Part shown: one piece after another, positions 1 through 64,000 of the stretch | How the letters are laid out: each line of letters opens with the position of its first letter | Numbering within the stretch: the stretch's first letter is position 1 | Source of the DNA: Escherichia coli | GTDB taxonomy: Bacteria > Pseudomonadota > Gammaproteobacteria > Enterobacterales > Enterobacteriaceae | Reading direction: 5' to 3' (one strand) | Assembly: GCF_041886205.1 (NCBI RefSeq) | Contig: NZ_CP169029.1 | Length of the DNA stretch: 64,000 bases | Notes under the pieces: generated by a model | Databases searched by the model: none | The model's input: only the letters and a program-made list of their open reading frames with translations | Told to the model about the DNA's origin: nothing | Translations under genes and position numbers: made by a program

Positions 1-674
1 GCACCCGAATTAACGTTAAGCTGACGGAAAAAGACGGCGAAGTGACCGACTTCAACTTCTCGGGTTTTGAAGTCACCCCCGCCGACTGGGAACGCTTTGT
101 GACTGATTCTCTGAGCTGGCTCGGTCAGTTCGATATGGTCTGTGTCAGCGGAAGCTTACCGTCAGGCGTCAGCCCGGAAGCGTTCACCGACTGGATGACT
201 CGCCTGCGTAGTCAGTGTCCTTGCATTATCTTTGATAGTAGCCGTGAAGCGTTAGTAGCAGGTTTGAAAGCGGCACCGTGGCTGGTGAAACCTAACCGCC
301 GCGAGCTGGAAATCTGGGCAGGCCGTAAACTGCCTGAAATGAAAGATGTGATTGAAGCTGCGCATGCGCTGCGTGAACAAGGTATTGCGCATGTCGTTAT
401 TTCACTGGGTGCCGAAGGCGCGCTTTGGGTTAATGCCTCCGGCGAATGGATCGCCAAACCACCGTCAGTCGATGTCGTAAGCACCGTTGGCGCAGGGGAT
501 TCTATGGTTGGTGGCCTGATTTATGGCTTGCTGATGCGTGAATCCAGTGAACACACACTGCGTCTGGCGACAGCTGTTGCAGCCCTGGCGGTAAGTCAAA
601 GCAATGTGGGTATTACCGATCGTCCGCAGTTGGCCGCAATGATGGCGCGCGTCGACTTACAACCTTTTAACTGA
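1..674 (+). CDS. fruK: 1-phosphofructokinase, 3' portion; the gene starts upstream of the window
   Basis: Reading frame is open from base 3 to the stop at 672-674 (…TRINVKLTEKDGEVTDFNF…); the ORF-track start at 42 is an internal GTG. PfkB-type C-terminus (GAGDSMVGG). fruA follows directly, as in the fruBKA operon. Confidence 0.9.
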   Translation, partial: TRINVKLTEKDGEVTDFNFSGFEVTPADWERFVTDSLSWLGQFDMVCVSGSLPSGVSPEAFTDWMTRLRSQCPCIIFDSSREALVAGLKAAPWLVKPNRRELEIWAGRKLPEMKDVIEAAHALREQGIAHVVISLGAEGALWVNASGEWIAKPPSVDVVSTVGAGDSMVGGLIYGLLMRESSEHTLRLATAVAALAVSQSNVGITDRPQLAAMMARVDLQPFN

Positions 675-690
675 CAGCAGGAGAGGCATA

Positions 691-2382
691 ATGAAAACGC
701 TGCTGATTATTGACGCTAATCTCGGTCAGGCACGCGCCTATATGGCGAAGACCCTGCTGGGCGCGGCGGCGCGAAAAGCAAAACTGGAAATCATCGACAA
801 TCCGAACGACGCAGAAATGGCGATTGTTCTCGGTGATTCCATCCCGAATGACAGCGCGCTGAACGGTAAAAATGTCTGGCTGGGCGATATTTCCCGGGCA
901 GTTGCGCACCCTGAGCTGTTCCTGAGTGAAGCCAAAGGCCATGCGAAACCTTACACTGCGCCGGTCGCTGCGACAGCACCGGTTGCCGCCAGCGGTCCGA
1001 AACGCGTAGTTGCGGTGACTGCTTGCCCGACTGGCGTAGCACACACCTTTATGGCGGCTGAAGCCATTGAAACCGAAGCGAAAAAACGTGGCTGGTGGGT
1101 GAAAGTTGAAACCCGTGGTTCTGTTGGTGCGGGTAATGCAATCACCCCCGAAGAAGTAGCCGCAGCGGATCTGGTGATTGTGGCGGCAGATATCGAAGTG
1201 GATCTGGCGAAATTTGCTGGTAAACCGATGTATCGTACCTCTACCGGTCTGGCGCTGAAGAAAACCGCGCAGGAACTGGATAAAGCGGTTGCTGAAGCAA
1301 CGCCGTATGAACCGGCGGGCAAAGCTCAAACGGCGACCTCTGAAGGTAAGAAAGAGAGTGCAGGCGCATACCGTCACTTGCTGACGGGCGTCTCTTACAT
1401 GCTGCCGATGGTCGTTGCAGGTGGTCTGTGTATCGCGCTTTCTTTTGCTTTTGGTATCGAAGCGTTTAAAGAGCCGGGTACGTTGGCAGCGGCGCTGATG
1501 CAGATTGGTGGTGGTTCAGCCTTTGCGCTGATGGTGCCGGTACTGGCAGGTTACATTGCCTTCTCCATTGCCGATCGTCCGGGTCTCACGCCGGGTCTGA
1601 TTGGCGGTATGCTGGCGGTCAGCACCGGTTCTGGCTTCATTGGCGGTATTATTGCGGGCTTCCTGGCTGGTTACATTGCGAAGTTAATCAGTACGCAACT
1701 GAAACTGCCACAGAGTATGGAGGCGCTGAAACCAATCCTGATCATTCCGCTAATTTCCAGTCTGGTGGTCGGTCTGGCGATGATCTACCTGATCGGTAAA
1801 CCGGTTGCTGGCATTCTCGAAGGGCTGACTCACTGGCTGCAGACCATGGGGACTGCGAATGCGGTTCTGCTGGGGGCGATCCTCGGTGGCATGATGTGTA
1901 CTGACATGGGCGGTCCGGTAAACAAAGCAGCGTACGCATTCGGTGTGGGTCTGCTGAGTACTCAAACCTATGGCCCGATGGCGGCGATTATGGCGGCAGG
2001 TATGGTGCCACCGCTGGCAATGGGTCTGGCAACAATGGTGGCGCGTCGCAAATTCGACAAAGCGCAGCAGGAAGGTGGCAAAGCCGCTCTGGTATTGGGA
2101 CTGTGCTTCATTTCGGAAGGTGCAATTCCGTTTGCTGCTCGTGATCCGATGCGTGTGCTGCCGTGCTGTATCGTGGGTGGTGCGCTGACTGGCGCAATCT
2201 CAATGGCGATTGGTGCGAAACTGATGGCACCACACGGTGGTCTGTTTGTTCTGCTGATCCCTGGCGCTATTACGCCGGTACTGGGTTACCTGGTAGCAAT
2301 TATTGCCGGTACGCTGGTGGCGGGTTTGGCCTATGCCTTCCTGAAACGTCCGGAAGTGGACGCAGTAGCGAAAGCAGCGTAA
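691..2382 (+). CDS. fruA: PTS fructose-specific EIIB'BC component
   Basis: 563-aa ORF starting MKTLLIIDANLGQARAYMAK with a polytopic membrane C-domain; sits directly downstream of fruK. Confidence 0.95.
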   Translation: MKTLLIIDANLGQARAYMAKTLLGAAARKAKLEIIDNPNDAEMAIVLGDSIPNDSALNGKNVWLGDISRAVAHPELFLSEAKGHAKPYTAPVAATAPVAASGPKRVVAVTACPTGVAHTFMAAEAIETEAKKRGWWVKVETRGSVGAGNAITPEEVAAADLVIVAADIEVDLAKFAGKPMYRTSTGLALKKTAQELDKAVAEATPYEPAGKAQTATSEGKKESAGAYRHLLTGVSYMLPMVVAGGLCIALSFAFGIEAFKEPGTLAAALMQIGGGSAFALMVPVLAGYIAFSIADRPGLTPGLIGGMLAVSTGSGFIGGIIAGFLAGYIAKLISTQLKLPQSMEALKPILIIPLISSLVVGLAMIYLIGKPVAGILEGLTHWLQTMGTANAVLLGAILGGMMCTDMGGPVNKAAYAFGVGLLSTQTYGPMAAIMAAGMVPPLAMGLATMVARRKFDKAQQEGGKAALVLGLCFISEGAIPFAARDPMRVLPCCIVGGALTGAISMAIGAKLMAPHGGLFVLLIPGAITPVLGYLVAIIAGTLVAGLAYAFLKRPEVDAVAKAA

Positions 2383-2395
2383 TAAAAGGTGTGTT

Positions 2396-2420
2396 ACAGG
2401 GCAGAAATTTCCTGCCCTGT
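2396..2420 (+). terminator. 9-bp perfect stem-loop just after the fruA stop; no T-tract follows
   Basis: acagggcag-aaatttc-ctgccctgt read directly from the sequence. Confidence 0.35.
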
Positions 2421-2539
2421 ATCATTGGATGAGCGCAAAGGGAATGACCAGCTTGTGAATGTAATTTTATGAATTTAAATGGTTTTATCTTTCAGTAGAA
2501 ACTTGAAACGTTCATCAAACACTAAGGTTATTTCCTCAA

Positions 2540-2568
2540 GGGCAGATTATTTTCTGCCCTTTTTTATT
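2540..2568 (+). terminator. Rho-independent terminator candidate downstream of fruA
   Basis: gggcaga-ttattt-tctgccc stem-loop followed by tttttatt. Confidence 0.6.
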
Positions 2569-2805
2569 GTTCCTGTTCTGTGCATCCCGTCACAAATTCC
2601 TCGCTTTTGTAATTCAGGCATTTAATCGCATTTTGTGAGCCTGCTCAAATCTGCCCATTTAGCCTCTCTGGCGGTAATTTACTTTACGTAAAACATGCAT
2701 ACTATGAGCACATGTTTAAATATGAACACATGTTTAAACCGTCTTTGCAGTATCTATATTCTTGTGGATTGACAGGGTTGGTAATTTTTTACCAGAGGAC
2801 GTGCT

Positions 2806-3747
2806 ATGCGCGAAAAGGATTATGTCGTCATTATAGGCTCGGCGAATATTGATGTCGCCGGATATTCACATGAATCATTAAATTATGCGGATTCAAATCC
2901 AGGTAAAATAAAATTTACGCCTGGTGGAGTCGGGCGCAATATTGCACAAAACCTGGCGTTGCTGGGGAACAAAGCCTGGCTACTGAGCGCCGTAGGCAGT
3001 GACTTTTATGGTCAATCGCTGCTAACGCAAACCAATCAATCTGGCGTTTATGTCGATAAATGCCTGATTGTGCCGGGAGAAAATACGTCTAGTTATTTAT
3101 CATTACTCGATAATACCGGTGAAATGCTGGTTGCTATAAATGACATGAATATTAGCAACGCTATTACAGCTGAATATCTCGCACAGCACCGTGAATTTAT
3201 TCAGAGGGCAAAGGTCATTGTCGCGGACTGTAATATCAGTGAAGAGGCACTGGCATGGATTCTGGATAATGCCGCCAACGTACCCGTATTTGTCGATCCG
3301 GTTTCCGCATGGAAATGTGTCAAAGTGCGCGACCGTCTAAATCAGATCCACACTCTCAAGCCAAACCGCCTTGAAGCGGAAACCCTGAGTGGGATTGCGC
3401 TGTCAGGGCGTGACGATGTGGCAAAAGTTGCTGCCTGGTTCCATCAACATGGCCTGAACCGACTGGTATTGAGCATGGGCGGCGACGGCGTTTATTACAG
3501 CGATATCAGCGGTGAAAATGGCTGGTCTGCGCCGATCAAAACCAATGTTATTAATGTTACCGGAGCGGGCGATGCCATGATGGCGGGACTTGCTTCGTGT
3601 TGGGTAGACGGAATGCCGTTTGCCGAATCTGTTCGTTTCGCACAGGGATGTTCGTCAATGGCGCTCTCCTGTGAATACACCAATAACCCCGATTTATCGA
3701 TTGCCAACGTTATATCGTTAGTGGAGAACGCAGAATGTCTGAATTAA
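2806..3747 (+). CDS. psuK: Pseudouridine kinase (PfkB family)
   Basis: 313-aa ORF starting MREKDYVVIIGSANIDV, with ribokinase-like GG and GAGD motifs; overlaps psuG by 13 nt. Confidence 0.9.
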   Translation: MREKDYVVIIGSANIDVAGYSHESLNYADSNPGKIKFTPGGVGRNIAQNLALLGNKAWLLSAVGSDFYGQSLLTQTNQSGVYVDKCLIVPGENTSSYLSLLDNTGEMLVAINDMNISNAITAEYLAQHREFIQRAKVIVADCNISEEALAWILDNAANVPVFVDPVSAWKCVKVRDRLNQIHTLKPNRLEAETLSGIALSGRDDVAKVAAWFHQHGLNRLVLSMGGDGVYYSDISGENGWSAPIKTNVINVTGAGDAMMAGLASCWVDGMPFAESVRFAQGCSSMALSCEYTNNPDLSIANVISLVENAECLN

Positions 3748-4673
3748 AAATTTCCCCTGAATTATTACAAATTTCCCCGGAAGTGCAGGACGCTTTAAAA
3801 AACAAAAAACCGGTTGTGGCGCTGGAATCGACCATTATTTCTCACGGGATGCCGTTCCCACAAAATGCCCAGACCGCAATTGAAGTAGAAGAAACTATTC
3901 GTAAACAGGGCGCTGTACCTGCCACTATCGCCATTATTGGCGGCGTGATGAAAGTGGGTTTAAGCAAAGAAGAAATTGAATTACTGGGTCGTGAAGGGCA
4001 TAACGTGACCAAAGTTAGTCGTCGCGATTTACCTTTTGTTGTTGCCGCCGGAAAAAATGGCGCAACCACTGTGGCTTCAACGATGATTATTGCGGCGCTT
4101 GCCGGAATTAAAGTATTTGCCACCGGGGGAATTGGTGGTGTGTATCGCGGGGCGGAACATACCTTCGATATTTCTGCCGATTTGCAAGAACTGGCAAATA
4201 CTAATGTCACCGTTGTTTGTGCCGGGGCGAAATCTATTCTCGATTTAGGATTAACCACTGAGTATTTAGAAACCTTCGGTGTGCCGTTAATTGGCTATCA
4301 GACTAAAGCGCTGCCTGCGTTTTTCTGCCGTACCAGCTCGTTTGACGTCAGCATTCGTCTCGACAGCGCCAGTGAAATTGCCCGTGCAATGGCGGTGAAA
4401 TGGCAAAGCGGGCTGAACGGTGGCCTCGTGGTAGCGAACCCGATCCCGGAACAGTTTGCGATGCCGGAGGAATCTATCAATGCAGCCATAGATCAAGCCG
4501 TCGCCGAAGCCGAAGAGCAGGGCGTTATTGGTAAAGAAAGTACACCGTTCCTGCTGGCGCGCGTTGCTGAACTGACCGGCGGTGACAGCCTGAAATCCAA
4601 TATCCAGCTGGTGTTCAACAACGCCATTCTGGCGAGTGAAATTGCCAAAGAATACCAGCGTCTCGCGGGTTAA
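3735..4673 (+). CDS. psuG: Pseudouridine-5'-phosphate glycosidase
   Basis: 312-aa ORF starting MSELKISPELLQISPEVQDALKN; translationally coupled to psuK. Confidence 0.9.
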   Translation: MSELKISPELLQISPEVQDALKNKKPVVALESTIISHGMPFPQNAQTAIEVEETIRKQGAVPATIAIIGGVMKVGLSKEEIELLGREGHNVTKVSRRDLPFVVAAGKNGATTVASTMIIAALAGIKVFATGGIGGVYRGAEHTFDISADLQELANTNVTVVCAGAKSILDLGLTTEYLETFGVPLIGYQTKALPAFFCRTSSFDVSIRLDSASEIARAMAVKWQSGLNGGLVVANPIPEQFAMPEESINAAIDQAVAEAEEQGVIGKESTPFLLARVAELTGGDSLKSNIQLVFNNAILASEIAKEYQRLAG

Positions 4674-4766
4674 TTTCTGACGGGCAGAAAGCCGTCGCCC
4701 GTACTCATCAAACATACCAAAACCTGGCGCTGACGCCGGGTTTACTGGCATGAAGGGAAAATCATT

Positions 4767-6017
4767 ATGGACATAATGAGAAGTGTTGTGGGGATGGTGG
4801 TGTTACTGGCAATAGCATTTCTGTTGTCAGTGAATAAAAAGAGCATCAGTTTGCGTACGGTTGGAGCCGCACTGCTGCTGCAAATCGCTATTGGTGGCAT
4901 CATGCTCTACTTCCCACCGGGAAAATGGGCAGTAGAACAGGCGGCATTAGGCGTTCATAAAGTGATGTCTTACAGTGATGCCGGTAGCGCCTTCATTTTT
5001 GGTTCGCTGGTTGGGCCGAAAATGGATGTCCTGTTTGACGGTGCGGGTTTTATCTTCGTCTTTCGCGTACTTCCGGCGATTATTTTCGTTACTGCGCTCA
5101 TCAGTCTGCTGTACTACATTGGCGTGATGGGGCTGCTGATTCGCATCCTTGGCAGCATTTTCCAGAAAGCTCTTAACATCAGCAAAATCGAATCTTTTGT
5201 CGCAGTCACAACTATTTTCCTCGGGCAAAATGAGATCCCGGCGATCGTTAAACCGTTTATCGATCGCATGAATCGCAACGAGTTGTTTACCGCAATTTGT
5301 AGCGGGATGGCGTCCATTGCTGGTTCGATGATGATTGGTTATGCCGGAATGGGCGTACCAATTGACTACCTGTTAGCGGCATCGCTGATGGCGATCCCAG
5401 GTGGTATTTTGTTTGCACGTATTCTTAGCCCGGCCACCGAGCCTTCGCAGGTCACATTTGAAAATCTGTCGTTCAGCGAAACGCCGCCAAAAAGCTTTAT
5501 CGAAGCGGCGGCGAGCGGTGCGATGACCGGGCTGAAAATCGCCGCTGGTGTAGCGACGGTGGTAATGGCGTTTGTCGCAATTATTGCGCTGATCAACGGC
5601 ATTATCGGCGGAATTGGTGGCTGGTTTGGTTTCGCCAATGCCTCTCTGGAAAGTATTTTTGGCTATGTGCTGGCACCGCTGGCGTGGATCATGGGTGTGG
5701 ACTGGAGTGATGCCAATCTTGCGGGTAGCCTGATTGGGCAGAAACTGGCGATTAACGAATTCGTCGCTTACCTGAGTTTCTCCCCATACCTGCAAACGGG
5801 CGGCACGCTGGAAGTGAAAACCATTGCGATTATCTCCTTTGCGCTTTGTGGTTTTGCTAACTTTGGTTCTATCGGTGTTGTCGTTGGCGCATTTTCGGCT
5901 ATTTCGCCAAAACGTGCTCCAGAAATCGCCCAGCTTGGTTTACGGGCGCTGGCAGCAGCAACGCTTTCCAACCTGATGAGTGCGACTATTGCCGGGTTCT
6001 TTATTGGTCTGGCGTAA
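4767..6017 (+). CDS. psuT: NupC-family nucleoside transporter (YeiM/PsuT)
   Basis: 416-aa polytopic membrane ORF; close paralog of the nupX ORF at 7957-9207. Confidence 0.9.
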   Translation: MDIMRSVVGMVVLLAIAFLLSVNKKSISLRTVGAALLLQIAIGGIMLYFPPGKWAVEQAALGVHKVMSYSDAGSAFIFGSLVGPKMDVLFDGAGFIFVFRVLPAIIFVTALISLLYYIGVMGLLIRILGSIFQKALNISKIESFVAVTTIFLGQNEIPAIVKPFIDRMNRNELFTAICSGMASIAGSMMIGYAGMGVPIDYLLAASLMAIPGGILFARILSPATEPSQVTFENLSFSETPPKSFIEAAASGAMTGLKIAAGVATVVMAFVAIIALINGIIGGIGGWFGFANASLESIFGYVLAPLAWIMGVDWSDANLAGSLIGQKLAINEFVAYLSFSPYLQTGGTLEVKTIAIISFALCGFANFGSIGVVVGAFSAISPKRAPEIAQLGLRALAAATLSNLMSATIAGFFIGLA

Positions 6018-6027
6018 TGCTCGATTT

Positions 6028-6066
6028 GTAGACCGGATAAAACGTATTAAGCGTTGCATCCGGCAA
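6028..6066. repeat. REP (palindromic unit) element
   Basis: gtagaccggataaaacg…gcgttgcatccggca; matches the ccggat / atccgg inverted core of E. coli REP. Confidence 0.6.
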
Positions 6067-6087
6067 TCGCGCTATTGCAAATAATTT

Positions 6088-6747
6088 TTACTGCATCATC
6101 CCGGAGAATTTATTCTCCGGGTCCATCTCCAGCGCCAGTCCTGACAACTGCTTTCTGTTTTTAATGAGATACCCTTTCTTGCTTTTAGTTAATAAACCGT
6201 CGTGAATGAATTGCGCGAGAACATATAAAAGATGTCGATAAGAAACGCCTAAATACTCTGCCGCTTGCGTATGCTTTTCGTGATAAAGATCACCTTCCTG
6301 CGAGAGTAATATAAAAGCTGCCAGGCGATTAACTAACGGAAATGATTGATTCTGAGTTAAAGAAACAATATTACGATAATTTTTATGACTTAAGGTGACG
6401 CAGAGTTTTCGTAAAAATAGCGTGTCGTTTAATAACAGCGGGCGGTAATGTTTCATAGAGAGCGCAAGGCACCAACACTCTTCAATAGCCTGCACCGCAC
6501 GCGGTTCATGGTCTTTGTCGATTAACTCAATCTCACCAATAAAACAGGGGGCGGCAAAGAAATCGATCAGCGACACGCGACCATTAGCAAGCGTGGCGTA
6601 AAGCCTGGCGCGGCCTCGCGTCAGATAAAACAGCCAGGACGGCTGTTGCCCTTCCTGCACAATGTAGTCACGCGCTAAAAAATGAAACAGCCGCGTATCG
6701 GCTGAAACATCCGTTAAAAAGCAATCCTTAAACGCGGATTCACTCAT
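6088..6747 (-). CDS. yeiL: CRP/FNR-family transcriptional regulator YeiL
   Basis: ORF has a cNMP-binding-like N-domain and C-terminal HTH. Start placed at the internal Met ([10 protein letters not shown]…) to give 219 aa; the ORF track extends to 6786. Confidence 0.8.
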
Positions 6748-6800
6748 CAATTGCTGCTTAAGATCATTATTGTGGATTTCTTTCACGATGTTTATCCGCT

Positions 6801-6814
6801 ATGAGATTTCTCAT
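6801..6814. promoter_or_regulatory. 14-bp palindrome ATGAG-N4-CTCAT upstream of yeiL; candidate CRP/FNR-family (FNR or YeiL) site
   Basis: atgagatttctcat read directly; TGA-N6-TCA core geometry is typical of CRP/FNR-family sites. Confidence 0.4.
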
Positions 6815-6915
6815 ATTTAGCATACGTACGCGGTTGGTAAGATTCAATCATCGGCCCGGTCGAATTTTCTTTGCTGTAGAAAAAATAACGCAACTGGAAA
6901 CAGAGGAAATAAACA

Positions 6916-7857
6916 ATGGAAAAGAGAAAAATTATTCTGGATTGTGATCCGGGTCATGATGATGCTATTGCAATGATGATGGCAGCGAAACATCCGGCAA
7001 TAGATTTATTAGGCATCACTATTGTAGCGGGTAATCAGACGCTTGATAAAACATTAATTAATGGCCTGAATGTTTGCCAGAAACTGGAGATTAATGTTCC
7101 GGTTTATGCGGGGATGCCGCAACCCATTATGCGTAAACAAATCGTTGCCGATAATATTCACGGTGAAACCGGACTGGATGGCCCGGTATTCGAGCCGCTG
7201 ACCTGCCAGGCAGAAAGTACCCACGCGGTGAAATACATCATTGATACCCTGATGGCAAGCGATGGCGATATCACTCTGGTGCCGGTTGGTCCGCTTTCAA
7301 ATATCGCGGTGGCAATGCGTATGCAACCCGCGATCCTGCCCAAAATCCGTGAAATTGTGCTAATGGGCGGCGCTTACGGTACAGGCAACTTCACGCCATC
7401 TGCCGAGTTCAACATCTTTGCTGATCCGGAAGCAGCCCGCGTGGTGTTCACCTCCGGCGTTCCATTAGTGATGATGGGCCTCGATCTCACCAACCAGACC
7501 GTTTGCACCCCGGACGTGATTGCACGGATGGAAAGGGCAGGCGGCCCTGCCGGAGAGCTGTTCAGCGACATCATGAACTTCACTCTCAAAACGCAGTTCG
7601 AAAACTACGGCCTGGCTGGCGGCCCGGTGCACGACGCCACCTGCATCGGTTATCTGATTAACCCTGATGGCATTAAAACCCAGGAGATGTACGTCGAAGT
7701 GGACGTCAACAGTGGCCCTTGCTATGGGCGTACCGTCTGCGACGAGCTGGGCGTTCTTGGCAAGCCCGCTAATACCAAAGTCGGCATCACTATTGATACC
7801 GACTGGTTCTGGGGCTTAGTCGAAGAGTGCGTGCGCGGCTACATCAAAACCCATTAA
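6916..7857 (+). CDS. rihB: Pyrimidine-specific ribonucleoside hydrolase RihB
   Basis: 313-aa ORF with the N-terminal DCDPGHDDA aspartate-cluster motif of IU-nucleoside hydrolases. Confidence 0.9.
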
Positions 7858-7956
7858 GTGTTGATAACAAGCCGGGTCAGTATCGCAAGATCCAAGCCCG
7901 GCTATTTCTGATGGGCAGAAAGCCGTCGCCCAATATGACATGAAGAGATAATAACT

Positions 7957-9207
7957 ATGGATGTCATGAGAAGTGTTCTGGGAATGGTGGTATTGCTGAC
8001 GATTGCGTTTTTGCTGTCAGTAAACAAGAAGAAGATCAGCCTGCGTACCGTTGGCGCGGCGTTAGTGTTACAGGTCGTGATTGGCGGGATTATGCTTTGG
8101 TTACCGCCAGGGCGTTGGGTCGCTGAAAAAGTCGCTTTTGGCGTGCATAAAGTGATGGCGTACAGCGACGCGGGTAGCGCATTTATCTTCGGTTCGCTGG
8201 TCGGGCCGAAAATGGACACGCTGTTTGATGGTGCAGGATTTATCTTTGGTTTCAGGGTATTACCGGCAATTATCTTCGTCACTGCACTGGTGAGTATTCT
8301 CTACTACATCGGTGTGATGGGGATTTTAATTCGCATTCTCGGCGGTATATTCCAGAAAGCATTAAATATCAGCAAGATTGAGTCATTCGTCGCGGTCACC
8401 ACCATTTTCCTCGGGCAAAACGAAATTCCGGCGATCGTCAAACCCTTTATCGATCGTCTGAATCGCAATGAATTATTTACAGCGATTTGTAGTGGCATGG
8501 CCTCGATTGCTGGTTCGACAATGATTGGTTACGCCGCCCTGGGCGTACCTGTGGAATATTTGCTGGCGGCATCGTTAATGGCGATCCCAGGCGGGATCTT
8601 GTTTGCCCGCCTGTTAAGCCCGGCTACGGAATCTTCGCAGGTTTCCTTTAATAACCTCTCTTTCACCGAAACACCGCCAAAAAGCATTATTGAAGCCGCT
8701 GCGACAGGGGCAATGACCGGGCTGAAAATCGCCGCCGGTGTAGCGACAGTTGTTATGGCATTTGTCGCCATCATTGCGTTAATTAATGGTATTATCGGCG
8801 GCGTTGGCGGCTGGTTTGGTTTTGCACATGCCTCGCTGGAGTCCATTTTAGGTTACCTGTTGGCCCCATTGGCGTGGGTGATGGGGGGTGACTGGAGTGA
8901 TGCAAATCTTGCCGGGAGTTTGATTGGGCAGAAGCTGGCGATCAATGAATTTGTCGCTTATCTCAATTTCTCGCCATATCTGCAAACGGGTGGCACTCTG
9001 GATGCTAAAACCGTGGCGATTATTTCTTTCGCGTTGTGCGGTTTCGCTAACTTTGGTTCTATCGGGGTGGTGGTGGGGGCGTTTTCTGCGGTTGCGCCAC
9101 ACCGTGCGCCGGAAATCGCCCAACTTGGTTTACGCGCGCTGGCGGCGGCGACACTTTCTAACCTGATGAGTGCTACTATTGCAGGATTCTTTATTGGTTT
9201 AGCGTAG
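7957..9207 (+). CDS. nupX: NupC-family nucleoside transporter NupX
   Basis: 416-aa ORF, about 85-90% identical to PsuT by eye across the whole length. Confidence 0.9.
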   Translation: MDVMRSVLGMVVLLTIAFLLSVNKKKISLRTVGAALVLQVVIGGIMLWLPPGRWVAEKVAFGVHKVMAYSDAGSAFIFGSLVGPKMDTLFDGAGFIFGFRVLPAIIFVTALVSILYYIGVMGILIRILGGIFQKALNISKIESFVAVTTIFLGQNEIPAIVKPFIDRLNRNELFTAICSGMASIAGSTMIGYAALGVPVEYLLAASLMAIPGGILFARLLSPATESSQVSFNNLSFTETPPKSIIEAAATGAMTGLKIAAGVATVVMAFVAIIALINGIIGGVGGWFGFAHASLESILGYLLAPLAWVMGGDWSDANLAGSLIGQKLAINEFVAYLNFSPYLQTGGTLDAKTVAIISFALCGFANFGSIGVVVGAFSAVAPHRAPEIAQLGLRALAAATLSNLMSATIAGFFIGLA

Positions 9208-9218
9208 TGCGCAATTTA

Positions 9219-9257
9219 TGAGCCGGATAAGATGCGGTCAAGCGTCGAATCCGGCAA
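9219..9257. repeat. REP element
   Basis: tgagccggataagatgcggtcaagcgtcgaatccggcaa. Confidence 0.55.
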
Positions 9258-9262
9258 CATTG

Positions 9263-10351
9263 TTACACCATTGGCACTAATGAAAGCGCGTTATCGGCAG
9301 ACAGGGTAGGGTTGTTTAAGCTGCCGCTGGCGCGCGAAATTGCCGCGCAGGCTACCGCAAAACGGGCGCTGTCGCGGAAACTGTATCCTTCAAGAAAGCT
9401 ATATACCAGGCCCGCCATAAAACCATCGTCAGCACCAAAACTGTCTACTGTCGTATGCGCTGGCGCGGTCAGCAAAAATTGTTCTCCATCCTTTTCGCTG
9501 CAATAAACTGACTCATCGGGCAAATAAACAAACAGTTGCTGAACACCTTGCTGATGCAATGCATTCACTGCGGCATTACGGTCAGCATCGCTGGTGATCG
9601 CCTGTCCCCATAAAATTTCCAGCTCCGGTAAAGTGGGTTTCAGGGTGTGAATATGCGCCAGCCAGTGTTTGATTTTGCCCGCTTTGAATTCTGAAACGGT
9701 ATCGACAAACACCGGGATTTCATCAGCGAGGGTAAAGACCCATTCCAGCGCCTCGGCTGTCAGGTTGCAATCAGCCAGTACCACGCCCGCATGACGAAGT
9801 AAATCGCGCGACCCGTTCAGTAGTTGCGGTGTCAACTGTTCCAGCAGATGGGTATCGTTAATCGCCAGCACGGTTTGATCGTCTCGATTGGCAATTGCCA
9901 GATACGTCGATGTGCTTTGACCATGCAAACGAACGCAGCCGGAGACATTCACGCCGGCACGGCGCGTTTCTTCCAGGAGCATTTCGCCATAAAAGTCATC
10001 GCCAATCACTGAAAGCAAATGGACGTCACGGCCTAACAGCGCCAGATTGTGGGCGATGTTGCGTCCCACGCCGCCCGCCGAGCAATGAATTGTACCGGGA
10101 TGAGAAGCCGCTTGCGGGTAACGGATATCCGCCATCCCGCGAATATCCATATTGATTGTCCCCACCACTACGCAGTATTCCTGCTCGGTGAGAATGTAAC
10201 CTTTGCCTTTAATCCGCCCTTTGCGCATTAAATCCATAATATGCGCCGCAACGCGCGAACGACTGATTTGCAGCATGTCCGCAATTTCGTTCTGCTGAAT
10301 CAGCGGGTTACGCCGTAAAATTGCAAGGATCTCCTTTTCCCGGTTATTCAT
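9263..10351 (-). CDS. yeiI: HTH-fused PfkB-family sugar/nucleoside kinase YeiI
   Basis: 362-aa ORF: N-terminal HTH (ILAILRRNPLIQQNEIADMLQISRSRVAAHI) followed by a ribokinase-like domain homologous to PsuK. Confidence 0.85.
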   Translation of the reverse strand: MNNREKEILAILRRNPLIQQNEIADMLQISRSRVAAHIMDLMRKGRIKGKGYILTEQEYCVVVGTINMDIRGMADIRYPQAASHPGTIHCSAGGVGRNIAHNLALLGRDVHLLSVIGDDFYGEMLLEETRRAGVNVSGCVRLHGQSTSTYLAIANRDDQTVLAINDTHLLEQLTPQLLNGSRDLLRHAGVVLADCNLTAEALEWVFTLADEIPVFVDTVSEFKAGKIKHWLAHIHTLKPTLPELEILWGQAITSDADRNAAVNALHQQGVQQLFVYLPDESVYCSEKDGEQFLLTAPAHTTVDSFGADDGFMAGLVYSFLEGYSFRDSARFAVACAAISRASGSLNNPTLSADNALSLVPMV

Positions 10352-10353
10352 CT

Positions 10354-11211
10354 TCAGGCTACCGCTTTTTCAGTTTGTTGCGCTTTCAGCCAGGCGATCT
10401 CTTCTGCCCAGATATCCGGGTTGATGGTTTCAAGGATCAGCGGAATGCCGTCGAAACGGTCGTCTTGCATGATCCAGCGGAACGCATCATGACCGATATT
10501 GCCTTCACCGAGGCTATGATGGCGGTCAACGCGGCTGCCAAAGGTACTTTTCGCATCGTTAAGGTGCATCCCGCGCAGATACTTAAAGCCGACAATACGG
10601 GCAAAATCAGCGAACGTTTTTTCGCATTCGGCTGGAGTACGCAAATCATACCCGGCAGCGAAAGCATGGCAGGTATCAATGCAGACGCCGACGCGGGATT
10701 TATCTTCCACGCCGTCGATAATCGCTGCGAGATGTTCGAATTTAAACCCTAAGTTACTGCCCTGACCGGCGGTGTTTTCAATCACCGCGGTGACACCTTG
10801 AGTTTTATCCAGCGCAATGTTGATGGATTCGGCAATACGCGCAAGGCAATCCTCTTCTGAAATCTGCATCAGATGGCTGCCAGGGTGGAAGTTGAGCAAA
10901 GAAAGCCCCAGCTGTTCGCAACGCTGCATTTCATCTATAAAGGCATCGCGCGATTTTTCCAGAGCTTCAGCAACCGGATGTCCGAGGTTAATCAGATAAC
11001 TGTCGTGGGGAAGAATTTGCGCCGATGTGTAGTGATATTTTTCACAGGCGGCTTTGAATTCATCGATGGTTTGCGTCGTGAGCGGTGCGGCACGCCACTG
11101 ACGTTGGTTTTTGGTGAACAAGGCAAACGCGGTTGCGTCGATTTCGGCGGCGCGAATTGCGGCATTTGCCAGACCGCCAGCAGCACTAACGTGCGCTCCA
11201 ATGTATTTCAT
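10354..11211 (-). CDS. nfo: Endonuclease IV
   Basis: 285-aa ORF starting [39 protein letters not shown]. Confidence 0.95.
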
Positions 11212-11284
11212 GCGAGGACTCCTGTTAAACCCGCTGGAGGAAAACGGTAATGATAGCGGGTTAACAGGAGCAAGATGTAGTGGT

Positions 11285-12334
11285 TTATGCGATGACGCTT
11301 TGAATCACATAGTTAATCGCACCACCACCAACAATCAGCCAGGCAAACAGTACCAGTGCCATCAGCAGAGGTTTCGCCCCGGCTTTTTTCAGCGCGCTGA
11401 CGTGAGTGGTCAGACCCAGCGCCGCCATCGCCATTGCCAGCAGGAAGGTATCCAGCGTTACCAGCATGTTCACCACGCTCTGCGGTAACAGGTGGAACGA
11501 GTTAAAGATGGCAACGACGATGAACAAGATGGCAAACCACGGAATAGTGATTTTGCTTTTCTCGCCGCTGTTCGCCCCAGACAGCTGTTTAACACGCGCC
11601 GCCAGCAGGATGAGGAACGGAGCCAGCATCATCACGCGCAGCATTTTGGAAATAACTGCTGCGTTTTCCGCATCCGGGCTGATGGCATGACCTGCCGCCA
11701 CCACCTGCGCCACTTCGTGCACAGTAGAACCAATGTAGATACCGAAAGTTTCCGGACTAAACCATTGAGACATCAGCGGATATATCGCCGGGTAGAGGAA
11801 AATCGCGACGGTCCCGAAGATAACAACGGTTGCAACAGCCACGGTTACTTTACTGGCTTCCGCTTTCACTACCGGCTCAGTCGCCAGTACCGCGGCAGCA
11901 CCACAGATACTGCTACCGGCACCGATCAACCAGCTGGTGTGCTTATCCAGACCAAACACTTTCTGCCCCAGGAAGCAAGCCAGCAGGAAGGTACTGGACA
12001 GCGTCAACACGTCAATGATGATCCCACTGATACCGACATCGGCAATTTGCGAGAACGTCAGACGGAAGCCATAAAGAATGATACCCAGACGTAATAAATA
12101 TTGCTTGGCAAACAGCACACCACCGTCACAGCTTTTCCAGATGTGCGGATAGATGGTGTTGCCTAAAACCATCCCCAACAAGATTGCGAGGGTGAGGGCA
12201 CTAAACCCGGCACCCGCAACCGCGGGAATGGAACCACCCCACAGGGCGACCCCGGTGATAACTGCACTCAGGGCTAACCCCGGAATAAAATGCCACAGTG
12301 TACGATGTTGTTTCTGTAAGGTGATATTCGTCAT
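11285..12334 (-). CDS. yeiH: UPF0324 inner membrane protein YeiH
   Basis: 349-aa polytopic membrane ORF, divergent from the LysR regulator yeiE. Confidence 0.85.
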
Positions 12335-12400
12335 AACCCTCTCCTTTATCCGGGCATAAGGTTACGACTAACTGGTTTAAAAATAAAATTGATTATATAT

Positions 12401-12419
12401 TTATAATTAATCTTTATAA
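12401..12419. promoter_or_regulatory. Candidate LysR-type box in the yeiH-yeiE divergent region
   Basis: ttataa-N7-ttataa dyad (T-N11-A type) read directly between the divergent genes. Confidence 0.3.
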
Positions 12420-12432
12420 GTGGTAAGCGACT

Positions 12433-13314
12433 ATGCACATCACCCTCCGGCAGTTGGAAGTTTTTGCAGAAGTATTGAAAAGTGGATCAACCACCCAGGC
12501 GTCGGTGATGCTGGCGTTGTCGCAATCAGCAGTGAGCGCAGCCTTGACCGACCTGGAAGGGCAGCTTGGCGTTCAACTGTTTGATCGCGTGGGGAAAAGA
12601 CTGGTAGTTAATGAACACGGTCGGCTGCTCTATCCGCGTGCGTTGGCACTGCTTGAACAGGCGGTTGAAATCGAACAACTGTTTCGCGAAGACAACGGCG
12701 CGATTCGTATCTATGCCAGTAGTACCATCGGTAACTACATTCTGCCTGCAGTTATTGCCCGTTATCGCCATGATTATCCGCAGTTGCCGATTGAACTTAG
12801 CGTTGGGAACAGCCAGGACGTGATGCAAGCGGTGCTGGATTTCCGCGTTGATATTGGCTTTATTGAAGGACCGTGCCACAGCACTGAAATCATTTCTGAA
12901 CCGTGGCTGGAAGACGAGCTGGTGGTTTTCGCCGCGCCGACTTCGCCGTTGGCCCGTGGTCCGGTCACCTTAGAGCAGCTGGCCGCTGCGCCGTGGATCC
13001 TGCGTGAACGCGGTTCCGGCACGCGGGAGATTGTCGATTATCTATTGCTGTCACATTTACCGAAGTTTGAGATGGCGATGGAATTAGGTAACTCCGAGGC
13101 AATCAAACATGCGGTGCGTCATGGGTTGGGAATTAGTTGCCTGTCGCGACGGGTGATTGAAGATCAATTGCAGGCAGGCACATTAAGTGAAGTTGCGGTC
13201 CCTCTGCCGCGCCTGATGCGTACGTTGTGGCGTATACATCATCGGCAAAAACACCTTTCCAACGCGCTACGGCGCTTTCTGGACTATTGCGATCCCGCGA
13301 ATGTACCGCGTTAA
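12433..13314 (+). CDS. yeiE: LysR-family transcriptional regulator YeiE
   Basis: 293-aa ORF with N-terminal LysR HTH ([36 protein letters not shown]). Confidence 0.9.
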
Positions 13315-13518
13315 GTTGCTGTACAAGAACATGCTGGTGCTGTGTCGATTTCGTGACGCAGCGCCTTCAGCATGCATTCGCCAGAAAAGAGATTGGCTGC
13401 TTTACTTATAATCCCTGGGCGATCATGAAGGTGTCTTATAACCGTGTATTTCTGCCGGAAGGATTGCCAATCGTCTGCTACAATCGCGCCTCATTTTTTA
13501 GATGGATAGCATTTTTGT

Positions 13519-14988
13519 ATGGTTTCCGAAACTAAAACCACAGAAGCGCCGGGCTTACGCCGTGAATTAAAGGCGCGTCACCTGACGATGATTGCCATTG
13601 GCGGTTCCATCGGTACAGGTCTTTTTGTTGCCTCTGGCGCAACGATTTCTCAGGCAGGTCCGGGCGGGGCATTGCTCTCGTATATGTTGATTGGCCTGAT
13701 GGTTTACTTCCTGATGACCAGTCTCGGTGAACTGGCTGCATATATGCCGGTTTCCGGTTCGTTTGCCACTTACGGTCAGAACTATGTTGAAGAAGGCTTT
13801 GGCTTCGCGCTGGGCTGGAACTACTGGTACAACTGGGCGGTGACTATCGCCGTTGACCTGGTTGCAGCTCAGCTGGTCATGAGCTGGTGGTTCCCGGATA
13901 CACCGGGCTGGATCTGGAGTGCGTTGTTCCTCGGCGTTATCTTCCTGCTGAACTACATCTCAGTTCGTGGCTTTGGTGAAGCGGAATACTGGTTCTCACT
14001 GATCAAAGTCACGACAGTTATTGTCTTTATCATCGTTGGCGTGCTGATGATTATCGGTATCTTCAAAGGCGCGCAGCCTGCGGGCTGGAGCAACTGGACA
14101 ATCGGCGAAGCGCCGTTTGCTGGTGGTTTTGCGGCGATGATCGGCGTAGCTATGATTGTCGGCTTCTCTTTCCAGGGAACCGAGCTGATCGGTATTGCTG
14201 CAGGCGAGTCCGAAGATCCGGCGAAAAACATTCCACGCGCGGTACGTCAGGTGTTCTGGCGAATCCTGTTGTTCTATGTGTTCGCGATCCTGATTATCAG
14301 CCTCATTATTCCGTACACCGATCCGAGCCTGCTGCGTAACGATGTTAAAGACATCAGCGTTAGTCCGTTCACCCTGGTGTTCCAGCACGCGGGTCTGCTC
14401 TCTGCGGCGGCGGTGATGAACGCAGTTATTCTGACGGCGGTGCTGTCAGCCGGTAACTCCGGTATGTATGCGTCTACTCGTATGCTGTACACCCTGGCGT
14501 GTGACGGTAAAGCGCCGCGCATTTTCGCTAAACTGTCGCGTGGTGGCGTGCCGCGTAATGCGCTGTATGCGACGACGGTGATTGCCGGTCTGTGCTTCCT
14601 GACCTCCATGTTTGGCAACCAGACGGTATACCTGTGGCTGCTGAATACCTCCGGGATGACGGGTTTTATCGCCTGGCTGGGGATTGCCATTAGCCACTAT
14701 CGCTTCCGTCGCGGTTACGTATTGCAGGGACACGACATTAACGATCTGCCGTACCGTTCAGGTTTCTTCCCATTGGGGCCGATCTTCGCATTCATTCTGT
14801 GTCTGATTATCACTTTGGGCCAGAACTACGAAGCGTTCCTGAAAGATACTATTGACTGGGGCGGCGTAGCGGCAACGTATATTGGTATCCCGCTGTTCCT
14901 GATTATTTGGTTCGGCTACAAGCTGATTAAAGGAACTCACTTCGTACGCTACAGCGAAATGAAGTTCCCGCAGAACGATAAGAAATAA
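13519..14988 (+). CDS. lysP: Lysine-specific permease (APC family)
   Basis: 489-aa ORF starting MVSETKTTEAPGLRRELKARHLTMIAIGGSIGTGLFVASG. Confidence 0.95.
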   Translation: MVSETKTTEAPGLRRELKARHLTMIAIGGSIGTGLFVASGATISQAGPGGALLSYMLIGLMVYFLMTSLGELAAYMPVSGSFATYGQNYVEEGFGFALGWNYWYNWAVTIAVDLVAAQLVMSWWFPDTPGWIWSALFLGVIFLLNYISVRGFGEAEYWFSLIKVTTVIVFIIVGVLMIIGIFKGAQPAGWSNWTIGEAPFAGGFAAMIGVAMIVGFSFQGTELIGIAAGESEDPAKNIPRAVRQVFWRILLFYVFAILIISLIIPYTDPSLLRNDVKDISVSPFTLVFQHAGLLSAAAVMNAVILTAVLSAGNSGMYASTRMLYTLACDGKAPRIFAKLSRGGVPRNALYATTVIAGLCFLTSMFGNQTVYLWLLNTSGMTGFIAWLGIAISHYRFRRGYVLQGHDINDLPYRSGFFPLGPIFAFILCLIITLGQNYEAFLKDTIDWGGVAATYIGIPLFLIIWFGYKLIKGTHFVRYSEMKFPQNDKK

Positions 14989-15008
14989 GTTTCCTCCCTT
15001 CCTTGCTA

Positions 15009-15035
15009 AGCCCTCTCAACCGAGAGGGCTTTTTC
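15009..15035 (+). terminator. Rho-independent terminator of lysP
   Basis: agccctctc-aacc-gagagggct followed by ttttt. Confidence 0.8.
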
Positions 15036-15083
15036 AATTCCATTTCCCTGACAAATCATGCGGATATAAAATTTAACATTTGG

Positions 15084-15111
15084 ATTGATAATTGTTATCG
15101 TTTGCATTATC
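15084..15111. promoter_or_regulatory. Fur box in the cirA promoter region
   Basis: gattgataattgttatcgtttgcattatcg matches the GATAATGATAATCATTATC Fur consensus; cirA is a classic Fur-repressed gene. Confidence 0.65.
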
Positions 15112-15281
15112 GTTACGCCGCAATCAAAAAAGGCTGACAAATCAGAGGCTGTTCCGGCTTTCTGGGATGATCACCTGCATAAAAAATAAGTCCACCGCGA
15201 TGCTGCCGTACGCAAGGGGACGTGAAGAAGATGTGAGCGATAACCCATTTTATTTTCGTAGTTACCTCATGGAGATATGGA

Positions 15282-17261
15282 ATGTTTAGGTTGAACCCTT
15301 TCGTACGGGTCGGGCTGTGTTTGTCCGCTATTTCTTGTGCATGGCCTGTGTTAGCGGTCGATGATGATGGCGAAACGATGGTTGTCACTGCATCTTCCGT
15401 GGAACAAAATCTTAAAGATGCACCTGCCAGTATCAGCGTCATTACCCAGGAAGACCTGCAGCGAAAACCGGTACAGAATCTGAAGGATGTCCTCAAAGAA
15501 GTGCCTGGCGTACAACTGACGAACGAAGGGGATAACCGTAAGGGCGTTAGTATTCGTGGTCTGGACAGCAGCTATACCCTGATTCTCGTCGACGGTAAAC
15601 GCGTGAACTCCCGCAATGCCGTCTTCCGCCACAATGATTTCGATCTGAACTGGATCCCGGTCGATTCCATCGAACGTATTGAAGTGGTCCGTGGCCCGAT
15701 GTCGTCGCTGTACGGTTCCGATGCGCTCGGCGGTGTAGTGAATATCATCACCAAAAAAATCGGTCAGAAATGGTCGGGTACCGTTACCGTCGATACCACC
15801 ATTCAGGAACATCGCGATCGCGGTGACACCTATAACGGTCAGTTCTTTACCAGTGGACCATTAATTGATGGTGTGCTGGGAATGAAAGCTTACGGCAGCC
15901 TGGCAAAACGTGAAAAGGATGACCCGCAAAACTCAACGACCACCGATACCGGAGAAACGCCGCGTATTGAAGGATTCTCCAGCCGCGACGGCAATGTCGA
16001 ATTTGCCTGGACACCGAATCAAAATCACGATTTTACTGCCGGATACGGTTTCGACCGTCAGGATCGTGATTCCGACTCGCTGGACAAAAACCGCCTGGAA
16101 CGCCAGAACTACTCCGTCAGCCATAATGGGCGTTGGGATTACGGCACCAGCGAACTGAAATACTACGGTGAGAAAGTCGAGAACAAAAACCCTGGCAACA
16201 GCAGCCCGATAACTTCCGAAAGCAATACGGTCGACGGCAAATACACGTTGCCGCTGACGGCGATTAATCAGTTTCTCACGGTTGGCGGTGAATGGCATCA
16301 CGACAAACTTAGCGATGCGGTGAACCTGACCGGGGGAACCAGCTCCAAAACGTCCGCCAGCCAGTACGCGCTATTTGTGGAAGATGAATGGCGGATCTTC
16401 GAGCCGCTGGCGCTGACGACCGGCGTGCGTATGGACGATCACGAAACCTACGGTGAACACTGGAGTCCGCGTGCCTACCTGGTTTATAACGCCACCGACA
16501 CCGTAACGGTGAAAGGGGGCTGGGCGACGGCATTTAAAGCACCTTCTCTGTTGCAACTTAGCCCTGACTGGACGAGCAATTCCTGCCGTGGCACATGTAA
16601 GATTGTGGGTAGCCCGGATCTGAAACCAGAAACCAGCGAAAGTTGGGAGCTGGGGCTTTACTACATGGGTGAAGAAGGCTGGCTGGAAGGGGTTGAATCC
16701 AGCGTTACCGTTTTCCGTAACGATGTGAAAGATCGTATCAGCATCAGCCGTACGTCTGACGTCAACGCTGCACCGGGCTACCAAAACTTTGTCGGTTTTA
16801 CAGCGAACGGTGTGCCGGTATTTAGCTACTACAACGTTAACAAAGCACGTATTCAGGGCGTGGAAACCGAGCTGAAAATTCCGTTCAACGATGAATGGAA
16901 ACTGTCACTCAACTACACCTACAACGATGGTCGTGATGTCAGCAACGGCGAAAACAAACCGCTATCCGATCTGCCGTTCCATACCGCTAACGGTACGCTG
17001 GACTGGAAACCGCTGGCGCTGGAAGACTGGTCATTCTATGTTTCTGGTCACTATACCGGGCAGAAACGAGCCGACAGCGCGACGGCTAAAACACCTGGCG
17101 GTTATACCATCTGGAATACCGGCGCGGCCTGGCAGGTGACTAAAGACGTCAAACTGCGCGCAGGCGTGCTGAACCTTGGCGACAAGGATCTCAGCCGTGA
17201 TGACTACAGTTATAACGAAGATGGACGTCGTTACTTTATGGCAGTGGATTATCGCTTCTGA
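15282..17261 (+). CDS. cirA: TonB-dependent catecholate siderophore / colicin I receptor
   Basis: 659-aa ORF with signal peptide [25 protein letters not shown], TonB box region and C-terminal terminal-Phe beta-barrel (…MAVDYRF). Confidence 0.95.
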
Positions 17262-17270
17262 TGAGAAGAT

Positions 17271-17293
17271 GCCCGGCGCGGATCCCGCCGGGC
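17271..17293. terminator. GC-rich hairpin between the convergent cirA and transporter gene ends
   Basis: gcccggcg-cggatc-ccgccgggc; no clear T-tract on either strand. Confidence 0.4.
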
Positions 17294-17319
17294 ATAATGC
17301 CAGAAATTCTGTTCTGGAT

Positions 17320-18642
17320 TTATAACCGATGAAATTTTGCCAGTAAGGCCAGTGAAAATGTTGTCAGCAAAATGGTAATGACGGCGTAAATATACACGCC
17401 TGACCATTCCCAACTGTTTTTCACCATAATTACTGGAAGCCCTGCCATTGCCGCACCTACATAACTAAACAAGCCCCTGAATCCAGTAATGGAACCTGCC
17501 GCATCTTTATGCGTAACATCCAGACATCCGACAGCGAATAACATATGTGGTCCATACAATGCAAACCCCATGATTGTAAACAGAATAGCCGTTAATGTGT
17601 AGGAGACGTCCTGTACCAGCGGCACGAGAACGATGCAAATACATAAGGCGATGGCAAACATTAATCCGGTCATCCAGCGGTTACTTTTAAACATAAAATC
17701 GGACAAGTACCCTGCAAGTAATCCCCCTGCAAGTCCACCTGCTTCAAACCAGGATATAATGGAGTTCGCTTTAATCAGGCTCCAGTTATGAACCTGAGAA
17801 TAATAAATTTGTGGCCAGTCATTGAGGATGGTGCGTGCAATATAGACTGACATATCCCCGAGGATAATTAGCCAAACTAATGGGTTGGTAAGAATATATT
17901 TAACGAAAATTTGCCAAAAACTCAGATCAACCGGGCTTGCTTTAACTTGCGCAAGTTCTGTCGGGTCGTTGCGCCACTTACCTACGTTAGGCAAACCGAG
18001 TGTGCCAGGACGATCTTTAATCGTAAACAGGGCAACAACCCCCATAATCAGCGAGATTACACCCGGAACATAAAAACCCATTTTCCAGCTGCCACTAAAA
18101 GCAATGGCAAAGCTTGTCAGGAGAGGTGCAAGACTACCGCCAATATTATGCGCCGCTTCAACAACTGCCCACCAGCGCCCGCGTTCATTTTTAGAGAACC
18201 ACGAGGCCATAATTTTTGCCATCGGCGGAAAACTGGTACCCTGAAGAATAGCATTAAGGCTATACAGGACATAGAACGCAGCAACGCTATCTGAAAAACC
18301 GAAAAGAATGTTAACAATACCGACGCCAATAAGTACGGGGCCGGTCATCGCGCGTGGGTTAATTTTATCAACTAACATGCCACCTACAAACTTCATGGAG
18401 CCATAAAGAATGTAAAAGACCGATGACATGATAGCGAAATCTTGTGCAGTTAATGACGTATCCGTTAACATCGCCGGCATGGCCGCAGAGAAATTCTTGC
18501 GGGTTAAATAAAATACGGCATAAGAGATAAATACAGAGGTGATGATTTCAATGCGAAATTTTTTATAAGTATGATCAACTTCTTCTTTCGGTTTGACCAC
18601 TGGTTGGTCGGCCTGGCTGAAAATAAATTTTTTCAAGCTCAT
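17320..18642 (-). CDS. Organophosphate:Pi antiporter (OPA/MFS; GlpT/UhpT/PgtP-like) transporter, accessory
   Basis: 440-aa 12-TM-type ORF with the GlpT-like N-terminal YLTRKNF motif and overall GlpT/UhpT-like architecture; AAGGAA Shine-Dalgarno before the ATG at 18642; 32 nt downstream of the phosphatase gene on the same strand. Confidence 0.8.
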   Translation of the reverse strand: MSLKKFIFSQADQPVVKPKEEVDHTYKKFRIEIITSVFISYAVFYLTRKNFSAAMPAMLTDTSLTAQDFAIMSSVFYILYGSMKFVGGMLVDKINPRAMTGPVLIGVGIVNILFGFSDSVAAFYVLYSLNAILQGTSFPPMAKIMASWFSKNERGRWWAVVEAAHNIGGSLAPLLTSFAIAFSGSWKMGFYVPGVISLIMGVVALFTIKDRPGTLGLPNVGKWRNDPTELAQVKASPVDLSFWQIFVKYILTNPLVWLIILGDMSVYIARTILNDWPQIYYSQVHNWSLIKANSIISWFEAGGLAGGLLAGYLSDFMFKSNRWMTGLMFAIALCICIVLVPLVQDVSYTLTAILFTIMGFALYGPHMLFAVGCLDVTHKDAAGSITGFRGLFSYVGAAMAGLPVIMVKNSWEWSGVYIYAVITILLTTFSLALLAKFHRL

Positions 18643-18674
18643 CGTGAGTTTCCTTTTCTGTGAACCTTATGGCG

Positions 18675-19562
18675 CTATAATTTTTCTTCTATAAAGAAGA
18701 GAAGCGACTCGAAACCATTAAAATTAATCTGGTTAGCAACTTTTTCCCGGGTTTTAGGTTTTGCTTTCCATGCCACGCCATTCCCGGCATGCAGAAGCAT
18801 AGGAATATCATTAGCGCCATCTCCGCAGGCAATGATGTTTTCACGACAAATAGATAACTCTGTCGCCAAATTTATCAGGGTTTGCTTTTTCTTTTCTGCA
18901 TTCATAATAGGAAAGGTAATTTTGTCAGTTAAGCGATCTTCCTGAATGCGTACAGAGTTAGAAAATGCATAATCAAGTTGATATTTTTCTTTTAATCTCT
19001 CAGTGAAAATATCTAAACCTCCGGATATAATTGCCGTCTTAAATCCTTTTTCTTTAAAAATGGGAAGAATAGTTTTAAGACCTGGTGAAAGAGTCATCTG
19101 TTCACAAACCTGATGCAATATATCTTTATGCGTTCCTTTAAGCATGCCAATTCGACGGGTAAAACTGGTATCAAAATCGATTTTTCCTTCCATCGCTTCA
19201 CGGGTCAGCGCGGTGATTTTTTCAGAGATCCCGAGTCTACGGGCTATTTCATCAACGCCTTCCTCTTCAACAAAGGTGGAATCCATATCAAAGGCAATAA
19301 TTCCCTGACCCGGTAAGTCCGTAGGTTTGCGGAAAAAATCAAAATGATGATGATCAGCACGGTGACGTAAACCAGCATAAAAATCAGGATTGGTTACATC
19401 ATCTGGTAATATTAGCTTTAGATACTCTTTATTTATTTGCTCACTGTAATTCGTTGTTAACGAAAACACCGAGGATGAAACCTTTAAATGTTGCAAATAA
19501 TGTTCCAGACATTTTTTGGTGATGTCGATGCCTGTTGGCGACAAGAAATAAATAATCGTCAT
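18675..19562 (-). CDS. SerB-like HAD-family phosphoserine phosphatase, accessory
   Basis: 295-aa ORF with HAD motifs DMDST, IDEIA, ISGG, GDGANDIPML and AKPK that line up with E. coli SerB as I recall it; AAAGGAG Shine-Dalgarno. Confidence 0.8.
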   Translation of the reverse strand: MTIIYFLSPTGIDITKKCLEHYLQHLKVSSSVFSLTTNYSEQINKEYLKLILPDDVTNPDFYAGLRHRADHHHFDFFRKPTDLPGQGIIAFDMDSTFVEEEGVDEIARRLGISEKITALTREAMEGKIDFDTSFTRRIGMLKGTHKDILHQVCEQMTLSPGLKTILPIFKEKGFKTAIISGGLDIFTERLKEKYQLDYAFSNSVRIQEDRLTDKITFPIMNAEKKKQTLINLATELSICRENIIACGDGANDIPMLLHAGNGVAWKAKPKTREKVANQINFNGFESLLFFIEEKL

Positions 19563-19655
19563 TTACCGCTCCTTTTTATCTGTAATGATTATAATAAGGT
19601 TTCGTAGAGGCTGATGTATCTAACAATCACAGTTGTGAATGTTAAATAAAAGATA

Positions 19656-19716
19656 AAAAAGTACTTTTTTTGATACCTTGAAATAATAAGATACTAAAAG
19701 TACCATTTTTGATATC
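19656..19716. promoter_or_regulatory. Pair of related AT-rich palindromic sites in the divergent promoter region of the islet; candidate operators
   Basis: aaaaagtacttttt (perfect 14-bp palindrome, 19656-19669) with a related copy ctaaaagtaccatttttgata about 40 bp downstream; both are followed by tttgata. Confidence 0.4.
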
Positions 19717-19772
19717 TTTGCCAGGATATAACGAATAACGAGTTTTCAACGTTGAAGGAATTATTTACAAAA

Positions 19773-21125
19773 ATGGAAAGCTGCGTAGATATATTCAAGA
19801 TAGTTATAGGTCCATCCAGTTCCCGCACTGTCGGGCCAATGCGTGCGGCTTATAATTTTGTCTCACAATTGAAACAGCGAGAAATGTTACCTTTGTTGCG
19901 GAAGATTGATGTCGAACTTTATGGTGCACTGTCATTAAGCCGCAAGTGCCACAATGTTGATGTGGCGATTTATCTCGGTTTGCAAGGTCACTTACCTGAC
20001 AGCGTTGATATCCGCATGGAAATGTCCGCCATCAGGCGTGCAGAAACTGAGGCGACGCTGGAAGTTATGCCTGGTGTCAACGTTGGTGTAGCCATTATTT
20101 CTAATCCACAGGCGCACCCAGGGCATCCTTATGCGATGACATTTCGTGCCAGAGATGACTGGTTTACGCTTTATGAAGAAACCTGGTTTTCTGTCGGCGA
20201 CGGTCAGGTGCAAAAAGCGGGAGAGGCGATGATTCCCTCCTCAGTCACTCCACATCCTTTTGAATTCCAGAACGCAAACGAATTATTAAAACTTTGTCAG
20301 CAAAACGGATTATCTGTTGCGGCATTAATGATGAAAAACGAACTGCACTGCCAGACATCTGCTTTTTTGCATGACGATTTCAATAAAAAATGGGAAGTAA
20401 TGAAGGATGCGGTCTGTCGCGGGATGCATACAGAAGGATTACTTCCAGGTCCGTATCAGGTTAACCGTCGTGCCTGTGCTTTATATAAATCGTTGCAGGC
20501 AAAGGGGTTTACCAACGACTTCCTGACTGCGATCAATTGGGTCAATACTTTTGCCATTGCGGTGAGCGAAGAAAATGCTGCTGGTGGACGCGTCGTGACA
20601 GCACCCACCAACGGCGCGAGCGGTATTATCCCGGCCGTACTGTGTTGGTATGACAAATTCATTCACGAGATTGATACTTACTCCGTTACCCGCTTTTTTC
20701 TGACCGCCGGTGCCATCGCCATTCTGTTCAAAAAAAATGCCTCTATTCTGGGGTCTGAAGTTGGATGTCAGGGGGAAATAGGCGTTGCCAGTTCAATGGC
20801 GGCAGCAGGATTAGCAGAACTTATGGGCGGGTCAGTGACTCAGGTACTCAGCGCGGCAGAAATTGCGATGGAACACCATTTAGGTTTGACCTGTGATCCA
20901 GTTGGCGGGCAGGTACAAATTCCTTGTATTGAACGAAATGCTATTTCAGCCGTGAAAGCTATCAACGCAACGACGATGGCTTTGAGTCGCATAAGCGAGC
21001 CGTGCATTACACTGGATGAGATAATTTCCGCGATGTATGAAACCGGAAAAGATATGAGCGCTAAATACCGGGAAACTTATCATGGCTGTCTTAGCAAATT
21101 GCAGCCAAGAAAAAAGGACGCATAA
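19773..21125 (+). CDS. L-serine dehydratase (Fe-S, SdaA/SdaB/TdcG family), accessory paralog
   Basis: Conserved GIGPSSS-type N-terminus ([15 protein letters not shown]) and C-terminal [17 protein letters not shown] block; start placed at the ATG (MESCV…), since the ORF track begins at a TTG at 19752. Confidence 0.85.
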
Positions 21126-21126
21126 G

Positions 21127-21516
21127 ATGAAATATAATACGATGAATAACAACGAAATTATTTTATCTCTATGTGCACGCATTAAAGAAACGCGGATCTC
21201 CTTATCATTGACCCAGCAGCAGTTAGCCGATCGTGCATTGGTGGGCATTGCAACGGTCAAGCGGATTGAAAAGGGAGGAAGTTTAAATCTTGATACCCTC
21301 ATTTCTATTCTGCGCGCGCTGAATAAATTGCAAAATCTCGATGCCATATTGTTCGAAGCAGAAATGCGTAATTTCAATGAAAATACTTCCAGCGGCGAAG
21401 GGGCAGGGCGACTTCAGGTGCGCCAGCAACTGACAGATTTAAACCAGAAGTCTCCAGCCCCGCACGCAGATGACCGTGATTTTAGTACGGTGCTGGAAAA
21501 TACCTTTTGCTGGTGA
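21127..21516 (+). CDS. XRE-family HTH transcriptional regulator, accessory
   Basis: HTH LSLTQQQLADRALVGIATVKRIEKGG; ATG is 1 nt after the dehydratase stop, implying an operon. Start placed at the internal ATG 21127 (129 aa); the ORF track starts at 21082. Confidence 0.7.
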   Translation: MKYNTMNNNEIILSLCARIKETRISLSLTQQQLADRALVGIATVKRIEKGGSLNLDTLISILRALNKLQNLDAILFEAEMRNFNENTSSGEGAGRLQVRQQLTDLNQKSPAPHADDRDFSTVLENTFCW

Positions 21517-22386
<870 letters not shown>

Positions 22387-22610
22387 TCATCATACCGTTT
22401 ATTCAATGTGCTGTGAGTAACTTTCACTTCCGTATTTGCATAATGATGTTTTAACATCTGCTGATGAAAGGCAGTGGCAATTACAATAATTATCGCTGTG
22501 AATACTGGATTATGTGCGCCGCCTCACGCACAATAATCAGGCTGTAAATCAGCTTAATAACTTTGCCCCCACGCAGGGCGGAGGCGTCACACCTGCAGGA
22601 GAAATCATAA

Positions 22611-23279
22611 ATGCCATCACTCAGTAAAGAAGCGGCCCTGGTTCATGAAGCGTTAGTTGCGCGAGGACTGGAAACACCGCTGCGCCCGCCCGTGCATGAA
22701 ATGGATAACGAAACGCGCAAAAGCCTTATTGCTGGTCATATGACCGAAATCATGCAGCTGCTGAATCTCGACCTGGCTGATGACAGTTTGATGGAAACGC
22801 CGCATCGCATCGCTAAAATGTATGTCGATGAAATTTTCTCCGGTCTGGATTACGCCAACTTCCCGAAAATCACCCTCATTGAAAACAAAATGAAGGTCGA
22901 TGAAATGGTCACCGTGCGCGATATCACTCTGACCAGTACCTGTGAACACCATTTTGTTACCATCGATGGCAAAGCGACGGTGGCTTATATCCCGAAAGAT
23001 TCGGTGATCGGTCTGTCAAAAATTAACCGTATCGTGCAGTTCTTTGCCCAGCGTCCGCAGGTGCAGGAACGTCTGACGCAGCAAATTCTTATTGCGCTAC
23101 AAACGCTGTTGGGCACCAATAACGTGGCTGTCTCTATCGACGCGGTGCATTACTGCGTGAAGGCGCGTGGCATCCGCGATGCAACCAGCGCCACGACAAC
23201 GACCTCCCTCGGTGGTTTGTTCAAATCCAGTCAGAATACGCGCCACGAGTTTCTGCGTGCTGTGCGTCATCACAACTGA
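22611..23279 (+). CDS. folE: GTP cyclohydrolase I
   Basis: 222-aa ORF starting [23 protein letters not shown], with the CEHH active-site motif. Confidence 0.95.
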
Positions 23280-23295
23280 TTAAAAGGCAGGAACC

Positions 23296-24453
23296 ATGGA
23301 GCGCAACGTCACGCTCGATTTTGTTCGCGGCGTCGCCATTCTGGGGATCCTGCTATTAAACATCAGCGCCTTTGGGCTACCAAAGGCGGCTTATCTCAAT
23401 CCCGCCTGGTACGGCGCTATTACGCCGCAGGATGCATGGACCTGGGCATTTCTCGATCTCATCGGCCAGGTGAAATTCCTCACGCTTTTTGCGCTGCTGT
23501 TTGGTGCGGGCCTGCAAATGTTGCTGCCCCGTGGCAGACGCTGGATCCAGTCGCGGTTAACGCTGTTAGTCTTGCTGGGTTTTATTCACGGTTTATTGTT
23601 CTGGGACGGCGATATTCTGCTGGCTTACGGGCTGGTGGGCTTAATCTGCTGGCGGCTGGTGCGCGATGCGCCATCGGGAAAAAGCCTGTTTAATACAGGC
23701 GTCATGCTTTATCTGGTGGGGCTTGGCGTTTTGCTGTTATTGGGGCTGATTTCCGACAGCCAGACCAGCCGCGCCTGGACGCCGGATGCATCGGCTATTT
23801 TGTATGAAAAATACTGGAAGCTTCACGGCGGCGTTGAAGCGATCAGTAATCGTGCCGATGGTGTTGGCAACAGTTTACTGGCACTGGGCGCACAGTATGG
23901 CTGGCAACTGGCAGGGATGATGCTCATTGGTGCGGCGCTGATGCGCAGCGGCTGGCTGAAAGGGCAGTTCAGCTTACGTCACTATCGTCGTACTGGTTTT
24001 GTGCTGGTGGCGATTGGGGTGACCATTAACCTTCCTGCCATCGCCCTGCAATGGCGGCTGGACTGGGCATATCGCTGGTGCGCCTTCTTACTTCAGATGC
24101 CGCGGGAACTGAGTGCGCCGTTTCAGGCGATAGGCTATGCGTCGCTGTTTTATGGTTTCTGGCCGCAATTGAGCCGCTTTAAGCTGGTGCTTGCGATCGC
24201 CTGCGTCGGACGGATGGCGCTGACCAACTATCTATTGCAAACGCTGATTTGTACCACGCTTTTTTACCACCTCGGTTTGTTTATGCATTTTGACCGCCTG
24301 GAGCTGCTGGCGTTTGTTATTCCGGTATGGCTGGCGAATATCCTCTTCTCTGTTATCTGGCTGCGTTACTTCCGCCAGGGGCCGGTGGAATGGCTCTGGC
24401 GTCAGTTAACTTTGCGTGCTGCCGGACCGGCAATATCTAAAACATCAAGATAA
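23296..24453 (+). CDS. yeiB: DUF418-family inner membrane protein YeiB
   Basis: 385-aa polytopic membrane ORF directly downstream of folE. Confidence 0.85.
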   Translation: MERNVTLDFVRGVAILGILLLNISAFGLPKAAYLNPAWYGAITPQDAWTWAFLDLIGQVKFLTLFALLFGAGLQMLLPRGRRWIQSRLTLLVLLGFIHGLLFWDGDILLAYGLVGLICWRLVRDAPSGKSLFNTGVMLYLVGLGVLLLLGLISDSQTSRAWTPDASAILYEKYWKLHGGVEAISNRADGVGNSLLALGAQYGWQLAGMMLIGAALMRSGWLKGQFSLRHYRRTGFVLVAIGVTINLPAIALQWRLDWAYRWCAFLLQMPRELSAPFQAIGYASLFYGFWPQLSRFKLVLAIACVGRMALTNYLLQTLICTTLFYHLGLFMHFDRLELLAFVIPVWLANILFSVIWLRYFRQGPVEWLWRQLTLRAAGPAISKTSR

Positions 24454-24594
24454 CGATCTGGATCACATTCGTTAACAAAACGGCTGTAACCGTTTCCATT
24501 GCTGTGACTCGATTCACGAAGTCCTGTATTCAGTGCTGACAAAATAGCCGCCAGCAAGCAGTCATTTACTGCAATCTCATAACAGGTAGTGAAT

Positions 24595-25635
24595 ATGATC
24601 ACCATTCGTGATGTAGCGCGTCAGGCTGGCGTCTCTGTGGCAACGGTTTCCCGGGTGCTCAATAACAGCACGCTGGTCAGTGCCGACACGCGTGAAGCAG
24701 TAATGAAAGCCGTGAGTGAGCTGGATTATCGGCCAAACGCCAATGCCCAGGCGCTGGCAACTCAGGTTAGCGATACCATTGGCGTGGTGGTGATGGACGT
24801 TTCTGATGCTTTTTTCGGCGCGCTGGTAAAAGCGGTGGATCTGGTCGCCCAGCAGCATCAGAAATACGTGCTAATCGGCAATAGCTATCATGAAGCGGAA
24901 AAAGAGCGTCACGCCATTGAGGTGTTAATTCGCCAGCGTTGTAATGCGTTGATTGTTCACTCAAAAGCATTGAGTGACGATGAACTGGCGCAATTTATGG
25001 ATAACATTCCCGGTATGGTGTTAATCAACCGCGTTGTGCCGGGGTACGCCCATCGTTGCGTTTGCCTGGATAATCTCAGCGGTGCCCGAATGGCGACGCG
25101 CATGTTGCTGAATAACGGTCATCAACGTATTGGTTATCTTTCTTCCAGCCACGGCATTGAAGATGACGCCATGCGTAAAGCAGGCTGGATGAGTGCGTTG
25201 AAAGAGCAGGATATTATTCCGCCAGAAAGCTGGATTGGCACTGGTACGCCGGACATGCCGGGCGGTGAGGCGGCGATGGTTGAACTGCTGGGGCGCAATC
25301 TACAACTTACCGCTGTATTTGCTTATAACGACAATATGGCCGCTGGCGCACTGACAGCATTAAAAGATAATGGCATTGCGATTCCGTTACATCTCTCAAT
25401 CATCGGTTTCGATGATATTCCCATCGCCCGTTACACCGACCCGCAATTAACGACCGTGCGTTATCCCATTGCTTCAATGGCGAAATTAGCCACCGAACTG
25501 GCCTTGCAGGGGGCAGCAGGCAATATTGATCCTCGTGCCAGCCACTGTTTTATGCCGACGTTAGTGCGTCGCCATTCTGTCGCAACACGCCAGAATGCGG
25601 CGGCGATCACTAACTCAACAAATCAGGCGATGTAA
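24595..25635 (+). CDS. galS: LacI/GalR-family repressor GalS
   Basis: N-terminal [27 protein letters not shown]; start placed at ATG 24595 (346 aa), since the ORF-track start at 24589 is a GTG. Confidence 0.9.
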
Positions 25636-25647
25636 CCGCTTTCAATC

Positions 25648-25663
25648 TGTGAGTGATTTCACA
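25648..25663. promoter_or_regulatory. CRP-consensus site TGTGA-N6-TCACA between galS and mglB
   Basis: tgtgagtgatttcaca is a perfect match to the CRP half-sites; mgl is cAMP-CRP dependent, but its position about 250 bp upstream of mglB makes the target promoter uncertain. Confidence 0.4.
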
Positions 25664-25914
25664 GTATCTTAACAATGTGATAGCTATGATTGCACCGTTT
25701 TAACGTTGTAACCCGTATGTAACAGTGAATAATCACTTTCACCGAGGTAATAGCGTCATAACAACAATTAAAGCCGTTTTCTGGAGCGTTACCGGGCATG
25801 GAAGAACGAATTTTAAAAAGTGAGCTTCGGCGTTCAGTAACACTTCATTAACTCTACTGCCCCGCCGAGCATTTATCTCAAGCACTACCCTGCATAAGAA
25901 AAACCGGAGATACC

Positions 25915-26913
25915 ATGAATAAGAAGGTGTTAACCCTGTCTGCTGTGATGGCCAGCATGTTATTCGGTGCCGCTGCACACGCTGCTGATACCCGCATTGG
26001 TGTAACAATCTATAAGTACGACGATAACTTTATGTCTGTAGTGCGCAAGGCTATTGAGCAAGATGCGAAAGCCGCGCCAGATGTTCAGCTGCTGATGAAT
26101 GATTCTCAGAATGACCAGTCCAAGCAGAACGATCAGATCGACGTATTGCTGGCAAAAGGGGTGAAGGCACTGGCAATCAACCTGGTTGACCCGGCAGCTG
26201 CGGGTACGGTGATTGAGAAAGCGCGTGGGCAAAACGTGCCGGTGGTTTTCTTCAACAAAGAACCGTCTCGTAAGGCGCTGGATAGCTACGACAAAGCCTA
26301 CTACGTTGGCACTGACTCCAAAGAGTCCGGCATTATTCAGGGTGATTTGATTGCTAAACACTGGGCGGCGAATCAGGGTTGGGATCTGAACAAAGACGGT
26401 CAGATTCAGTTCGTACTGCTGAAAGGTGAACCGGGCCATCCGGATGCAGAAGCACGTACCACTTACGTGATTAAAGAATTGAACGATAAAGGCATCAAAA
26501 CTGAACAGTTACAGTTAGATACCGCAATGTGGGACACCGCTCAGGCGAAAGATAAGATGGACGCCTGGCTGTCTGGCCCGAACGCCAACAAAATCGAAGT
26601 GGTTATCGCCAACAACGATGCGATGGCAATGGGCGCGGTAGAAGCACTGAAAGCACACAACAAGTCCAGCATTCCGGTGTTTGGCGTCGATGCGCTGCCA
26701 GAAGCGCTGGCGCTGGTGAAATCCGGTGCACTGGCGGGCACAGTACTGAACGATGCTAACAACCAGGCGAAAGCGACCTTTGATCTGGCGAAAAACCTGG
26801 CCGATGGCAAAGGTGCGGCTGATGGCACCAACTGGAAAATCGACAACAAAGTGGTCCGCGTACCTTATGTTGGCGTAGATAAAGACAACCTGGCTGAATT
26901 CAGCAAGAAATAA
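25915..26913 (+). CDS. mglB: Galactose/glucose ABC transporter periplasmic binding protein
   Basis: 332-aa ORF with signal peptide [23 protein letters not shown]. Confidence 0.95.
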
Positions 26914-26973
26914 GACTGATTGGGCGCAGTCGTTTACTGCGCCCTTATTGTATGGCCAACAAGGTAAAATTAT

Positions 26974-28494
26974 ATGGTCAGCTCAACGACTCCGTCTTCC
27001 GGGGAATACTTGTTGGAAATGAGCGGTATCAACAAGTCCTTTCCTGGTGTTAAGGCACTTGATAACGTTAATTTAAAAGTCCGGCCACATTCTATCCATG
27101 CATTAATGGGGGAAAACGGCGCAGGAAAATCAACATTATTAAAATGCCTGTTTGGTATTTATCAAAAAGACTCCGGCACCATTTTATTCCAGGGTAAAGA
27201 GATTGATTTCCATTCCGCCAAAGAGGCACTGGAAAATGGTATTTCGATGGTACACCAGGAGTTAAACCTGGTATTACAACGTTCGGTGATGGATAACATG
27301 TGGCTGGGGCGATATCCCACCAAAGGCATGTTTGTCGATCAGGACAAAATGTACCGCGAAACCAAAGCGATTTTTGATGAACTGGATATTGATATCGATC
27401 CGCGTGCGCGCGTCAGCACATTATCCGTTTCGCAAATGCAGATGATCGAAATCGCCAAAGCATTTTCCTATAACGCGAAAATTGTGATTATGGATGAACC
27501 GACTTCTTCGTTAACCGAAAAAGAGGTCAATCATCTGTTCACTATTATTCGTAAATTAAAAGAGCGCGGCTGCGGTATTGTTTATATCTCTCATAAAATG
27601 GAAGAAATCTTCCAGTTATGTGATGAAGTTACCGTATTGCGCGACGGTCAGTGGATCGCCACCGAACCGCTGGCAGGGCTGACGATGGACAAGATCATCG
27701 CCATGATGGTTGGGCGTTCTCTTAACCAGCGTTTCCCTGACAAAGAAAACAAGCCGGGCGAAGTCATCCTCGAGGTGCGTAACCTGACGTCACTGCGCCA
27801 GCCGTCGATTCGCGATGTCTCGTTTGATCTGCATAAAGGGGAGATCCTCGGTATTGCCGGTCTGGTGGGGGCGAAACGTACCGATATTGTTGAGACGTTA
27901 TTTGGTATTCGCGAGAAATCGGCTGGCACCATTACGTTGCACGGCAAACAGATCAATAACCATAATGCCAACGAAGCCATAAACCACGGATTTGCACTGG
28001 TAACTGAGGAGCGCCGCTCAACGGGAATTTATGCCTATCTGGATATTGGTTTTAACTCGTTAATTTCCAATATTCGCAACTACAAAAATAAAGTTGGTTT
28101 ACTGGATAACTCGCGGATGAAAAGCGATACCCAGTGGGTGATTGATTCGATGCGGGTAAAAACGCCGGGTCATCGGACGCAAATTGGTTCGCTCTCCGGT
28201 GGTAATCAGCAAAAGGTGATTATTGGTCGCTGGCTACTAACGCAACCAGAAATATTAATGCTCGATGAACCGACGCGCGGTATTGATGTCGGGGCGAAGT
28301 TTGAGATCTATCAGTTAATTGCCGAACTGGCGAAGAAAGGCAAGGGGATTATTATTATCTCCTCTGAAATGCCTGAGTTGTTAGGGATAACAGACCGTAT
28401 TCTGGTCATGAGCAATGGTCTCGTTTCCGGAATTGTCGATACAAAAACAACAACGCAAAACGAAATTCTGCGTCTTGCGTCTTTGCACCTTTAA
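26974..28494 (+). CDS. mglA: Galactose ABC transporter ATPase (duplicated ABC domains)
   Basis: 506-aa ORF with two Walker A motifs (GENGAGKST and a second in the C-terminal half) and LSGG signature motifs. Confidence 0.95.
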
Positions 28495-28509
28495 GATTAG
28501 GGGCTTCCC

Positions 28510-29520
28510 ATGAGTGCGTTAAATAAGAAAAGTTTTCTTACTTACCTGAAAGAGGGCGGTATTTACGTCGTTCTTTTAGTTTTGCTGGCGATTATTATTT
28601 TCCAGGACCCAACATTTTTAAGTCTGTTGAACTTAAGTAATATTCTCACCCAGTCATCGGTGCGTATTATTATCGCGCTCGGTGTGGCAGGGTTAATTGT
28701 CACCCAGGGGACCGATCTTTCTGCTGGTCGTCAGGTAGGGCTGGCGGCAGTGGTGGCTGCGACATTATTGCAGTCCATGGATAACGCCAACAAAGTGTTC
28801 CCGGAAATGGCGACGATGCCGATTGCGCTGGTTATTCTGATTGTCTGTGCCATTGGTGCGGTGATCGGTTTGATCAACGGTCTGATTATCGCTTATCTCA
28901 ACGTGACGCCGTTCATTACCACGCTCGGCACGATGATCATCGTCTATGGCATCAACTCGCTCTATTACGACTTTGTCGGGGCGTCGCCAATTTCTGGTTT
29001 TGACAGTGGCTTCTCTACCTTTGCTCAGGGCTTTGTCGCGCTGGGGAGTTTCCGTCTCTCTTACATCACCTTCTACGCGTTGATTGCGGTGGCGTTCGTC
29101 TGGGTGTTGTGGAACAAAACCCGCTTCGGTAAGAACATTTTTGCCATTGGCGGTAACCCGGAAGCGGCAAAAGTATCTGGTGTCAACGTCGGCCTGAACC
29201 TGCTGATGATCTACGCGTTGTCTGGCGTGTTCTATGCCTTTGGCGGGATGTTAGAGGCCGGACGTATCGGCTCTGCCACCAACAACCTCGGCTTTATGTA
29301 TGAGCTGGATGCTATCGCGGCGTGCGTGGTAGGCGGTGTATCGTTCAGCGGCGGTGTGGGGACGGTGATTGGCGTGGTGACCGGGGTAATTATTTTTACC
29401 GTCATCAACTATGGCCTGACGTATATCGGCGTAAACCCATACTGGCAGTACATCATCAAAGGGGCGATTATTATCTTCGCCGTAGCGCTGGATTCACTGA
29501 AATACGCGCGTAAGAAGTGA
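28510..29520 (+). CDS. mglC: Galactose ABC transporter permease
   Basis: 336-aa polytopic membrane ORF directly downstream of mglA. Confidence 0.95.
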   Translation: MSALNKKSFLTYLKEGGIYVVLLVLLAIIIFQDPTFLSLLNLSNILTQSSVRIIIALGVAGLIVTQGTDLSAGRQVGLAAVVAATLLQSMDNANKVFPEMATMPIALVILIVCAIGAVIGLINGLIIAYLNVTPFITTLGTMIIVYGINSLYYDFVGASPISGFDSGFSTFAQGFVALGSFRLSYITFYALIAVAFVWVLWNKTRFGKNIFAIGGNPEAAKVSGVNVGLNLLMIYALSGVFYAFGGMLEAGRIGSATNNLGFMYELDAIAACVVGGVSFSGGVGTVIGVVTGVIIFTVINYGLTYIGVNPYWQYIIKGAIIIFAVALDSLKYARKK

Positions 29521-29577
29521 TGTGAATGTGGTCCGCATTCGGTCATAAACGCACATAACATCATGATCTGTGTGGTT

Positions 29578-29646
29578 TTGTAGGCCGGATAAGGCGTTCA
29601 AGCCGCATCCGGCGACAGGAACCAAATGCCGGATGTGACGCGGGTT
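29578..29646. repeat. REP/BIME cluster between mglC and preA
   Basis: gtaggccggataaggcgttcaagccgcatccggcgac plus a partial second unit atgccggatgtgacgcggg. Confidence 0.65.
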
Positions 29647-30882
29647 CTACAACGTTACCGGGTGTTCTTTCTCGCCTTTCTTAAACTTCACTTCCCCGAG
29701 CTCAATACAACCCACCGGGCAGACGTGACCACAAAGCAGACAACCCACACATTTCTCGGTATTACAATGCGGTGTGCGGGTTTTCTCGCTCCATTCCATC
29801 GCCTGGTGACCGCCGTCATAACAGGAAATATAACAGCGTCCACAGCCAACACATTTATCAAGATTGATACGGGGATAGACAATATAACTGCGGTCTAAAT
29901 CTTCCGCCGGGACAATATTGTTATTCGCCAGACCTACCATCTCCTGCAACGAATCAAATCCCTGATCGGCGAGATAATGCGATAACCCGCTCGCCATATC
30001 TTCTACGATGCGATAGCCGTACTGCATAATGCCGGTGGTGACCTGTAACGTTGCTGCGCCGAGCAATAAAAACTCCGCCGCATCCTCCCAGGTTTCAATG
30101 CCGCCAATACCGCTGATTGGGAAATCGCGCAGTTCTGGATGGGTGCGCATTTGCTGAATGAAGCGCAGGGCGATCGGTTTTACCGCTTTACCGGAATATC
30201 CGGAAATACTCGATTTACCGTTAACGATCGGCATACCGATTTTCTGATTAAGATCGATATTGGTGATGGATTTAACGGTGTTAATTGCCGCAATGCCATC
30301 TGCGCCGCCGCGCTTCGCCGCCAGCGCCACTTCGCACATATCACCGATATTCGGCGTCATCTTCGCCAGCATTGGCAGCGTGGAACCGCGTTTCACCGCC
30401 CGACAATATTTTTCTACCAGCACCGGACTTTGCCCGACATCGCTACCCATCGCATGAGAAGTCATTTGCGGACAGGAGAAGTTACACTCGATCATATCCG
30501 CGCCAGCTTCTTGCACCAGGCGCGCCAGCTCCTCCCATTGCTGCTCATTTTCCCCCATGATCGAAGCGATCAATACTTTGTCCGGGTAATCTTCTTTCAG
30601 CCGACGCAGGGCGGCCAGATTCTCCTCCAGCGGATGCTCGGCAATCTGCTCCATATTTTTGAAGCCGATAAAACCGGTATCTTCTTTCACCAGATGATCA
30701 AAACGCGGCGAGACTTCGTTGGCGATAAAAAAGCCGATCGTTTTAAACACCACACCGCCCCAACCTGTGTCGTAGGCTTTGGCACACATCTCATAGCAGT
30801 TGCCTACCGGCGAAGAAGAGAGGCAGAACGGGTTGGGAAACTTCACGCCGCAAAAAGTAATCGAAAGATCTTTCGTTAACAT
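29647..30882 (-). CDS. preA: NAD-dependent dihydropyrimidine dehydrogenase subunit PreA
   Basis: DHOD-like TIM-barrel domain plus a C-terminal 4Fe-4S ferredoxin motif ([11 protein letters not shown]…[12 protein letters not shown]); start placed at the Met giving 411 aa. Confidence 0.9.
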
Positions 30883-32114
30883 GAGCAAGCTCCCTCTAAA
30901 TAGTGATGAATCGCCTCGGCGGCTTCTTTCCCGGTTTTCACGGCATAGACCACGGTTTTGTCTCCCTCAACAATATCGCCAGCAGCAAAGACTTGCGGGT
31001 CGCGGGTCTGGTAATTTTGTGTTTTGATGGTGTTACGCTGCGGCTCTAACTCCGCAAAGGCATCTAGTCTGGCATGCTGACCGACGGCGAGAATAATTTT
31101 ATCTGCCGCCATCGTCAGTTCGCCCGATAACCGTACATGCTTAAACGTGACTTTATTGCCTTCCACGGCTACTGGCGTGAATCCATCGATGATCGAAACG
31201 CCCAGCTCCCGGGCGCTGGCAAACTCTTTTTCGCTTGCCGGAAACTCATCTAACTCTTCACGCGCTACGCAGGTTACCGCCTGACAGCCGAGAACTTTCA
31301 GCGTGCTGGCTACGTCCATCGCAACATCACCGCCGCCGATAATTAATGCGCTTTGTGGAATGCTGATATCGCCTTGCGCCTGTCGTGCACGTTGCAAGAA
31401 GTCCACGGCAATCTCAACGTCGCTATGCTCAAACAGCGATAACCCGGAACCGCTCGATAACCCCACGGTGACCAGTACCGCGCGGTTTTCCGCTTTCAGT
31501 TGCTGCAGGGTGAGTGTTTTACCGACTTCGTTGTTGCACTTAATGGTCACGCCCATTTTTTCAATACGGGCGATCTCTGCATCCAGTACTGATTGCGGTA
31601 ACCGGAATTGCGGAATACCGTTACGCAACCAGCCACCGGGTTGTGCTTCTTTCTCATAGATCGTGACGTCATAACCTTGGTTTGTCAGTGTCACACTGGC
31701 CTGCAATCCGGCAGGACCTGCGCCAATAATCGCGACTTTGCCGAGCGTTTTAGTACCGGGCTGATAAATTTCCATCCCGGTTTGTTGTTCAAAATCAGTA
31801 ACAAAACGCTGTAAGCGGCCGATATCAATGGGAGCATCAACACCGGCACGGGTACAACCGCTTTGGCATAATTTCTCCGTCGGGCACACTCTGGCACAAA
31901 CGGCACCGAGGGCATTATTTTCGCGAATTGTCTCGGCAGCGCCTTTAAAATTACGAAAGTAGATTGAGCGAATAAATTTCCCCGGATCGGTCTGTGCCGG
32001 GCAAGCCTGACTACAGGGAGCGTCATGACATAATAAACAGCGAGAGGCTTCTTTAATCGCCAGTAAAGGCGTAAAAGCCGGAGTGAGTTCATCCAGATAA
32101 TTTTGTTGCGGCAT
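30876..32114 (-). CDS. preT: NAD-dependent dihydropyrimidine dehydrogenase subunit PreT
   Basis: 412-aa ORF with Cys cluster and dinucleotide-binding motif ([10 protein letters not shown]); its stop lies 1 nt before the preA start. Confidence 0.9.
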
Positions 32115-32307
32115 GTGATCTTCCTTAATGCTATGAGTAATTAAGGCGAACGCTAAATAAATATTGCGTGCTGATATTAAGGCTAAGCGTGTGGGGAAAT
32201 TTAAACTGTGAAAGGATTCACAATTAGCTGCGGTTCAGAATGTTATATCCGCAGCTTATTGAGTGAAGTAATAATTATTCTCAATAATTAACAGAAAAGA
32301 GAAAATA

Positions 32308-34303
<1,996 letters not shown>

Positions 34304-34362
34304 GGCGTTGCCTCATAATCATGTAATGGGATAACAGTTTACGAACCCGTTATGGCTTTATA

Positions 34363-34378
34363 TGTGATCTGAATCTCA
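34363..34378. promoter_or_regulatory. CRP-like site in the cdd promoter region
   Basis: tgtgatctgaatctca has one mismatch to TGTGA-N6-TCACA; cdd is a known CytR/CRP-regulated promoter. Confidence 0.45.
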
Positions 34379-34432
34379 TTAATTATGCAACGCGTGAAAC
34401 TTACATCAAAAATGCGCGACGCATCGCAAATT

Positions 34433-35559
<1,127 letters not shown>

Positions 35560-35653
35560 TTAATTCGTAAAACGTGCTACCGATCACATTAAGAATTCTC
35601 AGCATAGTTGAATTTTAGGGAAGTAACCTCGGGCGATCGCCCAGTTCAGCACA

Positions 35654-36562
35654 CTAATTCTGCTGTAAAAAGTGCAGAAACTGACTTAAAGCATAAGAAG
35701 GCGTTTCGTTATTGCGCCAGAACACACCGACGCTGCCTTTCTGTTCTATCTTTGGCAGGTTGAGGATCACCAGTTGTCCCTGGCTGGCATAACGTTGCGC
35801 CAGGCGTAATGACAAAATAGAGATCATATCGCTGCTTTGTAACAGGTTGGTACTGACGTTCATCGACGCCGACTCAATCGTGTTTTCTGGCAGCATCACG
35901 CCGTGGTCTACCAGCGCATTATCAATGCTGATGCGGATGGGGGTACCTGTCGGCCAGACTATCCACCGCCAGTTAGCAAGATCATTCCAGCTGAGGGTGG
36001 CGTATTTCGCCAGTGGATGCTCAGGACGGGCGACAAAACACACCGGCTCGGTGTAGAGCACGCGATAATTCAGCGGCAGCTGCAACGCGCGACCGCCAAT
36101 TCGCCCAACCACCACATCGACAGAACCTGCCAACAGATCTTGCAGCAATGGGGTCATCACCTTCTCTTCGATATTCAGGTGTAGAGTTGGCATCTCCTTG
36201 AGCAAATGCAAAATCGCCTGGGATACGCAGTCAGTGGCGACGGGAGAACAGCCAATTTTCAGACTGCCGACCAGACCACCTTGTTTAAAACGGGCCAGTT
36301 CATGTTGCGAGCGCTCCATGTCATTGATTAACCGTTGGGCATGTTGCAATAACAATTTGCCGCCTTCAGTAGGACGAAGTCCTTTGCTGTGCCGCTCAAA
36401 AAGTGTGAGTCCGATCTCATCTTCCAGATGTGACAACCATTTCGAAAGCGCGGGTTGGGTGATATTCATCATCCGTGCGACATGGGTCAGATTACCCTGT
36501 TCACCCAGCGCCACCAGCATTTGCAGGTGATGAAGCTTTAGTTTCTGCGCCCAGTTTGCCAT
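35654..36562 (-). CDS. LysR-family regulator of the gentisate cluster (MhbR-like)
   Basis: 302-aa ORF with N-terminal LysR HTH (LHHLQMLVALGEQGNLTHVARMMNITQPALSKWL); divergent from the catabolic operon. Confidence 0.8.
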   Translation of the reverse strand: MANWAQKLKLHHLQMLVALGEQGNLTHVARMMNITQPALSKWLSHLEDEIGLTLFERHSKGLRPTEGGKLLLQHAQRLINDMERSQHELARFKQGGLVGSLKIGCSPVATDCVSQAILHLLKEMPTLHLNIEEKVMTPLLQDLLAGSVDVVVGRIGGRALQLPLNYRVLYTEPVCFVARPEHPLAKYATLSWNDLANWRWIVWPTGTPIRISIDNALVDHGVMLPENTIESASMNVSTNLLQSSDMISILSLRLAQRYASQGQLVILNLPKIEQKGSVGVFWRNNETPSYALSQFLHFLQQN

Positions 36563-36688
36563 TTGCCATAACCTTCAGGTTATCTCTCTGCTCGAAATGC
36601 CATTGTACATTTCATCTCTTTAATCACAATATCGCAACATACACAAAACAAAAGAAACATCTACCTTACCTGCACTGAGGCATTTACT

Positions 36689-38047
36689 ATGACTCAACGA
36701 CGTGATCTACAAGCACTGATCGATGCCGCTCCGGTCGGCAAGATGCAGTGGCGCGTTATCATCTGCTGTTTTCTGGTGGTAATGCTCGATGGTTTTGACA
36801 CCGCGGCTATCGGCTTTATCGCCCCTGATATTCGCACTCACTGGCAACTCACCGCAGGCGATCTCGCCCCGCTTTTTGGCGCGGGTCTGCTGGGGTTAAC
36901 CGCAGGCGCACTGCTTTGTGGCCCGTTGTCCGATCGCTTTGGTCGCAAACGGGTGATTGAGCTGTGTGTCTTTTTGTTTGGCGCGTTAAGCCTTGCCTCG
37001 GCTTTCTCACCGGATCTGCAAACGCTGGTATTCCTGCGTTTCCTAACCGGCCTTGGGCTGGGTGGCGCGATGCCAAACACCATCACCATAACCTCGGAAT
37101 ATCTGCCTGCCCGCCGCCGCGGCGCGCTGGTGACGCTGATGTTTTGCGGCTTTACGCTGGGTTCGGCGTTTGGCGGGATTGTTAGCGCGCAGCTGGTGCC
37201 GGTGATTGGCTGGCACGGCATTCTGGTGTTGGGGGGCGTGTTACCGCTGATGCTGTTTGTCGCACTGCTGGTAGTTCTGCCGGAATCGCCACGCTGGCAG
37301 GTGCGCCGCCAGCTACCGCAGGCGGTGATTGCGAAAACCGTCAGCGCCATCACCCGCGAGCGTTATGTCGATACCCACTTTTATCTCATTGAATCAGCCT
37401 CCGTTACAAAAGGCAGCATTCGTCAACTGTTTATGGGACGTCAGTTACCCATCACGTTGATGCTGTGGGTAGTGTTCTTTATGAGCCTGCTGATTATTTA
37501 CCTGCTCTCAAGCTGGATGCCGACGCTACTGAACCATCGCGGCATCGACCTGCAACACGCGTCCTGGGTCACCGCCGCGTTCCAGATTGGTGGTACGTTA
37601 GGCGCGCTGGCGCTGGGTGTGCTGATGGATAAGTTCAATCCTTTCCGCGTACTGGCACTGAGCTATGCCATAGGCGCTGTATGCATCGTGATGATTGGCT
37701 TAAGCCAGGACGGATTATGGCTGATGGCGCTGGCGATTTTCGGCACCGGCATTGGTATTAGCGGATCGCAGGTGGGGCTGAATGCGCTGACCGCCACACT
37801 TTATCCAACACAAAGTCGCGCCACGGGCGTGAGTTGGTCAAACGCCGTGGGTCGCTGCGGTGCGATTGTTGGCTCGCTTTCTGGCGGCGTGATGATGGCG
37901 ATGAATTTCTCTTTCGACACCCTGTTTTTCATTATCGCTGTGCCCGCGGCGATCAGTGCGGTGATGTTAGCCTTGCTGATTACCGTGGTTCGCCAGTCGA
38001 CCTCTGTCCCTGACTCACTGCCTCGCGCAGGCGTTGTGAACGAATAA
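36689..38047 (+). CDS. MFS aromatic-acid:H+ symporter (3-hydroxybenzoate/gentisate transporter, MhbT-like)
   Basis: 452-aa 12-TM-type ORF with MFS motifs ([11 protein letters not shown]), placed first in the gentisate operon. Confidence 0.8.
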
Positions 38048-38058
38048 GGAGCATCCTA

Positions 38059-39087
38059 ATGACTGATAACAATCAAAATAGCCGCGAACAATTTTATCAG
38101 CACATTTCCGGGCAAAACCTGACCCCGCTGTGGGAGTCACTACACCATCTGGTGCCGAAAACGCCCAACGCTAACTGTGTGCCAGCGTACTGGAATTATC
38201 AGGAGATCCGCCCGCTGCTGCTGGAGAGCGGCAGCCTGATTGGCGCGAAAGAGGCGGTGCGCCGCGTGCTGGTGCTGGAAAACCCGGCGCTGCGCGGGCA
38301 GTCTTCCATCACCGCGACTTTATATGCCGGTTTGCAACTGATCATGCCGGGCGAAGTGGCACCGAGTCATCGCCATAACCAGTCGGCGCTGCGTTTTATT
38401 GTTGAAGGCAAAGGGGCATTTACCGCCGTTGACGGCGAACGCACGCCAATGAATGAGGGCGATTTTATCCTCACTCCGCAGTGGCGCTGGCACGATCACG
38501 GTAACCCTGGCGACGAACCAGTTATCTGGCTCGATGGGCTGGATCTGCCATTAGTGAATACTCTGGGCTGCGGTTTTGCCGAAGATTACCCGGAAGAGCA
38601 ACAACCGGTAACGCGTAAAGAGGGCGATTATCTGCCGCGTTACGCTGCCAATATGTTGCCGCTGCGCCATCAGACCGGGAACTCCTCACCCATCTTTAAC
38701 TACCGTTATGACCGCAGCCGCGAAGTGCTGCACGATTTAACCCGCCTGGGCGATGCCGATGAGTGGGATGGCTACAAAATGCGCTACGTCAACCCGGTCA
38801 CCGGTGGCTATCCGATGCCGTCGATGGGCGCTTTCCTGCAACTGCTGCCGAAAGGGTTCGCCTCCCGCGTGGCGCGTACCACTGACAGCACCATCTATCA
38901 CGTGGTGGAAGGCGGCGGGCAGGTCACCATCGGCAATGAAACCTTCAGCTTTAGTGCAAAAGATATCTTCGTGGTGCCGACCTGGCACGGCGTGTCGTTC
39001 CAGACCACGCAAGATACCGTGTTATTCAGTTTTTCGGACAGACCGGTACAAGAAGCCCTGGGACTGTTCCGCGAAGCGCGTTATTAA
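38059..39087 (+). CDS. Gentisate 1,2-dioxygenase (bicupin)
   Basis: 342-aa ORF with two cupin modules and His-rich metal site ([12 protein letters not shown]…WRWHDHGN). Confidence 0.85.
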
Positions 39088-39102
39088 TTTGGGAGAGAAA
39101 AA

Positions 39103-39804
39103 ATGACTCAATACGTATTCGAACCACAAGCGCCCGTTACCGTACCGGTTGTTGGCAGTGATGAACAATTCCCCGTGCGCCGCGTGTACTGCGTCGGACG
39201 TAACTATGCCGCCCACGCCCGCGAAATGGGCTTTGATCCGGATCGTGAACCGCCATTCTTCTTCTGCAAACCGGCGGATGCCGTTGTTCCGGTTGCCGCT
39301 GGCGAAACGCTGGCGCTGCCGTATCCGGCGCAGACCGATAACTACCATTACGAAATTGAACTGGTGGTGGCGATTGGTAAAAAGGGCAGTGATATCCCGC
39401 TGGAAAACGCCCATGAATATGTCTGGGGTTATGCCACGGGTCTTGATATGACTCGTCGTGACCGTCAAATGGAAATGCGCCAGATGGGCCGCCCGTGGGA
39501 AATCGGCAAAGCGTTTGATCTCTCGGCCCCCATCGCGCCGCTGCACAAAGCCAGCGAAACCGGCGGTATTGATAACGCGCCAATCTGGTTACAGGTTAAC
39601 GGCGAAGATCATCAGCGCAGCGATATTCGCCATCTCATCTGGTCAGTGAATGAAACCATCAGCTACCTGTCCGGCTTTTTTGAACTGCAACCGGGCGATC
39701 TGATCTTCACCGGTACGCCGGAAGGGGTTGGCCCGGTAGTGAAAGGTGATGTGATCACGGGCAACGTCGAGGGCTTAACGCCTATCGCGGTGAAAATTGT
39801 CTGA
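39103..39804 (+). CDS. Fumarylpyruvate hydrolase (FAH family)
   Basis: 233-aa ORF with fumarylacetoacetate-hydrolase fold motifs ([15 protein letters not shown]); sits between the dioxygenase and the isomerase. Confidence 0.8.
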
Positions 39805-39809
39805 GGTGC

Positions 39810-40457
39810 ATGATGAAGCTGTACAGTTTTTTTAATAGTTCAGCATCGTACCGGGTACGCATTGCGCTGGCGCTGAAAGGCATTGATTACCATACCGAAG
39901 GGGTGAATATCCGCATTGGTCAGCAAAATGAACTGGCCTACCGGCGGATGAATCCGGTCGGGCTGGTGCCGACGCTGCTGACTGACGAGGGCGAATCACT
40001 TGGACAATCGCTGGCGATTATTGACTGGCTGGATCGTCACTACCCCCAAGTTCCGCTGATGCCGCAGGAAGAGCCGGCCCGCAACAAGGTGCTGGAAATT
40101 GTCTATGCCATCGCCTGTGATATTCATCCACTGAATAACCTGCGCGTGCTGCGCTACCTGACCGAAGAGCTGAACGTCAGTGAAGAAGATAAAAAACGCT
40201 GGTATGCGCACTGGATCCAGCAAGGGTTAAGCGCGGTGGAACAGCTGTTGCGCCAGAGCCAGTCGGGGCAATTTTGCGTGGGCGAGACGCCGACGCTGGC
40301 AGATTGCTGCCTTGTCCCGCAGTGGGCGAACGCGCTACGCATGAACTGCGATCTGAGTGGGTATCCGCGCTGCAAAGCGGTGTACGACGCCTGCACGCAG
40401 CTGCCAGCGTTCATTGCCGCAGCGCCAGAAAATCAACAAGATAAAATTTCAGCCTGA
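39810..40457 (+). CDS. Maleylpyruvate isomerase (GST zeta-class / maleylacetoacetate isomerase-like)
   Basis: 215-aa ORF with GST N-terminal thioredoxin-like fold (MKLYSFFNSSASYRVRIALALKGIDY). Confidence 0.8.
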   Translation: MMKLYSFFNSSASYRVRIALALKGIDYHTEGVNIRIGQQNELAYRRMNPVGLVPTLLTDEGESLGQSLAIIDWLDRHYPQVPLMPQEEPARNKVLEIVYAIACDIHPLNNLRVLRYLTEELNVSEEDKKRWYAHWIQQGLSAVEQLLRQSQSGQFCVGETPTLADCCLVPQWANALRMNCDLSGYPRCKAVYDACTQLPAFIAAAPENQQDKISA

Positions 40458-40468
40458 CCAGGAGAACC

Positions 40469-41665
40469 ATGATGACTAAAGTGACACGCGCAGTAATTGT
40501 GGGAGGCGGGATCGGCGGTGCGGCAACTGCGCTGTCACTGGCCCGCCAGGGGATCAAAGTGGTGCTGCTGGAAAAGGCGCATGAGATTGGTGAGATTGGC
40601 GCGGGCATCCAGTTGGGGCCAAATGCGTTTTCGGCGTTGGATAGCCTCGGCGTCGGCGAAATCGCCCGCCAGCGCGCGGTATTCACCGATCACATCACCA
40701 TGATGGATGCGGTAAACGCCGAAGAAGTGGTGCGCATTGAAACCGGTCAGGCCTTTCGCGACCATTTCGGCGGCCCTTACGCGGTGATCCACCGGGTTGA
40801 TATTCACGCCTCGGTGTGGGAAGCGGTACTGACGCATCCGGACGTGGAATATCACACCTCCACCAACGTCGTGGATATTCGTGAGACGGAAGACGATGTC
40901 ACCGTGTTTGACGATCGCGGCAATAGCTGGAGCGGCGATATTCTGATTGGCTGTGATGGCGTGAAGTCAGTGGTGCGCCAGAGCTTATTAGGCGATGCGC
41001 CGCGCGTCACCGGACATGTGGTCTACCGCGCAGTTATCGATTGTGCGGATATGCCGGAAGATTTGCGCATTAACGCACCAGTACTGTGGGCGGGGCCGCA
41101 CTGTCACCTGGTGCATTACCCTTTGCGCGGCGGCAAGCAGTATAACCTGGTGGTGACATTCCACAGCCGCCAGCAGGAAGAGTGGGGCGTGAAGGATGGC
41201 AGTAAAGAGGAAGTGCTCTCTTACTTTGAAGGGATTCACCCCCGTCCTCGCCAGATGCTGGATAAACCGACCTCCTGGCGACGCTGGTCAACCGCCGACC
41301 GTGAACCGGTAGCGAAGTGGGGAACGAAGCGCATTACGCTGGTTGGCGATGCGGCCCATCCGGTGGCGCAGTATATGGCGCAGGGTGCCTGTATGGCGTT
41401 GGAAGACGCGGTAACGCTCGGCAAGGCGCTGGCGCAGTGTGAGGGGGATGCGGCGCAAGCCTTTGCACTGTATGAGTCGGTACGTATTCCGCGCACCGCG
41501 CGCATCGTCTGGTCGACCCGTGAAATGGGGCGGGTTTATCACGCCGCAGGAGTAGAGCGCCAGGTACGAAACCTGCTGTGGAAAGGTAAATCGCAGGCAG
41601 AGTTTTACCGCGGCATGGAGTGGCTGTACGGCTGGAAAGAAGATAACTGTCTGCAACCACGCTGA
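40469..41665 (+). CDS. FAD-dependent 3-hydroxybenzoate 6-hydroxylase (salicylate hydroxylase-like monooxygenase)
   Basis: 398-aa ORF with N-terminal GxGxxG motif ([14 protein letters not shown]) and C-terminal FAD-binding motif ([22 protein letters not shown]). Confidence 0.8.
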
Positions 41666-41726
41666 GTACTTTAATCCGCTGACCGGAGGCGCTAACATAG
41701 CGCCTCATTTTTTTGCGGGTGATGAT

Positions 41727-42674
41727 ATGCGTGTGTTACTGGCGCCGATGGAGGGTGTGCTTGACTCTCTGGTGCGTGAATTGCTGACCGAAGTTAACGA
41801 CTACGATCTGTGCATCACCGAGTTTGTCCGCGTGGTGGATCAACTGCTGCCGGTAAAAGTCTTTCATCGCATTTGCCCTGAGCTACAAAACGCCAGCCGG
41901 ACACCATCCGGTACGCGGGTGCGCGTTCAGTTGTTAGGTCAGTTCCCACAATGGCTGGCAGAGAACGCCGCCCGTGCGGTGGAATTAGGTTCCTGGGGCG
42001 TGGATCTCAATTGCGGCTGCCCGTCGAAAACGGTTAACGGCAGCGGCGGCGGGGCGACGTTACTCAAAGATCCTGAACTCATCTACCAGGGTGCAAAAGC
42101 GATGCGTGAAGCTGTACCGGCGCATTTGCCCGTCAGCGTGAAAGTGCGTCTGGGCTGGGACAGCGGTGAGAAGAAATTTGAAATCGCCGATGCGGTTCAA
42201 CAGGCTGGTGCTACGGAGCTGGTGGTGCATGGACGGACAAAAGAGCAGGGTTACCGCGCGGAGCATATTGACTGGCAGGCGATTGGCGAGATTCGCCAGC
42301 GGCTGAATATTCCGGTGATTGCCAACGGTGAAATCTGGGACTGGCAGAGTGCGCAACAATGCATGGCGATCAGCGGCTGCGACGCAGTGATGATTGGTCG
42401 CGGGGCGCTCAATATTCCCAACCTGAGCCGGGTGGTAAAATATAACGAACCGCGAATGCCGTGGCCGGAGGTGGTTGCTTTGCTGCAAAAATATACCCGT
42501 CTGGAAAAGCAGGGCGATACCGGGTTATATCACGTAGCGCGGATTAAACAGTGGTTGAGTTATTTGCGTAAAGAATACGATGAAGCAACAGAATTATTTC
42601 AGCATGTTCGGGTGTTGAATAATCCCCCTGATATTGCAAGGGCTATTCAGGCAATTGATATCGAGAAACTCTAA
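41727..42674 (+). CDS. dusC: tRNA-dihydrouridine(16) synthase
   Basis: 315-aa ORF starting [23 protein letters not shown] with a Dus TIM-barrel and catalytic Cys region (DLNCGCP). Confidence 0.9.
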
Positions 42675-42715
42675 TAAACCATAGTGATGTTTTTTGACAA
42701 TGTGTTAGCTCTTTA

Positions 42716-42960
42716 TCAATAGGCCGCACGGTTGTTTGGTGGCGTCAAAATTGCCGAGGCGTTCCCTGAAGGCCGGGGCAGCCCACATGGATGTGGGCTG
42801 AGGGCGCGTTTTACAGGGATGTTACCTCGCGCCCGACCCGGTAGCCGTAAGGGATAAGCCGAGGGCACCGCGCAGCGGCGATTTTGTTCGCCAGAGCCCG
42901 GGGGTGCAGGGGGCGGCGGCGATTGGCCGCCCCCTGCGCGCTCCTTGCGCCAGTGATTAT
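42716..42960. repeat. GC-rich intergenic block with several perfect stem-loops; unclassified structured element
   Basis: Hairpins gcagggggcggc-ggcgattg-gccgccccctgc (42906-42936), gcccacat-gg-atgtgggc, and gggcgcg…cgcgccc; it lacks the ccggat / atccgg REP core. Confidence 0.3.
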
Positions 42961-43045
42961 ATGAAGCAATGCACATGACAGGAGCGCAACAGGATGAGAG
43001 ACTGAAATATTCTCGTTATTTTCGGACCTGATGACATTAATTAAT

Positions 43046-43130
43046 TTTAAAATATCATCTTAAATACGCCAGTCACCACCAGTAGCCCAATCAGGAAAAT
43101 AATCAATACAGCCCAGAGTATAATTTTCAT
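43046..43130 (-). CDS. yohP: Small membrane protein YohP (27 aa)
   Basis: Hand translation gives MKIILWAVLIIFLIGLLVVTGVFKMIF with an AAGGAA Shine-Dalgarno 5 nt upstream; it is below the ORF-track size cutoff. Confidence 0.65.
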
Positions 43131-43353
43131 TGGCGTTCCTTTATTTGTGAGTGCTGAATAAGTATAGGAAAAAACGAAGCCCTTTGCCGTTATCCATAAA
43201 CGATTAAGATAAATCGGAAGATATCATTCACTTAGTGTATATTTTTCTGGATATGTCGTTTTATTGCTACTGATGTATTGCCACGCGAAACTAAAAAATA
43301 TATCGCAACACACGGTAATCTCCGCGCACCTTTTCTTACCTGATTATTCCCCC

Positions 43354-44790
43354 ATGAATCGTGATTCCTTTTATCCCGCCATCGCCTGTTTTCCGCTGTT
43401 ACTGATGCTGGCCGGGTGTGCGCCTATGCATGAAACCCGCCAGGCGTTAAGCCAGCAAACGCCCGCTGCACAAGTTGACACCGCATTACCCACGGCGCTG
43501 AAAAATGGTTGGCCAGACAGCCAATGGTGGCTGGAGTATCACGATAATCAGCTCACTTCATTAATTAACAATGCACTACAGAACGCACCGGATATGCAGG
43601 TGGCTGAACAGCGCATTCAGCTAGCTGAAGCCCAGGCGAAGGCAGTTGCCACTCAGGATGGTCCGCAGATCGACTTTTCGGCGGATATGGAGCGGCAAAA
43701 AATGTCGGCAGAAGGCTTAATGGGGCCGTTTGCTCTGAACGATCCGGCCGCAGGTACGACCGGCCCGTGGTACACCAACGGTACTTTTGGCTTAACGGCG
43801 GGCTGGCATCTCGATATCTGGGGAAAGAATCGGGCGGAGGTTACTGCCCGCCTGGGTACGGTTAAAGCACGGGCGGCGGAACGCGAGCAAACCCGCCAAT
43901 TGCTGGCTGGCAGCGTAGCCCGCCTGTACTGGGAGTGGCAAACCCAGGCGGCGTTAAACACGGTCTTGCAGCAAATAGAAAAAGAGCAGAACACCATTAT
44001 CGCGACCGATCGCCAGCTATATCAGAACGGGATTACTTCTTCAGTTGAAGGTGTGGAAACCGATATTAATGCCAGCAAAACCCGGCAGCAGCTCAACGAT
44101 GTCGCGGGGAAAATGAAAATTATTGAGGCACGGTTAAGCGCACTTACAAATCACCAGACAAAGTCATTGAAGCTTAAACCGGTCGCGTTGCCGAAAGTGG
44201 CAAGCCAGCTTCCTGATGAACTGGGGTACTCCTTACTGGCCCGGCGGGCAGATTTGCAGGCGGCGCACTGGTACGTTGAGTCATCGCTAAGCACCATTGA
44301 TGCGGCAAAAGCGGCATTTTATCCTGACATCAACCTGATGGCCTTCCTGCAACAGGATGCGTTGCACTTAAGCGATCTGTTCCGTCATTCCGCGCAGCAA
44401 ATGGGCGTTACGGCAGGCCTGACGCTACCCATTTTCGATAGTGGTCGTCTTAACGCCAATCTCGATATCGCAAAAGCCGAAAGCAACTTGTCTATCGCCA
44501 GCTACAACAAAGCGGTGGTTGAAGCGGTGAATGACGTGGCGCGGGCAGCCAGTCAGGTTCAGACACTTGCGGAGAAAAACCAGCATCAGGCGCAAATTGA
44601 GCGCGATGCCTTGCGTGTGGTAGGTCTTGCGCAGGCGCGCTTTAACGCGGGCATCATTGCTGGTTCCCGCGTCAGCGAAGCCAGAATCCCCGCGCTGCGT
44701 GAGCGGGCCAATGGCCTGTTATTGCAAGGGCAGTGGCTGGATGCCTCCATTCAACTCACTGGTGTGTTGGGCGGGGGTTACAAACGCTGA
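43354..44790 (+). CDS. mdtQ: Outer membrane efflux lipoprotein, NodT/OMF family (MdtQ/YohG), apparently intact
   Basis: 478 aa from ATG 43354 (MNRDSFYPAIACFPLLLMLAGC lipoprotein signal with lipobox Cys); one uninterrupted reading frame. Confidence 0.8.
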   Translation: MNRDSFYPAIACFPLLLMLAGCAPMHETRQALSQQTPAAQVDTALPTALKNGWPDSQWWLEYHDNQLTSLINNALQNAPDMQVAEQRIQLAEAQAKAVATQDGPQIDFSADMERQKMSAEGLMGPFALNDPAAGTTGPWYTNGTFGLTAGWHLDIWGKNRAEVTARLGTVKARAAEREQTRQLLAGSVARLYWEWQTQAALNTVLQQIEKEQNTIIATDRQLYQNGITSSVEGVETDINASKTRQQLNDVAGKMKIIEARLSALTNHQTKSLKLKPVALPKVASQLPDELGYSLLARRADLQAAHWYVESSLSTIDAAKAAFYPDINLMAFLQQDALHLSDLFRHSAQQMGVTAGLTLPIFDSGRLNANLDIAKAESNLSIASYNKAVVEAVNDVARAASQVQTLAEKNQHQAQIERDALRVVGLAQARFNAGIIAGSRVSEARIPALRERANGLLLQGQWLDASIQLTGVLGGGYKR

Positions 44791-44842
44791 TGATATGCGC
44801 CTTCTATACTTAACGTTTATTCAGCGTTAAGTGGAGAACTCG

Positions 44843-45604
44843 ATGGCACAGGTTGCGATTATTACCGCCTCCGATTCGGGGATCGGCAAAGAGTGCGCGT
44901 TATTACTGGCGCAGCAGGGGTTTGATATTGGTATTACCTGGCACTCAGATGAAGAAGGGGCAAAAGATACCGCGCGTGAGGTAGTTAGCCACGGCGTACG
45001 TGCGGAGATCGTGCAGCTGGATCTCGGCAATCTACCAGAAGGGGCACTGGCGCTGGAGAAACTCATTCAACGGCTGGGGCGCATTGATGTGCTGGTGAAT
45101 AATGCGGGTGCAATGACCAAAGCGCCGTTTCTTGATATGGCTTTTGATGAGTGGCGCAAGATTTTTACCGTTGATGTCGATGGTGCATTCTTATGCTCGC
45201 AAATTGCGGCTCGTCAGATGGTGAAACAAGGGCAGGGCGGTCGCATCATCAACATTACGTCGGTACATGAACATACGCCGCTGCCGGATGCCAGCGCCTA
45301 CACAGCCGCTAAACATGCGCTCGGTGGGTTAACCAAAGCGATGGCGCTGGAGCTGGTCAGGCATAAGATTTTGGTGAACGCAGTCGCGCCTGGGGCGATC
45401 GCCACGCCAATGAATGGCATGGATGACAGCGACGTGAAGCCCGACGCGGAGCCTTCGATTCCCTTGCGGCGTTTTGGCGCAACGCATGAGATTGCCAGCC
45501 TGGTGGTGTGGCTTTGTTCGGAGGGCGCAAATTACACCACCGGGCAGTCGTTGATAGTGGATGGCGGCTTTATGTTGGCGAATCCACAGTTCAACCCAGA
45601 ATAG
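44843..45604 (+). CDS. yohF: Short-chain dehydrogenase/reductase YohF
   Basis: Start at MAQVAIITASDSGIGKE (253 aa); SDR TGxxxGxG-type motif and YxxxK. Confidence 0.85.
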   Translation: MAQVAIITASDSGIGKECALLLAQQGFDIGITWHSDEEGAKDTAREVVSHGVRAEIVQLDLGNLPEGALALEKLIQRLGRIDVLVNNAGAMTKAPFLDMAFDEWRKIFTVDVDGAFLCSQIAARQMVKQGQGGRIINITSVHEHTPLPDASAYTAAKHALGGLTKAMALELVRHKILVNAVAPGAIATPMNGMDDSDVKPDAEPSIPLRRFGATHEIASLVVWLCSEGANYTTGQSLIVDGGFMLANPQFNPE

Positions 45605-45659
45605 CGCAGTGAGGTGCGTGGATATTTCATTGGGTAATATTTTGGTCGGCATGAAAAGA

Positions 45660-45732
45660 CGCACAAGCGTCGTATCAGGCATGGTACTCCGGATGTCGGA
45701 TGCGGCGCGAACGCCTTATCCAGGGCAATGGT
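45660..45732. repeat. REP/BIME cluster between yohF and yohD
   Basis: gtactccggatgtcggatgcggcgcgaacgccttatccagg and flanking ccggat-type units. Confidence 0.5.
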
Positions 45733-45733
45733 T

Positions 45734-46312
45734 TTACGCCTGATGATCCGGCTTTTTCTTCCCGCGTCGTTTCAGCCACCAGCGCACGCCTACCACCAGA
45801 ACCACGACCAGAATCAACCAGACCCAGTGCTTCAAATGCTGGTCGAGATTGTGCAACCACGGCGCAATCACCTGACCACCAGCGTAACCGATAGTGGTAA
45901 AAATCAACGCCCAGGCAAATGCGCCGAGAATATTCAGCGGCAGAAAGATTTTCGGCGGCAGCTGGCTGGCACCAATCAGCGTCGGGCCAATCACCCGAAA
46001 GCCATACATAAAGCGCGTACCAATGACAAACAGATACGGATGGCGTTGGATAAGTTTCTGCGCCCGCTCAATTTTATCCTGATGTTTCGAGAAACGGCGT
46101 AACAGCTTGCCGCCAAACCGCCGCCCGCACAGATAGAGCACCTGGTCGCCAATCATGCCGCCAAGCGCCACAGAAAGTACCACCAGCGGGAACTTTAATA
46201 GCCCCTGATGCGCCGCAACGCCTCCCAGCAACGTCACGGTTTCACCTTCCGCCAGGCTACCGATCACCAGCGCGGCATAACCATATTGTGAGATGAGTGT
46301 ATTGAGATCCAT
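45734..46312 (-). CDS. yohD: DedA-family inner membrane protein YohD
   Basis: Start placed at the Met (MDLNTLISQYGY…) to give 192 aa; the ORF track extends to 46348. Confidence 0.8.
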   Translation of the reverse strand: MDLNTLISQYGYAALVIGSLAEGETVTLLGGVAAHQGLLKFPLVVLSVALGGMIGDQVLYLCGRRFGGKLLRRFSKHQDKIERAQKLIQRHPYLFVIGTRFMYGFRVIGPTLIGASQLPPKIFLPLNILGAFAWALIFTTIGYAGGQVIAPWLHNLDQHLKHWVWLILVVVLVVGVRWWLKRRGKKKPDHQA

Positions 46313-46481
46313 AAGCCAGTCTGTCTCCCTTTGGTTGCCTGTAAGCATACACCCTGTAAATCATTCACGCTGAAAAAGGACGTACATCAGACGGTGCAAA
46401 TTACATGAGCGAACAAAAAATAATCACAAGCTGACTTATACTTGAACTGTCAGGTTCATGAACTCACAACAAGGGGGCGGT

Positions 46482-47069
46482 ATGAGCCATGTCTGGGGAC
46501 TGTTTTCCCATCCCGATCGTGAAATGCAGGTGATTAATCGCGAAAACGAAACGATTTCTCACCATTACACCCACCACGTTTTGCTGATGGCGGCGATTCC
46601 GGTGATTTGCGCCTTCATTGGCACTACACAGATTGGCTGGAATTTTGGCGATGGCACTATCCTGAAGTTATCCTGGTTTACCGGACTGGCGCTGGCTGTC
46701 CTGTTTTATGGCGTTATGCTGGCTGGGGTTGCGGTAATGGGGCGGGTCATCTGGTGGATGGCGCGTAATTATCCGCAGCGTCCGTCACTTGCGCACTGCA
46801 TGGTCTTCGCGGGCTACGTTGCAACTCCGCTGTTTTTAAGCGGTCTGGTGGCGCTTTATCCACTGGTCTGGTTGTGTGCGCTGGTCGGCACGGTGGCGCT
46901 GTTTTACACCGGCTACCTGCTTTACCTTGGTATTCCGAGCTTCCTGAATATCAACAAAGAGGAAGGCCTTAGCTTCTCTAGTTCGACGCTGGCGATTGGC
47001 GTGCTGGTACTGGAAGTGCTGCTCGCCCTAACCGTTATACTATGGGGCTACGGTTATCGTTTGTTCTAG
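46482..47069 (+). CDS. yohC: Yip1-family inner membrane protein YohC
   Basis: Start placed at MSHVWGLFSHP (195 aa); multi-TM ORF. Confidence 0.8.
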   Translation: MSHVWGLFSHPDREMQVINRENETISHHYTHHVLLMAAIPVICAFIGTTQIGWNFGDGTILKLSWFTGLALAVLFYGVMLAGVAVMGRVIWWMARNYPQRPSLAHCMVFAGYVATPLFLSGLVALYPLVWLCALVGTVALFYTGYLLYLGIPSFLNINKEEGLSFSSSTLAIGVLVLEVLLALTVILWGYGYRLF

Positions 47070-47242
47070 AAAGTTCTTTGACGTTGCATTGCTGGCGTAA
47101 ATGTCAGCAATGCAGCATTTCCTCACGATTCTCCTTTGACGATCGCACTTTTTGCTCGTTATGATGGCGTCGCTAGCCTCAGTAAATCCTTACTCCGGCG
47201 GTGCGCAACCCGTGCGCGTGAACCACTATCTGAATGCTCATC

Positions 47243-48175
47243 ATGCCGAAATTTCGAGTTTCTTTATTTAGCCTGGCCCTGATGCTGGCTGTGCCTTTGG
47301 CACCGCAGGCCGTTGCGAAAACGGCAGCCGCTACCACCGCCTCACAACCGGAAATTGCCTCCGGTAGCGCGATGATTGTTGATCTGAATACCAACAAAGT
47401 GATCTATTCGAACCACCCGGATCTGGTGCGTCCGATTGCGTCTATCAGCAAATTAATGACCGCGATGGTCGTGCTGGATGCACGACTGCCGCTGGATGAA
47501 AAACTAAAAGTGGATATCAGCCAGACGCCGGAGATGAAAGGGGTCTATTCGCGCGTACGACTGAATAGCGAAATCAGCCGTAAAGATATGCTGTTGCTGG
47601 CGCTGATGTCTTCAGAAAACCGCGCGGCGGCAAGCCTTGCGCACCATTATCCCGGTGGTTACAAAGCCTTTATTAAGGCGATGAATGCGAAAGCGAAGTC
47701 GCTCGGAATGAACAACACGCGCTTTGTTGAACCGACCGGATTGTCGGTGCATAACGTTTCAACCGCCCGTGACTTAACCAAACTGCTCATTGCCAGCAAA
47801 CAATATCCGTTGATCGGGCAGTTAAGTACCACCCGGGAAGATATGGCAACCTTCTCTAACCCGACGTATACGCTGCCGTTCCGCAATACTAATCATCTGG
47901 TGTATCGCGATAACTGGAATATCCAGCTAACCAAAACCGGCTTTACCAATGCGGCGGGCCATTGTCTGGTGATGCGTACGGTTATCAATAATAAACCGGT
48001 GGCGCTGGTAGTGATGGATGCGTTTGGCAAATATACCCATTTTGCCGATGCCAGCCGCCTGCGTACCTGGATTGAAACCGGTAAAGTGATGCCTGTTCCG
48101 GCAGCAGCGTTGAGCTATAAAAAACAAAAAGCCGCCCAGATGGCGGCGGCGGGGCAGACGGCACAGAACGATTAA
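47243..48175 (+). CDS. pbpG: D-alanyl-D-alanine endopeptidase (PBP7)
   Basis: Start at [11 protein letters not shown] (310 aa); signal peptide and SxxK motif (SISK). Confidence 0.9.
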
Positions 48176-48180
48176 GTGAA

Positions 48181-48215
48181 TTACGGATGGCGATACTCTG
48201 CCATCCGTAATTTTT
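48181..48215 (+). terminator. Terminator hairpin between the convergent pbpG and dld
   Basis: ttacggatggc-gatactct-gccatccgtaa followed by ttttt. Confidence 0.7.
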
Positions 48216-49929
48216 ACTCCACTTCCTGCCAGTTTTTCCGTTTACTGGTTTTACCGATCCCCGGATTCATGCTGTTGGTCGGATCGTTCTCGCGATAGAA
48301 CTTCTGCAACGTCTCCGGTGCTTTATACAAATGACCGACGTTATGCTCGGCAGGGTACTGCGCGCCGCGCTGCTGTAGCAGTTCTAGCATCTGTTCTTTT
48401 AACGCATGCACATCCACGCCTTTTTTAACGATGTAATCCTGATGGAAGACATAGCACATAAAATGGCCGTAATAGAGCTTGTGCACCAGCTGGCTGTCGA
48501 TCTCCGGCGGTAAATGCTCATACCACTCGGTGTCGTTACGCCGCAGAGCGATATCCAGCGCCAGAATGTCTTCGACTTCATCGGAATGCACCGCCTGATA
48601 ACGAATTGCTGCGCCCGCAGCGGCGAAACGGTGTAAAAACGCTTTGCTGCCTTCCTCCGGCGTACAGACAAAGAAATCGCCTTCGGCCTGTTTGAAATAA
48701 TCCACCAACCACGATTTGGCTTCGCCCACGCCATCGCCCGCCATTTTTAACAGCAGATGATGCTCGTATTTATCGCGCCAGTTTTTCATGCGCGGCGGTA
48801 AATGGCTGGGGAACAGGTGACCGAATTTTTGCATCGCACGGTCAGTAAAATGCGGACGGAAGAATTTCACTTTCTCCAGCATCGCATCGGTGCGTCCCTT
48901 GAGATTAAAGAAGAACGGCATCTTGTCGGTGCCTAACTTATCAATCATCAGGAAGGTGTCTTTGCCGTATTTTTCCGCAATATCGTAGATATCCCGGTGC
49001 ATATATTCCCCGGCAACCGGCAGATTTTCGAAGTTAGCCAGAATATGACGGCGGATTTCGGTCAGCACTTCCGGCTGGTTGGTGCCGATATAAAACACCT
49101 GCTGATTTTTTTCCGCTTCGAAGGTATCTAGACGTACTGCAAAGACCGCCAGCTTCCCGGCGCAACCAGAAGATTCAAATAACCGATCAGGATCGGCGTT
49201 ATAACGTGCGGGCGTGTCGGCTTCAATATCACGAACGCGGTGGACATAGTCATAATCGTGGGCGTGACGACCATCGTGACGCACATCGTCATCTTTGATG
49301 CGATCATCATCCAGCTTGCTAAGGATCTGCTCCGGCGTTTCGCCCAGATCAATCCCCAGATGGTTCACTAGCGTCAGTTTGCCGTCTTCATTTATACGCG
49401 CGAATAACGACATTTCGGTATACGCCGGGCCACGTTGCACCAGCGAGCCGCCGGAGTTGTTACAAATACCGCCGATGACCGATGCGCCTATACACGATGA
49501 TCCAATCACTGAGTGCGGTTCGCGTCCCAGCGGTTTGAGGGCTTTTTCCAGCGAATAGAGCGTGGTGCCCGGATAGGCCAGCACCTGTTCGCCCTTGCCA
49601 AGAACGTGCAGCTTGTCGAGACGCAGGGTGCTGATGATAACGACATCGCGATCATAATCGTTACCGTTTGGCGTCGATCCTTCGGTCAGGCCTGTATTGG
49701 CGGCCTGCATCAGAATAATTTTGTCGGCGGTGACGCAGGCTTTCAGCACCCGCCACAATTCCAGTAGTGAGCCAGGGAAAACGACAGCCAGCGCGTCGCC
49801 CTGACCAGAACGGAAGCCCTTGCGATAGCGGGCCGTTTTTGCGGGATCGGTGAGCAGGTGTGAAGAACCCACCAGACGAGCAAGTTCATTCAAAAAGGCT
49901 TTATTATCAGTTGTTGTCATGGAAGACAT
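48214..49929 (-). CDS. dld: FAD-dependent D-lactate dehydrogenase
   Basis: Start placed at MSSMTTTDNKAFLNELARLVG (571 aa); the ORF track extends 11 codons upstream. Confidence 0.9.
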   Translation of the reverse strand: MSSMTTTDNKAFLNELARLVGSSHLLTDPAKTARYRKGFRSGQGDALAVVFPGSLLELWRVLKACVTADKIILMQAANTGLTEGSTPNGNDYDRDVVIISTLRLDKLHVLGKGEQVLAYPGTTLYSLEKALKPLGREPHSVIGSSCIGASVIGGICNNSGGSLVQRGPAYTEMSLFARINEDGKLTLVNHLGIDLGETPEQILSKLDDDRIKDDDVRHDGRHAHDYDYVHRVRDIEADTPARYNADPDRLFESSGCAGKLAVFAVRLDTFEAEKNQQVFYIGTNQPEVLTEIRRHILANFENLPVAGEYMHRDIYDIAEKYGKDTFLMIDKLGTDKMPFFFNLKGRTDAMLEKVKFFRPHFTDRAMQKFGHLFPSHLPPRMKNWRDKYEHHLLLKMAGDGVGEAKSWLVDYFKQAEGDFFVCTPEEGSKAFLHRFAAAGAAIRYQAVHSDEVEDILALDIALRRNDTEWYEHLPPEIDSQLVHKLYYGHFMCYVFHQDYIVKKGVDVHALKEQMLELLQQRGAQYPAEHNVGHLYKAPETLQKFYRENDPTNSMNPGIGKTSKRKNWQEVE

Positions 49930-50124
49930 TTTCCACTCCTTGTGGTGGCGAAAAAATATCACAAACTAGAATAGCGCCTTGTATGACAATTCAGCGAGTG
50001 AATATTTTGAAAATTCAGACAATAAACTGAGCATTCTTTTTCTCTCTCCATCATGCTTATGGCAAACTACGGTTTTTGCACCATTTTCGCTGCCTCGTCG
50101 GGCAACAGAGGAAGAAAAATCCAT

Positions 50125-52422
50125 ATGAAATGGCTATGTTCAGTAGGAATCGCGGTGAGTCTGGCCCTGCAGCCAGCACTGGCGGATGATTTATTCGGCA
50201 ACCATCCATTAACGCCCGAAGCGCGGGATGCGTTCGTCACCGAACTGCTTAAGAAAATGACAGTTGATGAGAAAATTGGTCAGCTGCGCTTAATCAGCGT
50301 CGGCCCGGATAACCCGAAAGAGGCGATCCGCGAGATGATCAAAGACGGTCAGGTTGGGGCGATTTTCAACACCGTAACCCGTCAGGATATCCGCGCCATG
50401 CAGGATCAGGTGATGGAATTAAGCCGCCTGAAAATTCCTCTTTTCTTTGCTTACGACGTGCTGCACGGTCAGCGCACGGTGTTCCCGATTAGCCTCGGTC
50501 TGGCCTCGTCTTTTAACCTCGATGCAGTAAAAAAGGTCGGACGTGTCTCTGCTTATGAAGCGGCAGATGATGGCCTGAATATGACCTGGGCACCGATGGT
50601 CGATGTCTCGCGCGATCCGCGCTGGGGACGTGCTTCCGAAGGTTTTGGCGAAGATACGTATCTCACCTCAACAATGGGTAAAACCATGGTGGAAGCGATG
50701 CAGGGTAAAAGCCCGGCAGATCGCTACTCGGTGATGACCAGCGTCAAACACTTTGCCGCATACGGCGCGGTAGAAGGCGGTAAAGAGTACAACACCGTCG
50801 ATATGAGTCCGCAGCGCCTGTTTAATGATTATATGCCGCCGTACAAAGCGGGGCTGGACGCAGGCAGCGGCGCGGTGATGGTGGCGCTGAACTCGCTGAA
50901 CGGCACGCCAGCCACCTCCGATACCTGGCTGCTGAAAGATGTTCTGCGCGATCAGTGGGGTTTTAAAGGCATCACCGTTTCCGATCATGGTGCAATCAAA
51001 GAGCTGATTAAACATGGCACGGCGGCAGACCCGGAAGATGCGGTGCGCGTGGCGCTGAAATCCGGAATCAACATGAGCATGAGCGACGAGTACTACTCGA
51101 AGTATCTGCCTGGGTTGATCAAATCTGGCAAAGTGACGATGGCAGAGCTGGACGATGCTGCCCGCCATGTACTGAACGTTAAATATGATATGGGGTTGTT
51201 TAACGACCCATACAGCCATTTGGGGCCGAAAGAGTCTGACCCGGTGGATACCAATGCCGAAAGCCGCCTGCACCGTAAAGAAGCGCGTGAAGTGGCGCGT
51301 GAAAGCCTGGTGTTGCTGAAAAACCGTCTCGAAACGTTACCGCTGAAAAAATCGGCCACCATTGCGGTGGTTGGGCCACTGGCGGACAGTAAACGTGACG
51401 TGATGGGCAGCTGGTCCGCAGCCGGTGTTGCCGATCAATCCGTGACCGTACTGACCGGGATTAAAAATGCCGTCGGTGAAAACGGTAAAGTGCGGTACGC
51501 CAAAGGGGCGAACGTTACCAGTGACAAAGGCATTATCGATTTCCTGAATCAGTATGAAGAAGCGGTCAAAGTCGATCCGCGCTCGCCGCAAGAGATGATT
51601 GATGAAGCGGTGCAGACTGCGAAACAATCTGATGTGGTGGTGGCTGTGGTCGGTGAAGCACAAGGCATGGCGCACGAGGCCTCCAGCCGTACCGATATCA
51701 CTATTCCGCAAAGCCAACGTGACTTGATTGCGGCGCTGAAAGCCACTGGTAAACCGCTGGTGCTGGTGCTGATGAACGGGCGTCCGCTGGCGCTGGTGAA
51801 AGAAGATCAGCAGGCTGATGCGATTCTGGAAACCTGGTTTGCGGGGACTGAAGGCGGTAATGCAATTGCCGATGTATTGTTTGGCGATTACAACCCGTCC
51901 GGCAAGCTGCCAATGTCCTTCCCGCGTTCTGTCGGGCAGATCCCGGTGTACTACAGCCATCTGAATACCGGGCGTCCGTATAATGCCGACAAGCCGAACA
52001 AATACACTTCGCGTTATTTTGATGAGGCTAACGGGGCGCTGTATCCGTTCGGCTATGGTCTGAGCTATACCACTTTCACCGTCTCTGATGTGAAACTTTC
52101 TGCGCCGACCATGAAGCGTGACGGTAAAGTAACTGCCAGCGTGCAGGTGACGAACACCGGTAAGCGCGAAGGGGCGACGGTAGTCCAGATGTACTTGCAG
52201 GATGTGACGGCTTCCATGAGCCGTCCAGTGAAGCAGCTGAAAGGCTTTGAAAAAATCACCCTGAAGCCGGGCGAAACTCAGACCGTCAGCTTCCCGATTG
52301 ATATCGAGGCGCTGAAGTTCTGGAATCAACAGATGAAATATGACGCCGAGCCTGGCAAGTTCAATGTCTTTATCGGCACTGATTCCGCACGCGTTAAGAA
52401 AGGCGAGTTTGAGTTGCTGTAA
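50125..52422 (+). CDS. bglX: Periplasmic beta-glucosidase (GH3)
   Basis: Start placed at MKWLCSVGIAVSLALQPALA (signal peptide; 765 aa); the ORF-track start at 50053 is rejected. Confidence 0.9.
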   Translation: MKWLCSVGIAVSLALQPALADDLFGNHPLTPEARDAFVTELLKKMTVDEKIGQLRLISVGPDNPKEAIREMIKDGQVGAIFNTVTRQDIRAMQDQVMELSRLKIPLFFAYDVLHGQRTVFPISLGLASSFNLDAVKKVGRVSAYEAADDGLNMTWAPMVDVSRDPRWGRASEGFGEDTYLTSTMGKTMVEAMQGKSPADRYSVMTSVKHFAAYGAVEGGKEYNTVDMSPQRLFNDYMPPYKAGLDAGSGAVMVALNSLNGTPATSDTWLLKDVLRDQWGFKGITVSDHGAIKELIKHGTAADPEDAVRVALKSGINMSMSDEYYSKYLPGLIKSGKVTMAELDDAARHVLNVKYDMGLFNDPYSHLGPKESDPVDTNAESRLHRKEAREVARESLVLLKNRLETLPLKKSATIAVVGPLADSKRDVMGSWSAAGVADQSVTVLTGIKNAVGENGKVRYAKGANVTSDKGIIDFLNQYEEAVKVDPRSPQEMIDEAVQTAKQSDVVVAVVGEAQGMAHEASSRTDITIPQSQRDLIAALKATGKPLVLVLMNGRPLALVKEDQQADAILETWFAGTEGGNAIADVLFGDYNPSGKLPMSFPRSVGQIPVYYSHLNTGRPYNADKPNKYTSRYFDEANGALYPFGYGLSYTTFTVSDVKLSAPTMKRDGKVTASVQVTNTGKREGATVVQMYLQDVTASMSRPVKQLKGFEKITLKPGETQTVSFPIDIEALKFWNQQMKYDAEPGKFNVFIGTDSARVKKGEFELL

Positions 52423-52430
52423 TGCTTTAG

Positions 52431-52493
52431 CAAGGGCGCGACGTTTGCGCCCTTTGTAGGCCGGATAAGGCGCTCGCGCCGCATCCGGCAGGA
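52431..52493. repeat. Terminator hairpin plus REP element after bglX
   Basis: gggcgcgacgtttgcgccc hairpin followed by gtaggccggataaggcgctcgcgccgcatccggcagg. Confidence 0.6.
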
Positions 52494-52632
52494 AACGCCG
52501 GACCGAATATGCCTCTTAAGTATTTATCTGATTCTGCAACTGATTCCTTCCGCTCAGGCTAACCCCGCCATTATCAACTATGCTTTTCTCTTAATTCGCT
52601 GAAAACAACAGTAAAAGAATGAGGAAAGCATC

Positions 52633-53550
52633 ATGCCACTCTCAAAGGTCTGGGCAGGTTCACTGGTTTTGTTGGCAGCCGTGAGCCTGCCGCTGCACGC
52701 GGCTTCCCCCGTTAAAGTCGGTTCAAAAATCGATACCGAAGGCGCGCTACTCGGCAACATCATCTTGCAGGTGCTGGAAAGCCACGGCGTACCGACGGTC
52801 AATAAAGTCCAGTTGGGAACTACGCCGGTGGTACGCGGGGCAATTACTTCCGGTGAACTGGATATCTATCCGGAATATACCGGCAATGGCGCTTTCTTCT
52901 TTAAAGATGAAAACGATGCAGCGTGGAAAAATGCCGGGCAGGGCTACGAGAAAGTCAAAAAATTCGATGCAGAGCAAAACAAGTTAATCTGGCTGACGCC
53001 CGCGCCTGCAAATAACACCTGGACCATCGCCGTGCGTCAGGATGTGGCAGAGAAAAATAAACTCACTTCGCTTGCCGACCTGAGTCGTTATCTGAAAGAG
53101 GGCGGCACCTTCAAACTGGCAGCCTCGGCTGAGTTTATCGAACGCGCCGATGCCTTACCCGCTTTTGAAAAAGCCTACGACTTTAAACTCGATCAGGATC
53201 AGTTGCTGTCACTGGCGGGCGGTGACACGGCGGTAACGATTAAAGCCGCTGCCCAGCAAACTTCTGGCGTTAATGCCGCAATGGCTTACGGCACTGACGG
53301 TCCGGTCGCAGCGCTGGGGTTGCAAACCTTAAGCGATCCGCAAGGCGTGCAACCTATCTACGCGCCTGCACCAGTGGTGCGTGAGTCGGTGCTGAAAGAG
53401 TATCCGCAAATGGCACAGTGGCTACAGCCAGTCTTCGCCAGCCTCGATGCAAAAACATTGCAGCAACTGAATGCCAGCATTGCCGTTGAAGGACTGGATG
53501 CCAAAAAAGTGGCTGCCGACTACCTGAAACAAAAAGGGTGGACGAAGTAA
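52633..53550 (+). CDS. osmF: Glycine betaine ABC transporter periplasmic binding protein OsmF (YehZ)
   Basis: 305-aa ORF with signal peptide; first gene of a four-gene ABC operon. Confidence 0.9.
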   Translation: MPLSKVWAGSLVLLAAVSLPLHAASPVKVGSKIDTEGALLGNIILQVLESHGVPTVNKVQLGTTPVVRGAITSGELDIYPEYTGNGAFFFKDENDAAWKNAGQGYEKVKKFDAEQNKLIWLTPAPANNTWTIAVRQDVAEKNKLTSLADLSRYLKEGGTFKLAASAEFIERADALPAFEKAYDFKLDQDQLLSLAGGDTAVTIKAAAQQTSGVNAAMAYGTDGPVAALGLQTLSDPQGVQPIYAPAPVVRESVLKEYPQMAQWLQPVFASLDAKTLQQLNASIAVEGLDAKKVAADYLKQKGWTK

Positions 53551-53556
53551 TTTCCC

Positions 53557-54714
53557 GTGACTTATCTACGTATTAATCCTGTTCTGGCGCTGCTGCTGTT
53601 GCTGACGGTAATCGCAGCGGCGCTGCCGTTTATCAGTTACGCGCCTAATCGTTTAGTCTCGGGTGAAGGGCGTCATCTCTGGCAACTGTGGCCGCAAACG
53701 ATCTGGATGCTGGTGGGCGTTGGTTGCGCCTGGCTGACAGCCTGTTTTATCCCCGCTAAAAAAGGCAGCATTTTTGCACTCATTCTGGCGCAATTCGTCT
53801 TCGTGTTACTGATATGGGGCGCAGGAAAGGCAGCGACGCAGCTGGCGCAAAATGGCAGTGCGCTGGCGCGTACCAGCCTCGGCAGTGGTTTCTGGCTGGC
53901 TGCGGCGCTGGCATTGCTGGCCTGTAGTGATGCCATTCGCCGAATCTCCGCGCATCCGCTGTGGCGCTGGTTGTTGCATATGCAGATTGCCATCATTCCG
54001 CTGTGGTTGCTGTACTCCGGCACGCTTAACGATCTCTCGCTAATGAAAGAATACGCCAACCGTCAGGATGTGTTTGACGACGCGCTGGCACAACATCTGA
54101 CGTTGCTGTTTGGTGCGGTGCTGCCTGCGTTAGTGATTGGTGTGCCGTTGGGCATCTGGTGCTACTTTTCCACTGCGCGGCAGGGGGCGATTTTTTCTCT
54201 GCTCAATGTCATTCAGACCGTGCCTTCGGTAGCGCTTTTTGGCCTGTTGATTGCGCCGCTTGCCGCGCTGGTTAAGGCCTTTCCGTGGCTGGGGAAGCTC
54301 GGCATAGCAGGAACAGGAATGACACCCGCACTGATTGCGCTGGTGCTCTATGCATTGCTGCCGCTGGTGCGCGGCGTGGTAGTCGGTTTGAACCAGATCC
54401 CGCGCGATGTGCTGGAGAGCGCCAGAGCGATAGGGATGAGCGGGGCGCAGCGTTTCCTGCATGTTCAGTTACCGCTGGCGTTACCGGTATTTCTGCGCAG
54501 CCTGCGGGTGGTGATGGTGCAAACTGTAGGTATGGCGGTGATTGCGGCGTTAATCGGTGCAGGCGGTTTTGGTGCGCTGGTTTTCCAGGGGCTGCTAAGC
54601 AGTGCCATTGATTTAGTGTTGCTGGGGGTGATCCCGGTAATTGTTCTGGCGGTGCTTACCGACGCGCTGTTCGATTTGCTTATCGCACTGCTGAAGGTGA
54701 AACGTAATGATTGA
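53557..54714 (+). CDS. yehY: ABC transporter permease YehY
   Basis: 385-aa polytopic membrane ORF with a BPD-transporter motif region. Confidence 0.9.
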
Positions 54715-55633
54715 ATTTAGCCATGTCAGCAAACTGTTCGGCGCACAAAAAGCCGTTAACGATCTCAATCTCAATTTTCAGGAAGGGAGTTTTTCGGTGC
54801 TGATTGGCACATCTGGCTCCGGTAAATCCACCACCCTGAAAATGATTAACCGCCTGGTGGAGCATGACAGCGGCGTGATCCGCTTTGCCGGAGAAGAAAT
54901 TCGCTCGCTGCCAGTACTGGAGTTGCGCCGCCGGATGGGCTATGCCATTCAATCTATTGGCCTGTTCCCCCACTGGAGCGTGGCGCAAAACATCGCTACC
55001 GTGCCGCAATTACAAAAATGGTCGCGGGCACGGATTGACGATCGTATCGACGAATTAATGGCGCTACTGGGGCTGGAGTCAAATTTGCGTGAGCGTTATC
55101 CGCATCAGCTTTCCGGTGGTCAGCAGCAACGTGTGGGAGTGGCGCGCGCACTGGCTGCCGATCCGCAAGTCTTACTGATGGATGAACCTTTTGGCGCACT
55201 GGACCCGGTAACGCGCGGCGCGTTGCAACAAGAGATGACGCGCATTCACCGTTTGCTGGGGCGCACTATTGTGCTGGTCACTCATGATATTGATGAGGCG
55301 CTACGGCTGGCAGAACATTTGGTATTGATGGATCACGGTGAAGTGGTGCAGCAGGGCAATCCGCTGACGATGCTGACTCGTCCGGCGAATGATTTTGTCC
55401 GCCAGTTTTTTGGACGTAGTGAACTGGGTGTGCGCCTGCTTTCGTTACGTAGTGTGGCGGATTACGTGCGTCGCGAAGAACGTGCAGAAGGTGAGGCACT
55501 GGCAGAAGAGATGACGCTACGCGATGCGCTCTCCCTGTTTGTCGCGCGGGGATGCGAGGTGCTGCCGGTGGTGAACATGCTGGGCCAGCCTTGCGGCACG
55601 CTGCATTTTCAGGATCTGCTGGTGGAGGCGTAA
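54707..55633 (+). CDS. yehX: ABC transporter ATP-binding protein YehX
   Basis: 308-aa ORF with Walker [18 protein letters not shown] signature and a C-terminal CBS-like region. Confidence 0.9.
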
Positions 55634-55637
55634 ACGT

Positions 55638-56369
55638 ATGAAGATGTTGCGCGATCCGCTGTTCTGGCTCATTGCTCTGTTTGTGGCACTGATTTTCTGG
55701 CTGCCTTACAGCCAGCCGCTGTTTGCTGCCTTGTTCCCACAACTGCCACGACCCGTTTATCAGCAAGAAAGTTTTGCAGCTCTGGCACTGGCTCATTTCT
55801 GGCTGGTGGGAATTTCGAGTTTGTTTGCGGTGATCATTGGTACTGGTGCCGGAATTGCAGTCACTCGCCCGTGGGGCGCGGAATTTCGCCCACTGGTGGA
55901 AACTATTGCCGCCGTTGGGCAGACTTTTCCGCCTGTCGCAGTGCTGGCGATTGCTGTTCCGGTGATCGGCTTTGGTCTGCAACCAGCGATTATCGCCTTG
56001 ATCCTGTACGGCGTGCTGCCCGTCCTGCAGGCGACACTTGCCGGGCTGGGAGCGATTGATGCCAGCGTGACAGAAGTTGCGAAGGGTATGGGAATGAGTC
56101 GTGGTCAGCGACTGCGTAAGGTCGAGCTACCGCTGGCGGCTCCGGTGATTCTGGCGGGCGTGCGAACTTCGGTGATTATCAACATTGGTACGGCGACGAT
56201 CGCCTCAACGGTAGGGGCCAGCACGCTGGGTACGCCCATCATCATCGGGCTTAGCGGATTTAATACCGCGTATGTGATCCAGGGGGCGTTACTGGTGGCA
56301 ATGGCGGCGATCATTGCAGACCGCCTGTTTGAAAGGCTGGTGCAGGCGCTTAGCCAGCACGCAAAATAA
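55638..56369 (+). CDS. yehW: ABC transporter permease YehW
   Basis: 243-aa polytopic membrane ORF; last gene of the osmF-yehYXW operon. Confidence 0.9.
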
Positions 56370-56457
56370 AGGTATAACCTGCGAGCATGACGCCACCAAT
56401 TCCGCCTAACGCCATAAACAGGAACAGGGCGATGACCCCAATTTTAGCTATGCGCAT
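56350..56457 (-). CDS. yohO: Small membrane protein YohO (35 aa)
   Basis: Hand translation gives [35 protein letters not shown] with an AAGGAG Shine-Dalgarno 7 nt upstream; its 3' end overlaps the yehW 3' end by 20 nt on the opposite strand. Not in the ORF track. Confidence 0.6.
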
Positions 56458-56516
56458 AATGCACTCCTTATGTTAACGAAAGGATTGTACAGTAAAGCGC
56501 ATTTGTTAACGAATCA

Positions 56517-57248
56517 TTAAATGCCGAGTGGGAAAATATCATAGCCTTGTTCTTGCCAACTGGTGAGTTGCTGTTGTTGGGCGGAGGTTCGATTTTCACC
56601 GCACCACACCAGCAATGTACGGCCTTCAAACAGTTCAGGGCGTAGTTGATTGAGTGAGTGGGCGAGGACATCAATGCGCCAGCCTTGTTGACTGGCAATC
56701 CAGCCCTCCAGCCACAGACGGGTGGTATCGTGAATATTCCAGCCAACCACCAGCGCATCTTTACCCTGTTTTTTACGTGCCGAAGCCAGACAGATGGCGA
56801 TGTAGTTGATCAGTACGCCGTCGAGGATCGCCAGCAGCGCCTGGAGAGTCGGTTGTTGGCACTGAAGCCGTCGGCGCAGAGGAATAAACAGATGTGTGGT
56901 GAGTGTCTGGGCGGGGTAATCCTGACCACGCTCTTTGATCCACGTTCGCAGGCTATGCAGATTGCCGCTTTGCAGGTAAGTCAGTAATGTTTCTTGCTGA
57001 TCGCGCCAGCCATTCTGCACATCAACATTTTCATTACTGAGCAGCATTTTTACTTTGCTGACCTGCACGCCGTTGTCGATCCAGCGTTTAATCTCGCGGA
57101 TCCGGTCAATATCGGCATCGTTGAACAGCCGATGACCGCCGTCTGTCCGTTGCGGTTTCAGCAATCCGTAACGCCTCTGCCACGCGCGTAACGTGACAGG
57201 GTTAATATCACAAAGCAACGCCACTTCACCAATTGTGTAAAGCGCCAT
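56517..57248 (-). CDS. mlrA: MerR-family regulator MlrA (YehV)
   Basis: 243-aa ORF with MerR HTH N-terminus (MALYTIGEVALLCDINPVTLRAWQRRYGLLKP). Confidence 0.9.
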   Translation of the reverse strand: MALYTIGEVALLCDINPVTLRAWQRRYGLLKPQRTDGGHRLFNDADIDRIREIKRWIDNGVQVSKVKMLLSNENVDVQNGWRDQQETLLTYLQSGNLHSLRTWIKERGQDYPAQTLTTHLFIPLRRRLQCQQPTLQALLAILDGVLINYIAICLASARKKQGKDALVVGWNIHDTTRLWLEGWIASQQGWRIDVLAHSLNQLRPELFEGRTLLVWCGENRTSAQQQQLTSWQEQGYDIFPLGI

Positions 57249-57469
57249 CGTCTCACCCTTGCTCGCGAGGTCCCGGTTTAACTTTAGACGCAGTTTTGCG
57301 AACCAGGTAGTTTTGCCCGTTTTTTGTGCATCTATAGGGTGATTTTATTTTTGCCAGGCGATTTTGAGTGATCATACTCACGAATTCTCATTTTTCTGCA
57401 AGAGTTCAAAGAAAGTTAAACGCAGGCAATGTATGTTACGCGTTTTAAAGGGAAGTGTGGTTTGCGGGT

Positions 57470-59155
57470 ATGTACGATTTTAATCTGGTGTTGCTGCTGC
57501 TTCAGCAGATGTGCGTTTTTTTAGTCATTGCATGGTTAATGAGTAAAACGCCATTATTCATACCGTTAATGCAGGTCACGGTTCGTCTGCCGCATAAATT
57601 TCTCTGCTACATCGTCTTTTCCATCTTCTGCATCATGGGCACCTGGTTTGGGTTGCACATTGACGATTCTATTGCCAATACCCGTGCGATAGGCGCGGTA
57701 ATGGGCGGCTTACTCGGCGGTCCGGTCGTCGGTGGGCTGGTTGGTCTGACCGGCGGGTTACATCGATATTCGATGGGGGGCATGACCGCGTTAAGTTGCA
57801 TGATCTCGACCATCGTTGAAGGATTGCTCGGCGGCCTGGTACACAGCATCCTGATCCGCCGCGGGCGCACTGATAAAGTCTTTAACCCCATTACCGCCGG
57901 TGCCGTCACGTTCGTCGCTGAAATGGTGCAAATGCTGATCATCCTGGCGATCGCCCGACCTTATGAAGATGCGGTGCGTCTGGTGAGTAATATTGCTGCG
58001 CCAATGATGGTCACCAATACCGTCGGCGCGGCGCTGTTTATGCGTATATTGCTCGATAAACGCGCGATGTTTGAAAAATACACTTCGGCTTTTTCTGCCA
58101 CTGCGCTGAAAGTGGCGGCCTCGACGGAAGGCATTTTGCGCCAGGGGTTTAACGAAGTGAACAGCATGAAAGTGGCACAGGTGCTGTATCAGGAGCTGGA
58201 TATTGGTGCAGTCGCGATTACCGATCGAGAGAAATTGCTGGCCTTTACCGGAATTGGTGACGACCACCATTTACCCGGCAAACCGATTTCTTCGACTTAC
58301 ACCTTAAAAGCGATTGAAACCGGTGAAGTGGTCTACGCTGATGGCAACGAAGTACCTTATCGTTGCTCTTTGCATCCGCAATGCAAACTGGGGTCGACGC
58401 TGGTAATTCCGTTGCGTGGTGAAAATCAGCGGGTGATGGGCACCATCAAATTGTATGAAGCCAAAAACCGTTTATTCAGTTCAATCAACCGCACGCTGGG
58501 CGAGGGGATTGCGCAACTGCTTTCGGCGCAGATCCTCGCCGGGCAATATGAGCGGCAAAAAGCGATGCTCACCCAGTCAGAGATCAAACTGCTTCACGCC
58601 CAGGTGAACCCCCATTTTTTGTTTAATGCGCTTAACACCATTAAAGCGGTGATTCGCCGCGACAGCGAACAGGCCAGCCAGCTGGTGCAATATCTTTCCA
58701 CTTTTTTCCGCAAAAACTTAAAGCGGCCTTCGGAGTTTGTTACTCTCGCCGACGAAATTGAACATGTGAACGCTTATCTGCAAATTGAAAAGGCGCGCTT
58801 CCAGTCGCGGTTGCAGGTCAACATTGCTATTCCGCAAGAATTATCCCAGCAGCAATTGCCCGCGTTTACCCTGCAACCGATAGTGGAAAACGCCATTAAA
58901 CATGGGACATCACAACTGCTGGATACAGGGCGAGTGGCAATCAGCGCCCGACGTGAGGGGCAACATTTGATGCTGGAGATCGAAGACAATGCCGGTTTGT
59001 ATCAACCGGTAACCAATGCCAGTGGGCTGGGGATGAATCTGGTGGATAAGCGTTTACGTGAACGGTTTGGCGATGACTATGGGATAAGCGTCGCCTGTGA
59101 GCCTGATAGTTACACCCGAATAACGTTACGACTACCATGGAGGGACGAGGCATGA
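57470..59155 (+). CDS. btsS: LytS-type sensor histidine kinase BtsS (YehU)
   Basis: Start placed at [11 protein letters not shown] (561 aa); 5TM-LytS membrane domain, GAF, then His kinase ([14 protein letters not shown]). Confidence 0.9.
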
Positions 59156-59871
59156 TTAAAGTCTTAATTGTCGATGATGAACCGTTAGCACGGGAGAATC
59201 TGCGCGTATTTTTGCAGGAGCAGAGCGATATTGAAATCGTTGGTGAGTGTTCAAACGCCGTGGAAGGGATCGGCGCGGTGCATAAACTGCGCCCGGATGT
59301 GCTGTTTCTCGATATCCAGATGCCGCGCATCAGTGGTCTGGAAATGGTGGGGATGCTCGACCCGGAACATCGTCCGTATATTGTTTTTCTCACCGCGTTT
59401 GACGAATACGCTATTAAAGCCTTTGAAGAACATGCCTTTGACTATCTGCTGAAGCCAATTGATGAAGCGCGACTGGAGAAAACGCTGGCGCGTTTGCGTC
59501 AGGAACGCAGCAAGCAGGATGTTTCGCTGTTACCGGAAAATCAACAGGCGCTGAAATTTATCCCTTGTACGGGGCATAGTCGGATTTATTTGCTGCAAAT
59601 GAAAGATGTGGCATTTGTCAGCAGTCGGATGAGCGGTGTCTACGTTACCAGCCACGAAGGGAAAGAGGGCTTTACCGAATTGACATTACGTACCCTGGAA
59701 AGTCGTACACCACTACTGCGCTGCCATCGTCAGTATCTGGTTAACCTCGCGCATTTACAGGAGATTCGTCTGGAAGATAACGGCCAGGCCGAGTTGATTT
59801 TGCGTAATGGCTTAACCGTGCCGGTCAGCCGCCGTTATCTGAAAAGCTTAAAAGAGGCGATTGGCCTGTAA
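59152..59871 (+). CDS. btsR: LytTR-family response regulator BtsR (YehT)
   Basis: Start placed at [13 protein letters not shown] (239 aa), overlapping the btsS stop by 4 nt; receiver plus LytTR domain. Confidence 0.9.
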
Positions 59872-59917
59872 AAGACTGCTAAAATGGCTTTTTGCCTCAT
59901 CAACACCTGAAGGCCTC

Positions 59918-60388
59918 ATGCTAAGTAACGATATTCTGCGCAGCGTGCGCTACATTTTGAAAGCCAATAATAATGACCTGGTGCGTATTCTGGCGCTGGG
60001 TAATGTCGAAGCCACCGCGGAACAGATCGCCGTCTGGCTACGTAAAGAAGACGAAGAGGGTTTTCAGCGTTGTCCGGACATTGTTTTGTCGTCATTCCTC
60101 AATGGCCTGATTTATGAAAAACGCGGCAAGGATGAGTCTGCTCCGGCACTGGAGCCGGAACGTCGCATTAATAACAACATCGTGCTGAAAAAATTACGCA
60201 TCGCGTTTTCGCTGAAAACCGATGACATTCTGGCGATCCTCACCGAACAGCAGTTCCGCGTTTCGATGCCGGAAATTACAGCGATGATGCGTGCACCGGA
60301 TCATAAAAACTTCCGCGAATGCGGCGATCAATTTTTACGTTATTTTCTGCGTGGACTGGCAGCGCGCCAGCATGTGAAGAAAAGCTAA
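59918..60388 (+). CDS. yehS: DUF1456 protein YehS
   Basis: Start placed at MLSNDILRSVRYILKA (156 aa); tandem internal repeat of the DUF1456 type. Confidence 0.8.
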   Translation: MLSNDILRSVRYILKANNNDLVRILALGNVEATAEQIAVWLRKEDEEGFQRCPDIVLSSFLNGLIYEKRGKDESAPALEPERRINNNIVLKKLRIAFSLKTDDILAILTEQQFRVSMPEITAMMRAPDHKNFRECGDQFLRYFLRGLAARQHVKKS

Positions 60389-60396
60389 GACGGGTA

Positions 60397-60422
60397 TGGC
60401 GGCCATGCGAAACATGGCCGCC
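60397..60422. terminator. Hairpin terminator between the convergent yehS and yehR
   Basis: tggcggccatg-cgaaa-catggccgcc. Confidence 0.6.
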
Positions 60423-60428
60423 GACAGA

Positions 60429-60890
60429 TTATTTCACTTCTTTAAAACCAGCGGCTTTCATCACCAGTTCCATTTGCGCCATAGTGATACCTTTTTTGGC
60501 ATCTTCAGCAGAAACGTTGATTCCTGAAATACCCTGCAGGGCTTTAAAATCCACTTTTTCCATATCGATAGTCACGTTTTCCTGCGCGTAGGTATCGGTA
60601 TAGGTTAATTTTTCTTCAACACCCGCGATGTTTTTGTATTTGGCGCTTAACGGCTCAAGTGTCTTGGCAGCATCTTCTTTGGTGGTTGCACCAATGGAGG
60701 CAAATTGAATTTTGGTTTCAGAAGATTGCTTAAGCACCTTGTCACCTTTGTAGACATAGGTAATGGCAATTTCAGTGCCGTTCAGATTGGCGCTGAATTT
60801 CTTCGATTCTTCTTTGTCACCGCAGCCAGCAAGAGAGAAAACCAGAACAGATGCAACAACGAGGGAAAACAGCTTATTGAAAGCCTTCAT
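60429..60890 (-). CDS. yehR: Lipoprotein YehR (DUF1307)
   Basis: Start placed at MKAFNKLFSLVVASVLVFSLAGC (lipobox; 153 aa). Confidence 0.85.
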   Translation of the reverse strand: MKAFNKLFSLVVASVLVFSLAGCGDKEESKKFSANLNGTEIAITYVYKGDKVLKQSSETKIQFASIGATTKEDAAKTLEPLSAKYKNIAGVEEKLTYTDTYAQENVTIDMEKVDFKALQGISGINVSAEDAKKGITMAQMELVMKAAGFKEVK

Positions 60891-61014
60891 GTAAAACTCC
60901 ATTTTATTTAATCAAGAAACTGGTGACTCTCACCAGGGGCTATATAGGATATGCCTAATACCGTGGCGTGAGCAGTCCGGAACTGGAGTAGAACTCTTAG
61001 TAAAAAGCACTATT

Positions 61015-63015
61015 TCATCCTTGTTGCTGAAGCATGGGGAATAATTGTTCGCAAAGCAAAACACCGTTATTCATTGCTTCTACCCGAGCCTCGCTTTCTG
61101 TATTACGAAATTGTGCCAATACATGTGCCAGCCGATAAAAACCCATCGCGGTGAGGTCATTCGCCAGCAACTCTGCCTGACCAATAGCACTCTGTTCCTG
61201 ATAGCGCCAGCCGTTATGGAGCAGTTGAATAAGTAACGCCTGGCAGCGCATCAGCAACTGAGGAGCGGTAGACGGCACAGGCAGAACGCTGGCAGAAGGT
61301 AGCGGTGCCACAGGCGTAGTTTCTGCGTCCAGCGCCCAGGCGCGGGTTTTTGTCATCATCACCCGTGGTTCCAGTGTCAATTGCCCCTCAACAAAACTGA
61401 CAAAGCCAGAAACCAGACTCACGGGGTCCTCTGTTTGTTGTAACAGAGCTGCCATGCGTTCAACAGCAAAGGGCGAACAGGTAGAGGCTGGTAGGGATAA
61501 TGTCAGCACGTTATCTTCACCTTCGCCGCTGATTACCTGCGCATCCAGCGTTTGGCGGCTGCTATCCCAACCGAGTGAAATACACTCAGCGACCGGCAGA
61601 ATAAATAAGTTATCGACCTGATTAAGAGGCCGTATGCAGGCGGGGGGACGCTGGCGTAAATATTCCCGCAAAGCCACAATGCCCGGCTGGCGTAACGGCG
61701 CGCTCAACATTTGCCAGGCATCAGGCGACAGCGGCACAACGCTGCTTAAGCGGTTGCGGGTAGCTAACAGCAGCTCGCCATCGGCACTGCGTTTTGCTGC
61801 TTGTGAAACAATTTGCCCGCCCGCTAGTGCGCCAGCCTGAAAACTAAACAGCCGACGCGTAGCTGCCGGTGAGTTTTCCTGTTCACTTCGCGGCCAACTG
61901 CGCGAAAGGTGCAAAATACTGCCGGTGTCGGGATCGGTAAACCAGATGCGTAAACCATAATGCTCAATATCCTGCCAGCAACGCATACCTAAAGACACCA
62001 GCCGCAGATGATCAAGCTTTGCTTCTCCGGCAATGCCAGAGCCAACGACCGTGCGCCACGGCACAGGAGGAACTTCACCAATACTGTCGCGCCGGGCCAT
62101 CTCTTGTGCGCAATTTAATCGACTGTTTAATGCCGCAAGCTGACGTAAGCATTCTCCGGCATGATAGTGGCTGGCGCGGGCGTGGAAGGCATCAACGCTT
62201 GCCCGTAGCTGTCGTAGTGATTCACTCACCCATCGCCAGTTGCAGCGTTCCGCCGCCTGCTGCGCGCGACTAAAAGCGGCCTCGTAGTGAATAAGCGGCT
62301 GGCTGATGCCGCCCAGCCATAATGCCTGGCTTAATTGCTGAACATATTGACGACACGCGTTACCCTCGTCGTTGGCAAACGGATCGTTAGATGATGTGAC
62401 GTGTTCGCTGCGCATCTGCCAGATTAAATGAGTCAATTCCGCTTGCTGCGCTTTTGCCTGGACAAAGGCCTGTACTGCCAGTACGACATGTTCGCAAAGT
62501 GTGCCTTCAATACAATCACAACGGGCGAAACGAATGCTGCTACGGGAATAAAAACGCACATCGCTCATCGGTAAGCGGGCAGAGGGAATTTCGCCCGGCG
62601 TACAGAACAACTCAATGGTGATGCCTTTAGCGACCAGCGCCTGTGCGCGTTTGCGGGTAGCATCGGGAAGGGTAGCCAGTTCTTCCAGCCAGATTGCCGG
62701 ATCCCACTCTTCTTCTTTTTCCGTAGACTGAGTGGTGGCACAAAGTCGTTGATAACTTAACACCAGCATCACGCGATGACGGCACATACCGTTGGCCCCG
62801 CAACTGCACTGAGCCTCTTTCAGTGCCTGGCCGTTCGCCAGCTGGGTACGGACACCGTCACTGAAGGTGGCGATTAAAGCGTCGTTCTCATGGCTGATCT
62901 CCGGGACGTTGCCATTTTCCAGTTCCTTAAGACTGCGCTTAACAAAACCGGCATTGCTTAACGCCGTCAGGGCCTGCGGTGTCAGTTCTAATAATTCCGG
63001 ACGTAGTGAATTCAT
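61015..63015 (-). CDS. yehQ: SWIM zinc-finger protein YehQ
   Basis: Two CxCx(n)CxH SWIM motifs (CSCGANGMCRH, CDCIEGTLCEH). Start chosen at ATG 63013-63015, which overlaps the yehP stop in an ATGA arrangement; the ORF track allows 63039, so the exact start is uncertain. Confidence 0.75.
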   Translation of the reverse strand: MNSLRPELLELTPQALTALSNAGFVKRSLKELENGNVPEISHENDALIATFSDGVRTQLANGQALKEAQCSCGANGMCRHRVMLVLSYQRLCATTQSTEKEEEWDPAIWLEELATLPDATRKRAQALVAKGITIELFCTPGEIPSARLPMSDVRFYSRSSIRFARCDCIEGTLCEHVVLAVQAFVQAKAQQAELTHLIWQMRSEHVTSSNDPFANDEGNACRQYVQQLSQALWLGGISQPLIHYEAAFSRAQQAAERCNWRWVSESLRQLRASVDAFHARASHYHAGECLRQLAALNSRLNCAQEMARRDSIGEVPPVPWRTVVGSGIAGEAKLDHLRLVSLGMRCWQDIEHYGLRIWFTDPDTGSILHLSRSWPRSEQENSPAATRRLFSFQAGALAGGQIVSQAAKRSADGELLLATRNRLSSVVPLSPDAWQMLSAPLRQPGIVALREYLRQRPPACIRPLNQVDNLFILPVAECISLGWDSSRQTLDAQVISGEGEDNVLTLSLPASTCSPFAVERMAALLQQTEDPVSLVSGFVSFVEGQLTLEPRVMMTKTRAWALDAETTPVAPLPSASVLPVPSTAPQLLMRCQALLIQLLHNGWRYQEQSAIGQAELLANDLTAMGFYRLAHVLAQFRNTESEARVEAMNNGVLLCEQLFPMLQQQG

Positions 63016-64000
63016 GACTGAAGATTCTCCGCAAGCCATGATGCCAGCTCGCCCGGCGTCATGGCGGCTATTTGTGCGCCGACATTAACCAGCGCCTGGG
63101 CCGTATCGTGGTCATAGCAAGGTGTTGCGTTGCTATCGAGCGCCGCCAGTCCCAGCACTTTGATGCCGCTCTGGACACACTTTTTCACCTGATGCGTGAG
63201 TAATGATGATGAACCCCCTTCGTAAAAATCGCTCACGAGGATAATGACGCTTTTTGCTGGTTGTTCAATAAGTTGCCGACCATATTCCACGGCACTGGCG
63301 ATATTGGTTCCGCCGCCTAATTGCACTTTCATTAATAACTCTACCGGATCGGCAACGTCTGCCGTGAGATCGACGACGCTGGTGTCAAACGCCACCAGAT
63401 GGGTACGAATACCGGGTAACTGCCATAAACAGGCCGCCATCACCGCTGAGTGGATCACCGAGTCCACCATTGATCCGCTTTGATCAACCAGTAAGACCAG
63501 TTGCCATTGTTCACTGTGGCGCTTAATACGGCTGTTAAAGCGGGGGGATTCGATATACAACTTGCCGTGTTGCGGGTGCCAGTGTTGCAGGTTGGCGCGC
63601 AGAGTACTTTTGAAATCAAAGTTTCGCGCCAGTAGAATAAATGAGCGGCGACGGCGATCGCGGACACCAGAAAAAGCCTGACGAACCTCCTTTGCCAGTT
63701 GTGCCATAATTTCTTCCACAACCTGGCGCACTATCCGGCGGGCGGCAGCCAGTACTTCGGGATTCATCAGATGTTTGGTGTGCAAAACGGCGCGTAGCAG
63801 GCTTTCAGAAGGCTGCATACGTTCCAGCACGTCGAGATTCGTCACCACATCTTCAATGCCATAGCGCAGTACGGCATCGCTTTCCAGCCGCTCAATCACC
63901 TGTTGCGGAAACAGCGTGTGAATACTGTTGATCCACTCAGGAGTGGTGAGATTTGAGCCACCTAATCCACCGGAGCGTTCACCACGCTGGAGCCGTTCAG
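63012..64000 (-). CDS. yehP: VWA-domain protein YehP, 3' portion; the gene starts beyond the window end
   Basis: von Willebrand A fold with MIDAS-like DQSGS motif (LLVDQSGSM); the frame stays open upstream of the first Met at 63899. Confidence 0.75.
   Translation of the reverse strand, partial: ERLQRGERSGGLGGSNLTTPEWINSIHTLFPQQVIERLESDAVLRYGIEDVVTNLDVLERMQPSESLLRAVLHTKHLMNPEVLAAARRIVRQVVEEIMAQLAKEVRQAFSGVRDRRRRSFILLARNFDFKSTLRANLQHWHPQHGKLYIESPRFNSRIKRHSEQWQLVLLVDQSGSMVDSVIHSAVMAACLWQLPGIRTHLVAFDTSVVDLTADVADPVELLMKVQLGGGTNIASAVEYGRQLIEQPAKSVIILVSDFYEGGSSSLLTHQVKKCVQSGIKVLGLAALDSNATPCYDHDTAQALVNVGAQIAAMTPGELASWLAENLQS

Follow-up and report, generated by a model that had tools for sequence, protein, structure and literature searches.

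Here, we describe a four-gene block of Escherichia coli that, judging from protein families and site residues, appears on balance to encode a self-contained route for the use of external O-phospho-L-serine, down to pyruvate. Taken jointly with that pathway, the reading that we slightly favor is that the block is a functional variant which few E. coli lineages, this one included, have retained and the others have lost. The literature searched contained no published function for the block, no transport, enzyme, or growth data for the four proteins, and no OPA-family carrier of an amino-acid phosphate. A preliminary description of this DNA had put forward the same logic (import, dephosphorylate, deaminate), which now appears better supported through the Glu162/Arg389 pocket of the transporter, the phosphatase residues, and a transporter-phosphatase pairing in Photobacterium lutimaris. 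Three findings named in advance as counting against that proposal were looked for: the block was not found in K-12, no different substrate was described in the literature searched, and the transporter reached no equivalog cut-off that would group it with a carrier of known specificity.

The window analyzed was a 64-kb stretch (64,000 nucleotides), in which cirA (15282-17261, plus strand) and yeiG (21517-22353, minus strand) flank a 4,245-bp block missing from K-12 (17279..21523). On alignment with the yeiG-cirA junction of K-12, homology was last seen at ~17278 and came back at ~21524; in K-12 the two genes are adjacent, as the preliminary description had it, with a 31-nt spacer and none of the four genes. 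The gap is filled by four intact open reading frames (ORFs) in two divergent operons, located where the preliminary description had placed them, and the gene identities given there hold by NCBIfam/Pfam profile scores. Intergenic gaps are 32 nt (phosphatase-transporter) and 1 nt (dehydratase-regulator). The AT-richness of the block has now been computed (43.0% GC versus 51.3% for the window) and makes it the GC minimum among all 4,245-bp windows in the 64 kb, ~3 standard deviations under the mean, with a GC3 of 0.33 to 0.46 for block genes versus 0.58 to 0.64 for flanking genes. Mobility genes are lacking, as had been stated (no transposase or integrase among the ORFs at the block); no tRNA was present within 10 kb, and no bracketing repeats were found around the block. 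A GC-rich hairpin (17269..17295) where cirA and the transporter gene converge is likely a bidirectional terminator (71-nt stretch 17255-17325; −32.5 kcal/mol; z = −4.1 versus shuffles), and its left arm, GATGCCCGGCG, is present also in the 31-nt K-12 spacer.

The transporter (17320..18642, minus strand; 440 amino acids [aa]) is an OPA-family (GlpT/UhpT/UhpC/PgtP-like) MFS organophosphate:phosphate antiporter by NCBIfam profiles, structure model, and alignment. It scored under the cut-offs of all NCBIfam models considered, namely UhpC (423 bits; cut-off, 564), the PgtP subfamily TIGR00881 (340 bits), GlpT (278 bits), and the PgtP equivalog (217 bits; cut-off, 750); that the best score fell to the model of UhpC, a glucose-6-phosphate sensor, weakens the phosphoserine pathway. 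GlpT structure 1PW4 matched with an E value of 1.4e-68, and the AlphaFold model (pLDDT, 83.9) has the predicted GlpT/G6PT fold (TM, 0.82 to 0.91 to G6PT1 and GlpT), with glucose-6-phosphate exchangers as the closest structural matches. Residues R48, K84, H165, and R270 are conserved and align with GlpT R45, K80, H165, and R269, which we take to be the phosphate-binding residues. By alignment, V161-E162 and T386/R389 are unique to the transporter clade. Val-Glu stands in every site-intact ortholog (E. coli, Escherichia whittamii, Salmonella, Citrobacter, Gallibacterium, and P. lutimaris), where GlpT, UhpT, UhpC, and other aligned relatives have Trp-Asn, and position 162 is mostly Asn or Ser in aligned relatives; the positions of UhpT Asp388/Lys391 are Thr/Arg in every ortholog, leaving Arg389 unpaired. 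When the nearest OPA clusters in a set of 1.84 billion proteins were compared through 122 full-length representatives, E162 and R389 occurred together only in the transporter's own cluster; the nearest sister clade (Edwardsiella, Photobacterium, and Helicobacter) has Thr/Lys at the T386/R389 positions and the usual Trp-Asn. UhpT D388/K391 and GlpT N162, which align with this pocket, are sites of known mutagenesis.

Read from alignment, model, and the mutagenesis of those sites, the Glu162/Arg389 pocket suggests a fit to a zwitterionic amino-acid phosphate, and the transporter is a predicted phosphoserine carrier. In a first step, it would import phosphoserine in exchange for internal phosphate, with the Arg48/Arg270 pair, Lys84, and His165 binding the phosphate, Glu162 the ammonium, and the unpaired Arg389 the carboxylate of the serine moiety. 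The pathway gains support from P. lutimaris, where the transporter-SerB pairing is independent: the gene for a SerB-type phosphatase (TIGR00338, 243 bits; ~33% identical to the enteric one) lies 57 nt downstream of that for a transporter of this type (68% identity), although this phosphatase could simply be the housekeeping copy. It is weakened by the neighborhoods themselves, as no dehydratase adjoins the P. lutimaris transporter and neither a phosphatase nor a dehydratase lies within 8 kb of the Gallibacterium transporter, which is on its own.

The first gene of the transporter operon (18675..19562, minus strand; 295 aa) encodes a SerB-type HAD phosphoserine phosphatase paralog. It passes the SerB equivalog TIGR00338 (208 bits; cut-off, 144) but, at 204 bits, misses the cut-off of 413 for the full-length enterobacterial SerB model. 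A full-length ortholog is available as PDB 4EZE (E value, 2e-116), which we take to be the Enzyme Function Initiative target Salmonella Typhi t0658. All HAD motifs are present (DMDST, SGG, K, and GDGAND), and E101, M124, F130, and R137 align with E20, M43, F49, and R56 of Methanocaldococcus jannaschii PSP, presumably the phosphoserine-recognition residues. The protein evolves fast (63% aa identity to Salmonella versus 92% for the transporter), as do its N-terminal 85 aa. In the second step, this co-transcribed enzyme would convert phosphoserine to L-serine and phosphate, the latter serving as counter-substrate to drive the next exchange cycle.

The divergent operon begins with a type 2 [4Fe-4S] L-serine dehydratase paralog distinct from SdaA/SdaB (19773..21125, plus strand; 450 aa), its start refined to ATG 19773, not TTG 19752 (NCBI PGAP call, identical strain). 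It exceeds the L-serine ammonia-lyase threshold of TIGR00720 (545 bits; cut-off, 345), lies under the cut-offs of two specific L-serine ammonia-lyase equivalogs, and is matched by the Legionella enzyme LSD (4RQO; E value, 8e-109). The three cluster cysteines are kept, as is the His aligned with Legionella His61, the catalytic base of that enzyme (PMC12647591). The dehydratase departs at conserved positions, with SSSHT changed to SSSRT and no C-terminal Cys, so its substrate or control may differ; these deviations and the unusually fast evolution of the phosphatase weaken the phosphoserine pathway. In the third step, L-serine would yield pyruvate and ammonia, a gain of carbon and nitrogen that would also prevent toxic serine build-up.

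The same deviations could mean a changed substrate, and the transporter may carry another amino- or carboxy-bearing organophosphate (O-phospho-L-threonine, O-phospho-D-serine, phosphohomoserine, phosphoethanolamine, or an aminophosphonate such as phosphonoalanine), with phosphatase and dehydratase processing that compound or its product. The pocket points to a head group that is zwitterionic or charged, without singling out serine, and AepP is an OPA carrier that takes an amino-organophosphorus compound (PMC8316502). We nonetheless consider such a substrate unlikely, as the phosphatase is above the SerB equivalog threshold with its PSP-aligned phosphoserine-binding residues kept, the dehydratase is above the L-serine ammonia-lyase threshold with catalytic His and cluster cysteines kept, and the block is devoid of a phosphonate-cleaving gene.

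Control of the predicted phosphoserine route would fall to the fourth gene, which encodes an XRE-family HTH regulator (21127..21516, plus strand; 129 aa; Pfam HTH_3, residues 19-66, E value, 3e-9), its start refined to ATG 21127, not 21082 (NCBI PGAP call, identical strain). It starts 1 nt past the dehydratase stop, its own stop codon abuts that of yeiG, and it is conserved full-length in all orthologous loci. The divergent promoter/operator region (19563..19772; 34 to 36% GC) contains conserved islands within an otherwise saturated alignment of Escherichia, Salmonella, and Citrobacter. A candidate −10 hexamer TATAAT (19588..19593, minus strand) reads TATAAT or TACAAT in 14/14 aligned loci, 26 to 31 nt upstream of the phosphatase ATG, and is the putative promoter of the phosphatase-transporter operon. 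The palindrome TCACA-GT-TGTGA (19627..19638) is kept in Escherichia and Citrobacter, with partial conservation in Salmonella; it was considered as a CRP site, which its spacing does not fit. The motif AAARGTAYYNTTTTTGATAY has only two matches in the 64 kb (0 expected by chance), both conserved across the three genera: candidate operators 1 (AAAA GTACT-N6-GATAC, 19657..19676) and 2 (AAAA GTACC-N6-GATAT, 19696..19715). The latter overlaps the −10 predicted for the dehydratase-regulator operon, whose promoter-like site reads TTGAAA(19678)-17-TACCAT(19706). In a fourth step, the regulator, translationally coupled to the dehydratase, would bind these two GTAYY-N6-GATAY palindromes, which overlie its own promoter, and so control the divergent promoters.

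The presence/absence survey at the cirA-yeiG junction called for in the preliminary description found the block in 89 of 5,426 complete E. coli genomes and an empty site in 5,333. Salmonella enterica (three subspecies; STM14_2708 = STM2195 in strain 14028s), E. whittamii, and at least nine Citrobacter species (species-level genomes) all have these four genes at the corresponding yeiG/cirA-lysP junction. Synonymous divergence of the block genes is in line with that of the flanks, and within E. coli block and flanks diverge in step; the block is therefore older than the Escherichia/Salmonella/Citrobacter split and is ancestral at this junction in that group. The suggestion that E. coli acquired it horizontally is thus not sustained, any such acquisition would be much older, and loss best accounts for the ~98% of E. 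coli without the block. The block is under purifying selection, with dN/dS versus E. whittamii of 0.06 (MFS), 0.20 (HAD), 0.10 (SDA), and 0.11 (XRE).

That ~98% of E. coli are without the block and that IS1 interrupts it in two carriers weaken the phosphoserine pathway and, with the truncated transporter of the sampled Citrobacter koseri genome and the fast-evolving phosphatase, could mark a functionless remnant being lost from E. coli, whatever its role in Salmonella. This seems quite improbable: the window and 85 of the 89 carriers have all four ORFs at full length, dN/dS is low (0.06 to 0.20), the regulatory elements are conserved, and carrier haplotypes that diverge by 3 to 5% are all intact, which argues for long maintenance.

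Equally improbable, in our view, is a PgtP-like phosphoglycerate/phosphoenolpyruvate carrier beside SerB and Sda paralogs that form a separate serine-homeostasis pair. It would account for the unpaired cationic residue at the UhpT Lys391 position, since UhpT variants with such a cation were reportedly found by Hall, Fann, and Maloney in 1999 to switch to PEP; the TIGR00881 score (340 bits) and the Thr/Lys with usual Trp-Asn of the sister clade point the same way. However, the PgtP equivalog score is far from its cut-off, the clade-unique Glu162 would repel a tri-anionic substrate, and the transporter is operon-linked to a SerB-type phosphatase in two distant lineages. Salmonella 14028s, moreover, has the ortholog, yet deletion of pgtP alone impairs growth with PGA/PEP as sole P source, as deletion of uhpT alone hinders growth on glucose-6-phosphate (G6P)/F6P, in a study that counts only three such antiporters (PMC10715179). 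These phenotypes, seen despite the ortholog locus, suggest that the transporter is not redundant with known carriers. A UhpC/UhpT-like hexose-phosphate carrier or sensor with a function unrelated to its neighbors would agree with the best NCBIfam match (UhpC), the closest structural matches, and the adenine/xanthine permease genes that adjoin the transporter gene in P. lutimaris and Gallibacterium, likewise uhpT in K-12, but is very unlikely given a score under the UhpC cut-off, no adjacent uhpAB-type two-component genes, Glu at the GlpT Asn162 position, an unpaired Arg at the UhpT Lys391 position (where an unpaired cation abolishes G6P transport in UhpT), and the Salmonella uhpT phenotype.

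The predicted phosphoserine carrier shares its 12-helix MFS fold (TM-score, 0.82 to 0.91) with GlpT, UhpT, UhpC, and PgtP of E. coli/Salmonella and with mammalian G6PT (SLC37A4), and its mechanism, external organophosphate exchanged for internal phosphate, is expected to be alike. It differs in reaching no equivalog or subfamily cut-off of the OPA family, in having Val-Glu for the conserved Trp161-Asn162 of GlpT and Thr/Arg for the Asp388-Lys391 pair of UhpT, and in being co-transcribed with a phosphatase beside an XRE regulator, whereas uhpT and pgtP are under two-component control. Compared by description, AepP, the 2-aminoethylphosphonate permease of Pseudomonas putida, is likewise an OPA carrier of an amino-bearing organophosphorus substrate (predicted in our case); it keeps the phosphate-binding but not the glycerol-moiety-binding residues of GlpT, has its gene placed with catabolic genes, and acts in nitrogen nutrition irrespective of phosphate status (PMC8316502). 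AepP, however, is distantly related (~28% identity to GlpT [PMC8316502]), its substrate is a phosphonate without carboxylate, and the enzymes that follow it cleave C-P bonds (PhnWX/PhnWAY), where the block has a phosphatase and a dehydratase. The phosphatase has the HAD-IB core and four motifs in common with SerB (E. coli; M. jannaschii PSP, 1F5S; Vibrio cholerae, 3N28) and 4EZE, but its catalytic domain has just 37% identity to that of K-12 SerB, and it has a different, fast-evolving N-terminal domain (85 aa) and a catabolic genomic role (operon with a transporter) where that of SerB is biosynthetic. With SdaA, SdaB, TdcG, and Legionella LSD, the dehydratase shares the single-chain alpha/beta fusion, cluster cysteines, and catalytic His; it is a separate paralog in which the His of GPSSSHT is replaced by Arg, a conserved change, and SRKCHNVD stands in place of TGKGHHTD. 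Also missing from it is a C-terminal cysteine; that of the Legionella enzyme acts as an intrinsic competitive inhibitor by ligating the fourth iron (PMC12647591). The sdaCB (sdaC and sdaB were seen adjacent) and tdc operons follow the same logic, a dedicated importer coupled genetically to an Fe-S serine dehydratase; the species imported here is predicted to be a phosphate ester, unlike that of the sdaCB serine permease, and would therefore need an antiporter and a phosphatase, the latter also regenerating the counter-ion.

Four intact open reading frames lie between cirA (15282-17261, plus strand) and yeiG (21517-22353, minus strand), in agreement with the preliminary description: an MFS transporter (17320-18642, minus strand), a HAD phosphatase (18675-19562, minus strand), a serine dehydratase (19773-21125, plus strand), and an XRE/HTH regulator (21127-21516, plus strand). 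Two start codons were refined following the NCBI annotation of the identical stretch in E. coli PT62 (window 19773 for the dehydratase and 21127 for the regulator). The dehydratase stop is followed by one base and then the regulator ATG, and the regulator stop codon directly touches the yeiG stop codon on the opposite strand. A strong hairpin occupies 17269-17295, and the 71-nt stretch around it folds at -32.5 kcal/mol. The neighboring colicin/siderophore receptor gene, cirA, shows a 4-codon length polymorphism among E. coli strains (659 amino acids in the window and in strain MFDS1019527; 663 amino acids in K-12 and in strain 2016C-3878).

Windowed GC content confirmed that the block is AT rich (43.0% versus 51.3% in the window, the minimum among all 4,245-bp windows of the 64 kb), and GC3 was 0.33 to 0.46 in its genes versus 0.58 to 0.64 in neighboring genes. 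The GC deficit was smaller elsewhere (Salmonella, 50.1% versus 53 to 54%; Citrobacter, 47 to 49% versus 52 to 57%). As also described previously, the block holds no integrase or transposase open reading frame; no tRNA was found in window 10000-30000, nor were direct or inverted repeats found bracketing the block.

Out of 5,426 complete E. coli genomes, 89 (1.6%) carried the block, chromosomally in all cases and essentially at full length in 85, and 5,333 had the K-12-type empty junction, in which 31 nt separate yeiG from cirA. Homology to K-12 is lost at about 17278, just inside the hairpin, and regained at about 21524, within the last yeiG codons. The four genes, unchanged in order and orientation, also occupy the stretch from yeiG to cirA/lysP in three subspecies of Salmonella enterica (enterica, arizonae, and diarizonae), in Escherichia whittamii, and in nine species-level genomes of Citrobacter. 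One scan of species representatives gave no match in other Escherichia species. Close relatives of the transporter are few in number, and an ortholog of the phosphatase is also present in Scandinavium manionii. In the S. arizonae type strain CCUG 6322T (comparison locus L012), the transporter reading frame extends to 527 amino acids, a case of decay. Most Citrobacter loci have, in place of cirA, the gene for another TonB-dependent receptor, on the opposite strand and 36 to 39% identical to CirA (at about 9700-11700 in comparison loci L009-L011, L013, L014, L020, and L022).

Divergence of the block was compared with that of its surroundings. Against E. whittamii, dS was 0.24 to 0.56 for the block genes and 0.27 to 0.65 for lysP, cirA, yeiG, and folE; against Salmonella and Citrobacter, dS was saturated for the block genes and likewise for yeiG. 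Among E. coli carriers, block identity to the window (94.9 to 96.9%) tracked that of the flanks (95.9 to 97.9%), and the window flanks share 99 to 100% amino acid identity with K-12. The yeiG tail was compared at window 21517-21530, at 4735-4780 of comparison locus L001, and in loci L011 and L022. The product ends in YLQE or YLRE in carrier E. coli and E. whittamii and in YLLK in the empty K-12 allele, an ending shared by Citrobacter portucalensis and C. youngae, both of which carry the block; the empty allele is thus not a simple deletion from the present-day E. coli carrier haplotype. The 31-nt K-12 spacer still holds one arm of the hairpin that lies 3' of the transporter gene. Taken together, synteny, matching divergence, the yeiG tail, and the leftover hairpin arm indicate that the block is older than the split between Escherichia, Salmonella, and Citrobacter. 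The empty allele, by now the prevailing form in E. coli, is best read as an old deletion, and the window holds a retained ancestral variant of the yeiG/cirA junction.

The preliminary description had read the block as an old horizontal acquisition. Acquisition by E. coli was not supported, because the same site is occupied in E. whittamii, Salmonella, and Citrobacter and divergence tracks the flanks; the framing as an "E. coli islet" should be dropped. A recent island in E. coli was rejected given the lack of mobility genes, tRNA, and repeats, the synteny in three genera, and divergence in step with the flanks; among the usual marks of a genomic island, atypical base composition was seen, and mobility features, absence from the sister site, and out-of-step divergence were not. 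Recent introgression from E. whittamii was rejected as well, since the flanks are E. coli-like and, relative to E. whittamii, block and flanks show similar divergence. The low GC content may point to a much older acquisition, not an event in E. coli.

The transporter matched GlpT 1PW4 (phmmer, E value 1.4e-68), and the best Foldseek matches to its AlphaFold model (pLDDT, 83.9; pTM, 0.84) were G6PT1/SLC37A4 and GlpT 1PW4 (TM, 0.82 to 0.91). By sequence and predicted 12-TM MFS fold, it is assigned to the OPA family. The phosphate-binding arginine pair (tested as GlpT R45/R269 and UhpT R46/R275) is present: transporter R48, K84, H165, and R270 align with GlpT R45, K80, H165, and R269 and are kept in all site-intact orthologs.

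Two positions set the transporter clade apart, and the model places both inside predicted helices (residues 151-183 and 379-398). The clade has Val161-Glu162 where GlpT, UhpT, UhpC, and all more distant aligned relatives have Trp-Asn; in GlpT, this position lies in helix 5, one helical turn from His165. At the Asp388-Lys391 pair of UhpT, in helix 11, it has Thr386/Arg389, which leaves the cation unpaired. When 1.84 billion cluster representatives were searched, all members of the clade fell into one 50% cluster, and among the 122 nearest full-length representatives, Glu162 and Arg389 occurred together in that cluster only. Asn162 of GlpT was reportedly among the residues that Law et al. (2009) found to contact the glycerol part of the substrate and not the phosphate, and UhpT without Asp388 is said to shift its selectivity to phosphoenolpyruvate (Hall, Fann and Maloney, 1999). 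A class of OPA residues that bind the glycerol moiety, distinct from the phosphate binders, does exist (PMC8316502). A pocket with one additional anion and one additional cation would suit the needs of a carrier of a zwitterionic amino acid phosphate.

A sister OPA clade (41 to 53% identity), with members in Edwardsiella ictaluri (L037), Photobacterium sp. Ph5 (L024), Helicobacter sp. (L023), and a metagenomic sequence (L007), keeps Trp-Asn and has Thr/Lys at UhpT positions 388/391, again an unpaired cation; it matched no curated equivalog. Its gene neighbors (a PLD-like gene and arn genes nearby in Edwardsiella; a D-2-hydroxyacid dehydrogenase beside a 53%-identical metagenomic relative) proved uninformative.

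The phosphatase scored above the cutoff of the SerB equivalog TIGR00338 (208.1 versus 144.15 bits) and below that of NF008350, for full-length enterobacterial SerB (203.6 versus 413 bits), the latter match being limited to residues 78-288; its N-terminal 85 amino acids share 16% identity with K-12 SerB. HAD motifs I to IV are all present (D92xD94ST, S180GG, the motif III lysine, and GDGAND). E101, M124, F130, and R137 align with E20, M43, F49, and R56 of Methanocaldococcus jannaschii PSP, the residues that recognize the serine moiety of phosphoserine in that enzyme. The crystal structure PDB 4EZE, of the Enzyme Function Initiative target t0658 from Salmonella Typhi, is that of an ortholog (full-length match, E value 2e-116). 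These comparisons place the protein as a SerB-type member of the HAD-IB family and not as an ortholog of the housekeeping SerB.

The dehydratase, placed among the type-2 [4Fe-4S] enzymes, scored above the cutoff of the L-serine ammonia-lyase equivalog TIGR00720 (544.7 versus 345.1 bits) and below those of two specific L-serine ammonia-lyase equivalog models, and it matched the Legionella enzyme 4RQO (E value 8e-109). The three cluster cysteines are kept (motifs VGCQGE and LTCDP...IPCIERNA), and the His of KCHNVD aligns with that of GKGHGTD, i.e., catalytic His61 of Legionella LSD, the catalytic base of that enzyme (PMC12647591). When the window protein was compared with its orthologs in loci L003, L008, L011, L015, and L020, all read GPSSSRT where canonical enzymes have GPSSSHT, and SRKCHNVD where these have TGKGHHTD. 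All also lack the conserved C-terminal Cys and end in a basic tail (...QPRKKDA or similar), whereas SdaA and SdaB end in ...QCD/...ACD; in Legionella LSD, that cysteine is both a ligand of the fourth iron and a built-in competitive inhibitor (PMC12647591). Judged from the alignment, these departures may change how the enzyme is controlled, not the reaction it performs, with the His-to-Arg loop change and the missing terminal Cys suggesting altered control or substrate range.

Outside the enterics, Photobacterium lutimaris (L004, 3464-9329) encodes a 68% identical transporter with Glu162/Arg389, and 57 nt downstream lies a SerB-type phosphatase (TIGR00338, 243 bits) with about 33% identity to the enteric one; no dehydratase was found at this locus. 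The transporter-phosphatase pairing therefore recurs, and the complete four-gene design is confined to Enterobacteriaceae. In Gallibacterium species (L016, L017, L021, and L006, 8001-9320), the transporter (77 to 82% identical, with Glu162/Arg389) stands alone, and its GC content (37 to 39%) and synteny fit the host genome. The transporter adjoins a xanthine/uracil-family permease in both Gallibacterium and P. lutimaris, and an adenine deaminase as well in the latter. This neighborhood resembles K-12 adeQ-adeD-uhpT (L046), an analogy that could reflect descent from a uhp-like locus.

In the 210-bp divergent region, substitutions are saturated between genera, and conserved islands remain. A conserved TATAAT/TACAAT hexamer (19588-19593, minus strand) is placed as the candidate -10 element of the phosphatase-transporter operon. 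Two copies of AAARGTAYY-N-TTTTTGATAY (19657-19676 and 19696-19715), each an imperfect GTAYY-N6-GATAY palindrome, are candidate operators; the 64 kb contain no further match (0 expected by chance), and the two overlap a promoter-like site upstream of the dehydratase. The regulator has a Cro/C1-type HTH (Pfam HTH_3 at residues 19-66, E value 3.4e-9) and is the obvious candidate to bind both operators and repress its own operon. A conserved TCACA-GT-TGTGA palindrome (19627-19638) has no obvious binding protein; it was rejected as a CRP site given a spacing of 2 bp, not 6, and halves in reverse order. No known cis-regulatory RNA was found in the leader regions, where an Rfam E-value scan gave one chance-level match. 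A defense or toxin-antitoxin role for the XRE gene was likewise rejected (weak generic HTH match in PADLOC, HipB-type model below cutoff, and no adjacent toxin gene). In Salmonella, the regulator STM2195/t0660 is listed without an E. coli K-12 counterpart, and transposon insertions in STM2195 were underrepresented in S. Typhimurium grown in LB (PMC3487940). In another transposon screen, loss of STM14_2709, which from gene order is probably the Fe-S dehydratase gene as the next gene, improved growth/fitness under iron restriction (bioRxiv 10.1101/2021.07.28.454258). Both screens bear on the locus, and neither explains it.

We propose that external phosphoserine would enter via the transporter in exchange for internal Pi, that the cotranscribed phosphatase would free L-serine and regenerate the Pi driving the next exchange, that the dehydratase would convert serine to pyruvate and ammonia, and that the regulator would gate expression of the block. 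As a whole, we regard this import-dephosphorylation-deamination explanation as somewhat favored. Gene families, integrity, selection, synteny, and pocket residues come from direct observation, whereas the transporter substrate, the parts played by Glu162 and Arg389, and the operators are predictions. More tentatively, at a little under an even chance, the transporter would be the first phospho-amino-acid:phosphate antiporter, with Glu162 and the unpaired Arg389 reading the ammonium and carboxylate groups, and would form with the phosphatase and the tail-less dehydratase a dedicated phosphoserine catabolic pathway.

The transporter does not group with GlpT, UhpT, PgtP, or UhpC of known specificity: it fell under every NCBIfam cutoff, including both for GlpT (278 versus 633 and 265 versus 748). 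Transport of another charged organophosphate would accord with Glu162 and Arg389, which fit a charged or zwitterionic head group in general; the SerB equivalog score and recognition residues of the phosphatase point instead to phosphoserine, and we consider this alternative unlikely. A PgtP-like carboxy-phosphate carrier is less likely still, with the unpaired Arg389 and the PgtP subfamily score (340, cutoff 408) in its favor and, against it, a score far below the PgtP equivalog cutoff (217 versus 750). A 2023 study counted only GlpT, UhpT, and PgtP as such antiporters in Salmonella and, in strain 14028s, found that deletion of pgtP alone impairs growth on PGA/PEP as a P source and deletion of uhpT alone hinders growth on G6P/F6P (PMC10715179). 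These data argue against simple redundancy of the block transporter with the known carriers, although lack of induction could also underlie these phenotypes.

That the block is a functionless remnant in E. coli seems about as improbable as a PgtP-like carrier. IS1 interrupts it in two E. coli carriers, MB53 (H29) and strain 35 (H30), and the transporter of C. koseri NCTC10786 (L020, 8001-8816) is truncated at 274 amino acids. The phosphatase is a fast-evolving gene, with 63% amino acid identity to Salmonella versus 92% for the transporter, and its change is concentrated in the N-terminal 85 residues (32 to 38% identity versus 70 to 73% in the catalytic domain). Set against decay, dN/dS versus E. 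whittamii was 0.06 for the transporter, 0.20 for the phosphatase, 0.10 for the dehydratase, and 0.11 for the regulator (flanks, 0.00 to 0.04). Least probable of all is a UhpC/UhpT-like hexose-phosphate carrier, for despite its OPA family membership the transporter scored below the cutoffs of both UhpC (423 versus 564) and UhpT (196 versus 497) and has Thr386/Arg389 at the UhpT pair.

If phosphoserine is the substrate, a function would follow for a conserved four-gene Salmonella/Citrobacter locus, STM2195 and its three neighbors, and the pathway would be common in Citrobacter and in Salmonella enterica (found in three subspecies) and polymorphic in E. coli, where presence or absence (1.6% of complete genomes) could mark a niche. 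It could give access to phosphoserine from phosphoproteins such as casein or phosvitin, or from host cells. The textbook OPA family would gain a new class of substrate along with two specificity residues open to testing, and the block would exemplify a phosphatase wired to an antiporter and regenerating its counter-ion. All predictions are open to standard genetics and transport assays.

A full-text literature search found no published function for the locus and no phosphoserine-specific OPA transporter, and public databases carry the four proteins under generic names only. What emerges is a well-supported, directly testable hypothesis on a conserved Salmonella/Citrobacter locus, not a surprising mechanism: the parts are ordinary family members, and the novelty lies in their combination and in the predicted class of substrate. 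Conceptually, the nearest characterized counterpart is AepP, which carries 2-aminoethylphosphonate, belongs to the OPA family, and is encoded beside its own catabolic genes (PMC8316502).

Follow-up and report, generated by a model that had tools for sequence, protein, structure and literature searches.

A conserved pair of AT-rich sites as likely operators of an XRE-family regulator linked to serine dehydratase genes in Escherichia coli and its relatives

Introduction

Which protein recognises the two similar AT-rich sites that lie between the divergent operons of a rare four-gene islet of the Escherichia coli chromosome, and which stretch of these sites is the unit being recognised? Both questions were raised by an initial annotation of the window, by which we mean the whole 64-kb stretch of DNA analysed here, where a perfect palindrome and a related copy of it were proposed as operators for the XRE protein encoded in the same islet. 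The analysis reported below makes it likely that these sites, named O1 and O2, form an operator pair for this regulator, although through a unit that is probably different from the palindrome. Serine catabolism matters for the fitness of enterobacteria in the gut and the urinary tract, and a dedicated switch for it is therefore of practical interest. In the databases and literature searched, neither the regulator nor its regulon has a name, a curated family model or a describing paper, and literature searches gave nothing relevant on control of sdaC or serine dehydratase by an XRE protein, on a phosphoserine-uptake islet or on a cirA-yeiG island.

The islet and its regulator

The islet is flanked by cirA (15282-17261, plus strand) on one side and yeiG (21517-22353, minus strand) on the other, and it was found in 86 out of 5426 complete E. 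coli genomes, K-12 being a strain without it. Its leftward operon, on the minus strand, starts with the gene of a SerB-like phosphoserine phosphatase of 295 aa (18675-19562), an assignment with which the RefSeq annotation concurs and which is backed by a score of 208 bits with the TIGR00338 serB model (cut-off of 144). The second gene (17320-18642) encodes an OPA-type MFS transporter, similar to UhpC, PgtP and GlpT, which matches Pfam MFS_1 and scores 265-423 bits with the NCBIfam models of these three proteins, each time under the curated cut-off of the model (407.75-748 bits). The rightward operon, on the plus strand, opens with an L-serine ammonia-lyase, or Fe-S L-serine dehydratase (sda, 19773-21125), carrying the SDH_alpha and SDH_beta domains and reaching 545 bits with TIGR00720, and closes with the last gene of the islet, which encodes the XRE-family regulator of 129 aa (21127-21516) and starts 1 nt past the sda stop. 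Taken as a whole, the islet looks like a phosphoserine-to-pyruvate pathway. No hipA gene adjoins the regulator, the genes of the islet being only those of the MFS transporter, the SerB-like phosphatase, the dehydratase and the HTH protein.

The regulator matches Pfam HTH_3 with 37.4 bits (cut-off of 23), and its AF2 model is that of a dimer-type XRE domain, where five helices are predicted for the HTH domain at residues 8-89 (pLDDT >90), followed by a disordered tail at residues 91-129 (pLDDT <50). Nearest folds in a Foldseek search, in which all the matches were XRE proteins, were those of ClgR, Shewanella HipB, C.Esp1396I and 434 Cro, with the Shewanella protein showing 38-40% identity and an rmsd of 1.1 Å over about 55 residues. 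Small XRE HTH proteins of the ClgR, HipB, C.Esp1396I and 434 Cro type bind inverted repeats as dimers. Alignments of the regulator family revealed an invariant recognition helix, GIAT(I/V)KR(I/V)E, a patch of basic residues near positions 95-100, and a terminal or near-terminal Trp of the tail conserved in at least 90% of the family. A BLASTP comparison with E. coli HipB gave no significant similarity, and the antitoxin model TIGR03070 scored 42.5 bits, under its cut-off of 71.65; the link with HipB rests on a homologue from Pokkaliibacter (see below), together with the similarity of fold and the features of the tail.

Palindrome and repeated word in the divergent region

The region between both operons (19563-19772) is indeed AT-rich, as originally described, with 27.6% GC over its 210 bp. 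It also holds the perfect 14-bp palindrome reported there, AAAAAGTACTTTTT at 19656-19669, which extends to a perfect palindrome of 16 bp, AAAAAAGTACTTTTTT (19655-19670), and the related second copy, CTAAAAGTACCATTTTTGATA at 19694-19714, at a start-to-start distance of 39 bp; each of the two copies is followed in the sequence by the TTTGATA that had been pointed out. A repeat search delimited a direct repeat of 23 nt with the same start-to-start distance of 39 bp (19657-19679 and 19696-19718, 87% identical). The perfect palindrome was discarded as evidence by itself, being at the level of chance in the 64-kb window, where perfect palindromes number five at a minimum length of 14 bp (3.9 ± 2.0 after block shuffling) and one at a minimum length of 16 bp (0.93 after shuffling); when only the 210-bp region was shuffled, the corresponding values were P = 0.04 (14 bp) and P = 0.012 (16 bp). 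The repeated word exceeds chance significantly: the word AAAAGTACNNTTTTTGATA, with up to two mismatches, has just two copies in 64 kb, both of them at these sites, against an expectation of 0.02. A search of positions 19300-20000 with Rfam gave no match.

Conservation of O1 and O2 in islet-type loci

The core 16-mers of the two sites are GTACTTTTTTTGATAC for O1 (19661-19676, or 19657-19680 in its extended form of 24 bp), which is the site proximal to the promoter of the serB-like gene, and GTACCATTTTTGATAT for O2 (19700-19715, extended 19696-19719), located 39 bp from O1. A pattern scan with one genome per species recovered 40 loci encoding relatives of the regulator, and in 11 of them the same four genes adjoin yeiG. 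These 11 loci belong to Escherichia whittamii, Salmonella enterica subsp. arizonae and diarizonae, and eight Citrobacter genomes, with identities to the E. coli islet proteins of 59-62% for the SerB-like phosphatase (81% in E. whittamii) and 68-73% for the regulators. Both sites are kept as AAArGTATyrTTTTTkATAy, 39-40 bp apart, in all 12 islet species, amid flanks that have diverged. Alignment of the intergenic regions revealed four conserved blocks, namely ATTrTAAT (19588-19595), ATCACAGwTrTGAATGTTAAA (19626-19646) and the two sites, which are the best-conserved intergenic blocks across the 11 other species. GTAT, the run of five T and ATA are the most invariant parts of the islet-type sites, and the GTAC core is found in E. 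coli only, with GTAT, GTGC, GCGT or GCAT in the other islet species. A covariation of I44V in the recognition helix, a change specific to E. coli, with the likewise E. coli-specific change from GTAT to GTAC in both sites was considered and dropped: a Citrobacter-like metagenomic locus with V44 has GTATCA. Within E. coli, O1 and O2 are unchanged in four alleles, which differ elsewhere in the region by up to ~5%. A position weight matrix (PWM) built with the 24 islet-type sites found only O1 (score of 26.3) and O2 (28.5) above 10 bits in the 64-kb window. As far as comparative sequence evidence goes, both sites are genuine cis-regulatory elements.

The same motif beside sdaC-sdaB in distant loci

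In more distant homologues, the regulator gene is convergent to an operon encoding an SdaC-like transporter and a serine dehydratase. These sdaCB-type loci come from Mangrovibacter, Leminorella, Budvicia, Limnobaculum (the Budviciaceae being among these loci), Zophobihabitans and many Gilliamella, and it should be kept in mind that many of the regulator-positive loci are closely related Gilliamella. No HipA neighbour was seen at the sdaCB-linked regulator homologues. The best matches of the islet PWM in the distant loci fall upstream of sdaC, where they are often paired at a distance of 39-40 bp, and when read in the direction of sdaC they display a clear dyad, tAAA-GTATCA-N4-TGATAC-TTTa. There are two site pairs in each of Leminorella, Budvicia and Limnobaculum. 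Matches of at least 9/12 to GTATCA-N4-TGATAC number 55 in 8.8 kb of DNA upstream of sdaC, versus 6.3 ± 2.4 in shuffled sequences, and those of at least 10/12 number 41 in the same 8.8 kb versus 21 in the remaining 255 kb, with successive sites spaced 37-40 bp in 26/34 cases. The flanks of the distant sites (TAAA/TTTA), which were absent from the pattern used for selection, are also symmetric, and the profile of these sites correlates at 0.91 with its own reverse complement. Upstream of the separately transcribed regulator genes of the sdaCB-type loci, no convincing autoregulatory site was found, the 9/12 matches there overlapping the start codon.

Compared with this dyad, O1 shows 9/12 matches and O2 10/12, the latter being the better conserved of the two (10-11/12 in 12/12 species). 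Three other places in the window (7784, 29855 and 45672) match the dyad at 11/12 and were evaluated as extra members of the regulon, and then rejected, as they lack the A/T flanks and probably arose by chance; two of them lie inside long ORFs, and the one at 45672 has a large ORF on each side, the only ORF over it being one of 117 aa on the minus strand.

Co-occurrence of the regulator and the sites

A further sample was made of SdaC homologues from ten additional Enterobacterales, plus sdaC and sdaA of E. coli K-12, where the regulator was scored as absent if the retrieved loci did not encode it within ~4 kb of the sdaCB genes. Pectobacterium carotovorum is the only one of the ten with a regulator homologue, convergent after sdaB, and also the only one with a pair of sites (9/12 and 11/12, 37 bp apart). 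The nine sdaCB loci scored as regulator-less (Atlantibacter, Yersinia ruckeri, Hafnia, Buttiauxella, Serratia quinivorans, Edwardsiella tarda, Franconibacter, Pluralibacter and Enterobacillus) showed no pair and only isolated matches of 8-9/12, and the regions upstream of K-12 sdaC and sdaA likewise had no pair and nothing beyond isolated matches of this quality. With independent lineages counted by hand, seven have regulator and sites and ten have neither of them (exact test, ~5e-5). The proposal that the co-encoded XRE protein is the best candidate for binding these sites is thus upheld, its family co-occurring with pairs 37-40 bp apart in seven lineages versus none of ten.

A family member from Pokkaliibacter shows 33% identity, shares the recognition helix and has a tail that contains Trp. 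It is the HipB half of a true hipBA pair, the gene after it scoring 169 bits for HipA_C and 68 bits for Couple_hipA. Upstream of its own operon there are four sites (10, 10, 9 and 10 of 12) spaced by 40, 35 and 41 bp, three of which are the sole matches of at least 10/12 in a locus of 12.4 kb. This hipBA context, where no sda gene is present, ties the motif to the protein family and not to the serine genes, and suggests that the regulators linked to sda genes descend from HipB-type antitoxins and have lost their toxin.

A predicted promoter module beside the sites

Read on the minus strand of the E. coli islet, O2 and O1 are followed, after 29 nt, by TGTGAT (19631 down to 19626), a CRP-like upstream half-site within the block ATCACAGwTrTGAATGTTAAA that is kept in 12/12 islet loci, and then by a predicted -10 element of the operon of the serB-like and MFS genes, TATAAT (19593 down to 19588; ATTATA on the plus strand), with a start of transcription predicted near 19581. 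From the T of TGTGAT to TATAAT there are 38 nt, and 25 nt more, which include the Shine-Dalgarno sequence AGGAG (19573 to 19569), lead to the ATG at 19562. The -10 element is TATAAT or TACAAT in 12/12 species and ends 25-26 nt upstream of the ATG. Across the regulator-positive lineages, 37-38 nt separate TGTGAT from a -10-like hexamer, the value for Mangrovibacter being 35 nt. Among the regulator-less loci, no TGTGA occurs in the 420 nt preceding sdaC in K-12 or in 8/9 of the others; the ninth, Enterobacillus, has a single TGTGAAT, probably by chance.

A putative CRP box in the islet would span from 19631 down to 19616, with its centre near -41.5 or -42.5, and TGTGAT and the -10 element are arranged as in a class II CRP-dependent promoter, where CRP may bind. 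Gilliamella shows a full CRP palindrome, TGTGAT-N4-ATCAC, with 9-10/10 matches, and in the Enterobacterales just the upstream CRP half is kept (5-7/10), the E. coli box scoring 5/10 with a poor downstream half. When the E. coli region was searched for a full CRP box, the best match was 7/10, at other positions. As part of a possible sda promoter, a CRP-like TGATAT-N5-TCACG lying over O2 in Citrobacter was rejected, as it stands 34-36 nt, and not 37-38, from the nearest -10-like hexamer. The distance between the centre of the proximal operator and that of the TGTGAT box is 44 bp in eight sdaC loci of Enterobacterales, 45 bp in the islet, 54-56 bp in Gilliamella (about 54 in Zophobihabitans, counted manually) and 64 bp in Pectobacterium, that is, it differs in steps of about one helical turn.

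Relative to the predicted promoter of the phosphatase-transporter operon, the operators are near -86 and -125, positions that are unusual for a small XRE repressor and do not correspond to that of a classic steric one. On the other side, they lie 65 nt (O2) and 104 nt (O1) upstream of the sda ATG, and would probably overlap or abut the sda promoter, allowing for autoregulation. For this promoter, neither a conserved -35/-10 pair nor any element at a fixed distance was found among the 12 islet species, and the sole sigma-70-like match, TTGAAA-17-TACCAT (19678-19706) over O2, is at the level of chance (one found, 1.5 expected).

Alternative explanations

If the recognised unit were the palindrome AAAAAGTACTTTTT itself, as originally put forward, a dimer would be centred on GTAC, between an A-tract and a T-tract, with TTTGATA as a trailing feature. 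In E. coli the palindrome is free of mismatches over its 16 bp, and orthologous copies of site 1 partly keep the symmetry about GTAy (5-6/8 pairs, with a mean of 5.9 versus 3.5 about the axis that we propose, which passes at 19668/19669 in O1 and 19707/19708 in O2, shifted rightwards by 6 bp from the middle of GTAC). Perfection (8/8 pairs) is nevertheless exclusive to E. coli, as is the GTAC core, and site 2 shows just 3-5/8 pairs about the palindrome axis. When all the islet-type sites are considered, the mean is 4.8/8 pairs about the palindrome axis (site 1 5.9, site 2 3.75) and 4.0/8 about the proposed one (site 1 3.5, site 2 4.5), this low symmetry being due to a centre made of a T-run, so that the symmetry count in these sites decisively favours neither axis. 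For this reason, the axis was assigned from the distant sites, together with the invariance of the recognition helix. The distant sites are asymmetric about the palindrome axis and strongly symmetric, including their unselected flanks, about the centre of GTATCA-N4-TGATAC; TTGATAy is the most invariant part of the repeated word, and perfect palindromes of 14-16 bp are, as said, expected by chance in the window. The palindrome AAAAAAGTACTTTTTT is composed of the left A-tract flank of O1, its left half-site and the central T-tract, and the E. coli sites would be imperfect dyads with an asymmetric T-tract at the centre, where we infer the position of the dyad axis. The recognised unit is then probably other than AAAAAGTACTTTTT, and we regard recognition of the palindrome as improbable. 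The TTTGATA noticed after each copy is really there and, by homology with the distant sites, would be the right half-site, more than a mere trailing feature. An eye-catching perfect palindrome would thus be a by-product, and the conserved unit becomes visible only through comparison across species.

A different view is that some other conserved factor (IHF, Fis, FNR, ArgR, Lrp, ArcA or H-NS), curved A-tract DNA or UP elements explain the sites, the XRE protein being incidental. The low GC content of the region with its phased A- and T-tracts, a half-site TATCAA that resembles the WATCAA of the IHF consensus, and the CRP-like element alongside the sites would all suit this idea. Such factors, however, are present in the ten species without regulator, whose sdaC upstream regions lack the pair, and the motif accompanies the protein family at a hipBA locus that has no sda gene. 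What is conserved is specific GTATC/GATAC cores, beyond mere AT-richness, and on inspection the dyad disagrees with the consensus sequences WATCAANNNNTTR, TTGAT-N4-ATCAA, TGAAT-N4-ATTCA and GNNNAWWWWWTNNNC; in the same way, the consensus sequences of IHF, FNR, ArgR, Fis, TyrR and TrpR were tried and none fits the sites. We therefore give this explanation little credit. Even less probable, to the point of being hardly credible, is that the repeats are core promoter elements only (a TTGATA -35 and a TAyCAT -10) or a transcribed RNA structure, with no operators at all. TTGATA does resemble a -35 element and GTATCAT holds a near-consensus -10; besides the TTGAAA-17-TACCAT over O2, a TTGATA-17-TATATT can be read from the proximal site in one Gilliamella locus. 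Yet the promoter-like match is what chance would give, no -35/-10 pairing is conserved in the 12 islet species, Rfam found nothing in the region, and dyad symmetry, a fixed 39-bp pairing and four-site arrays are all foreign to promoters. Promoter elements in the repeats would in any case be compatible with operator function, because operators often overlap promoter hexamers.

A model for the regulator and its operators

The reading that we favour is the operator pair for the XRE regulator. Each operator would be a degenerate copy of tAAA-GTATCA-N4-TGATAC-TTTa, with half-sites one helical turn apart, an arrangement that suits the dimer of a five-helix HTH protein of the Cro/HipB-like type. Two dimers would sit 39 bp apart, and as the spacing stays within 37-40 bp in two bacterial orders, they probably bind together in a cooperative manner. 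The pair would stand upstream of the TGTGAT/-10 module that would drive the operon of the SerB-like phosphatase and the OPA-type transporter, and the regulator could in this way coordinate both halves of the pathway as well as its own synthesis. For the sda operon we lean towards autorepression, and for the transporter operon towards control coupled to CRP. Judged by the location of the operators, their helical phasing and the arrays of four sites, a co-activator or a regulator coupled to CRP is a better fit than a simple steric repressor.

A bolder proposal, which we consider possible but rather doubtful, is that the protein is a domesticated, toxin-less antitoxin of the HipB type recruited to L-serine catabolism, CRP-coupled as judged from the phased sites, and receiving its signal through the disordered tail and the terminal Trp. 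Its targets would be sdaC-sdaB in several Enterobacterales and Orbales, and the islet for phosphoserine uptake, phosphatase and deaminase in Escherichia, Salmonella and Citrobacter. The signal would not arrive via a ligand pocket; the tail could be subject to Lon-type proteolysis, like that of HipB, or dock on a partner, such as the Fe-S serine dehydratase.

What follows from the operator model is a testable operator, GTATCA-N4-TGATAC in pairs 39 bp apart, together with a candidate regulator for genes with no described specific regulator, the sdaC-sdaB of several Enterobacterales and of the bee-gut Orbales, and likewise for a rare islet of E. coli, Salmonella and Citrobacter that resembles a phosphoserine catabolic pathway. 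Moreover, the family looks like a HipB antitoxin turned into a metabolic regulator after the loss of its toxin and, if true, it would offer an example of such a transition that can be traced in sequences.

Comparison with known systems

The HipB protein of E. coli binds TATCCN8GGATA cooperatively at several inverted-repeat operators, and has an unstructured tail of 16 residues with a conserved terminal Trp that acts as a Lon degradation signal (PMC3376134). Like HipB (PMC3376134), the islet regulator is a small, probably dimeric HTH protein of the XRE/Cro type, and its C-terminal tail is disordered with a conserved Trp at the end. Further likenesses are the multiple sites, proposed to be inverted repeats, with a TATC-containing half-site, the family member of Pokkaliibacter that is a true hipBA antitoxin with four sites, and the presence of Shewanella HipB among the closest folds. 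On the other hand, the half-sites here would read TATC-N6-GATA and not TATC-N10-GATA, with 4 bp less between the halves, the islet and sdaCB-linked regulators have no adjoining hipA, the neighbours in the islet are metabolic genes, and the tail of the islet regulator has ~40 residues instead of 16. The islet is not a hipBA module, because it has no toxin gene and the spacing of its half-sites is different.

The controller (C) proteins of restriction-modification systems bind as two dimers to a pair of dyads in their own promoter region, activating at low and repressing at high occupancy. C.Esp1396I belongs to the same fold class as the islet regulator, but the dyads of C proteins are adjacent, cover ~35 bp in total and overlap the -35 element, whereas the islet sites have their centres separated by 39 bp and placed far upstream of the transporter promoter, in a locus that carries no restriction-modification genes. 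Arrays of regulator sites upstream of CRP-co-dependent promoters are known from melAB with MelR, from the CytR-CRP system and from araBAD. As in these cases, a putative CRP-type box at the class II position is accompanied by specific sites phased upstream, in arrays of two or four, and a degenerate CRP box may need a partner protein. The differences are that a small XRE protein takes here the place of an AraC- or LacI-family regulator, that the role of CRP is deduced from the geometry of the sequence, and that in the regulator-positive loci of Enterobacterales the upstream CRP half-site alone is conserved.

In E. coli, the serine deaminase genes are controlled by Lrp in the case of sdaA, and by CRP in those of sdaCB and tdc. 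The islet resembles this known control in that its targets are a serine dehydratase and a transporter with a promoter element of the catabolite type, and it differs from it in that the regions upstream of K-12 sdaC and sdaA have neither the motif nor the TGTGAT module, K-12 itself being devoid of the islet. The system formed by the regulator and its sites would work like an XRE- or HipB-type repressor-operator arrangement with multiple cooperative dyads, and possibly like a CRP-co-dependent promoter.

Promoter Architecture

Next to the operators that we propose for the XRE regulator of the islet lies a conserved module on the minus strand (19588-19646), in which a TGTGAT motif is followed, after 37-38 nt, by a -10 hexamer. 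As read from the sequence, the geometry of this module is class II CRP-like. The same arrangement is repeated in every sdaC promoter whose operon adjoins a homologue of the regulator, where the distances between module and operator are helically phased (44/45, 54-56 and 64 bp), and it is absent from the sdaC promoters without the regulator, including that of K-12.

In Gilliamella (L022-L038), the interval separating the CRP box from the proximal operator also contains a strongly conserved element, TTGATTATATTT, some 75-95 nt before the -10 of sdaC. In one of these loci the element reads TTGATA-17-TATATT, with its -35 within the operator, and TTGATTATATTT may represent a second promoter.

Elsewhere in the window, three isolated 11/12 matches to the operator dyad GTATCA-N4-TGATAC occur at 7784, 29855 and 45672, a number exceeding the expectation of a uniform model (~0.14). 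All three lack the A/T flanks, two of them fall within long ORFs and the one at 45672 is located between two large ORFs; these matches are probably the result of chance.

Gene Organization and Divergence of the Islet

The genes at the distal end of the islet are very tightly packed (21123-21520). The ATG of the regulator (21127) is found 1 nt past the stop codon of sda, and translational coupling of both genes is therefore likely. At the other end, the convergent yeiG gene has its final base at 21517, immediately after the regulator stop codon (21514-21516), which leaves no space for a terminator between the two genes.

Among 5426 complete E. coli genomes, 86 carry the islet, which also occupies this position beside yeiG in Salmonella arizonae, S. 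diarizonae and Citrobacter. Comparison of the E. coli islet (17320-21516) with the Citrobacter and Salmonella loci (L003-L010, L024, L027) revealed a very uneven divergence along its length: protein identity reaches 88-93% for the MFS transporter, close to that of the flanking YeiG (86-92%), and is 72-77% for the dehydratase, 68-73% for the regulator and just 59-62% for the SerB-like protein. Such unevenness suggests that adjacent genes of the islet have had differing histories or selective pressures.

Compared with its relatives, the E. coli regulator (21127-21516) shows an I44V change in the recognition helix, and both E. coli operators (19661-19715) carry a T-to-C change at position 4 (GTAT to GTAC). 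Covariation of these two changes is ruled out, because a second V44 regulator, from the metagenomic locus L057, keeps GTATCA.

Possible Function and Origin

A catabolic route for O-phosphoserine is possible for the islet. The substrate would be taken up by an OPA-type antiporter (UhpC/PgtP/GlpT-like) and dephosphorylated by the SerB-like phosphatase, which passes the TIGR00338 cut-off, and the resulting L-serine would be converted by the L-serine dehydratase into pyruvate and ammonia. A literature search found no paper on this four-gene islet.

Regarding the regulator, Pokkaliibacter plantistimulans (L020, 5850-7739) encodes a homologue that is itself a HipB, belonging to a genuine hipBA pair, and four sites of the operator motif lie upstream of its gene. 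On this basis, the sda-linked regulators, which retain a disordered tail in which the terminal Trp is conserved, look like toxin-less descendants of HipB.

Follow-up and report, generated by a model that had tools for sequence, protein, structure and literature searches.

At class II CRP-dependent promoters, in the usage of Busby and Ebright, CRP is centred at -41.5, where it lies over the -35 region, and transcription depends on the -10 element; galP1 is classified as such a promoter. The mglBp promoter of Escherichia coli K-12, as held in RegulonDB/EcoCyc, has its CRP site at -41.5 and its operator at -59.5, and it differs from galETK in that a single operator abuts the CRP site, whereas galETK has two looping operators. 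A further group of described systems consists of the Spot 42/CRP feed-forward targets (Beisel and Storz model), which the mglB leader resembles through an invariant block with complementarity to Spot 42. The stretch of E. coli chromosomal DNA analyzed here (64 kb, hereafter the window) contains the same locus as mglBp of K-12, with identical positions of the CRP site and the operator (Table 1). A 16-mer in this locus is almost certainly the site from which cAMP-CRP activates the sigma-70 promoter mglBp, and mglBp drives mglBAC as a class II promoter with a long leader downstream. The observation from which our analysis started is therefore real and non-random, and it is already known, as this is the annotated, long-known CRP site of mglBp.

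The CRP-binding core TGTGAGTGATTTCACA (also given as tgtgagtgatttcaca) was read from the sequence at 25648..25663 on the + strand, and both pentamer half-sites of the 16-mer fit TGTGA-N6-TCACA with 0 mismatches, in agreement with an earlier note on this DNA that had described both half-sites as exact. The flanks of the site agree poorly with the rest of the 22-bp CRP consensus, its outer positions, so that the term "perfect" applies to the CRP core with its two pentamers only. The same note had placed the site next to the galS stop codon and about 250 bp before the mglB start codon, and both statements hold, as the site starts 12 bp past the TAA of galS (25633..25635) and its centre (25655.5) lies 259.5 bp before the ATG of mglB (25915). 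The neighbouring open reading frames in the ORF list (24589/24595..25635 and 25915..26913) owe their identities as galS and mglB to the RefSeq annotation, and of 5426 complete E. coli genomes all but one (5425) contained an 801-bp stretch across the interval, once each, with the annotation galS | mglB; the gene order in the K-12 annotation is folE-yeiB-galS-mglBAC. Coordinates were converted by equating the mglB ATG at K-12(.2) 2,238,370 with window position 25915. The window strain and K-12 differ at a few positions in the leader, for example near 25738-25752, where K-12 has CACTTTTGCCGAGGTAACAGCG and the window cactttcaccgaggtaatagcg.

Table 1. Features of the galS-mglB interval and its flanking genes, in window coordinates.
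Feature	Position	Strand	Basis
galS (mglD) coding sequence	24595..25635	+	ORF list, RefSeq annotation, translation
GalS/GalR operator of mglBAC (mglO) ATGTAACCGCTTTCAA, centre -59.5	25630..25645	.	consensus match, RegulonDB position, mutations, conservation
CRP-binding core	25648..25663	.	motif, -41.5 from published TSS, Reg-Seq footprint, adaptive mutation, conservation
-10 hexamer TATGAT of mglBp, -12..-7	25685..25690	+	sequence read; CTATGAT offset fixed across Enterobacterales
Mapped mglBAC transcription start (G)	25697	+	Kim et al. 2012 (PMC3415461), supplement
5' untranslated leader of mglB, 218 nt	25697..25914	+	Kim et al. 2012 (PMC3415461), supplement; leader alignment
PhoB ChIP-seq motif TGTAACCCGTATGTAACA, +11..+28	25707..25724	+	Fitzgerald et al. 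2023; K-12 2240543 corresponds to window 25720
Second recorded mglB 5' end, UTR 140 nt, TSS 2238510(-), 9 reads	25775	+	Kim et al. 2012 (PMC3415461), supplement
Predicted Spot 42 pairing block CTACCCTGCA, pairs Spot 42 nt 1-9	25885..25894	+	RNAduplex, conservation
mglB coding sequence	25915..26913	+	ORF list, RefSeq annotation; SD GGAG at 25906..25909

The geometry of the promoter follows from a published transcription start. In supplementary file 2 of Kim et al. 2012 (PMC3415461), a genome-wide map of transcription starts, the mglB TSS is given as NC_000913.2 2238588(-) with a 5' UTR of 218 nt, and the 51-mer printed up to this start is CTGTGAGTGATTTCACAGTATCTTAACAATGTGATAGCTATGATTGCACCG. Since this 51-mer is identical to window positions 25647..25697, the mglB start corresponds to the G at 25697, and over these 51 bp the promoter of the window strain is without difference from that of K-12. 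Relative to this start the centre of the CRP core lies at -41.5, and because the CRP site overlaps the -35 region, mglBp has no separate -35 element. The positions held in RegulonDB for mglBp, taken from the supplement of a Reg-Seq preprint (2025-26), are -59.5 for GalR/GalS and -41.5 for CRP; both coincide with the positions computed here, and the spacing of 18 bp between the centres agrees as well. The preprint also recovered the CRP site at -41.5 as an activator mutational footprint, and its supplement labels the -41.5 position "class I". By sequence, the site has the properties of a class II promoter, namely a consensus core, a centre at -41.5 from the mapped TSS and a -10 element at -12..-7.

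The earlier note had proposed a comparison with the mapped mglB TSS and had allowed for the mgl promoter and its CRP site lying elsewhere in the interval; with the start at 25697 both fall exactly at the noted site. Its suggestion of an unusually long mgl leader was likewise confirmed, with 218 nt between the TSS and the ATG. The start at 25697 is backed by few reads (6) in the dataset of Kim et al. 2012 (PMC3415461), and since 9 reads support the second 5' end at 25775, the main mglB start under some conditions could differ from 25697. The 5' end at 25775 could represent a secondary promoter, a conditional promoter or a processing site; upstream of it there is a weak -10-like AACAAT only, with no clear -35.

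The operator that adjoins the CRP site is a 16-bp dyad and contains TGTAACCGCTTTCA at 25631..25644, which has one mismatch to TGTAANCGNTTACA, and its centre lies 18 bp upstream of the CRP centre; the galS stop TAA (25633..25635) is inside this operator. Among gal operators with ≤1 mismatch, the 64 kb window contains the mgl operator and the operator of the galS promoter only, and a search of the mglB leader for a second full gal operator, as would serve looping, found none at up to 2 mismatches. Published mutations connect both elements to mglBAC expression. A derepressing G-to-T change 3 bp past the galS stop (K-12(.2) 2,238,647 C>A), which sweeps in glucose-limited chemostats, maps to the G in the centre of the operator (window position 25638), and a second chemostat-selected mutation (K-12(.2) 2,238,630 C>A), described as being within the CRP activator site, maps to window position 25655 in the middle of the 16-mer core. 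Because the mutations map to 25638 and 25655, the sequence at 25648..25663 is what was published as the "CRP activator site of mglBAC". In addition, mglB was among the known CRP targets recovered by Genomic SELEX, and the activity of the mglB promoter has been reported to rise monotonically with cAMP, with repressor and activator sites described as partly overlapping. In a DNA-affinity mass-spectrometry control CRP was not enriched on the mglBp bait, which the authors see as a limitation of the method. CRP occupancy and cAMP dependence of mglBp are taken from the literature, and motif, geometry and conservation of the module come from the analysis presented here.

Conservation was assessed at 120 loci, one genome per species, which were anchored on the mglB coding pattern YKYDDNFM; a coding-sequence anchor was used because a choice of loci by the motif would itself have selected for the motif. 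At each locus the mglB ATG was located by a heuristic, which may place a few distances off by about 30 nt, and the 700 bp upstream were searched. An operator (≤1 mismatch) exactly 18 bp, centre to centre, upstream of a perfect CRP core was present in 51 of the 53 other Enterobacterales loci that had enough upstream sequence, or in 52 of 54 with the window counted, and the half-sites were perfect in all 52. The two exceptions were a Budvicia locus without the site and a Pantoea insect symbiont with a decayed operator. In the Enterobacterales loci with the module CTATGAT follows at a constant offset, 20 nt past the CRP core, and nearly all loci that bear the module have a galS homologue immediately upstream; in roughly half of the Enterobacterales loci the TAA of this gene belongs to the operator (ATGTAA). 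The interval between the CRP centre and the ATG, on the other hand, was among Enterobacterales shortest in Yersinia aldovae (127.5 bp) and longest in Dickeya oryzae (351.5 bp), with clusters at 229-265 bp in Enterobacteriaceae and at 276-305 bp in Pantoea/Erwinia. In Pasteurellaceae the operator-CRP pair was kept in 12 of 16 loci, at a spacing of 19-20 bp and at 55-165 bp to the ATG, and in Aeromonas, Vibrio and relatives the searched upstream regions held no site with ≤1 mismatch. A rigid promoter module combined with a variable leader is the pattern to be expected of a CRP site that serves the promoter on the mglB strand, and other roles are hard to reconcile with it.

Within E. coli the 73-bp promoter was single-copy in 5425 of 5426 genomes, and in two variant genomes that were read base by base all differences were confined to the spacer that separates the CRP core from the -10. 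This spacer contains TTAACA at 25669..25674 (-28..-23), which is conserved across Enterobacterales and is not at the position of a -35 element; in one E. coli variant it is replaced by TTAATA. In Yersinia aldovae and Y. artesiana, a GalS-like gene with 70-72% identity to E. coli GalS lies directly upstream of the module, and an mBio paper from 2011 states that Y. pestis lacks galS.

Two other roles for the site have to be weighed against activation of mglBp. According to the first, which the earlier note had raised as service to a different, for example antisense, promoter, the palindromic site would also or instead activate transcription leftward into the 3' end of galS. CRP sites are symmetric, so that bidirectional action is possible in principle, and the TSS dataset of Kim et al. 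2012 (PMC3415461), in the part drawn on here, is assigned to genes and may omit antisense starts. However, the mirrored -10 position on the minus strand (25621..25626) reads CTGATT, a 2/6 match to TATAAT, a promoter scan of 25400..26100 returned no minus-strand promoter-like match, and the alignment columns to the left of the operator are unconserved, whereas the -10 to the right is conserved. Moreover, the same part of the dataset contains no TSS at K-12(.2) 22386xx-22387xx. The antisense promoter was thus not borne out, and we regard it as very improbable.

According to the second, the site would act mainly on galS, for example as a roadblock that together with the operator curbs transcription running on from galS into mglBAC, and its part in the promoter would be secondary. 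In line with such a function, a search of the + strand from the galS stop to the promoter gave no intrinsic terminator, and the adjacency of galS and mglB, with the stop codon beside or inside the operator, is conserved. However, the elements are spaced exactly as in a class II promoter, and the start has been mapped. The adaptive mutations in both operator and CRP site are said to affect mglBAC expression, and loci in which galS ends 30-200 bp further upstream still carry the module. A main role of this kind is therefore very improbable; nothing observed requires roadblocking or control of read-through, which could exist as a side effect. The weakest alternative, a functionless chance match, has in its favour only that short motifs do occur at random, and its probability is close to nil, being excluded by the conservation (perfect half-sites in 52 of 54 Enterobacterales loci, window counted) and the published functional data. 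The 64 kb window contains 2 perfect TGTGA-N6-TCACA cores, both of them at promoters of CRP targets listed in Genomic SELEX, compared to an expectation of 0.02 by 100 dinucleotide-preserving shuffles, 0/100 of which gave 2.

The only other perfect core in the window is TGTGAAAGGATTCACA at 32207..32222, about 101 bp upstream of the start codon of preT (yeiT) on the minus strand, and yeiT was also among the known CRP targets recovered by Genomic SELEX. At the galS promoter (galSp) the operator TGTAACCGTTTCCA (24485..24498) is followed by the CRP core TGTGACTCGATTCACG (24503..24518). This is the same operator-plus-CRP module as at mglBp, which the Reg-Seq supplement describes as having the same architecture as galSp. 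The two differ in spacing (19 bp at galSp compared to 18 bp at mglBp), in one mismatch in the galSp CRP core and in how far the CRP centre lies from the ATG (about 84 bp at galS compared to 259.5 bp at mglB). The 19-bp spacing of galSp is also that of the mglB module in Pasteurellaceae.

Activation of mglBp from the CRP site at -41.5 remains the almost certain reading, and the mechanism that we propose for it is based on the described systems. By analogy with the framework of Busby and Ebright, cAMP-CRP bound at -41.5 would overlap the -35 region and contact RNA polymerase directly; the TATGAT -10 hexamer is the sole core promoter element of mglBp. As described in the literature, GalS/GalR on the single operator at -59.5 opposes activation until galactose releases the repressor. 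The transcript then runs through the 218-nt leader into mglB of the galactose/glucose ABC-transporter operon mglBAC, and because transcription crosses this leader first, the CRP site looks far upstream of mglB. The leader itself is a region of post-transcriptional and auxiliary control, in which Spot 42, which is repressed by CRP, would pair with Hfq's aid just upstream of the ribosome-binding site and so close a CRP/Spot 42 feed-forward loop.

The leader counts as long, since the preferred length of 5' UTRs in E. coli is 20-40 nt according to Kim et al. 2012 (PMC3415461). For E. coli as well as for Y. pestis, the mBio paper from 2011 gives the length of the mglB UTR as "about 250 bp", and it describes the promoters as similar and the UTRs as dissimilar. 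In Holmqvist et al. 2016, repression of mglB by Spot 42/Hfq via the 5' UTR was validated in Salmonella, and a CRP-Spot 42 feed-forward loop was proposed. For the E. coli leader, in contrast to these experiments in Salmonella, the pairing is a prediction. RNAduplex with the K-12 spf sequence gave -13.5 kcal/mol for the predicted pairing with nucleotides 1-9 of Spot 42, and the block concerned is invariant in 26 of 26 leaders and lies just upstream of the SD. This block probably corresponds to the site validated in Salmonella. The energy of the full-length duplex between Spot 42 and the leader was no better than for shuffled leaders (35% of the shuffles were as good), and only the short seed pairing with nucleotides 1-9 is therefore meaningful.

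PhoB may provide another input. A PhoB ChIP-seq site for mglB with the motif TGTAACCCGTATGTAACA is listed at K-12 2240543 by Fitzgerald et al. 2023 (Table 1 of that paper), together with a small RNA-seq effect for mglB (1,076 vs 772). The motif region is a direct repeat, TGTAAC-N5-TGTAAC, and its second copy (ATGTAAC) hardly varies among the 26 leaders that were aligned, most other Enterobacteriaceae having CTGAAAC-N4-ATGTAAC at this position. The 5-mer GTAAC/GTTAC is enriched in the interval (4 copies compared to 0.6 expected), and two of the four copies belong to the PhoB site. The promoter scan also detected a near-promoter sequence inside the leader, TTGTAA-16-AATAAT at 25706..25733. According to a 2026 preprint, a single mutation near +30 of mglBp reporters gave rise to a consensus -10 and, with it, to a new TSS, which would fit a change of AATAAT (25728..25733) to TATAAT, though the first A is +32 when counted from 25697.

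A structured leader RNA, such as a riboswitch or an attenuator, was considered and rejected. An Rfam scan of the leader gave no match at E≤1, the single-sequence fold was no better than that of shuffles (MFE z-score -0.41), and RNAalifold on 26 Enterobacteriaceae leaders returned a weak consensus (-4.86 kcal/mol) with almost no covariation (term of -0.3). The same 26 leaders share conserved islands in the middle of the leader at about 25783..25845, CTGGAGCGTTACCG...CACGGAAG...CTTCGGCG.TCAGTAAC, which include potential GUUAC/GUAAC and GAAG/CUUC pairings; these are almost invariant, and covariation of the island pairings can therefore not be assessed. Tentatively, and with a low degree of confidence, we suggest that the islands and the 5' end at 25775 may form a regulatory element beyond the CRP, GalS, Spot 42 and PhoB inputs. 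It could act as a secondary promoter, be processed by an RNase, or serve for the docking of Hfq, of another sRNA or of Rho. If true, such an element would explain why Enterobacteriaceae have leaders of about 190-220 nt and other Enterobacterales quite different ones.

In summary, a CRP site 260 bp from the start codon is not anomalous at mglB, because a long, regulated leader separates the promoter from the gene, and for a database-annotated site of a textbook regulon this adds little as a discovery. As a modest addition, our comparison across genera indicates that operator, CRP site and -10 are a rigid unit that Enterobacterales and Pasteurellaceae have both kept, and that the leader which follows this unit varies in both length and sequence. 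Such a freely changing leader fits a region of lineage-specific post-transcriptional control.

Follow-up and report, generated by a model that had tools for sequence, protein, structure and literature searches.

The six genes between yohJ and dusC in the window (the whole 64,000-nucleotide stretch of Escherichia coli DNA analysed) very probably constitute an mhbRTDHIM regulon for the aerobic use of 3-hydroxybenzoate (and gentisate) and represent the ancestral, vertically inherited state of a site from which most E. coli have deleted the block. The block is the already known mhbRTDHIM cluster, ordinary in enteric bacteria, and it is annotated in RefSeq record NZ_AP045833.1, which is 100% identical to the window, as is E. 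coli wlxctx60. All six open reading frames (positions 35654-41665) were intact in the ORF map, with mhbR divergent from mhbT-mhbD-mhbH-mhbI-mhbM (Table 1). The block is not a chance pattern, since three of the enzymes score above curated equivalog cut-offs and a survey of 5426 complete E. coli genomes recovered the same block in 611.

Table 1. Features of the mhb block and its borders (positions in the window).
Feature	Position	Strand	Assignment or basis
yohJ	start at 35523	-	Flanking gene; NCBIfam PRK01821 / PRK10550 matches for flanks and RefSeq annotation of NZ_AP045833.1
Left border of polymorphism	35596-35604		About 50-58 bp past mhbR stop codon
mhbR	35654-36562	-	LysR-type transcriptional regulator, 302 aa; intact ORF, RefSeq LysR family regulator
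Divergent control region	36563-36688		126 bp; alignment of 16 taxa
Palindrome ATAACCTTCAGGTTAT	36568-36583		16 bp, ATAACC-N4-GGTTAT; nearly invariant in 16-taxon alignment
Invariant block CCATTGTAC	36600-36608		In mhbR-mhbT control region
Invariant block CGCAACAT	36633-36640		In mhbR-mhbT control region
mhbT	36689-38047	+	Aromatic acid/H+ symporter family MFS transporter, 452 aa; model matches, RefSeq name
mhbD / gtdA	38059-39087	+	Gentisate 1,2-dioxygenase (GDO), 342 aa; TIGR02272, PDB 2d40
mhbH	39103-39804	+	Predicted FAH-family fumarylpyruvate hydrolase, 233 aa; solved relatives, operon context, orthology
mhbI / maiA	39813-40457	+	Glutathione-dependent zeta-class GST, predicted maleylpyruvate isomerase, 214 aa; TIGR01262; alternative ATG at 39810
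mhbM	40472-41665	+	FAD-dependent 3-hydroxybenzoate 6-monooxygenase, 397 aa; NF006021, 4bjy alignment; alternative ATG at 40469
Right border of polymorphism	41666-41669		Directly after mhbM stop codon (41663-41665)
Terminator-like hairpin GAGGCGCTAACATAGCGCCTC and T-run	41686-41714	+	Between mhbM and dusC start codon
dusC	41727-42674	+	Flanking gene; basis as for yohJ

Gene content and proposed pathway

The predicted operon is tightly packed, with intergenic gaps of 5-15 nt and a Shine-Dalgarno-like sequence before each gene. The GC content of the block is 55-59% (GC3 0.59-0.66), against a window mean of 51%. All six genes are under purifying selection, with dN/dS values of 0.01-0.12.

MhbM clearly passed the cut-off of NF006021 (760.4 bits, cut-off 459), whereas its score against the salicylate 1-monooxygenase model was 141.5 bits (cut-off 446). 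It contains the GGGIGG FAD motif and Arg169, and its residues His212, Tyr216 and Gln300 align to His213, Tyr217 and Gln301 of 4bjy, its top PDB match (269 bits); the four residues are presumed to belong to the substrate site, following the Klebsiella and Rhodococcus literature. In MhbD, His104, His106 and His145, which we take to be the iron ligands, are all present. This protein passed the equivalog cut-off of TIGR02272 (599.9 bits, cut-off 442.1), and its second-best GDO model, 5-aminosalicylate dioxygenase, reached 240.8 bits against a cut-off of 650. It matched PDB 2d40, the E. coli O157:H7 enzyme solved as gentisate 1,2-dioxygenase, with 790 bits and only 6 differences in 342 residues; PMC10306065 credits this X-ray structure to Adams et al. 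(2006). MhbI likewise exceeded the cut-off of its model, TIGR01262 (308.4 bits, cut-off 171), which is named for maleylacetoacetate isomerase but spans maleylpyruvate and maleylacetoacetate activities. In the PDB it matched 6jwk with 235 bits and 2v6k/2jl4, a maleylpyruvate isomerase, with 166 bits, and its translation carries the N-terminal motif SSASYRVRIAL (pattern sought, SSxSxRVRIAL). Homogentisate dioxygenase was absent from the block in the ORF map and NCBIfam model matches, which, together with the presence of a GDO in the same operon, is the basis for predicting maleylpyruvate as the substrate of MhbI.

The two remaining proteins of the operon fall under every curated NCBIfam equivalog cut-off, and their substrate assignments are therefore based on genomic context and orthology. 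MhbT was below the cut-offs of its top models, PcaK (425.8 bits, cut-off 770) and TIGR00895 (aromatic acid/H+ symport; 379.3 bits, cut-off 418.55), yet it is clearly related to the TIGR00895 family. The RefSeq name of its gene product, '3-hydroxybenzoate transporter MhbT', and its 87% amino acid identity to the Klebsiella michiganensis ortholog suggest a specificity for 3-hydroxybenzoate uptake. As for MhbH, no equivalog above cut-off was found in the NCBIfam model search (top model PRK10691, 154.5 bits, cut-off 201), and its closest solved relatives were PDB 6j5y (381 bits) and 4maq, a 'putative fumarylpyruvate hydrolase' (251 bits); operon context and orthology to Klebsiella MhbH suggest fumarylpyruvate as its substrate. 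The six gene identities given by the initial annotation (LysR regulator, MFS transporter, GDO, FAH hydrolase, GST isomerase and FAD monooxygenase) agree with the models, PDB matches and RefSeq annotation, and the best matches were indeed to gentisate and 3-hydroxybenzoate enzymes rather than to salicylate or homogentisate subfamilies.

In the proposed pathway, MhbT would bring 3-hydroxybenzoate into the cell, where MhbM, acting as a FAD/NADH monooxygenase, would hydroxylate it at the position para to its hydroxyl group, yielding gentisate. MhbD, an Fe(II) bicupin dioxygenase, would then cleave the ring to produce maleylpyruvate, which MhbI would convert in a glutathione-dependent manner into fumarylpyruvate, the predicted substrate for hydrolysis by MhbH to fumarate and pyruvate. 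Escherichia albertii, whose orthologous block occupies the same site and encodes proteins with 96-99% amino acid identity to those of the window, has been reported to assimilate 3-hydroxybenzoate (PMC9145129). Moreover, Klebsiella DNA enables K-12 to grow on this compound, as reported by Robson et al. (1996), cited in PMC3572157.

It is very improbable that the cluster instead serves the breakdown of another aromatic acid, such as salicylate, homogentisate or 5-aminosalicylate, or that in E. coli it has fallen silent and is decaying. Salicylate- and aminosalicylate-specific members do exist among GDO-family enzymes and group A flavoprotein monooxygenases, 5-aminosalicylate dioxygenase is the runner-up model for MhbD, the MhbI model bears the name of maleylacetoacetate isomerase, and the literature search found no growth data for E. 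coli carrying the mhb cluster. Nevertheless, the alternative models for MhbD and MhbM scored far under their cut-offs, MhbD is almost identical to the solved O157:H7 enzyme, and the intact reading frames and low dN/dS values argue against decay. In addition, a study of the O157 rumen proteome lists GtdA among its tabulated proteins (PMC9135228).

The organization of the block is that of the cluster of Klebsiella pneumoniae M5a1, a strain which we take to belong to what is now the oxytoca/michiganensis group. The M5a1 cluster was described with the order mhbRTDHIM and a LysR-type MhbR activator (PMC3572157); gene set, order, orientation and divergent regulator are the same in the window, and the reported protein lengths are nearly so (MhbH, 232 aa in M5a1 and 233 aa in the window; MhbI, 214 aa in both; MhbM, 397 aa in both). 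The sequence comparison used K. michiganensis DSM 25444 in place of the M5a1 sequence. Its proteins share 84-91% identity with their counterparts in the window and its cluster is likewise flanked by yohJ and dusC, although it is an ortholog from another species, with about 79% nucleotide identity, and the mhbM-dusC spacer measures 143-173 bp in Klebsiella but 61 bp in the window. The Klebsiella-type order and the known, not novel, character of the pathway, both put forward by the initial annotation, are thus supported by the M5a1 description, by the syntenic Klebsiella loci and by RefSeq.

Regulator and control region

MhbR matched many LysR family models, the top one being PcaQ-like (187 bits, under the cut-off of that model). 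It shares 85% amino acid identity with the product of the syntenic K. michiganensis gene, and dN/dS for mhbR is 0.03-0.08. The control region between mhbR and mhbT has the same length as in the window in 9 of the 16 taxa aligned. The palindrome within it is a putative MhbR binding site. TACAAT lies within CCATTGTAC on the minus strand, and the promoter scan called a promoter-like site, TTGTGA-16-TACAAT, at 36629-36602; TTGTAC is a candidate -35 element of the mhbT promoter. By analogy with its homologs, MhbR, as a LysR-type activator, probably binds the palindrome and would turn on the mhbTDHIM operon when inducer is present.

Transcription would end at the hairpin just 5' of dusC, which was the only strong plus-strand terminator-like site of the region in the terminator scan and is conserved in the mhbM-dusC interval of each of the 16 other enterobacterial loci inspected. 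K-12 still has this hairpin, although no co-oriented gene lies upstream of it there.

Distribution and history of the block at yohJ-dusC

Synteny searches (tblastn) placed the block in a conserved neighbourhood across Enterobacteriaceae. The order sanA-cdd-yohK-yohJ, mhbR, mhbTDHIM, dusC-mdtQ is shared by E. albertii, Citrobacter, Klebsiella, Raoultella, Pseudocitrobacter, Pluralibacter, Kluyvera, Pseudenterobacter and Shimwellia. For Salmonella diarizonae, the visible part of the locus was limited to the dusC side. In all, the block occupies this site, in the same position and orientation, in at least 10 other enterobacterial genera. Its divergence follows that of its surroundings: nucleotide identity to the window was 90.6% in the block versus 90.0% in the left flank for E. 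albertii, 92.0 versus 93.3% for Escherichia E69, 82.0 versus 81.2% for C. werkmanii, and 79.2 versus 77.1% for K. michiganensis, and dS of the block is congruent with dS of the flanks.

Within E. coli, the site is biallelic. Among the 5426 complete genomes surveyed, 504 (9.3%) carry the block at yohJ-dusC, and the genomes carrying it anywhere amount to 11.3%; 4918 share one common deletion allele, in which an unrelated 108-bp sequence takes the place of 6.07 kb. This allele is found in K-12, REL606 and EcN, and in K-12 MG1655 dusC and yohJ lie only 238 bp apart, in agreement with the absence of the block from K-12 suggested in the initial annotation, which had also called for a comparison of this interval across E. 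coli. K-12 is identical to the window up to position 35595 (to 35603 with a 2-nt gap), and homology is regained at CTTTAATCCGCTGACC (41669-41684). In E. coli E24377A, the left junction of the block is 100% identical to that of the window. Further copies of the block lie on IS-rich pathogenicity islands, where homology starts at 35602, and on conjugative and enterotoxin plasmids; the same 6-kb module is thus demonstrably mobile elsewhere.

That mobility, the lack of the block in K-12 and in some 89% of the complete genomes of E. coli, a GC content 4-8 points over the window mean (which alone could hint at foreign origin), and the fact that block alleles within E. coli diverge more than the flanks (3-7% versus about 0.2-3%) would fit a genomic island horizontally inserted between yohJ and dusC in the lineage of the window strain. 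This history is highly unlikely, however, and already largely refuted by the shared site in the other genera and by the equal divergence of block and flanks in every between-species comparison made. Furthermore, E. coli block alleles are at least 93% identical to one another, while identity is only 92% to Escherichia E69 and 90.6% to E. albertii, and the empty site is not clean, since it holds the unrelated filler together with the conserved hairpin seen 3' of mhbM in other genera. An acquired island would be expected to carry a transposase or integrase gene, to be bounded by a tRNA or by direct repeats, and to have a phylogeny at odds with that of its flanks. None of these features was found: the tRNA search gave no tRNA at the block, the repeat search no terminal direct or inverted repeats at its ends, no Rfam element was detected in the block region, RefSeq annotates catabolic genes only, with no transposase or integrase gene, and the divergence of block and flanks is congruent across genera. 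Hence, of the 'accessory metabolic island in this strain' originally proposed, the accessory character holds, given the frequencies at the site and anywhere, whereas the sense of an acquired island is not supported; the data argue for an old enterobacterial locus and not for DNA gained by the window strain.

The presence of the block at the same site in at least 10 genera, with the divergence of its flanks and without mobility features, indicates that the K-12 state is derived. The deletion allele, common to 4918 genomes and retaining the conserved hairpin, is therefore counted as a derived deletion. The ancestral yohJ-dusC state in Enterobacteriaceae is very probably the presence of the block, passed on vertically. 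Some 9% of the complete E. coli genomes retain it, the window strain among them, and about 91%, K-12 included, carry the one deletion allele.

An unlikely variant of this history, although less so than island acquisition, is an early single loss in E. coli after which carriers regained the block at its old site from diverged Escherichia lineages, with yohJ and dusC serving as the homologous regions for recombination; the window copy would then not reflect unbroken vertical inheritance. The occurrence of one deletion allele in strains as unlike as K-12, REL606 and EcN is consistent with such a regain, as are the greater divergence of block alleles than of flanks within E. coli, the mosaic identity blocks within the mhb block, which indicate recombination among alleles, and the comparison with the gentisate cluster of E. 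coli O157:H7. This cluster has the same six genes at the same locus, but it is a distinct allele, with 95.9% nucleotide identity to the window in the block and 98-99.8% in the flanks, so that divergence steps up at both borders (93-97.8% inside the block). In O157 the mhbM-dusC spacer also contains approximately 100 bp of GC-rich, repeat-like sequence that the window lacks. Nevertheless, the E. coli block alleles form one cluster that is not nested in the sampled E. albertii and E69 alleles, and no donor lineage was found for a re-import. The diversity of dusC is raised as well (94-99%), so that old haplotypes may simply persist throughout the neighbourhood.

More distant gentisate pathways

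Beyond the enteric bacteria, the nag genes of Ralstonia sp. U2 (NagL isomerase, NagK-type hydrolase) and the gtd genes of Cupriavidus necator provide the same post-gentisate chemistry, including a glutathione-dependent zeta-class GST isomerase, reflected in the 2v6k match of MhbI. However, these systems show only distant homology to the window, with another gene order and other peripheral pathways into gentisate, which in strain U2 is fed from naphthalene/salicylate. The C. necator gtd regulon comprises a LysR regulator, GtdR, and an MFS transporter (PMC11603403). The 3-hydroxybenzoate 6-hydroxylase of Rhodococcus jostii RHA1 (4bjy) is also a distant homolog, aligned with MhbM over the full length. 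Its structure contains a bound lipid.

Gene content, enzyme identities and control elements

On its left the mhb block is bordered by four minus-strand genes (sanA, cdd, yohK and yohJ) and on its right by dusC, yohP and mdtQ. A faecal isolate from an Asian black bear in Japan, E. coli wlxctx60 (NZ_AP045833.1), matches the window at 100% identity over 7.3 kb, and RefSeq already names mhbT, gtdA, maiA and "3-hydroxybenzoate 6-monooxygenase" on that sequence. The gaps separating the operon genes measure 5-15 nt, with a Shine-Dalgarno-like sequence at each, an arrangement that would fit a single mhbTDHIM transcript.

Features of the yohJ-dusC region of the window
Feature	Position	Strand	Remark
mhbR, LysR regulator	35654-36562	-	intact ORF
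Palindrome ATAACC-N4-GGTTAT	36568-36583		near-invariant; mhbR-mhbT spacer
CCATTGTAC	36600-36608		invariant spacer block
CGCAACAT	36633-36640		invariant spacer block
mhbT, MFS transporter	36689-38047	+	intact ORF
mhbD/gtdA, gentisate 1,2-dioxygenase	38059-39087	+	intact ORF
mhbH, FAH-family hydrolase	39103-39804	+	intact ORF
mhbI/maiA, GST-like isomerase	39810/39813-40457	+	intact ORF
mhbM, FAD monooxygenase	40469/40472-41665	+	intact ORF
Hairpin and T-run	41686-41714		between mhbM and dusC start codon
dusC-yohP spacer	about 42600-43000
mdtQ	43354-44790	+	intact 478-aa ORF; RefSeq: multidrug resistance outer membrane protein MdtQ

Three of the enzymes scored above curated NCBIfam cut-offs: the dioxygenase (TIGR02272, 599.9 against 442.1), the isomerase (TIGR01262, 308.4 against 171) and the monooxygenase (NF006021, 3-hydroxybenzoate 6-monooxygenase, 760.4 against 459). 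Scores were far lower for the monooxygenase with the salicylate 1-monooxygenase model (141.5, cut-off 446) and for the dioxygenase with the 5-aminosalicylate dioxygenase model (240.8, cut-off 650), and a salicylate, homogentisate or 5-aminosalicylate pathway was rejected from the family-model scores. The monooxygenase aligns over its full length with 4bjy, the Rhodococcus enzyme of known structure, and retains the equivalents of its His213, Tyr217 and Gln301 together with a GGGIGG FAD motif and Arg169. The closest solved relatives of the isomerase are 6jwk and the maleylpyruvate isomerase 2v6k, and those of the hydrolase are 6j5y and 4maq ("putative fumarylpyruvate hydrolase"). Neither MhbT nor MhbH reached a curated NCBIfam equivalog cut-off, and their substrates are assigned provisionally, from context and orthology. 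The dioxygenase differs at 6 of 342 residues from that of E. coli O157:H7, the X-ray structure of which (PDB 2d40) is attributed to Adams et al. (2006) in PMC10306065, and keeps His104, His106 and His145.

The gene order, with mhbR on the minus strand and TDHIM on the plus strand, is also that of the Klebsiella M5a1 cluster with its LysR-type MhbR (PMC3572157). The block is an ortholog of Klebsiella mhbRTDHIM and a further allele of the O157:H7 gentisate locus; apart from the equivalogs lacking for MhbT and MhbH, every testable defining feature of the cluster was found. The initial annotation was right about the six ORFs, which are all present and intact, about their interpretation as a 3-hydroxybenzoate/gentisate cluster, and about its lack of novelty, since the pathway, the Klebsiella prototype and the structure of the O157:H7 enzyme are published. 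The block is an already known system, correctly annotated in RefSeq, its identity being settled by that annotation together with the family models and solved structures.

The mhbR-mhbT spacer measures 126 bp in 9 of the 16 enterobacterial taxa aligned, and its palindrome is a putative MhbR recognition site. CCATTGTAC contains TACAAT on the minus strand, which the consensus scan pairs with TTGTGA in a promoter-like site for mhbR. The scan found 3 sites where 4.2 would be expected by chance and alone is not evidence; only this minus-strand site, overlapping the conserved CCATTGTAC, was used, as a candidate. The motif TTGTAC could be a weak -35 element of an activator-dependent mhbT promoter. Inspection of 16 other enterobacterial loci showed the strong terminator-like hairpin downstream of mhbM to be kept in every one. 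No match came from the Rfam and tRNA scans, which covered 33-45 kb and 30-47 kb.

Evolutionary direction at the yohJ-dusC site

K-12 MG1655 lacks the block, in line with the initial annotation, and its dusC-yohJ spacer measures 238 bp. The K-12 and window sequences are collinear to about 35596-35603 and again from 41666-41669, so that 6.07 kb in the window are exchanged for 108 bp in K-12, which is not a clean insertion site. This filler (positions 4445-4552 of the retrieved K-12 locus) stands in place of window 35600-41668. Comparison of the filler with the block, the O157 intergenic insert and all retrieved loci (blastn-short, word size 7) yielded only chance matches of 12-16 nt, and its origin as a remnant of the block was rejected.

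The direction of the change was settled by scanning the genome collection with MhbM. The order sanA-cdd-yohK-yohJ, mhbR mhbTDHIM, dusC(-mdtQ) was also found in E. albertii, in the divergent Escherichia strain E69, in Citrobacter amalonaticus, C. werkmanii and C. braakii, in Klebsiella spallanzanii, K. michiganensis, K. grimontii and Raoultella terrigena, and in Pseudocitrobacter, Pluralibacter, Kluyvera, Pseudenterobacter and Shimwellia. In Salmonella diarizonae it lies next to dusC, the only side visible. Nucleotide identity to the window in the block tracks that in the left flank (90.6 and 90.0%, respectively, in E. albertii; 92.0 and 93.3% in E69; 82.0 and 81.2% in C. werkmanii; 79.2 and 77.1% in K. 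michiganensis), as it does between C. werkmanii and C. braakii (91.7 and 91.3%), and synonymous divergence is likewise congruent. Moreover, K-12 retains the hairpin terminator without any co-oriented gene upstream. The shared position across genera, the flank-like divergence and the terminator kept in K-12 point to an ancestral enterobacterial locus, vertically inherited and later deleted in E. coli, as the simplest reading.

The initial annotation had regarded the block as an accessory island. As acquired DNA, this does not hold: the site is common, the divergence is flank-like, and the block has neither a transposase or integrase nor an associated tRNA or Rfam element. Direct and inverted terminal repeats are absent from its borders, the repeat families reported being short chance matches within coding sequence. 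With K-12 as reference the block looks strain-specific, yet on the above reading it is ancestral among enterobacteria and the derived deletion is in K-12; absence from K-12 does not mean acquisition. The discovery value is small, and the useful outcome is this corrected direction, the sole correction to the initial annotation. In the paper collection searched, nothing specific described the locus as ancestral before.

Variation within E. coli

Among 5426 complete E. coli genomes, 611 carry the block anywhere and 504 (about 9%) at the yohJ junction, whereas the filler allele of the K-12 type (98-100% identity) is found in 4918 (about 91%), including K-12, REL606 and EcN. This comparison of the interval, proposed in the initial annotation, shows essentially two alleles at the locus and a single deletion event. 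The block is present in O157:H7, in E24377A, in an O78:H4 APEC strain, in O145 and bovine isolates, and in strains isolated from poultry, goat, panda and bear.

Within the block, divergence between carrier alleles is 1-7%. The window and O157 are 95.9% identical in the block and 98-99.8% in the flanks, with a step at the borders, and mosaic identity blocks within it indicate recombination among alleles. The dS of intact alleles (0.05-0.29) tends to exceed that of adjacent core genes (0.01-0.17), and every E. coli allele is nearer to other E. coli alleles than to E69 or E. albertii. That present carriers regained the block by recombination through the flanks, rather than retaining it continuously, seems unlikely. 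In all six genes and every comparison, dN/dS is 0.01-0.12, and thus, judging from substitution patterns, the genes are being kept functional by selection.

A broader reading, which we consider doubtful, is that the mhb locus is an old presence/absence polymorphism kept by niche-dependent (host-diet) selection: the deletion allele, at about 91%, would be one and ancient, intact alleles strongly constrained, and the module secondarily and independently captured by efa1/nleB/nleE pathogenicity islands and ST-enterotoxin plasmids. If true, catabolism of plant-derived 3-hydroxybenzoate/gentisate would be a trait for colonising the guts of herbivores or plant-fed hosts. The distribution (about 9% at the native site, plus virulence-island and enterotoxin-plasmid copies) offers a cheap way to test whether aromatic-acid catabolism is linked to host niche.

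On function in vivo, assimilation of 3-hydroxybenzoate is described for E. albertii (PMC9145129), whose orthologous block occupies the same site. According to references in PMC3572157, the pathway operates in Klebsiella and Salmonella, and K-12 given Klebsiella DNA can grow on 3-hydroxybenzoate. GtdA is among the proteins tabulated in a rumen proteome study of O157 (PMC9135228); the paper collection searched contained nothing specific on E. coli growth on 3-hydroxybenzoate.

Copies elsewhere and neighbouring sequences

About 107 genomes carry the module solely away from the native site. A second type of copy, homologous to window 35602-41671 and 95-96% identical, lies far from yohJ-dusC in IS-rich pathogenicity islands, beside efa1/lifA or nleB/nleE (E. 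coli 99-3311, locus L002 6001-12070; O145 RM9873-C1, L087; LH85-a, L093). Its left end (window 35602; L002 6001) falls within about 2 bp of the point at which the K-12 deletion starts on the left (35595-35603); this could be fortuitous, the permissible interval being roughly 54 bp, or could reflect a recombination hot spot or an event common to both. The module (about 93.8% identical), flanked by IS elements, also occurs on large and mostly conjugative plasmids: pCFSAN004178P_02 (L086 8001-13947) and 12 further Escherichia plasmids (11 from E. coli, 1 from Escherichia sp.). On pCFSAN004178P_02 it is separated by about 7.5 kb from sta1, which encodes a heat-stable enterotoxin.

The complete cluster in Serratia marcescens (L021, L025), with 85-92% protein identity to E. 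coli and no yohJ/dusC flanks, suggests lateral transfer out of Enterobacteriaceae. A 9-kb contig of a "Collinsella sp." MAG (L004) is 95-97% identical in nucleotide sequence to the mhb genes of E. coli. Its two end-points are those of the pathogenicity-island copies, and a deletion has removed the end of mhbD together with mhbH and mhbI. The contig is almost certainly of E. coli origin and was wrongly binned into an actinobacterial MAG. Strain E69 (L029, CP089930.1, "E. coli strain E69") has flanking core genes 89-97% identical to the window (87-92% in E. albertii), and thus seems to belong to a divergent lineage of Escherichia, not to typical E. coli.

The K-12 filler holds a perfect 11-bp-stem hairpin (AGAGGGATTGC...GCAATCCCTCT). 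The mhbM-dusC spacer is short (61 bp) in the window, E69 and Citrobacter. Its counterpart in O157 FORC_044 (L084 9666-9824, corresponding to window 41666-41726) is longer: in O157-type alleles, which E600003 and R32_14_1F also have, a GC-rich, repeat-like stretch (…CCCCTCGCCCCTTCGGGAGAGGGTTAGGGTGAGGG…) adds roughly 100 bp ahead of the terminator, downstream of mhbM. The pathogenicity-island copies run on into related sequence. Further to the right, mdtQ is annotated as a pseudogene in K-12 MG1655. The dusC-yohP spacer shows only about 56-58% alignment identity with O157, E7 and E69 but 98-99.5% with strains H2 and E600003, which suggests alternative intergenic sequences 3' of dusC, possibly repeat elements.

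Follow-up and report, generated by a model that had tools for sequence, protein, structure and literature searches.

A hairpin cluster between dusC and yohP of Escherichia coli is the known RRS-dusC/TRIP1c repeat and may be related to the TwoAYGGAY motif

What kind of element fills the spacer between dusC (41727-42674, + strand) and the convergent small membrane protein gene yohP (43047-43130, - strand) in the 64,000-nucleotide stretch of Escherichia coli DNA analysed here (the window)? An earlier note, made from the letters of the sequence, had described positions 42716-42960 of this spacer as unclassified, and suggested either a structured noncoding RNA or a less common interspersed repeat. 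The hairpin cluster is in fact already known, as RRS-dusC or TRIP1c, and is not new: the window copy is identical to the dusC-yohP spacer of K-12 MG1655 (100% identity over 311 bp, in NC_000913.3 and in another MG1655 record), where a DNA-level function has experimental support. It looked unannotated because the GenBank/RefSeq records bear no feature there, neither the PGAP record nor NC_000913.3 annotating the spacer. Both flanking genes were assigned from their open reading frames and from the annotation of the identical K-12 DNA; dusC, the upstream flank, lies on the same strand as the structured strand of the element.

TRIP1c was first catalogued by Rudd (1999) and re-surveyed by Li (2024; PMC10888264), who describes it as 273 bp long, situated 43-44 bp past the yohI/dusC stop, and 94% identical to TRIP1a. 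As RRS-dusC, a "replication risk sequence" of 222 bp, it was characterized by Pham (2023, PMC10287960; 2024, PMC10592627), and it is the subject of a single-molecule preprint (Kusi-Appauh 2026, 10.64898/2026.06.16.732529). PMC10592627 reports both the G-quadruplex (G4) motif of RRS, GGGGGTGCAGGGGGCGGCGG, and its effect on polymerases: in vitro, Pol I, II, and IV are blocked by the G-rich strand, and in an M13 assay in vivo, synthesis by Pol III falls about 2-fold (Pham et al.). By ssGap-seq, RecA and SSB pile up on a lagging-strand stretch of ~2 kb beside each RRS copy; these peaks are gone after deletion, arise at ectopic copies, and are abolished by inversion in K-12 constructs, which also alters supercoiling. 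The two K-12 copies lie ~650 kb either side of dif. Their double deletion was possible only with a compensating 200-kb amplification or substitute copies, and when both are deleted or inverted, negative supercoiling expands across the 1.3-Mb terminus region (Psora-seq). Purified replisomes leave a gap at nearly every passage when the G-rich strand is on the lagging template, and in about two-thirds of passages with the complementary strand (Kusi-Appauh 2026). The published work thus already establishes RRS as a site of programmed replication gaps that shapes chromosome topology, with a conditional requirement for at least one copy; none of this is a result of the present study.

We consider it very probable that the window element works by this published gap mechanism, and that a multi-hairpin fold of its + strand is under selection. 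As the fork unwinds the region, the G-rich + strand, as lagging-strand template, would briefly be single-stranded and would fold into a very stable structure that blocks the lagging-strand polymerase, leaving behind it a post-replication gap, up to ~2 kb long, onto which SSB and RecA are loaded; at least one RRS copy would be needed unless the genome compensates. The putative selected fold would consist of a long closing stem round two hairpins with A-N-GGA-Y loops, followed by a long perfect hairpin and then by a 3' hairpin. The window has the G4 motif as an exact match at 42900-42919 on the + strand, the single occurrence of GGGGGTGCAGGGGGCGGCGG in the 64 kb, with a chance expectation of 0. 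Of 16 4-kb bins, 12 show positive GC skew on the window + strand (cumulative +0.61), which makes this G-rich strand the template for the lagging strand, just as RRS is oriented natively in K-12.

Directly upstream of dusC, at 38500-41726, the window carries a gentisate-pathway cluster (e.g., the ORF at 40469-41665, + strand), with genes for a 3-hydroxybenzoate 6-monooxygenase and a fumarylacetoacetate hydrolase family protein together with maiA and gtdA. K-12 holds yohJ/yohK in its place, and the stretch is matched over at least 80% in only 611 of 5426 E. coli genomes.

Fold and covariation of the + strand

The whole repeat unit, TRIP1c, measures ~275 bp and occupies 42718-42992 on the + strand, as judged from the similarity limits in 5, 9, and 73 aligned copies; the sequence shared among them runs from about 42718-42730 to about 42992. 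The extent first assigned, 42716-42960, holds the element but stops slightly short of its end. Within the unit, a near-identical core at 42736-42955 (+ strand, limits approximate) is common with the lysO-aqpZ copy and corresponds roughly to the published 222-bp RRS; the window copy and the K-12 lysO-aqpZ copy align near-perfectly from TTGGTGGCG to CCAGTG and are divergent beyond.

All of the structural features lie on the + strand. The closing stem, P1, pairs CAAAATTGCCG (42746-42756) with CGGCGATTTTG (42876-42886), these being helices 1-2 in RNAalifold. It encloses hairpin 1 (42779-42800, arms CAGCCCACAT/ATGTGGGCTG, found by inverted-repeat search), with the near-invariant loop ATGGAT at 42787-42792, and hairpin 2 (42802-42834), whose arms GGGCGCG/CGCGCCC at 42802-42808 and 42828-42834 surround the loop AGGGAT at 42815-42820. 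A perfect 12-bp GC hairpin at 42906-42937 overlaps the G4 motif, and is followed by a 3' hairpin at 42938-42987, whose arms GCGCTCCT/AGGAGCGC (42938-42945 and 42980-42987) flank a variable loop of ~34 nt. The 3' arm of this last hairpin falls outside the published 222-bp RRS. The three hairpins that had been picked out by eye all lie where they had been placed, the inverted-repeat search setting the arms of the 12-bp stem precisely at 42906-42917 and 42926-42937, with an 8-nt loop.

The earlier impression of a highly structured GC-rich stretch holds for both strands, which fold far better than dinucleotide shuffles. As DNA, the + strand folds at -71.9 kcal/mol (z = -5.2) and the - strand at -70.7 kcal/mol (z = -6.1), and as RNA the + strand reaches -143.8 kcal/mol (z = -4.6); in each of these three folds, none of 200 shuffles was as stable as the real element.

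At the 3' end of the element (42981-43005), AGGAG is followed 8 nt on by an ATG that opens a frame of three codons in the window; the corresponding frames are longer in the K-12 lysO copy and in strain 8178. The AGGAGCGCAAC portion of this sequence is conserved in the family as a stem arm, so this resemblance to a ribosome-binding site may be incidental.

The covariation check that the earlier note had called for was made on an alignment (A3) of the window copy and 72 representatives, each at most 94% identical to any chosen before it. RNAalifold found 54 pairs in ten helices, with compensatory double changes in 38. Paired cells make up 96.9% of A3; column shuffles give 82.1%, none of the 500 being as high as the real alignment, and sliding the partners gives 39-43%. 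Double-change cells number 562 versus 150 in shuffles, and the covariation score is 0.419 versus 0.148. Wobble cells of the G-T kind (49) exceed those of the A-C kind (14), which identifies the + strand as the folded strand.

The signal extends over every module of the fold. Helices 1-3 of P1, comprising CAAAATTGCCG/CGGCGATTTTG and further pairs, covary; 97.0-97.9% of cells are paired in helices 1-2, and helix 2 is compensatory in five of five pairs. Helix 5, the stem of hairpin 1, is compensatory in six of eight pairs, its arms occurring as CCCAC/GTGGG, CCCGC/GCGGG, GCGC/GCGC, CCAGC/GCTGG, and AGGCG/CGCC, while helices 6-7, in hairpin 2, also covary round a loop that is A-N-GGA-Y across the family. 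Helix 9, the 12-bp GC hairpin, is compensatory in eight of ten pairs and keeps at least nine of the ten in 71 of 73 members; its arm appears as TGCAGGGGGCGGC, TGTAAAGGGCGT, TGCCAGGGCGGC, or TGTTAAGGGTGC, each with its complement, as in the natural Citrobacter arm pair TGTAAAGGGCGT/ACGCCCTTTACA. In helix 10, the 3' hairpin, GCGCTCC/GGAGCGC switches to CGTTCAC/GTGAACG, and 99% of cells are paired.

The G4 motif is the 5' arm of the perfect GC hairpin. A canonical G4 pattern (four runs of at least three G) occurs in 1 of 73 members, not from E. coli, and a G4Hunter-type score was used instead; it is 2.0 or more in only 24 of 73 members, mostly of the Escherichia/Klebsiella type, and below 1.5 in 32 of 73. 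In the portion of Weinberg's supplement consulted, the middle hairpin of the Psychromonas repeat filed under the motif TwoAYGGAY (see below) is a 14-bp AT-rich stem without G-runs. From a hairpin kept in 71 of 73 members, a G4 propensity found in 24 of 73, and this AT-rich stem, we infer that the hairpin is the ancestral, selected feature and the G4 a lineage-specific one. The whole + strand multi-hairpin fold thus appears, from its pattern of variation, to be kept by selection, and the G4 as such does not. On the covariation evidence, the structure that matters would be the hairpins with the two conserved loops and not the G4. Family members differ in their stems but hardly at all in the two loops (ATGGAT and A-N-GGA-Y), a near-invariance that a purely thermodynamic roadblock does not explain.

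Copies, alleles, and distribution

The search of E. coli genomes that the earlier note had proposed found the element to be multi-copy, a result that the note had listed among those that would refute its proposal: megablast with a 301-bp stretch placed it in 5425 of 5426 complete genomes, with a median of three copies per genome and a range of 1 to 8. The suggestion of a less common interspersed repeat family was therefore apt, the family being the TRIP1/RRS repeat.

This distribution also bears on readings of the locus as a retron msr/msd, as a gene for an 86-aa minus-strand small protein, or as a REP/BIME element, to which we give a practically negligible probability. In their favor are only the hairpin-rich look of the stretch and a mechanical ORF listing; against them, this sequence recurs, in several copies, in K-12 and throughout E. 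coli (5425 of 5426 genomes). The earlier note had considered a retron and seen no reverse transcriptase nearby; it was right to set the idea aside, the flanks being dusC and yohP only, the element multi-copy, and no retron family matching in Rfam. It had also distrusted the 86-aa frame (42716-42976), which lies wholly inside the repeat; copies differ by frame-breaking 1-nt indels and by compensatory substitutions in stems, so this ORF is not a gene. Its exclusion of REP/BIME elements stands as well: the sequence has no REP resemblance, and the only REP-type Rfam matches (naRNA4, sub-threshold) lie elsewhere in the putP-efeU loci.

Besides the dusC copy, E. coli genomes carry copies at lysO-aqpZ (94.1% identical in K-12 to the window copy over 272 bp), at putP-efeU (full length in strain EC0585, internally deleted in K-12), and at alx-sstT (present in strain E7, with a different repeat there in K-12), which sit exactly as described for TRIP1a, 1b, and 1d. 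The K-12 alx-sstT spacer (L008, 4600-4720) holds unrelated repeat-like sequence rich in GAGGG/CCCTC, the whole spacer differing from that of E7. Internal deletions arose at two loci, lysO-aqpZ of strain KE41 (L133, 598-734) and putP-efeU of K-12 (L009, 4853-5004); in both, the central part is gone, and with it hairpin 2 and some or all of the GC hairpin. In strain LHM10-1 (H141), otherwise the best match to the window, an IS1A is inserted in the dusC-yohP stretch; the window is without this insertion.

The window-type dusC allele is present in 3316 of 5426 complete E. coli genomes (61%), the other ~39% having the flanks without it. In both non-window-type strains examined, 8178 (L006) and O157:H7 (L135, 411-690), the dusC copy is inverted. 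The lysO-aqpZ copy is also inverted in O157:H7 (L132, 598-871; L134, 1495-1768), so both RRS loci there are opposite to K-12 relative to the flanking genes. Many natural lineages, O157:H7 among them, carry the orientation that abolishes gap peaks in K-12 constructs. At two of four E. coli loci examined, alx-sstT and putP-efeU (full-length copy), the K-12 map implies that the G-rich strand lies on the leading-strand template. Among 39 solo copies, orientation relative to replication was 18 versus 21, a count that shows no bias but comes from a noisy and uninformative GC-skew proxy, one that fails even on the known K-12 lysO copy. The 61% share of the window-type allele, the inverted dusC and lysO copies in nature, the leading-strand placement at two loci, and, with that reservation, the lack of GC-skew bias speak against a purely orientation-dependent DNA role, and any model in which orientation is essential must account for natural inverted copies.

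Such variability would also be expected of a selfish or decaying miniature mobile element (MITE-like or IS200/IS605-like) with no host function, for which the replication gap would be a side effect. An E. coli genome holds 1 to 8 copies, four or five fixed spacers are occupied in some genomes and not in others, a given spacer can hold the element in either orientation with differing flanking sequence, internally deleted copies exist (K-12 putP-efeU, KE41), one Klebsiella genome has the element in 13 places, and copies avoid divergent promoter spacers, as other intergenic repeats do. We nevertheless regard a mobile origin of this kind as improbable. The element has no terminal inverted repeats, its ends, GC(A/T)C..GTTGGTGG and GGAGCGCAAC, not being inverted repeats of each other, and at alx-sstT, dusC-yohP, and lysO-aqpZ there is no target-site duplication or clean empty site; in the alternative alleles the whole spacer is replaced or the element is inverted, and an insertion junction can therefore not be seen. 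A partner transposase was not identified either, nor did the element match anything in the phage collection. Moreover, the covariation of its structure across genera indicates long-term selection on the fold, and at least one copy is conditionally essential according to published work, both of which favor the conserved replication-gap element over a selfish one.

Outside E. coli, a pattern scan of one genome per species gave 117 stretches, made up of family members and chance hits. The members come from Escherichia, Citrobacter, Enterobacter, Klebsiella (with the 13 places in one genome noted above), Raoultella, Kluyvera, Silvania, Pseudocitrobacter, Atlantibacter, and Leclercia. The plasmid collection likewise yielded copies from Klebsiella and Citrobacter, mostly on mislabelled chromosomes. 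Near-identical enterobacterial copies in metagenome-assembled genomes labelled Sporobacter, Desulfacinum, and "Proteobacteria" (L052, L020, L035) suggest that those bins contain contaminating Enterobacteriaceae contigs. Two Silvania genomes have RRS copies within a few kb of a SECIS element and a tRNA-Sec gene (L047, 10736-10794; L058, 3759-3849), a closeness that is probably coincidental.

Many of the copies outside E. coli form adjacent pairs (at L012 1645-2247, and at L029, L030, L028, L018, L096, L097, L087, L079, L082, L066, L123, L124, L067, L042, L080, and L093). Of these, 25 pairs are inverted, every one with the 5' ends facing each other (head-to-head) and never tail-to-tail, and five are in tandem. 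In close Citrobacter, Kluyvera, and Atlantibacter pairs the spacer is ~40-125 bp long and mostly AT-rich, and the Citrobacter pairs combine copies of two diverged subtypes. Promoter prediction in two of the head-to-head spacers gave nothing sigma-70-like.

Likeness to TwoAYGGAY and to CsrA sites

The Rfam scan proposed in the earlier note did return a family, RF01731 (TwoAYGGAY), at 42732-42883 on the + strand, although at 30.9 bits (E = 0.021 in 1.7 kb), short of the 43-bit gathering threshold. Scores are 29.9-30.6 bits for other E. coli copies and 32-38 bits for diverged head-to-head partner copies, while a Kluyvera homolog from the same alignment family matches the full model at 54.2 bits, above the threshold of 43 (E = 4.5e-8). 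The Kluyvera match was obtained in "evalue" mode; "gathering" mode on ten homologous loci gave no TwoAYGGAY, presumably as a result of speed filters. A match to AgvB on the minus strand (42964-43024; 22.9 versus 56 bits) and matches to several eukaryotic miRNA and snoRNA families are at chance level.

Hairpins 1 and 2 align to loops 1 and 2 of RF01731, respectively, and the window copy has the long P1 stem of that motif. Loop 1, ATGGAT, fits the TwoAYGGAY rule; loop 2, AGGGAT, has G for the expected Y, and many family members have ATGGAT in both loops. The CsrA SELEX consensus is RUACARGGAUGU. In hairpin 2, TTACAGGGATGT resembles this consensus, and UUACAGGGAUGU fits 11 of its 12 positions; on sequence grounds, the two A-N-GGA-Y loops resemble CsrA binding sites. 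The TwoAYGGAY motif was described by Weinberg et al. (2010), and the RMfam paper, which reports strong CsrA-motif matches in it, proposed CsrA binding.

The element might therefore act, instead or also, as a + strand RNA that would present two high-affinity CsrA-type sites (A-N-GGA in hairpin loops) ~26 nt apart and bind or titrate CsrA. Several observations are in keeping with such an RNA: the 5' domain matches RF01731, with the Kluyvera homolog above the gathering score; the loops are near-invariant and the stems covary; the wobble bias favors the + strand; and TwoAYGGAY carries the reported CsrA-motif matches. The 44 bp between dusC and the element downstream of it, both on the same strand, contain no intrinsic terminator, so that read-through would yield element RNA. 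Neither a sigma-70-like promoter upstream of the element nor a terminator was predicted when the structured strand was scanned in the window, in two Citrobacter pairs, and in the K-12 lysO copy. In spacers whose two genes run in one direction, the element has the sense orientation 10 times and the antisense orientation 12 times, so its role is not that of a dedicated 3'UTR element. The supplement of the CsrA CLIP-seq study (Potts 2017) marks dusC and ybjE "No" in all evidence columns, as we presume the columns are to be read, with intergenic peaks perhaps unlisted. The window copy itself falls below the Rfam threshold and has AGGGAU, not AYGGAY, in loop 2, and purified replisomes reproduce the gap on DNA. 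On balance we find an RNA role of this sort rather unlikely, and retain the DNA-level gap mechanism as the principal explanation.

More broadly, RRS/TRIP1 and TwoAYGGAY may be one family, in which a three-module fold with two invariant loops, and not a G4, is what has been preserved, the G4 being a lineage-specific reinforcement of an ancestral hairpin roadblock; we put this forward tentatively, as plausible but short of probable. As far as the searched literature shows, the link is new, because, among 7 of the 12 papers that contain the term TwoAYGGAY, none deals with RRS or TRIP1, and the RRS paper does not mention CsrA or hairpins. Likewise, the portion of the Weinberg 2010 alignment consulted includes Psychromonas sequences and none of the five E. 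coli/Klebsiella accessions looked for. The invariant loops suggest a sequence-specific partner, which, if the family is one, could be CsrA on an RNA copy or a protein that reads single-stranded DNA hairpins.

Comparison with known systems

The window copy agrees with the K-12 RRS in locus, sequence, G4 motif, and orientation relative to dusC and to GC skew: the sequences are identical, GGGGGTGCAGGGGGCGGCGG is present, and the G-rich strand is the lagging-strand template. The two differ in that the K-12 locus is without the gentisate-pathway island that the window strain has upstream of dusC, and the family-conserved unit of ~275 bp exceeds the published 222 bp by the 3' arm of the covarying terminal hairpin. 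In the terms of Rudd and Li, the window copy is TRIP1c, the dusC stop ending at 42674 and the element starting at ~42718, and loci and copy counts agree with Li 2024; the TRIP1 family here reaches beyond E. coli and is accompanied by covariation statistics.

According to the RRS authors, the only other programmed gap-triggering DNA structure is the pilE G4 of Neisseria gonorrhoeae. Its sequence is unrelated and it depends on a canonical G4, whereas the RRS family keeps the hairpin and not the G-runs. The CsrB/CsrC sRNAs, like the RRS element, present GGA motifs in hairpin loops, but they have 13-22 binding motifs (cited figure) where the RRS 5' domain has two loop sites and a few unpaired GGA elsewhere, and no promoter, terminator, or CLIP evidence of the CsrB/CsrC type was found at the window element.

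TwoAYGGAY and the RRS family share two adjacent hairpins, loops of the form A-Y/N-GGA-Y, and a long P1 enclosing both. In the part of the published material consulted, TwoAYGGAY is multi-copy in the gamma-proteobacterium Psychromonas, as the RRS family is in its own hosts, and when folded, the Psychromonas repeat and the window element are predicted to have the same three-module architecture. Studies of RRS have dealt with DNA only, whereas TwoAYGGAY is classed as an RNA. If they are one family, RRS-like elements would occur outside the enterobacteria, in Psychromonas, Clostridia, and gut metagenomes, and a 15-year-old orphan motif would gain a candidate function.

Follow-up and report, generated by a model that had tools for sequence, protein, structure and literature searches.

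The 27-codon gene yohP between dusC and mdtQ of Escherichia coli: identity, conservation and proposed mode of action of its small membrane protein

YohP of Escherichia coli K-12 (b4679; WP_000691708.1), the closest described counterpart of the gene analyzed here, has been annotated since the small-protein surveys of 2008, according to statements in two later studies (PMC12719787, PMC7549839). It is recovered with inner-membrane vesicles, for the most part as an SDS-resistant dimer, and dimerization requires G15 (PMC7549839); its topology is described in the literature as mainly N-out/C-in. The Salmonella ortholog, STnc1330/YohP, was first catalogued as a non-coding sRNA and is a sigma-S-dependent gene induced in stationary phase (PMC5437024). 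YncL, YkgR, AzuC and YshB of E. coli resemble YohP in being shorter than 50 aa, in consisting of a single helix and in being induced by stress, and YncL also causes depolarization and nucleoid condensation (PMC12542507); however, none of the four is related to YohP in sequence, and they respond to other inducers, heat shock in the case of YncL (PMC12719787). The membrane-active peptides TisB and magainin-2 share with YohP a small helix with cationic flanks that lowers the membrane potential (PMC12719787). In contrast to both, the effect of YohP is sublethal and no antitoxin RNA is known or evident, and YohP interferes with the oligomerization of magainin-2 rather than mimicking its killing activity (PMC12542507).

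The window analyzed here is a 64,000-nt stretch of Escherichia coli DNA (GCF_041886205.1, contig NZ_CP169029.1), in which a first-pass annotation had proposed an additional minus-strand gene for a 27-aa membrane peptide. The features of the locus are the following.

41727..42674, plus strand: dusC, tRNA dihydrouridine(16) synthase; convergent neighbor of yohP and anchor for ortholog retrieval
42736..43006, no strand assigned: GC-rich repeated element that makes up most of the yohP 3' flank and of the spacer between dusC and yohP (described by its fold, hairpin, repeat count and orientation among strains)
43047..43130, minus strand: yohP coding sequence, 27 codons plus TAA stop (sequence, translation, family HMMs, K-12 annotation and ortholog conservation)
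43136..43141, minus strand: Shine-Dalgarno sequence AAGGAA, 5 nt 5' of the yohP ATG (sequence reading)
43159..43167, minus strand: putative -10 element CTATACTTA, with TATACT at 43166-43161 and the C at -13 at 43167
43354..44790, plus strand: mdtQ, outer-membrane efflux channel of the TolC family; divergent neighbor, intact in the window (478 aa), with a frameshift in K-12

The minus-strand ORF extends from an ATG at 43130-43128 to a TAA at 43049-43047, and its product, as translated from the window, is MKIILWAVLIIFLIGLLVVTGVFKMIF, exactly the peptide that had been translated by hand. The ribosome-binding site predicted along with it is present at 43141-43136, 5 nt before the ATG, and the placement of the ORF between the GC-rich element and mdtQ is also borne out. 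Of the coordinates originally given, 43046-43130, the upper end stands, whereas the lower end is one base too low (85 bases for an ORF of 84). The ORF is recovered with a minimum length of 20 aa, below the default of 60 aa, and it is missing from the ORF track, as had been suspected, because 27 aa falls under this length filter.

Several independent comparisons identify the product as YohP. The peptide matches the NCBIfam equivalog NF011345, 'small membrane protein YohP', over its full length (residues 1-27 of 27) with 67.3 bits (curated cut-off 58 bits) and the Pfam family PF25659, 'YohP', with 50.6 bits (gathering score 27). Protein and coding DNA are both 100% identical to those of K-12 YohP, and a large protein collection lists the exact peptide as YohP on at least 1000 contigs. 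A 721-bp query around the gene matches 5425 of the 5426 complete E. coli genomes, and the feature is annotated in RefSeq as 'yohP: small membrane protein YohP'; in E. coli strain LHM10-1 (NZ_CP037903.1), an IS1A insertion splits this region in two. The gene order in K-12 MG1655 is yohJ, dusC (plus), yohP (minus), mdtQ (plus, frameshifted) and yohF. The dusC-yohP-mdtQ arrangement, with yohP convergent to dusC, is found in 16 loci of Escherichia, Citrobacter and Salmonella and has been stated for E. coli (PMC12719787). The name yohP given in the first-pass annotation is thus upheld by the identity to the K-12 protein, by family scores above the cut-offs and by the dusC-mdtQ context. That the ORF at 43047..43130 is yohP is virtually certain; the gene is already known, and nothing argues against its identity, frequent disruption of the frame in genomes that are otherwise intact not being seen.

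The K-12 locus has the same gene with the same Shine-Dalgarno sequence, -10 element and neighbors, and differs from the one described here in two respects, namely the frameshift of mdtQ in K-12 and the presence, in the window, of a 6-kb cluster upstream of dusC. The K-12 mdtQ lacks one A of an A-run at about window position 43501, hence the annotated frameshift, and the two alleles differ by seven more substitutions. The cluster, about 6.1 kb between yohJ and dusC (35596-41668), is absent from K-12 and represents a 3-hydroxybenzoate/gentisate catabolic cluster that encodes a LysR regulator, mhbT, 3-hydroxybenzoate 6-monooxygenase, gtdA and a protein of the fumarylacetoacetate hydrolase family. 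It is present in full length in 611 of the 5426 complete E. coli genomes. The Salmonella locus is likewise similar, with a 27-aa ortholog that is 93% identical, a CCTATACT -10 element and the same dusC/mdtQ context, but its 3' flank is unrelated.

YohP is extremely hydrophobic. Its GRAVY value of 2.47 is by far the highest in the set of 252 ORFs with an ATG start and a length of 20-40 aa that the window contains, the second being 1.88. Two lysines, K2 and K24, flank the hydrophobic core, and two glycines, G15 and G21, lie inside it. The coding strand contains 41% U and 11% C, compared to 24% and 27%, respectively, for that strand of the window as a whole. For the evolutionary analysis, 80 dusC-anchored loci, one genome per species, were scanned blind for YohP-like ORFs. 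Such ORFs were detected in 20 loci, from Escherichia, Citrobacter, a Raoultella-labelled MAG, Salmonella, Franconibacter and Rahnella, and all 20 have 27 codons, start with ATG, lie on the strand opposite to dusC and contain no indels. The seven distinct ortholog peptides share the invariant pattern MK..LW....IF..GLL..TGVFK.IF, which includes K2, G15, G21 and K24. In the aligned orthologs, a purine-rich Shine-Dalgarno sequence (AAGGAA, AGGGAA or AAGGAG) always occupies the same position. Compared to the yohP of the window, pN/pS is 0.05-0.24, and the variable columns in the 16 distinct coding sequences are distributed over the three codon positions as 14/3/24. The similarity detected by blastn is limited to 43047-43139 in Citrobacter and 43051-43132 in Salmonella, and therefore ends at the ORF boundaries. 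By these sequence comparisons, the reading frame is under purifying selection as a protein across Enterobacterales. Conservation of the frame in related genomes, on which the first-pass annotation had made its proposal depend, is accordingly found in five genera. Given the outlying hydropathy and this conservation of the frame under purifying selection, yohP is more than a chance ORF.

The same comparisons bear on the possibility that the transcript functions mainly as a regulatory sRNA, with the ORF being incidental, or as a dual-function RNA, a notion that originates from the initial listing of the Salmonella transcript among the non-coding sRNAs and from the observation that certain coding sRNAs, which may have two functions, are bound by Hfq (PMC5437024). 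Against this, the substitutions are of the protein type, with low pN/pS and variation mostly in third positions, and tagged YohP is abundant (PMC12719787, PMC5437024). There is no Rfam family for the yohP/STnc1330 transcript, no Rfam sRNA reaches the threshold at the yohP locus, and neither exceptional stability nor covariation speaks for the predicted RNA structure. Specifically, a two-stem fold of the coding region has been reported and is said to contribute to membrane targeting of the mRNA (PMC10066597). RNAfold reproduces both stems (nt 10-25 and nt 30-78), but the stability of the fold does not exceed that of dinucleotide shuffles (z = +1.11; 178 of 200 shuffles are at least as stable), and the 16 distinct coding sequences provide no convincing covariation, with helix 1 paired in 34% of the cells and two pairs changed on both sides compared to a shuffle mean of 2.0. 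The two-stem fold was therefore not retained as a special feature. A primarily regulatory role of the RNA appears exceedingly improbable, and yohP is best regarded as a protein-coding gene, whose RNA might conceivably have a second role.

The distribution of yohP is patchy. In the remaining 60 of the 80 loci, which include E. albertii, four Citrobacter, Klebsiella, Enterobacter and Pectobacterium, no recognizable yohP or remnant is found within 3 kb of dusC; hence yohP is either dispensable in many lineages or sited elsewhere in their genomes. In E. albertii (locus L007, 1087-1388) and in four Citrobacter loci (L009, L010, L012 and L019), dusC and mdtQ are adjacent, with no yohP ORF or remnant between them. 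The spacer in E. albertii is only about 300 bp long and contains a 79-bp remnant of the GC-rich element. Because these close relatives keep both neighbors without the gene itself, yohP has been lost, or was never gained, in some of them.

This pattern also weighs on the idea that YohP is an accessory or regulatory subunit of a larger membrane protein, in the manner of AcrZ, MgrB or MgtS, for example in an efflux system that uses MdtQ. Many characterized small membrane proteins act as such subunits (PMC12719787), and yohP and mdtQ are divergent neighbors in Escherichia, Citrobacter and Salmonella. However, mdtQ is found in 9 loci that lack yohP (E. albertii, several Citrobacter and Enterobacter-like genomes), and yohP in 4 loci that lack mdtQ (Franconibacter and Rahnella), and a functional link between the two genes was rejected on this co-occurrence across loci. 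Furthermore, mdtQ is a pseudogene in K-12, yet YohP is made and active there, and the two proteins belong to different membranes, YohP to the inner membrane and MdtQ to the outer membrane as a lipoprotein. No partner of YohP is reported in the five studies considered here (PMC12719787, PMC12542507, PMC7549839, PMC10066597, PMC5437024). A subunit function is thus unlikely. The MdtQ encoded in the window carries a lipoprotein-type signal that ends in LLAGC.

Upstream of yohP, a TATACT hexamer is located thirty bases 5' of the ATG, preceded by C and followed by TA. The corresponding sequence, CCTATACT, is kept at the same distance from yohP in Escherichia, Citrobacter and Salmonella. The CTATACT sequence, with C at -13, is the classical -10 element preferred by sigma-S. 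There is no good -35 element upstream of yohP, and a sigma-70 scan called no promoter on the minus strand in this region. Judged from the sequence, CTATACTTA is a putative sigma-S-type -10 element of yohP; if so, transcription would start near 43154, with a 5' UTR of approximately 24 nt. The conserved -10 element fits the published dependence on sigma-S in stationary phase: in Salmonella, stationary-phase cells contain large amounts of the yohP transcript and of the 3xFLAG-tagged protein, an rpoS mutant has hardly any of either, and canonical sigma-S -10 features are found in the promoters of the gene set to which yohP belongs (PMC5437024). In E. coli, YohP-SPA expressed from the native chromosomal promoter increases as cells pass from early into late stationary phase, and also in minimal medium and when oxygen is limiting, whereas the induction by SDS/EDTA and H2O2 that was reported earlier has not been reproduced (PMC12719787). 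Translation, the other point on which the first-pass annotation had staked the gene, is thus documented by SPA tagging of the chromosomal gene, with its native promoter, in E. coli (PMC12719787) and by the 3xFLAG tag in Salmonella (PMC5437024).

Two routes of YohP to the membrane have been described. The protein is too short to be recognized co-translationally and is therefore delivered after translation: it is recognized post-translationally by SRP and passed via FtsY to SecYEG or YidC (PMC7549839). In addition, yohP mRNA binds to the membrane whether or not it is translated, a route that makes insertion SRP-independent, and U-richness promotes such membrane binding of mRNAs (PMC10066597). 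The 41% U of the yohP coding strand agrees with this published effect. Production of YohP leads to sublethal depolarization, a phage-shock response, accumulation of (p)ppGpp, nucleoid condensation, lower protein synthesis and the above-mentioned interference with magainin-2, and deletion of yohP results in greater sensitivity to ciprofloxacin and oxidative stress (PMC12542507, PMC12719787). The authors caution that most of these phenotypes were obtained by producing YohP prematurely, in exponential phase, and that the deletion barely alters the proteome (PMC12719787).

Some of these effects are reminiscent of type I toxins, that is, pore-forming peptides under antisense RNA control with a role in persistence or addiction instead of a general stress response. 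The resemblance to TisB-type toxins includes the size, the single lysine-flanked helix, the depolarization, the nucleoid condensation and the reduced growth upon overproduction (PMC12542507, PMC12719787), and one sigma-70-like site on the plus strand, at 43031-43058, would drive transcription antisense to yohP. This site is at the chance level (1 found against 1.3 expected), and it is partly situated in a segment for which other strains and genera have different DNA; the supposed antisense promoter is accordingly best taken as a chance-level match in non-conserved DNA. The depolarization caused by YohP is sublethal, and native stationary-phase levels of the protein match the plasmid-driven levels (PMC12719787). 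Moreover, there is a single copy of yohP in the window, with no paralogs, and the family match is to the YohP equivalog, not to a toxin family. A tblastn search against plasmids and phages yielded no match, a weak negative because the low-complexity filter may mask so hydrophobic a query. Taken with its evidence on both sides, a toxin-antitoxin module is a very improbable interpretation of the locus.

The explanation that we prefer, and consider very likely overall, is that yohP is a monocistronic gene for a 27-residue inner-membrane protein with a single transmembrane helix that acts as proposed in the literature. As published, the native locus produces YohP, and its level goes up in stationary phase, in minimal medium and when oxygen is limiting, with transcription probably starting a few bases 3' of the conserved CTATACTTA element and producing a leader of about 24 nt. 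SRP and FtsY bring the finished protein to SecYEG or YidC; once SRP is inhibited by (p)ppGpp, YohP is reported to be made instead from membrane-bound yohP mRNA. Insertion is reported to partly dissipate the membrane potential, and this would lead to metabolic silencing. This last component, depolarization followed by silencing, is somewhat favored but held with distinctly less confidence than the scheme as a whole, a rating to be read beside the caveat that the functional data come mostly from premature, plasmid-driven production. The 3' end of the transcript is predicted to lie within or at the GC-rich hairpins of the dusC-yohP spacer.

These hairpins, including a perfect 12-bp GC stem in which 42906-42917 pairs with 42926-42937, account for the strong folding of the yohP 3' flank (z = -3.1); a terminator scan found no canonical intrinsic terminator downstream of yohP. 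The GC-rich element is a repeat, found at a median of 3 places in each E. coli genome. The whole spacer (42675-43046) is inverted in E. whittamii, E. coli E69 and Escherichia sp. E1V33, where the core is approximately 89-94% identical to that of the window and the short flanks have diverged. Furthermore, the co-linear match to the window starts at position 43045, by the yohP stop codon, in about 2000 of the 5426 E. coli genomes, O157:H7 and ST131 among them; this suggests that about a third of E. coli genomes carry the spacer in the opposite orientation; K-12 has the same orientation as the window. The 3' untranslated region of yohP could thus be conceived as a natural two-state polymorphism, with a spacer of about 270-375 bp and a junction a few bases from the stop codon, although we regard this as a long shot. 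If true, the orientation of the spacer could give lineage-specific termination, stability or membrane targeting of the yohP (and dusC) transcript.

Two weak RNA family matches were also observed in the spacer. A sub-threshold match to the TwoAYGGAY RNA (RF01731) at 42732-42883, on the plus strand, scores 30.9 bits, short of the gathering score of 43, with E = 0.004 in a search of 361 nt. Of its two hairpins, the first carries a perfect AUGGAU loop (GCCCACAUGGAUGUGGGC) and the other one AGGGAU; the match lies on the dusC strand, antisense to yohP; a literature search for this motif found no functional study. The other is a match to AgvB, the anti-GcvB sRNA, on the minus strand at 42964-43024, just 3' of yohP; with 22.9 bits it stays far under the gathering score of 56 (E = 0.03-0.08) and is most likely due to chance.

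Real genes of the size of yohP are hidden by length-filtered ORF tracks, and they can be reliably recovered by combining extreme hydropathy, a well-placed Shine-Dalgarno sequence and an island of conservation that matches the ORF boundaries. yohP itself is now a model for the insertion of very small membrane proteins and for stress tolerance in stationary phase.
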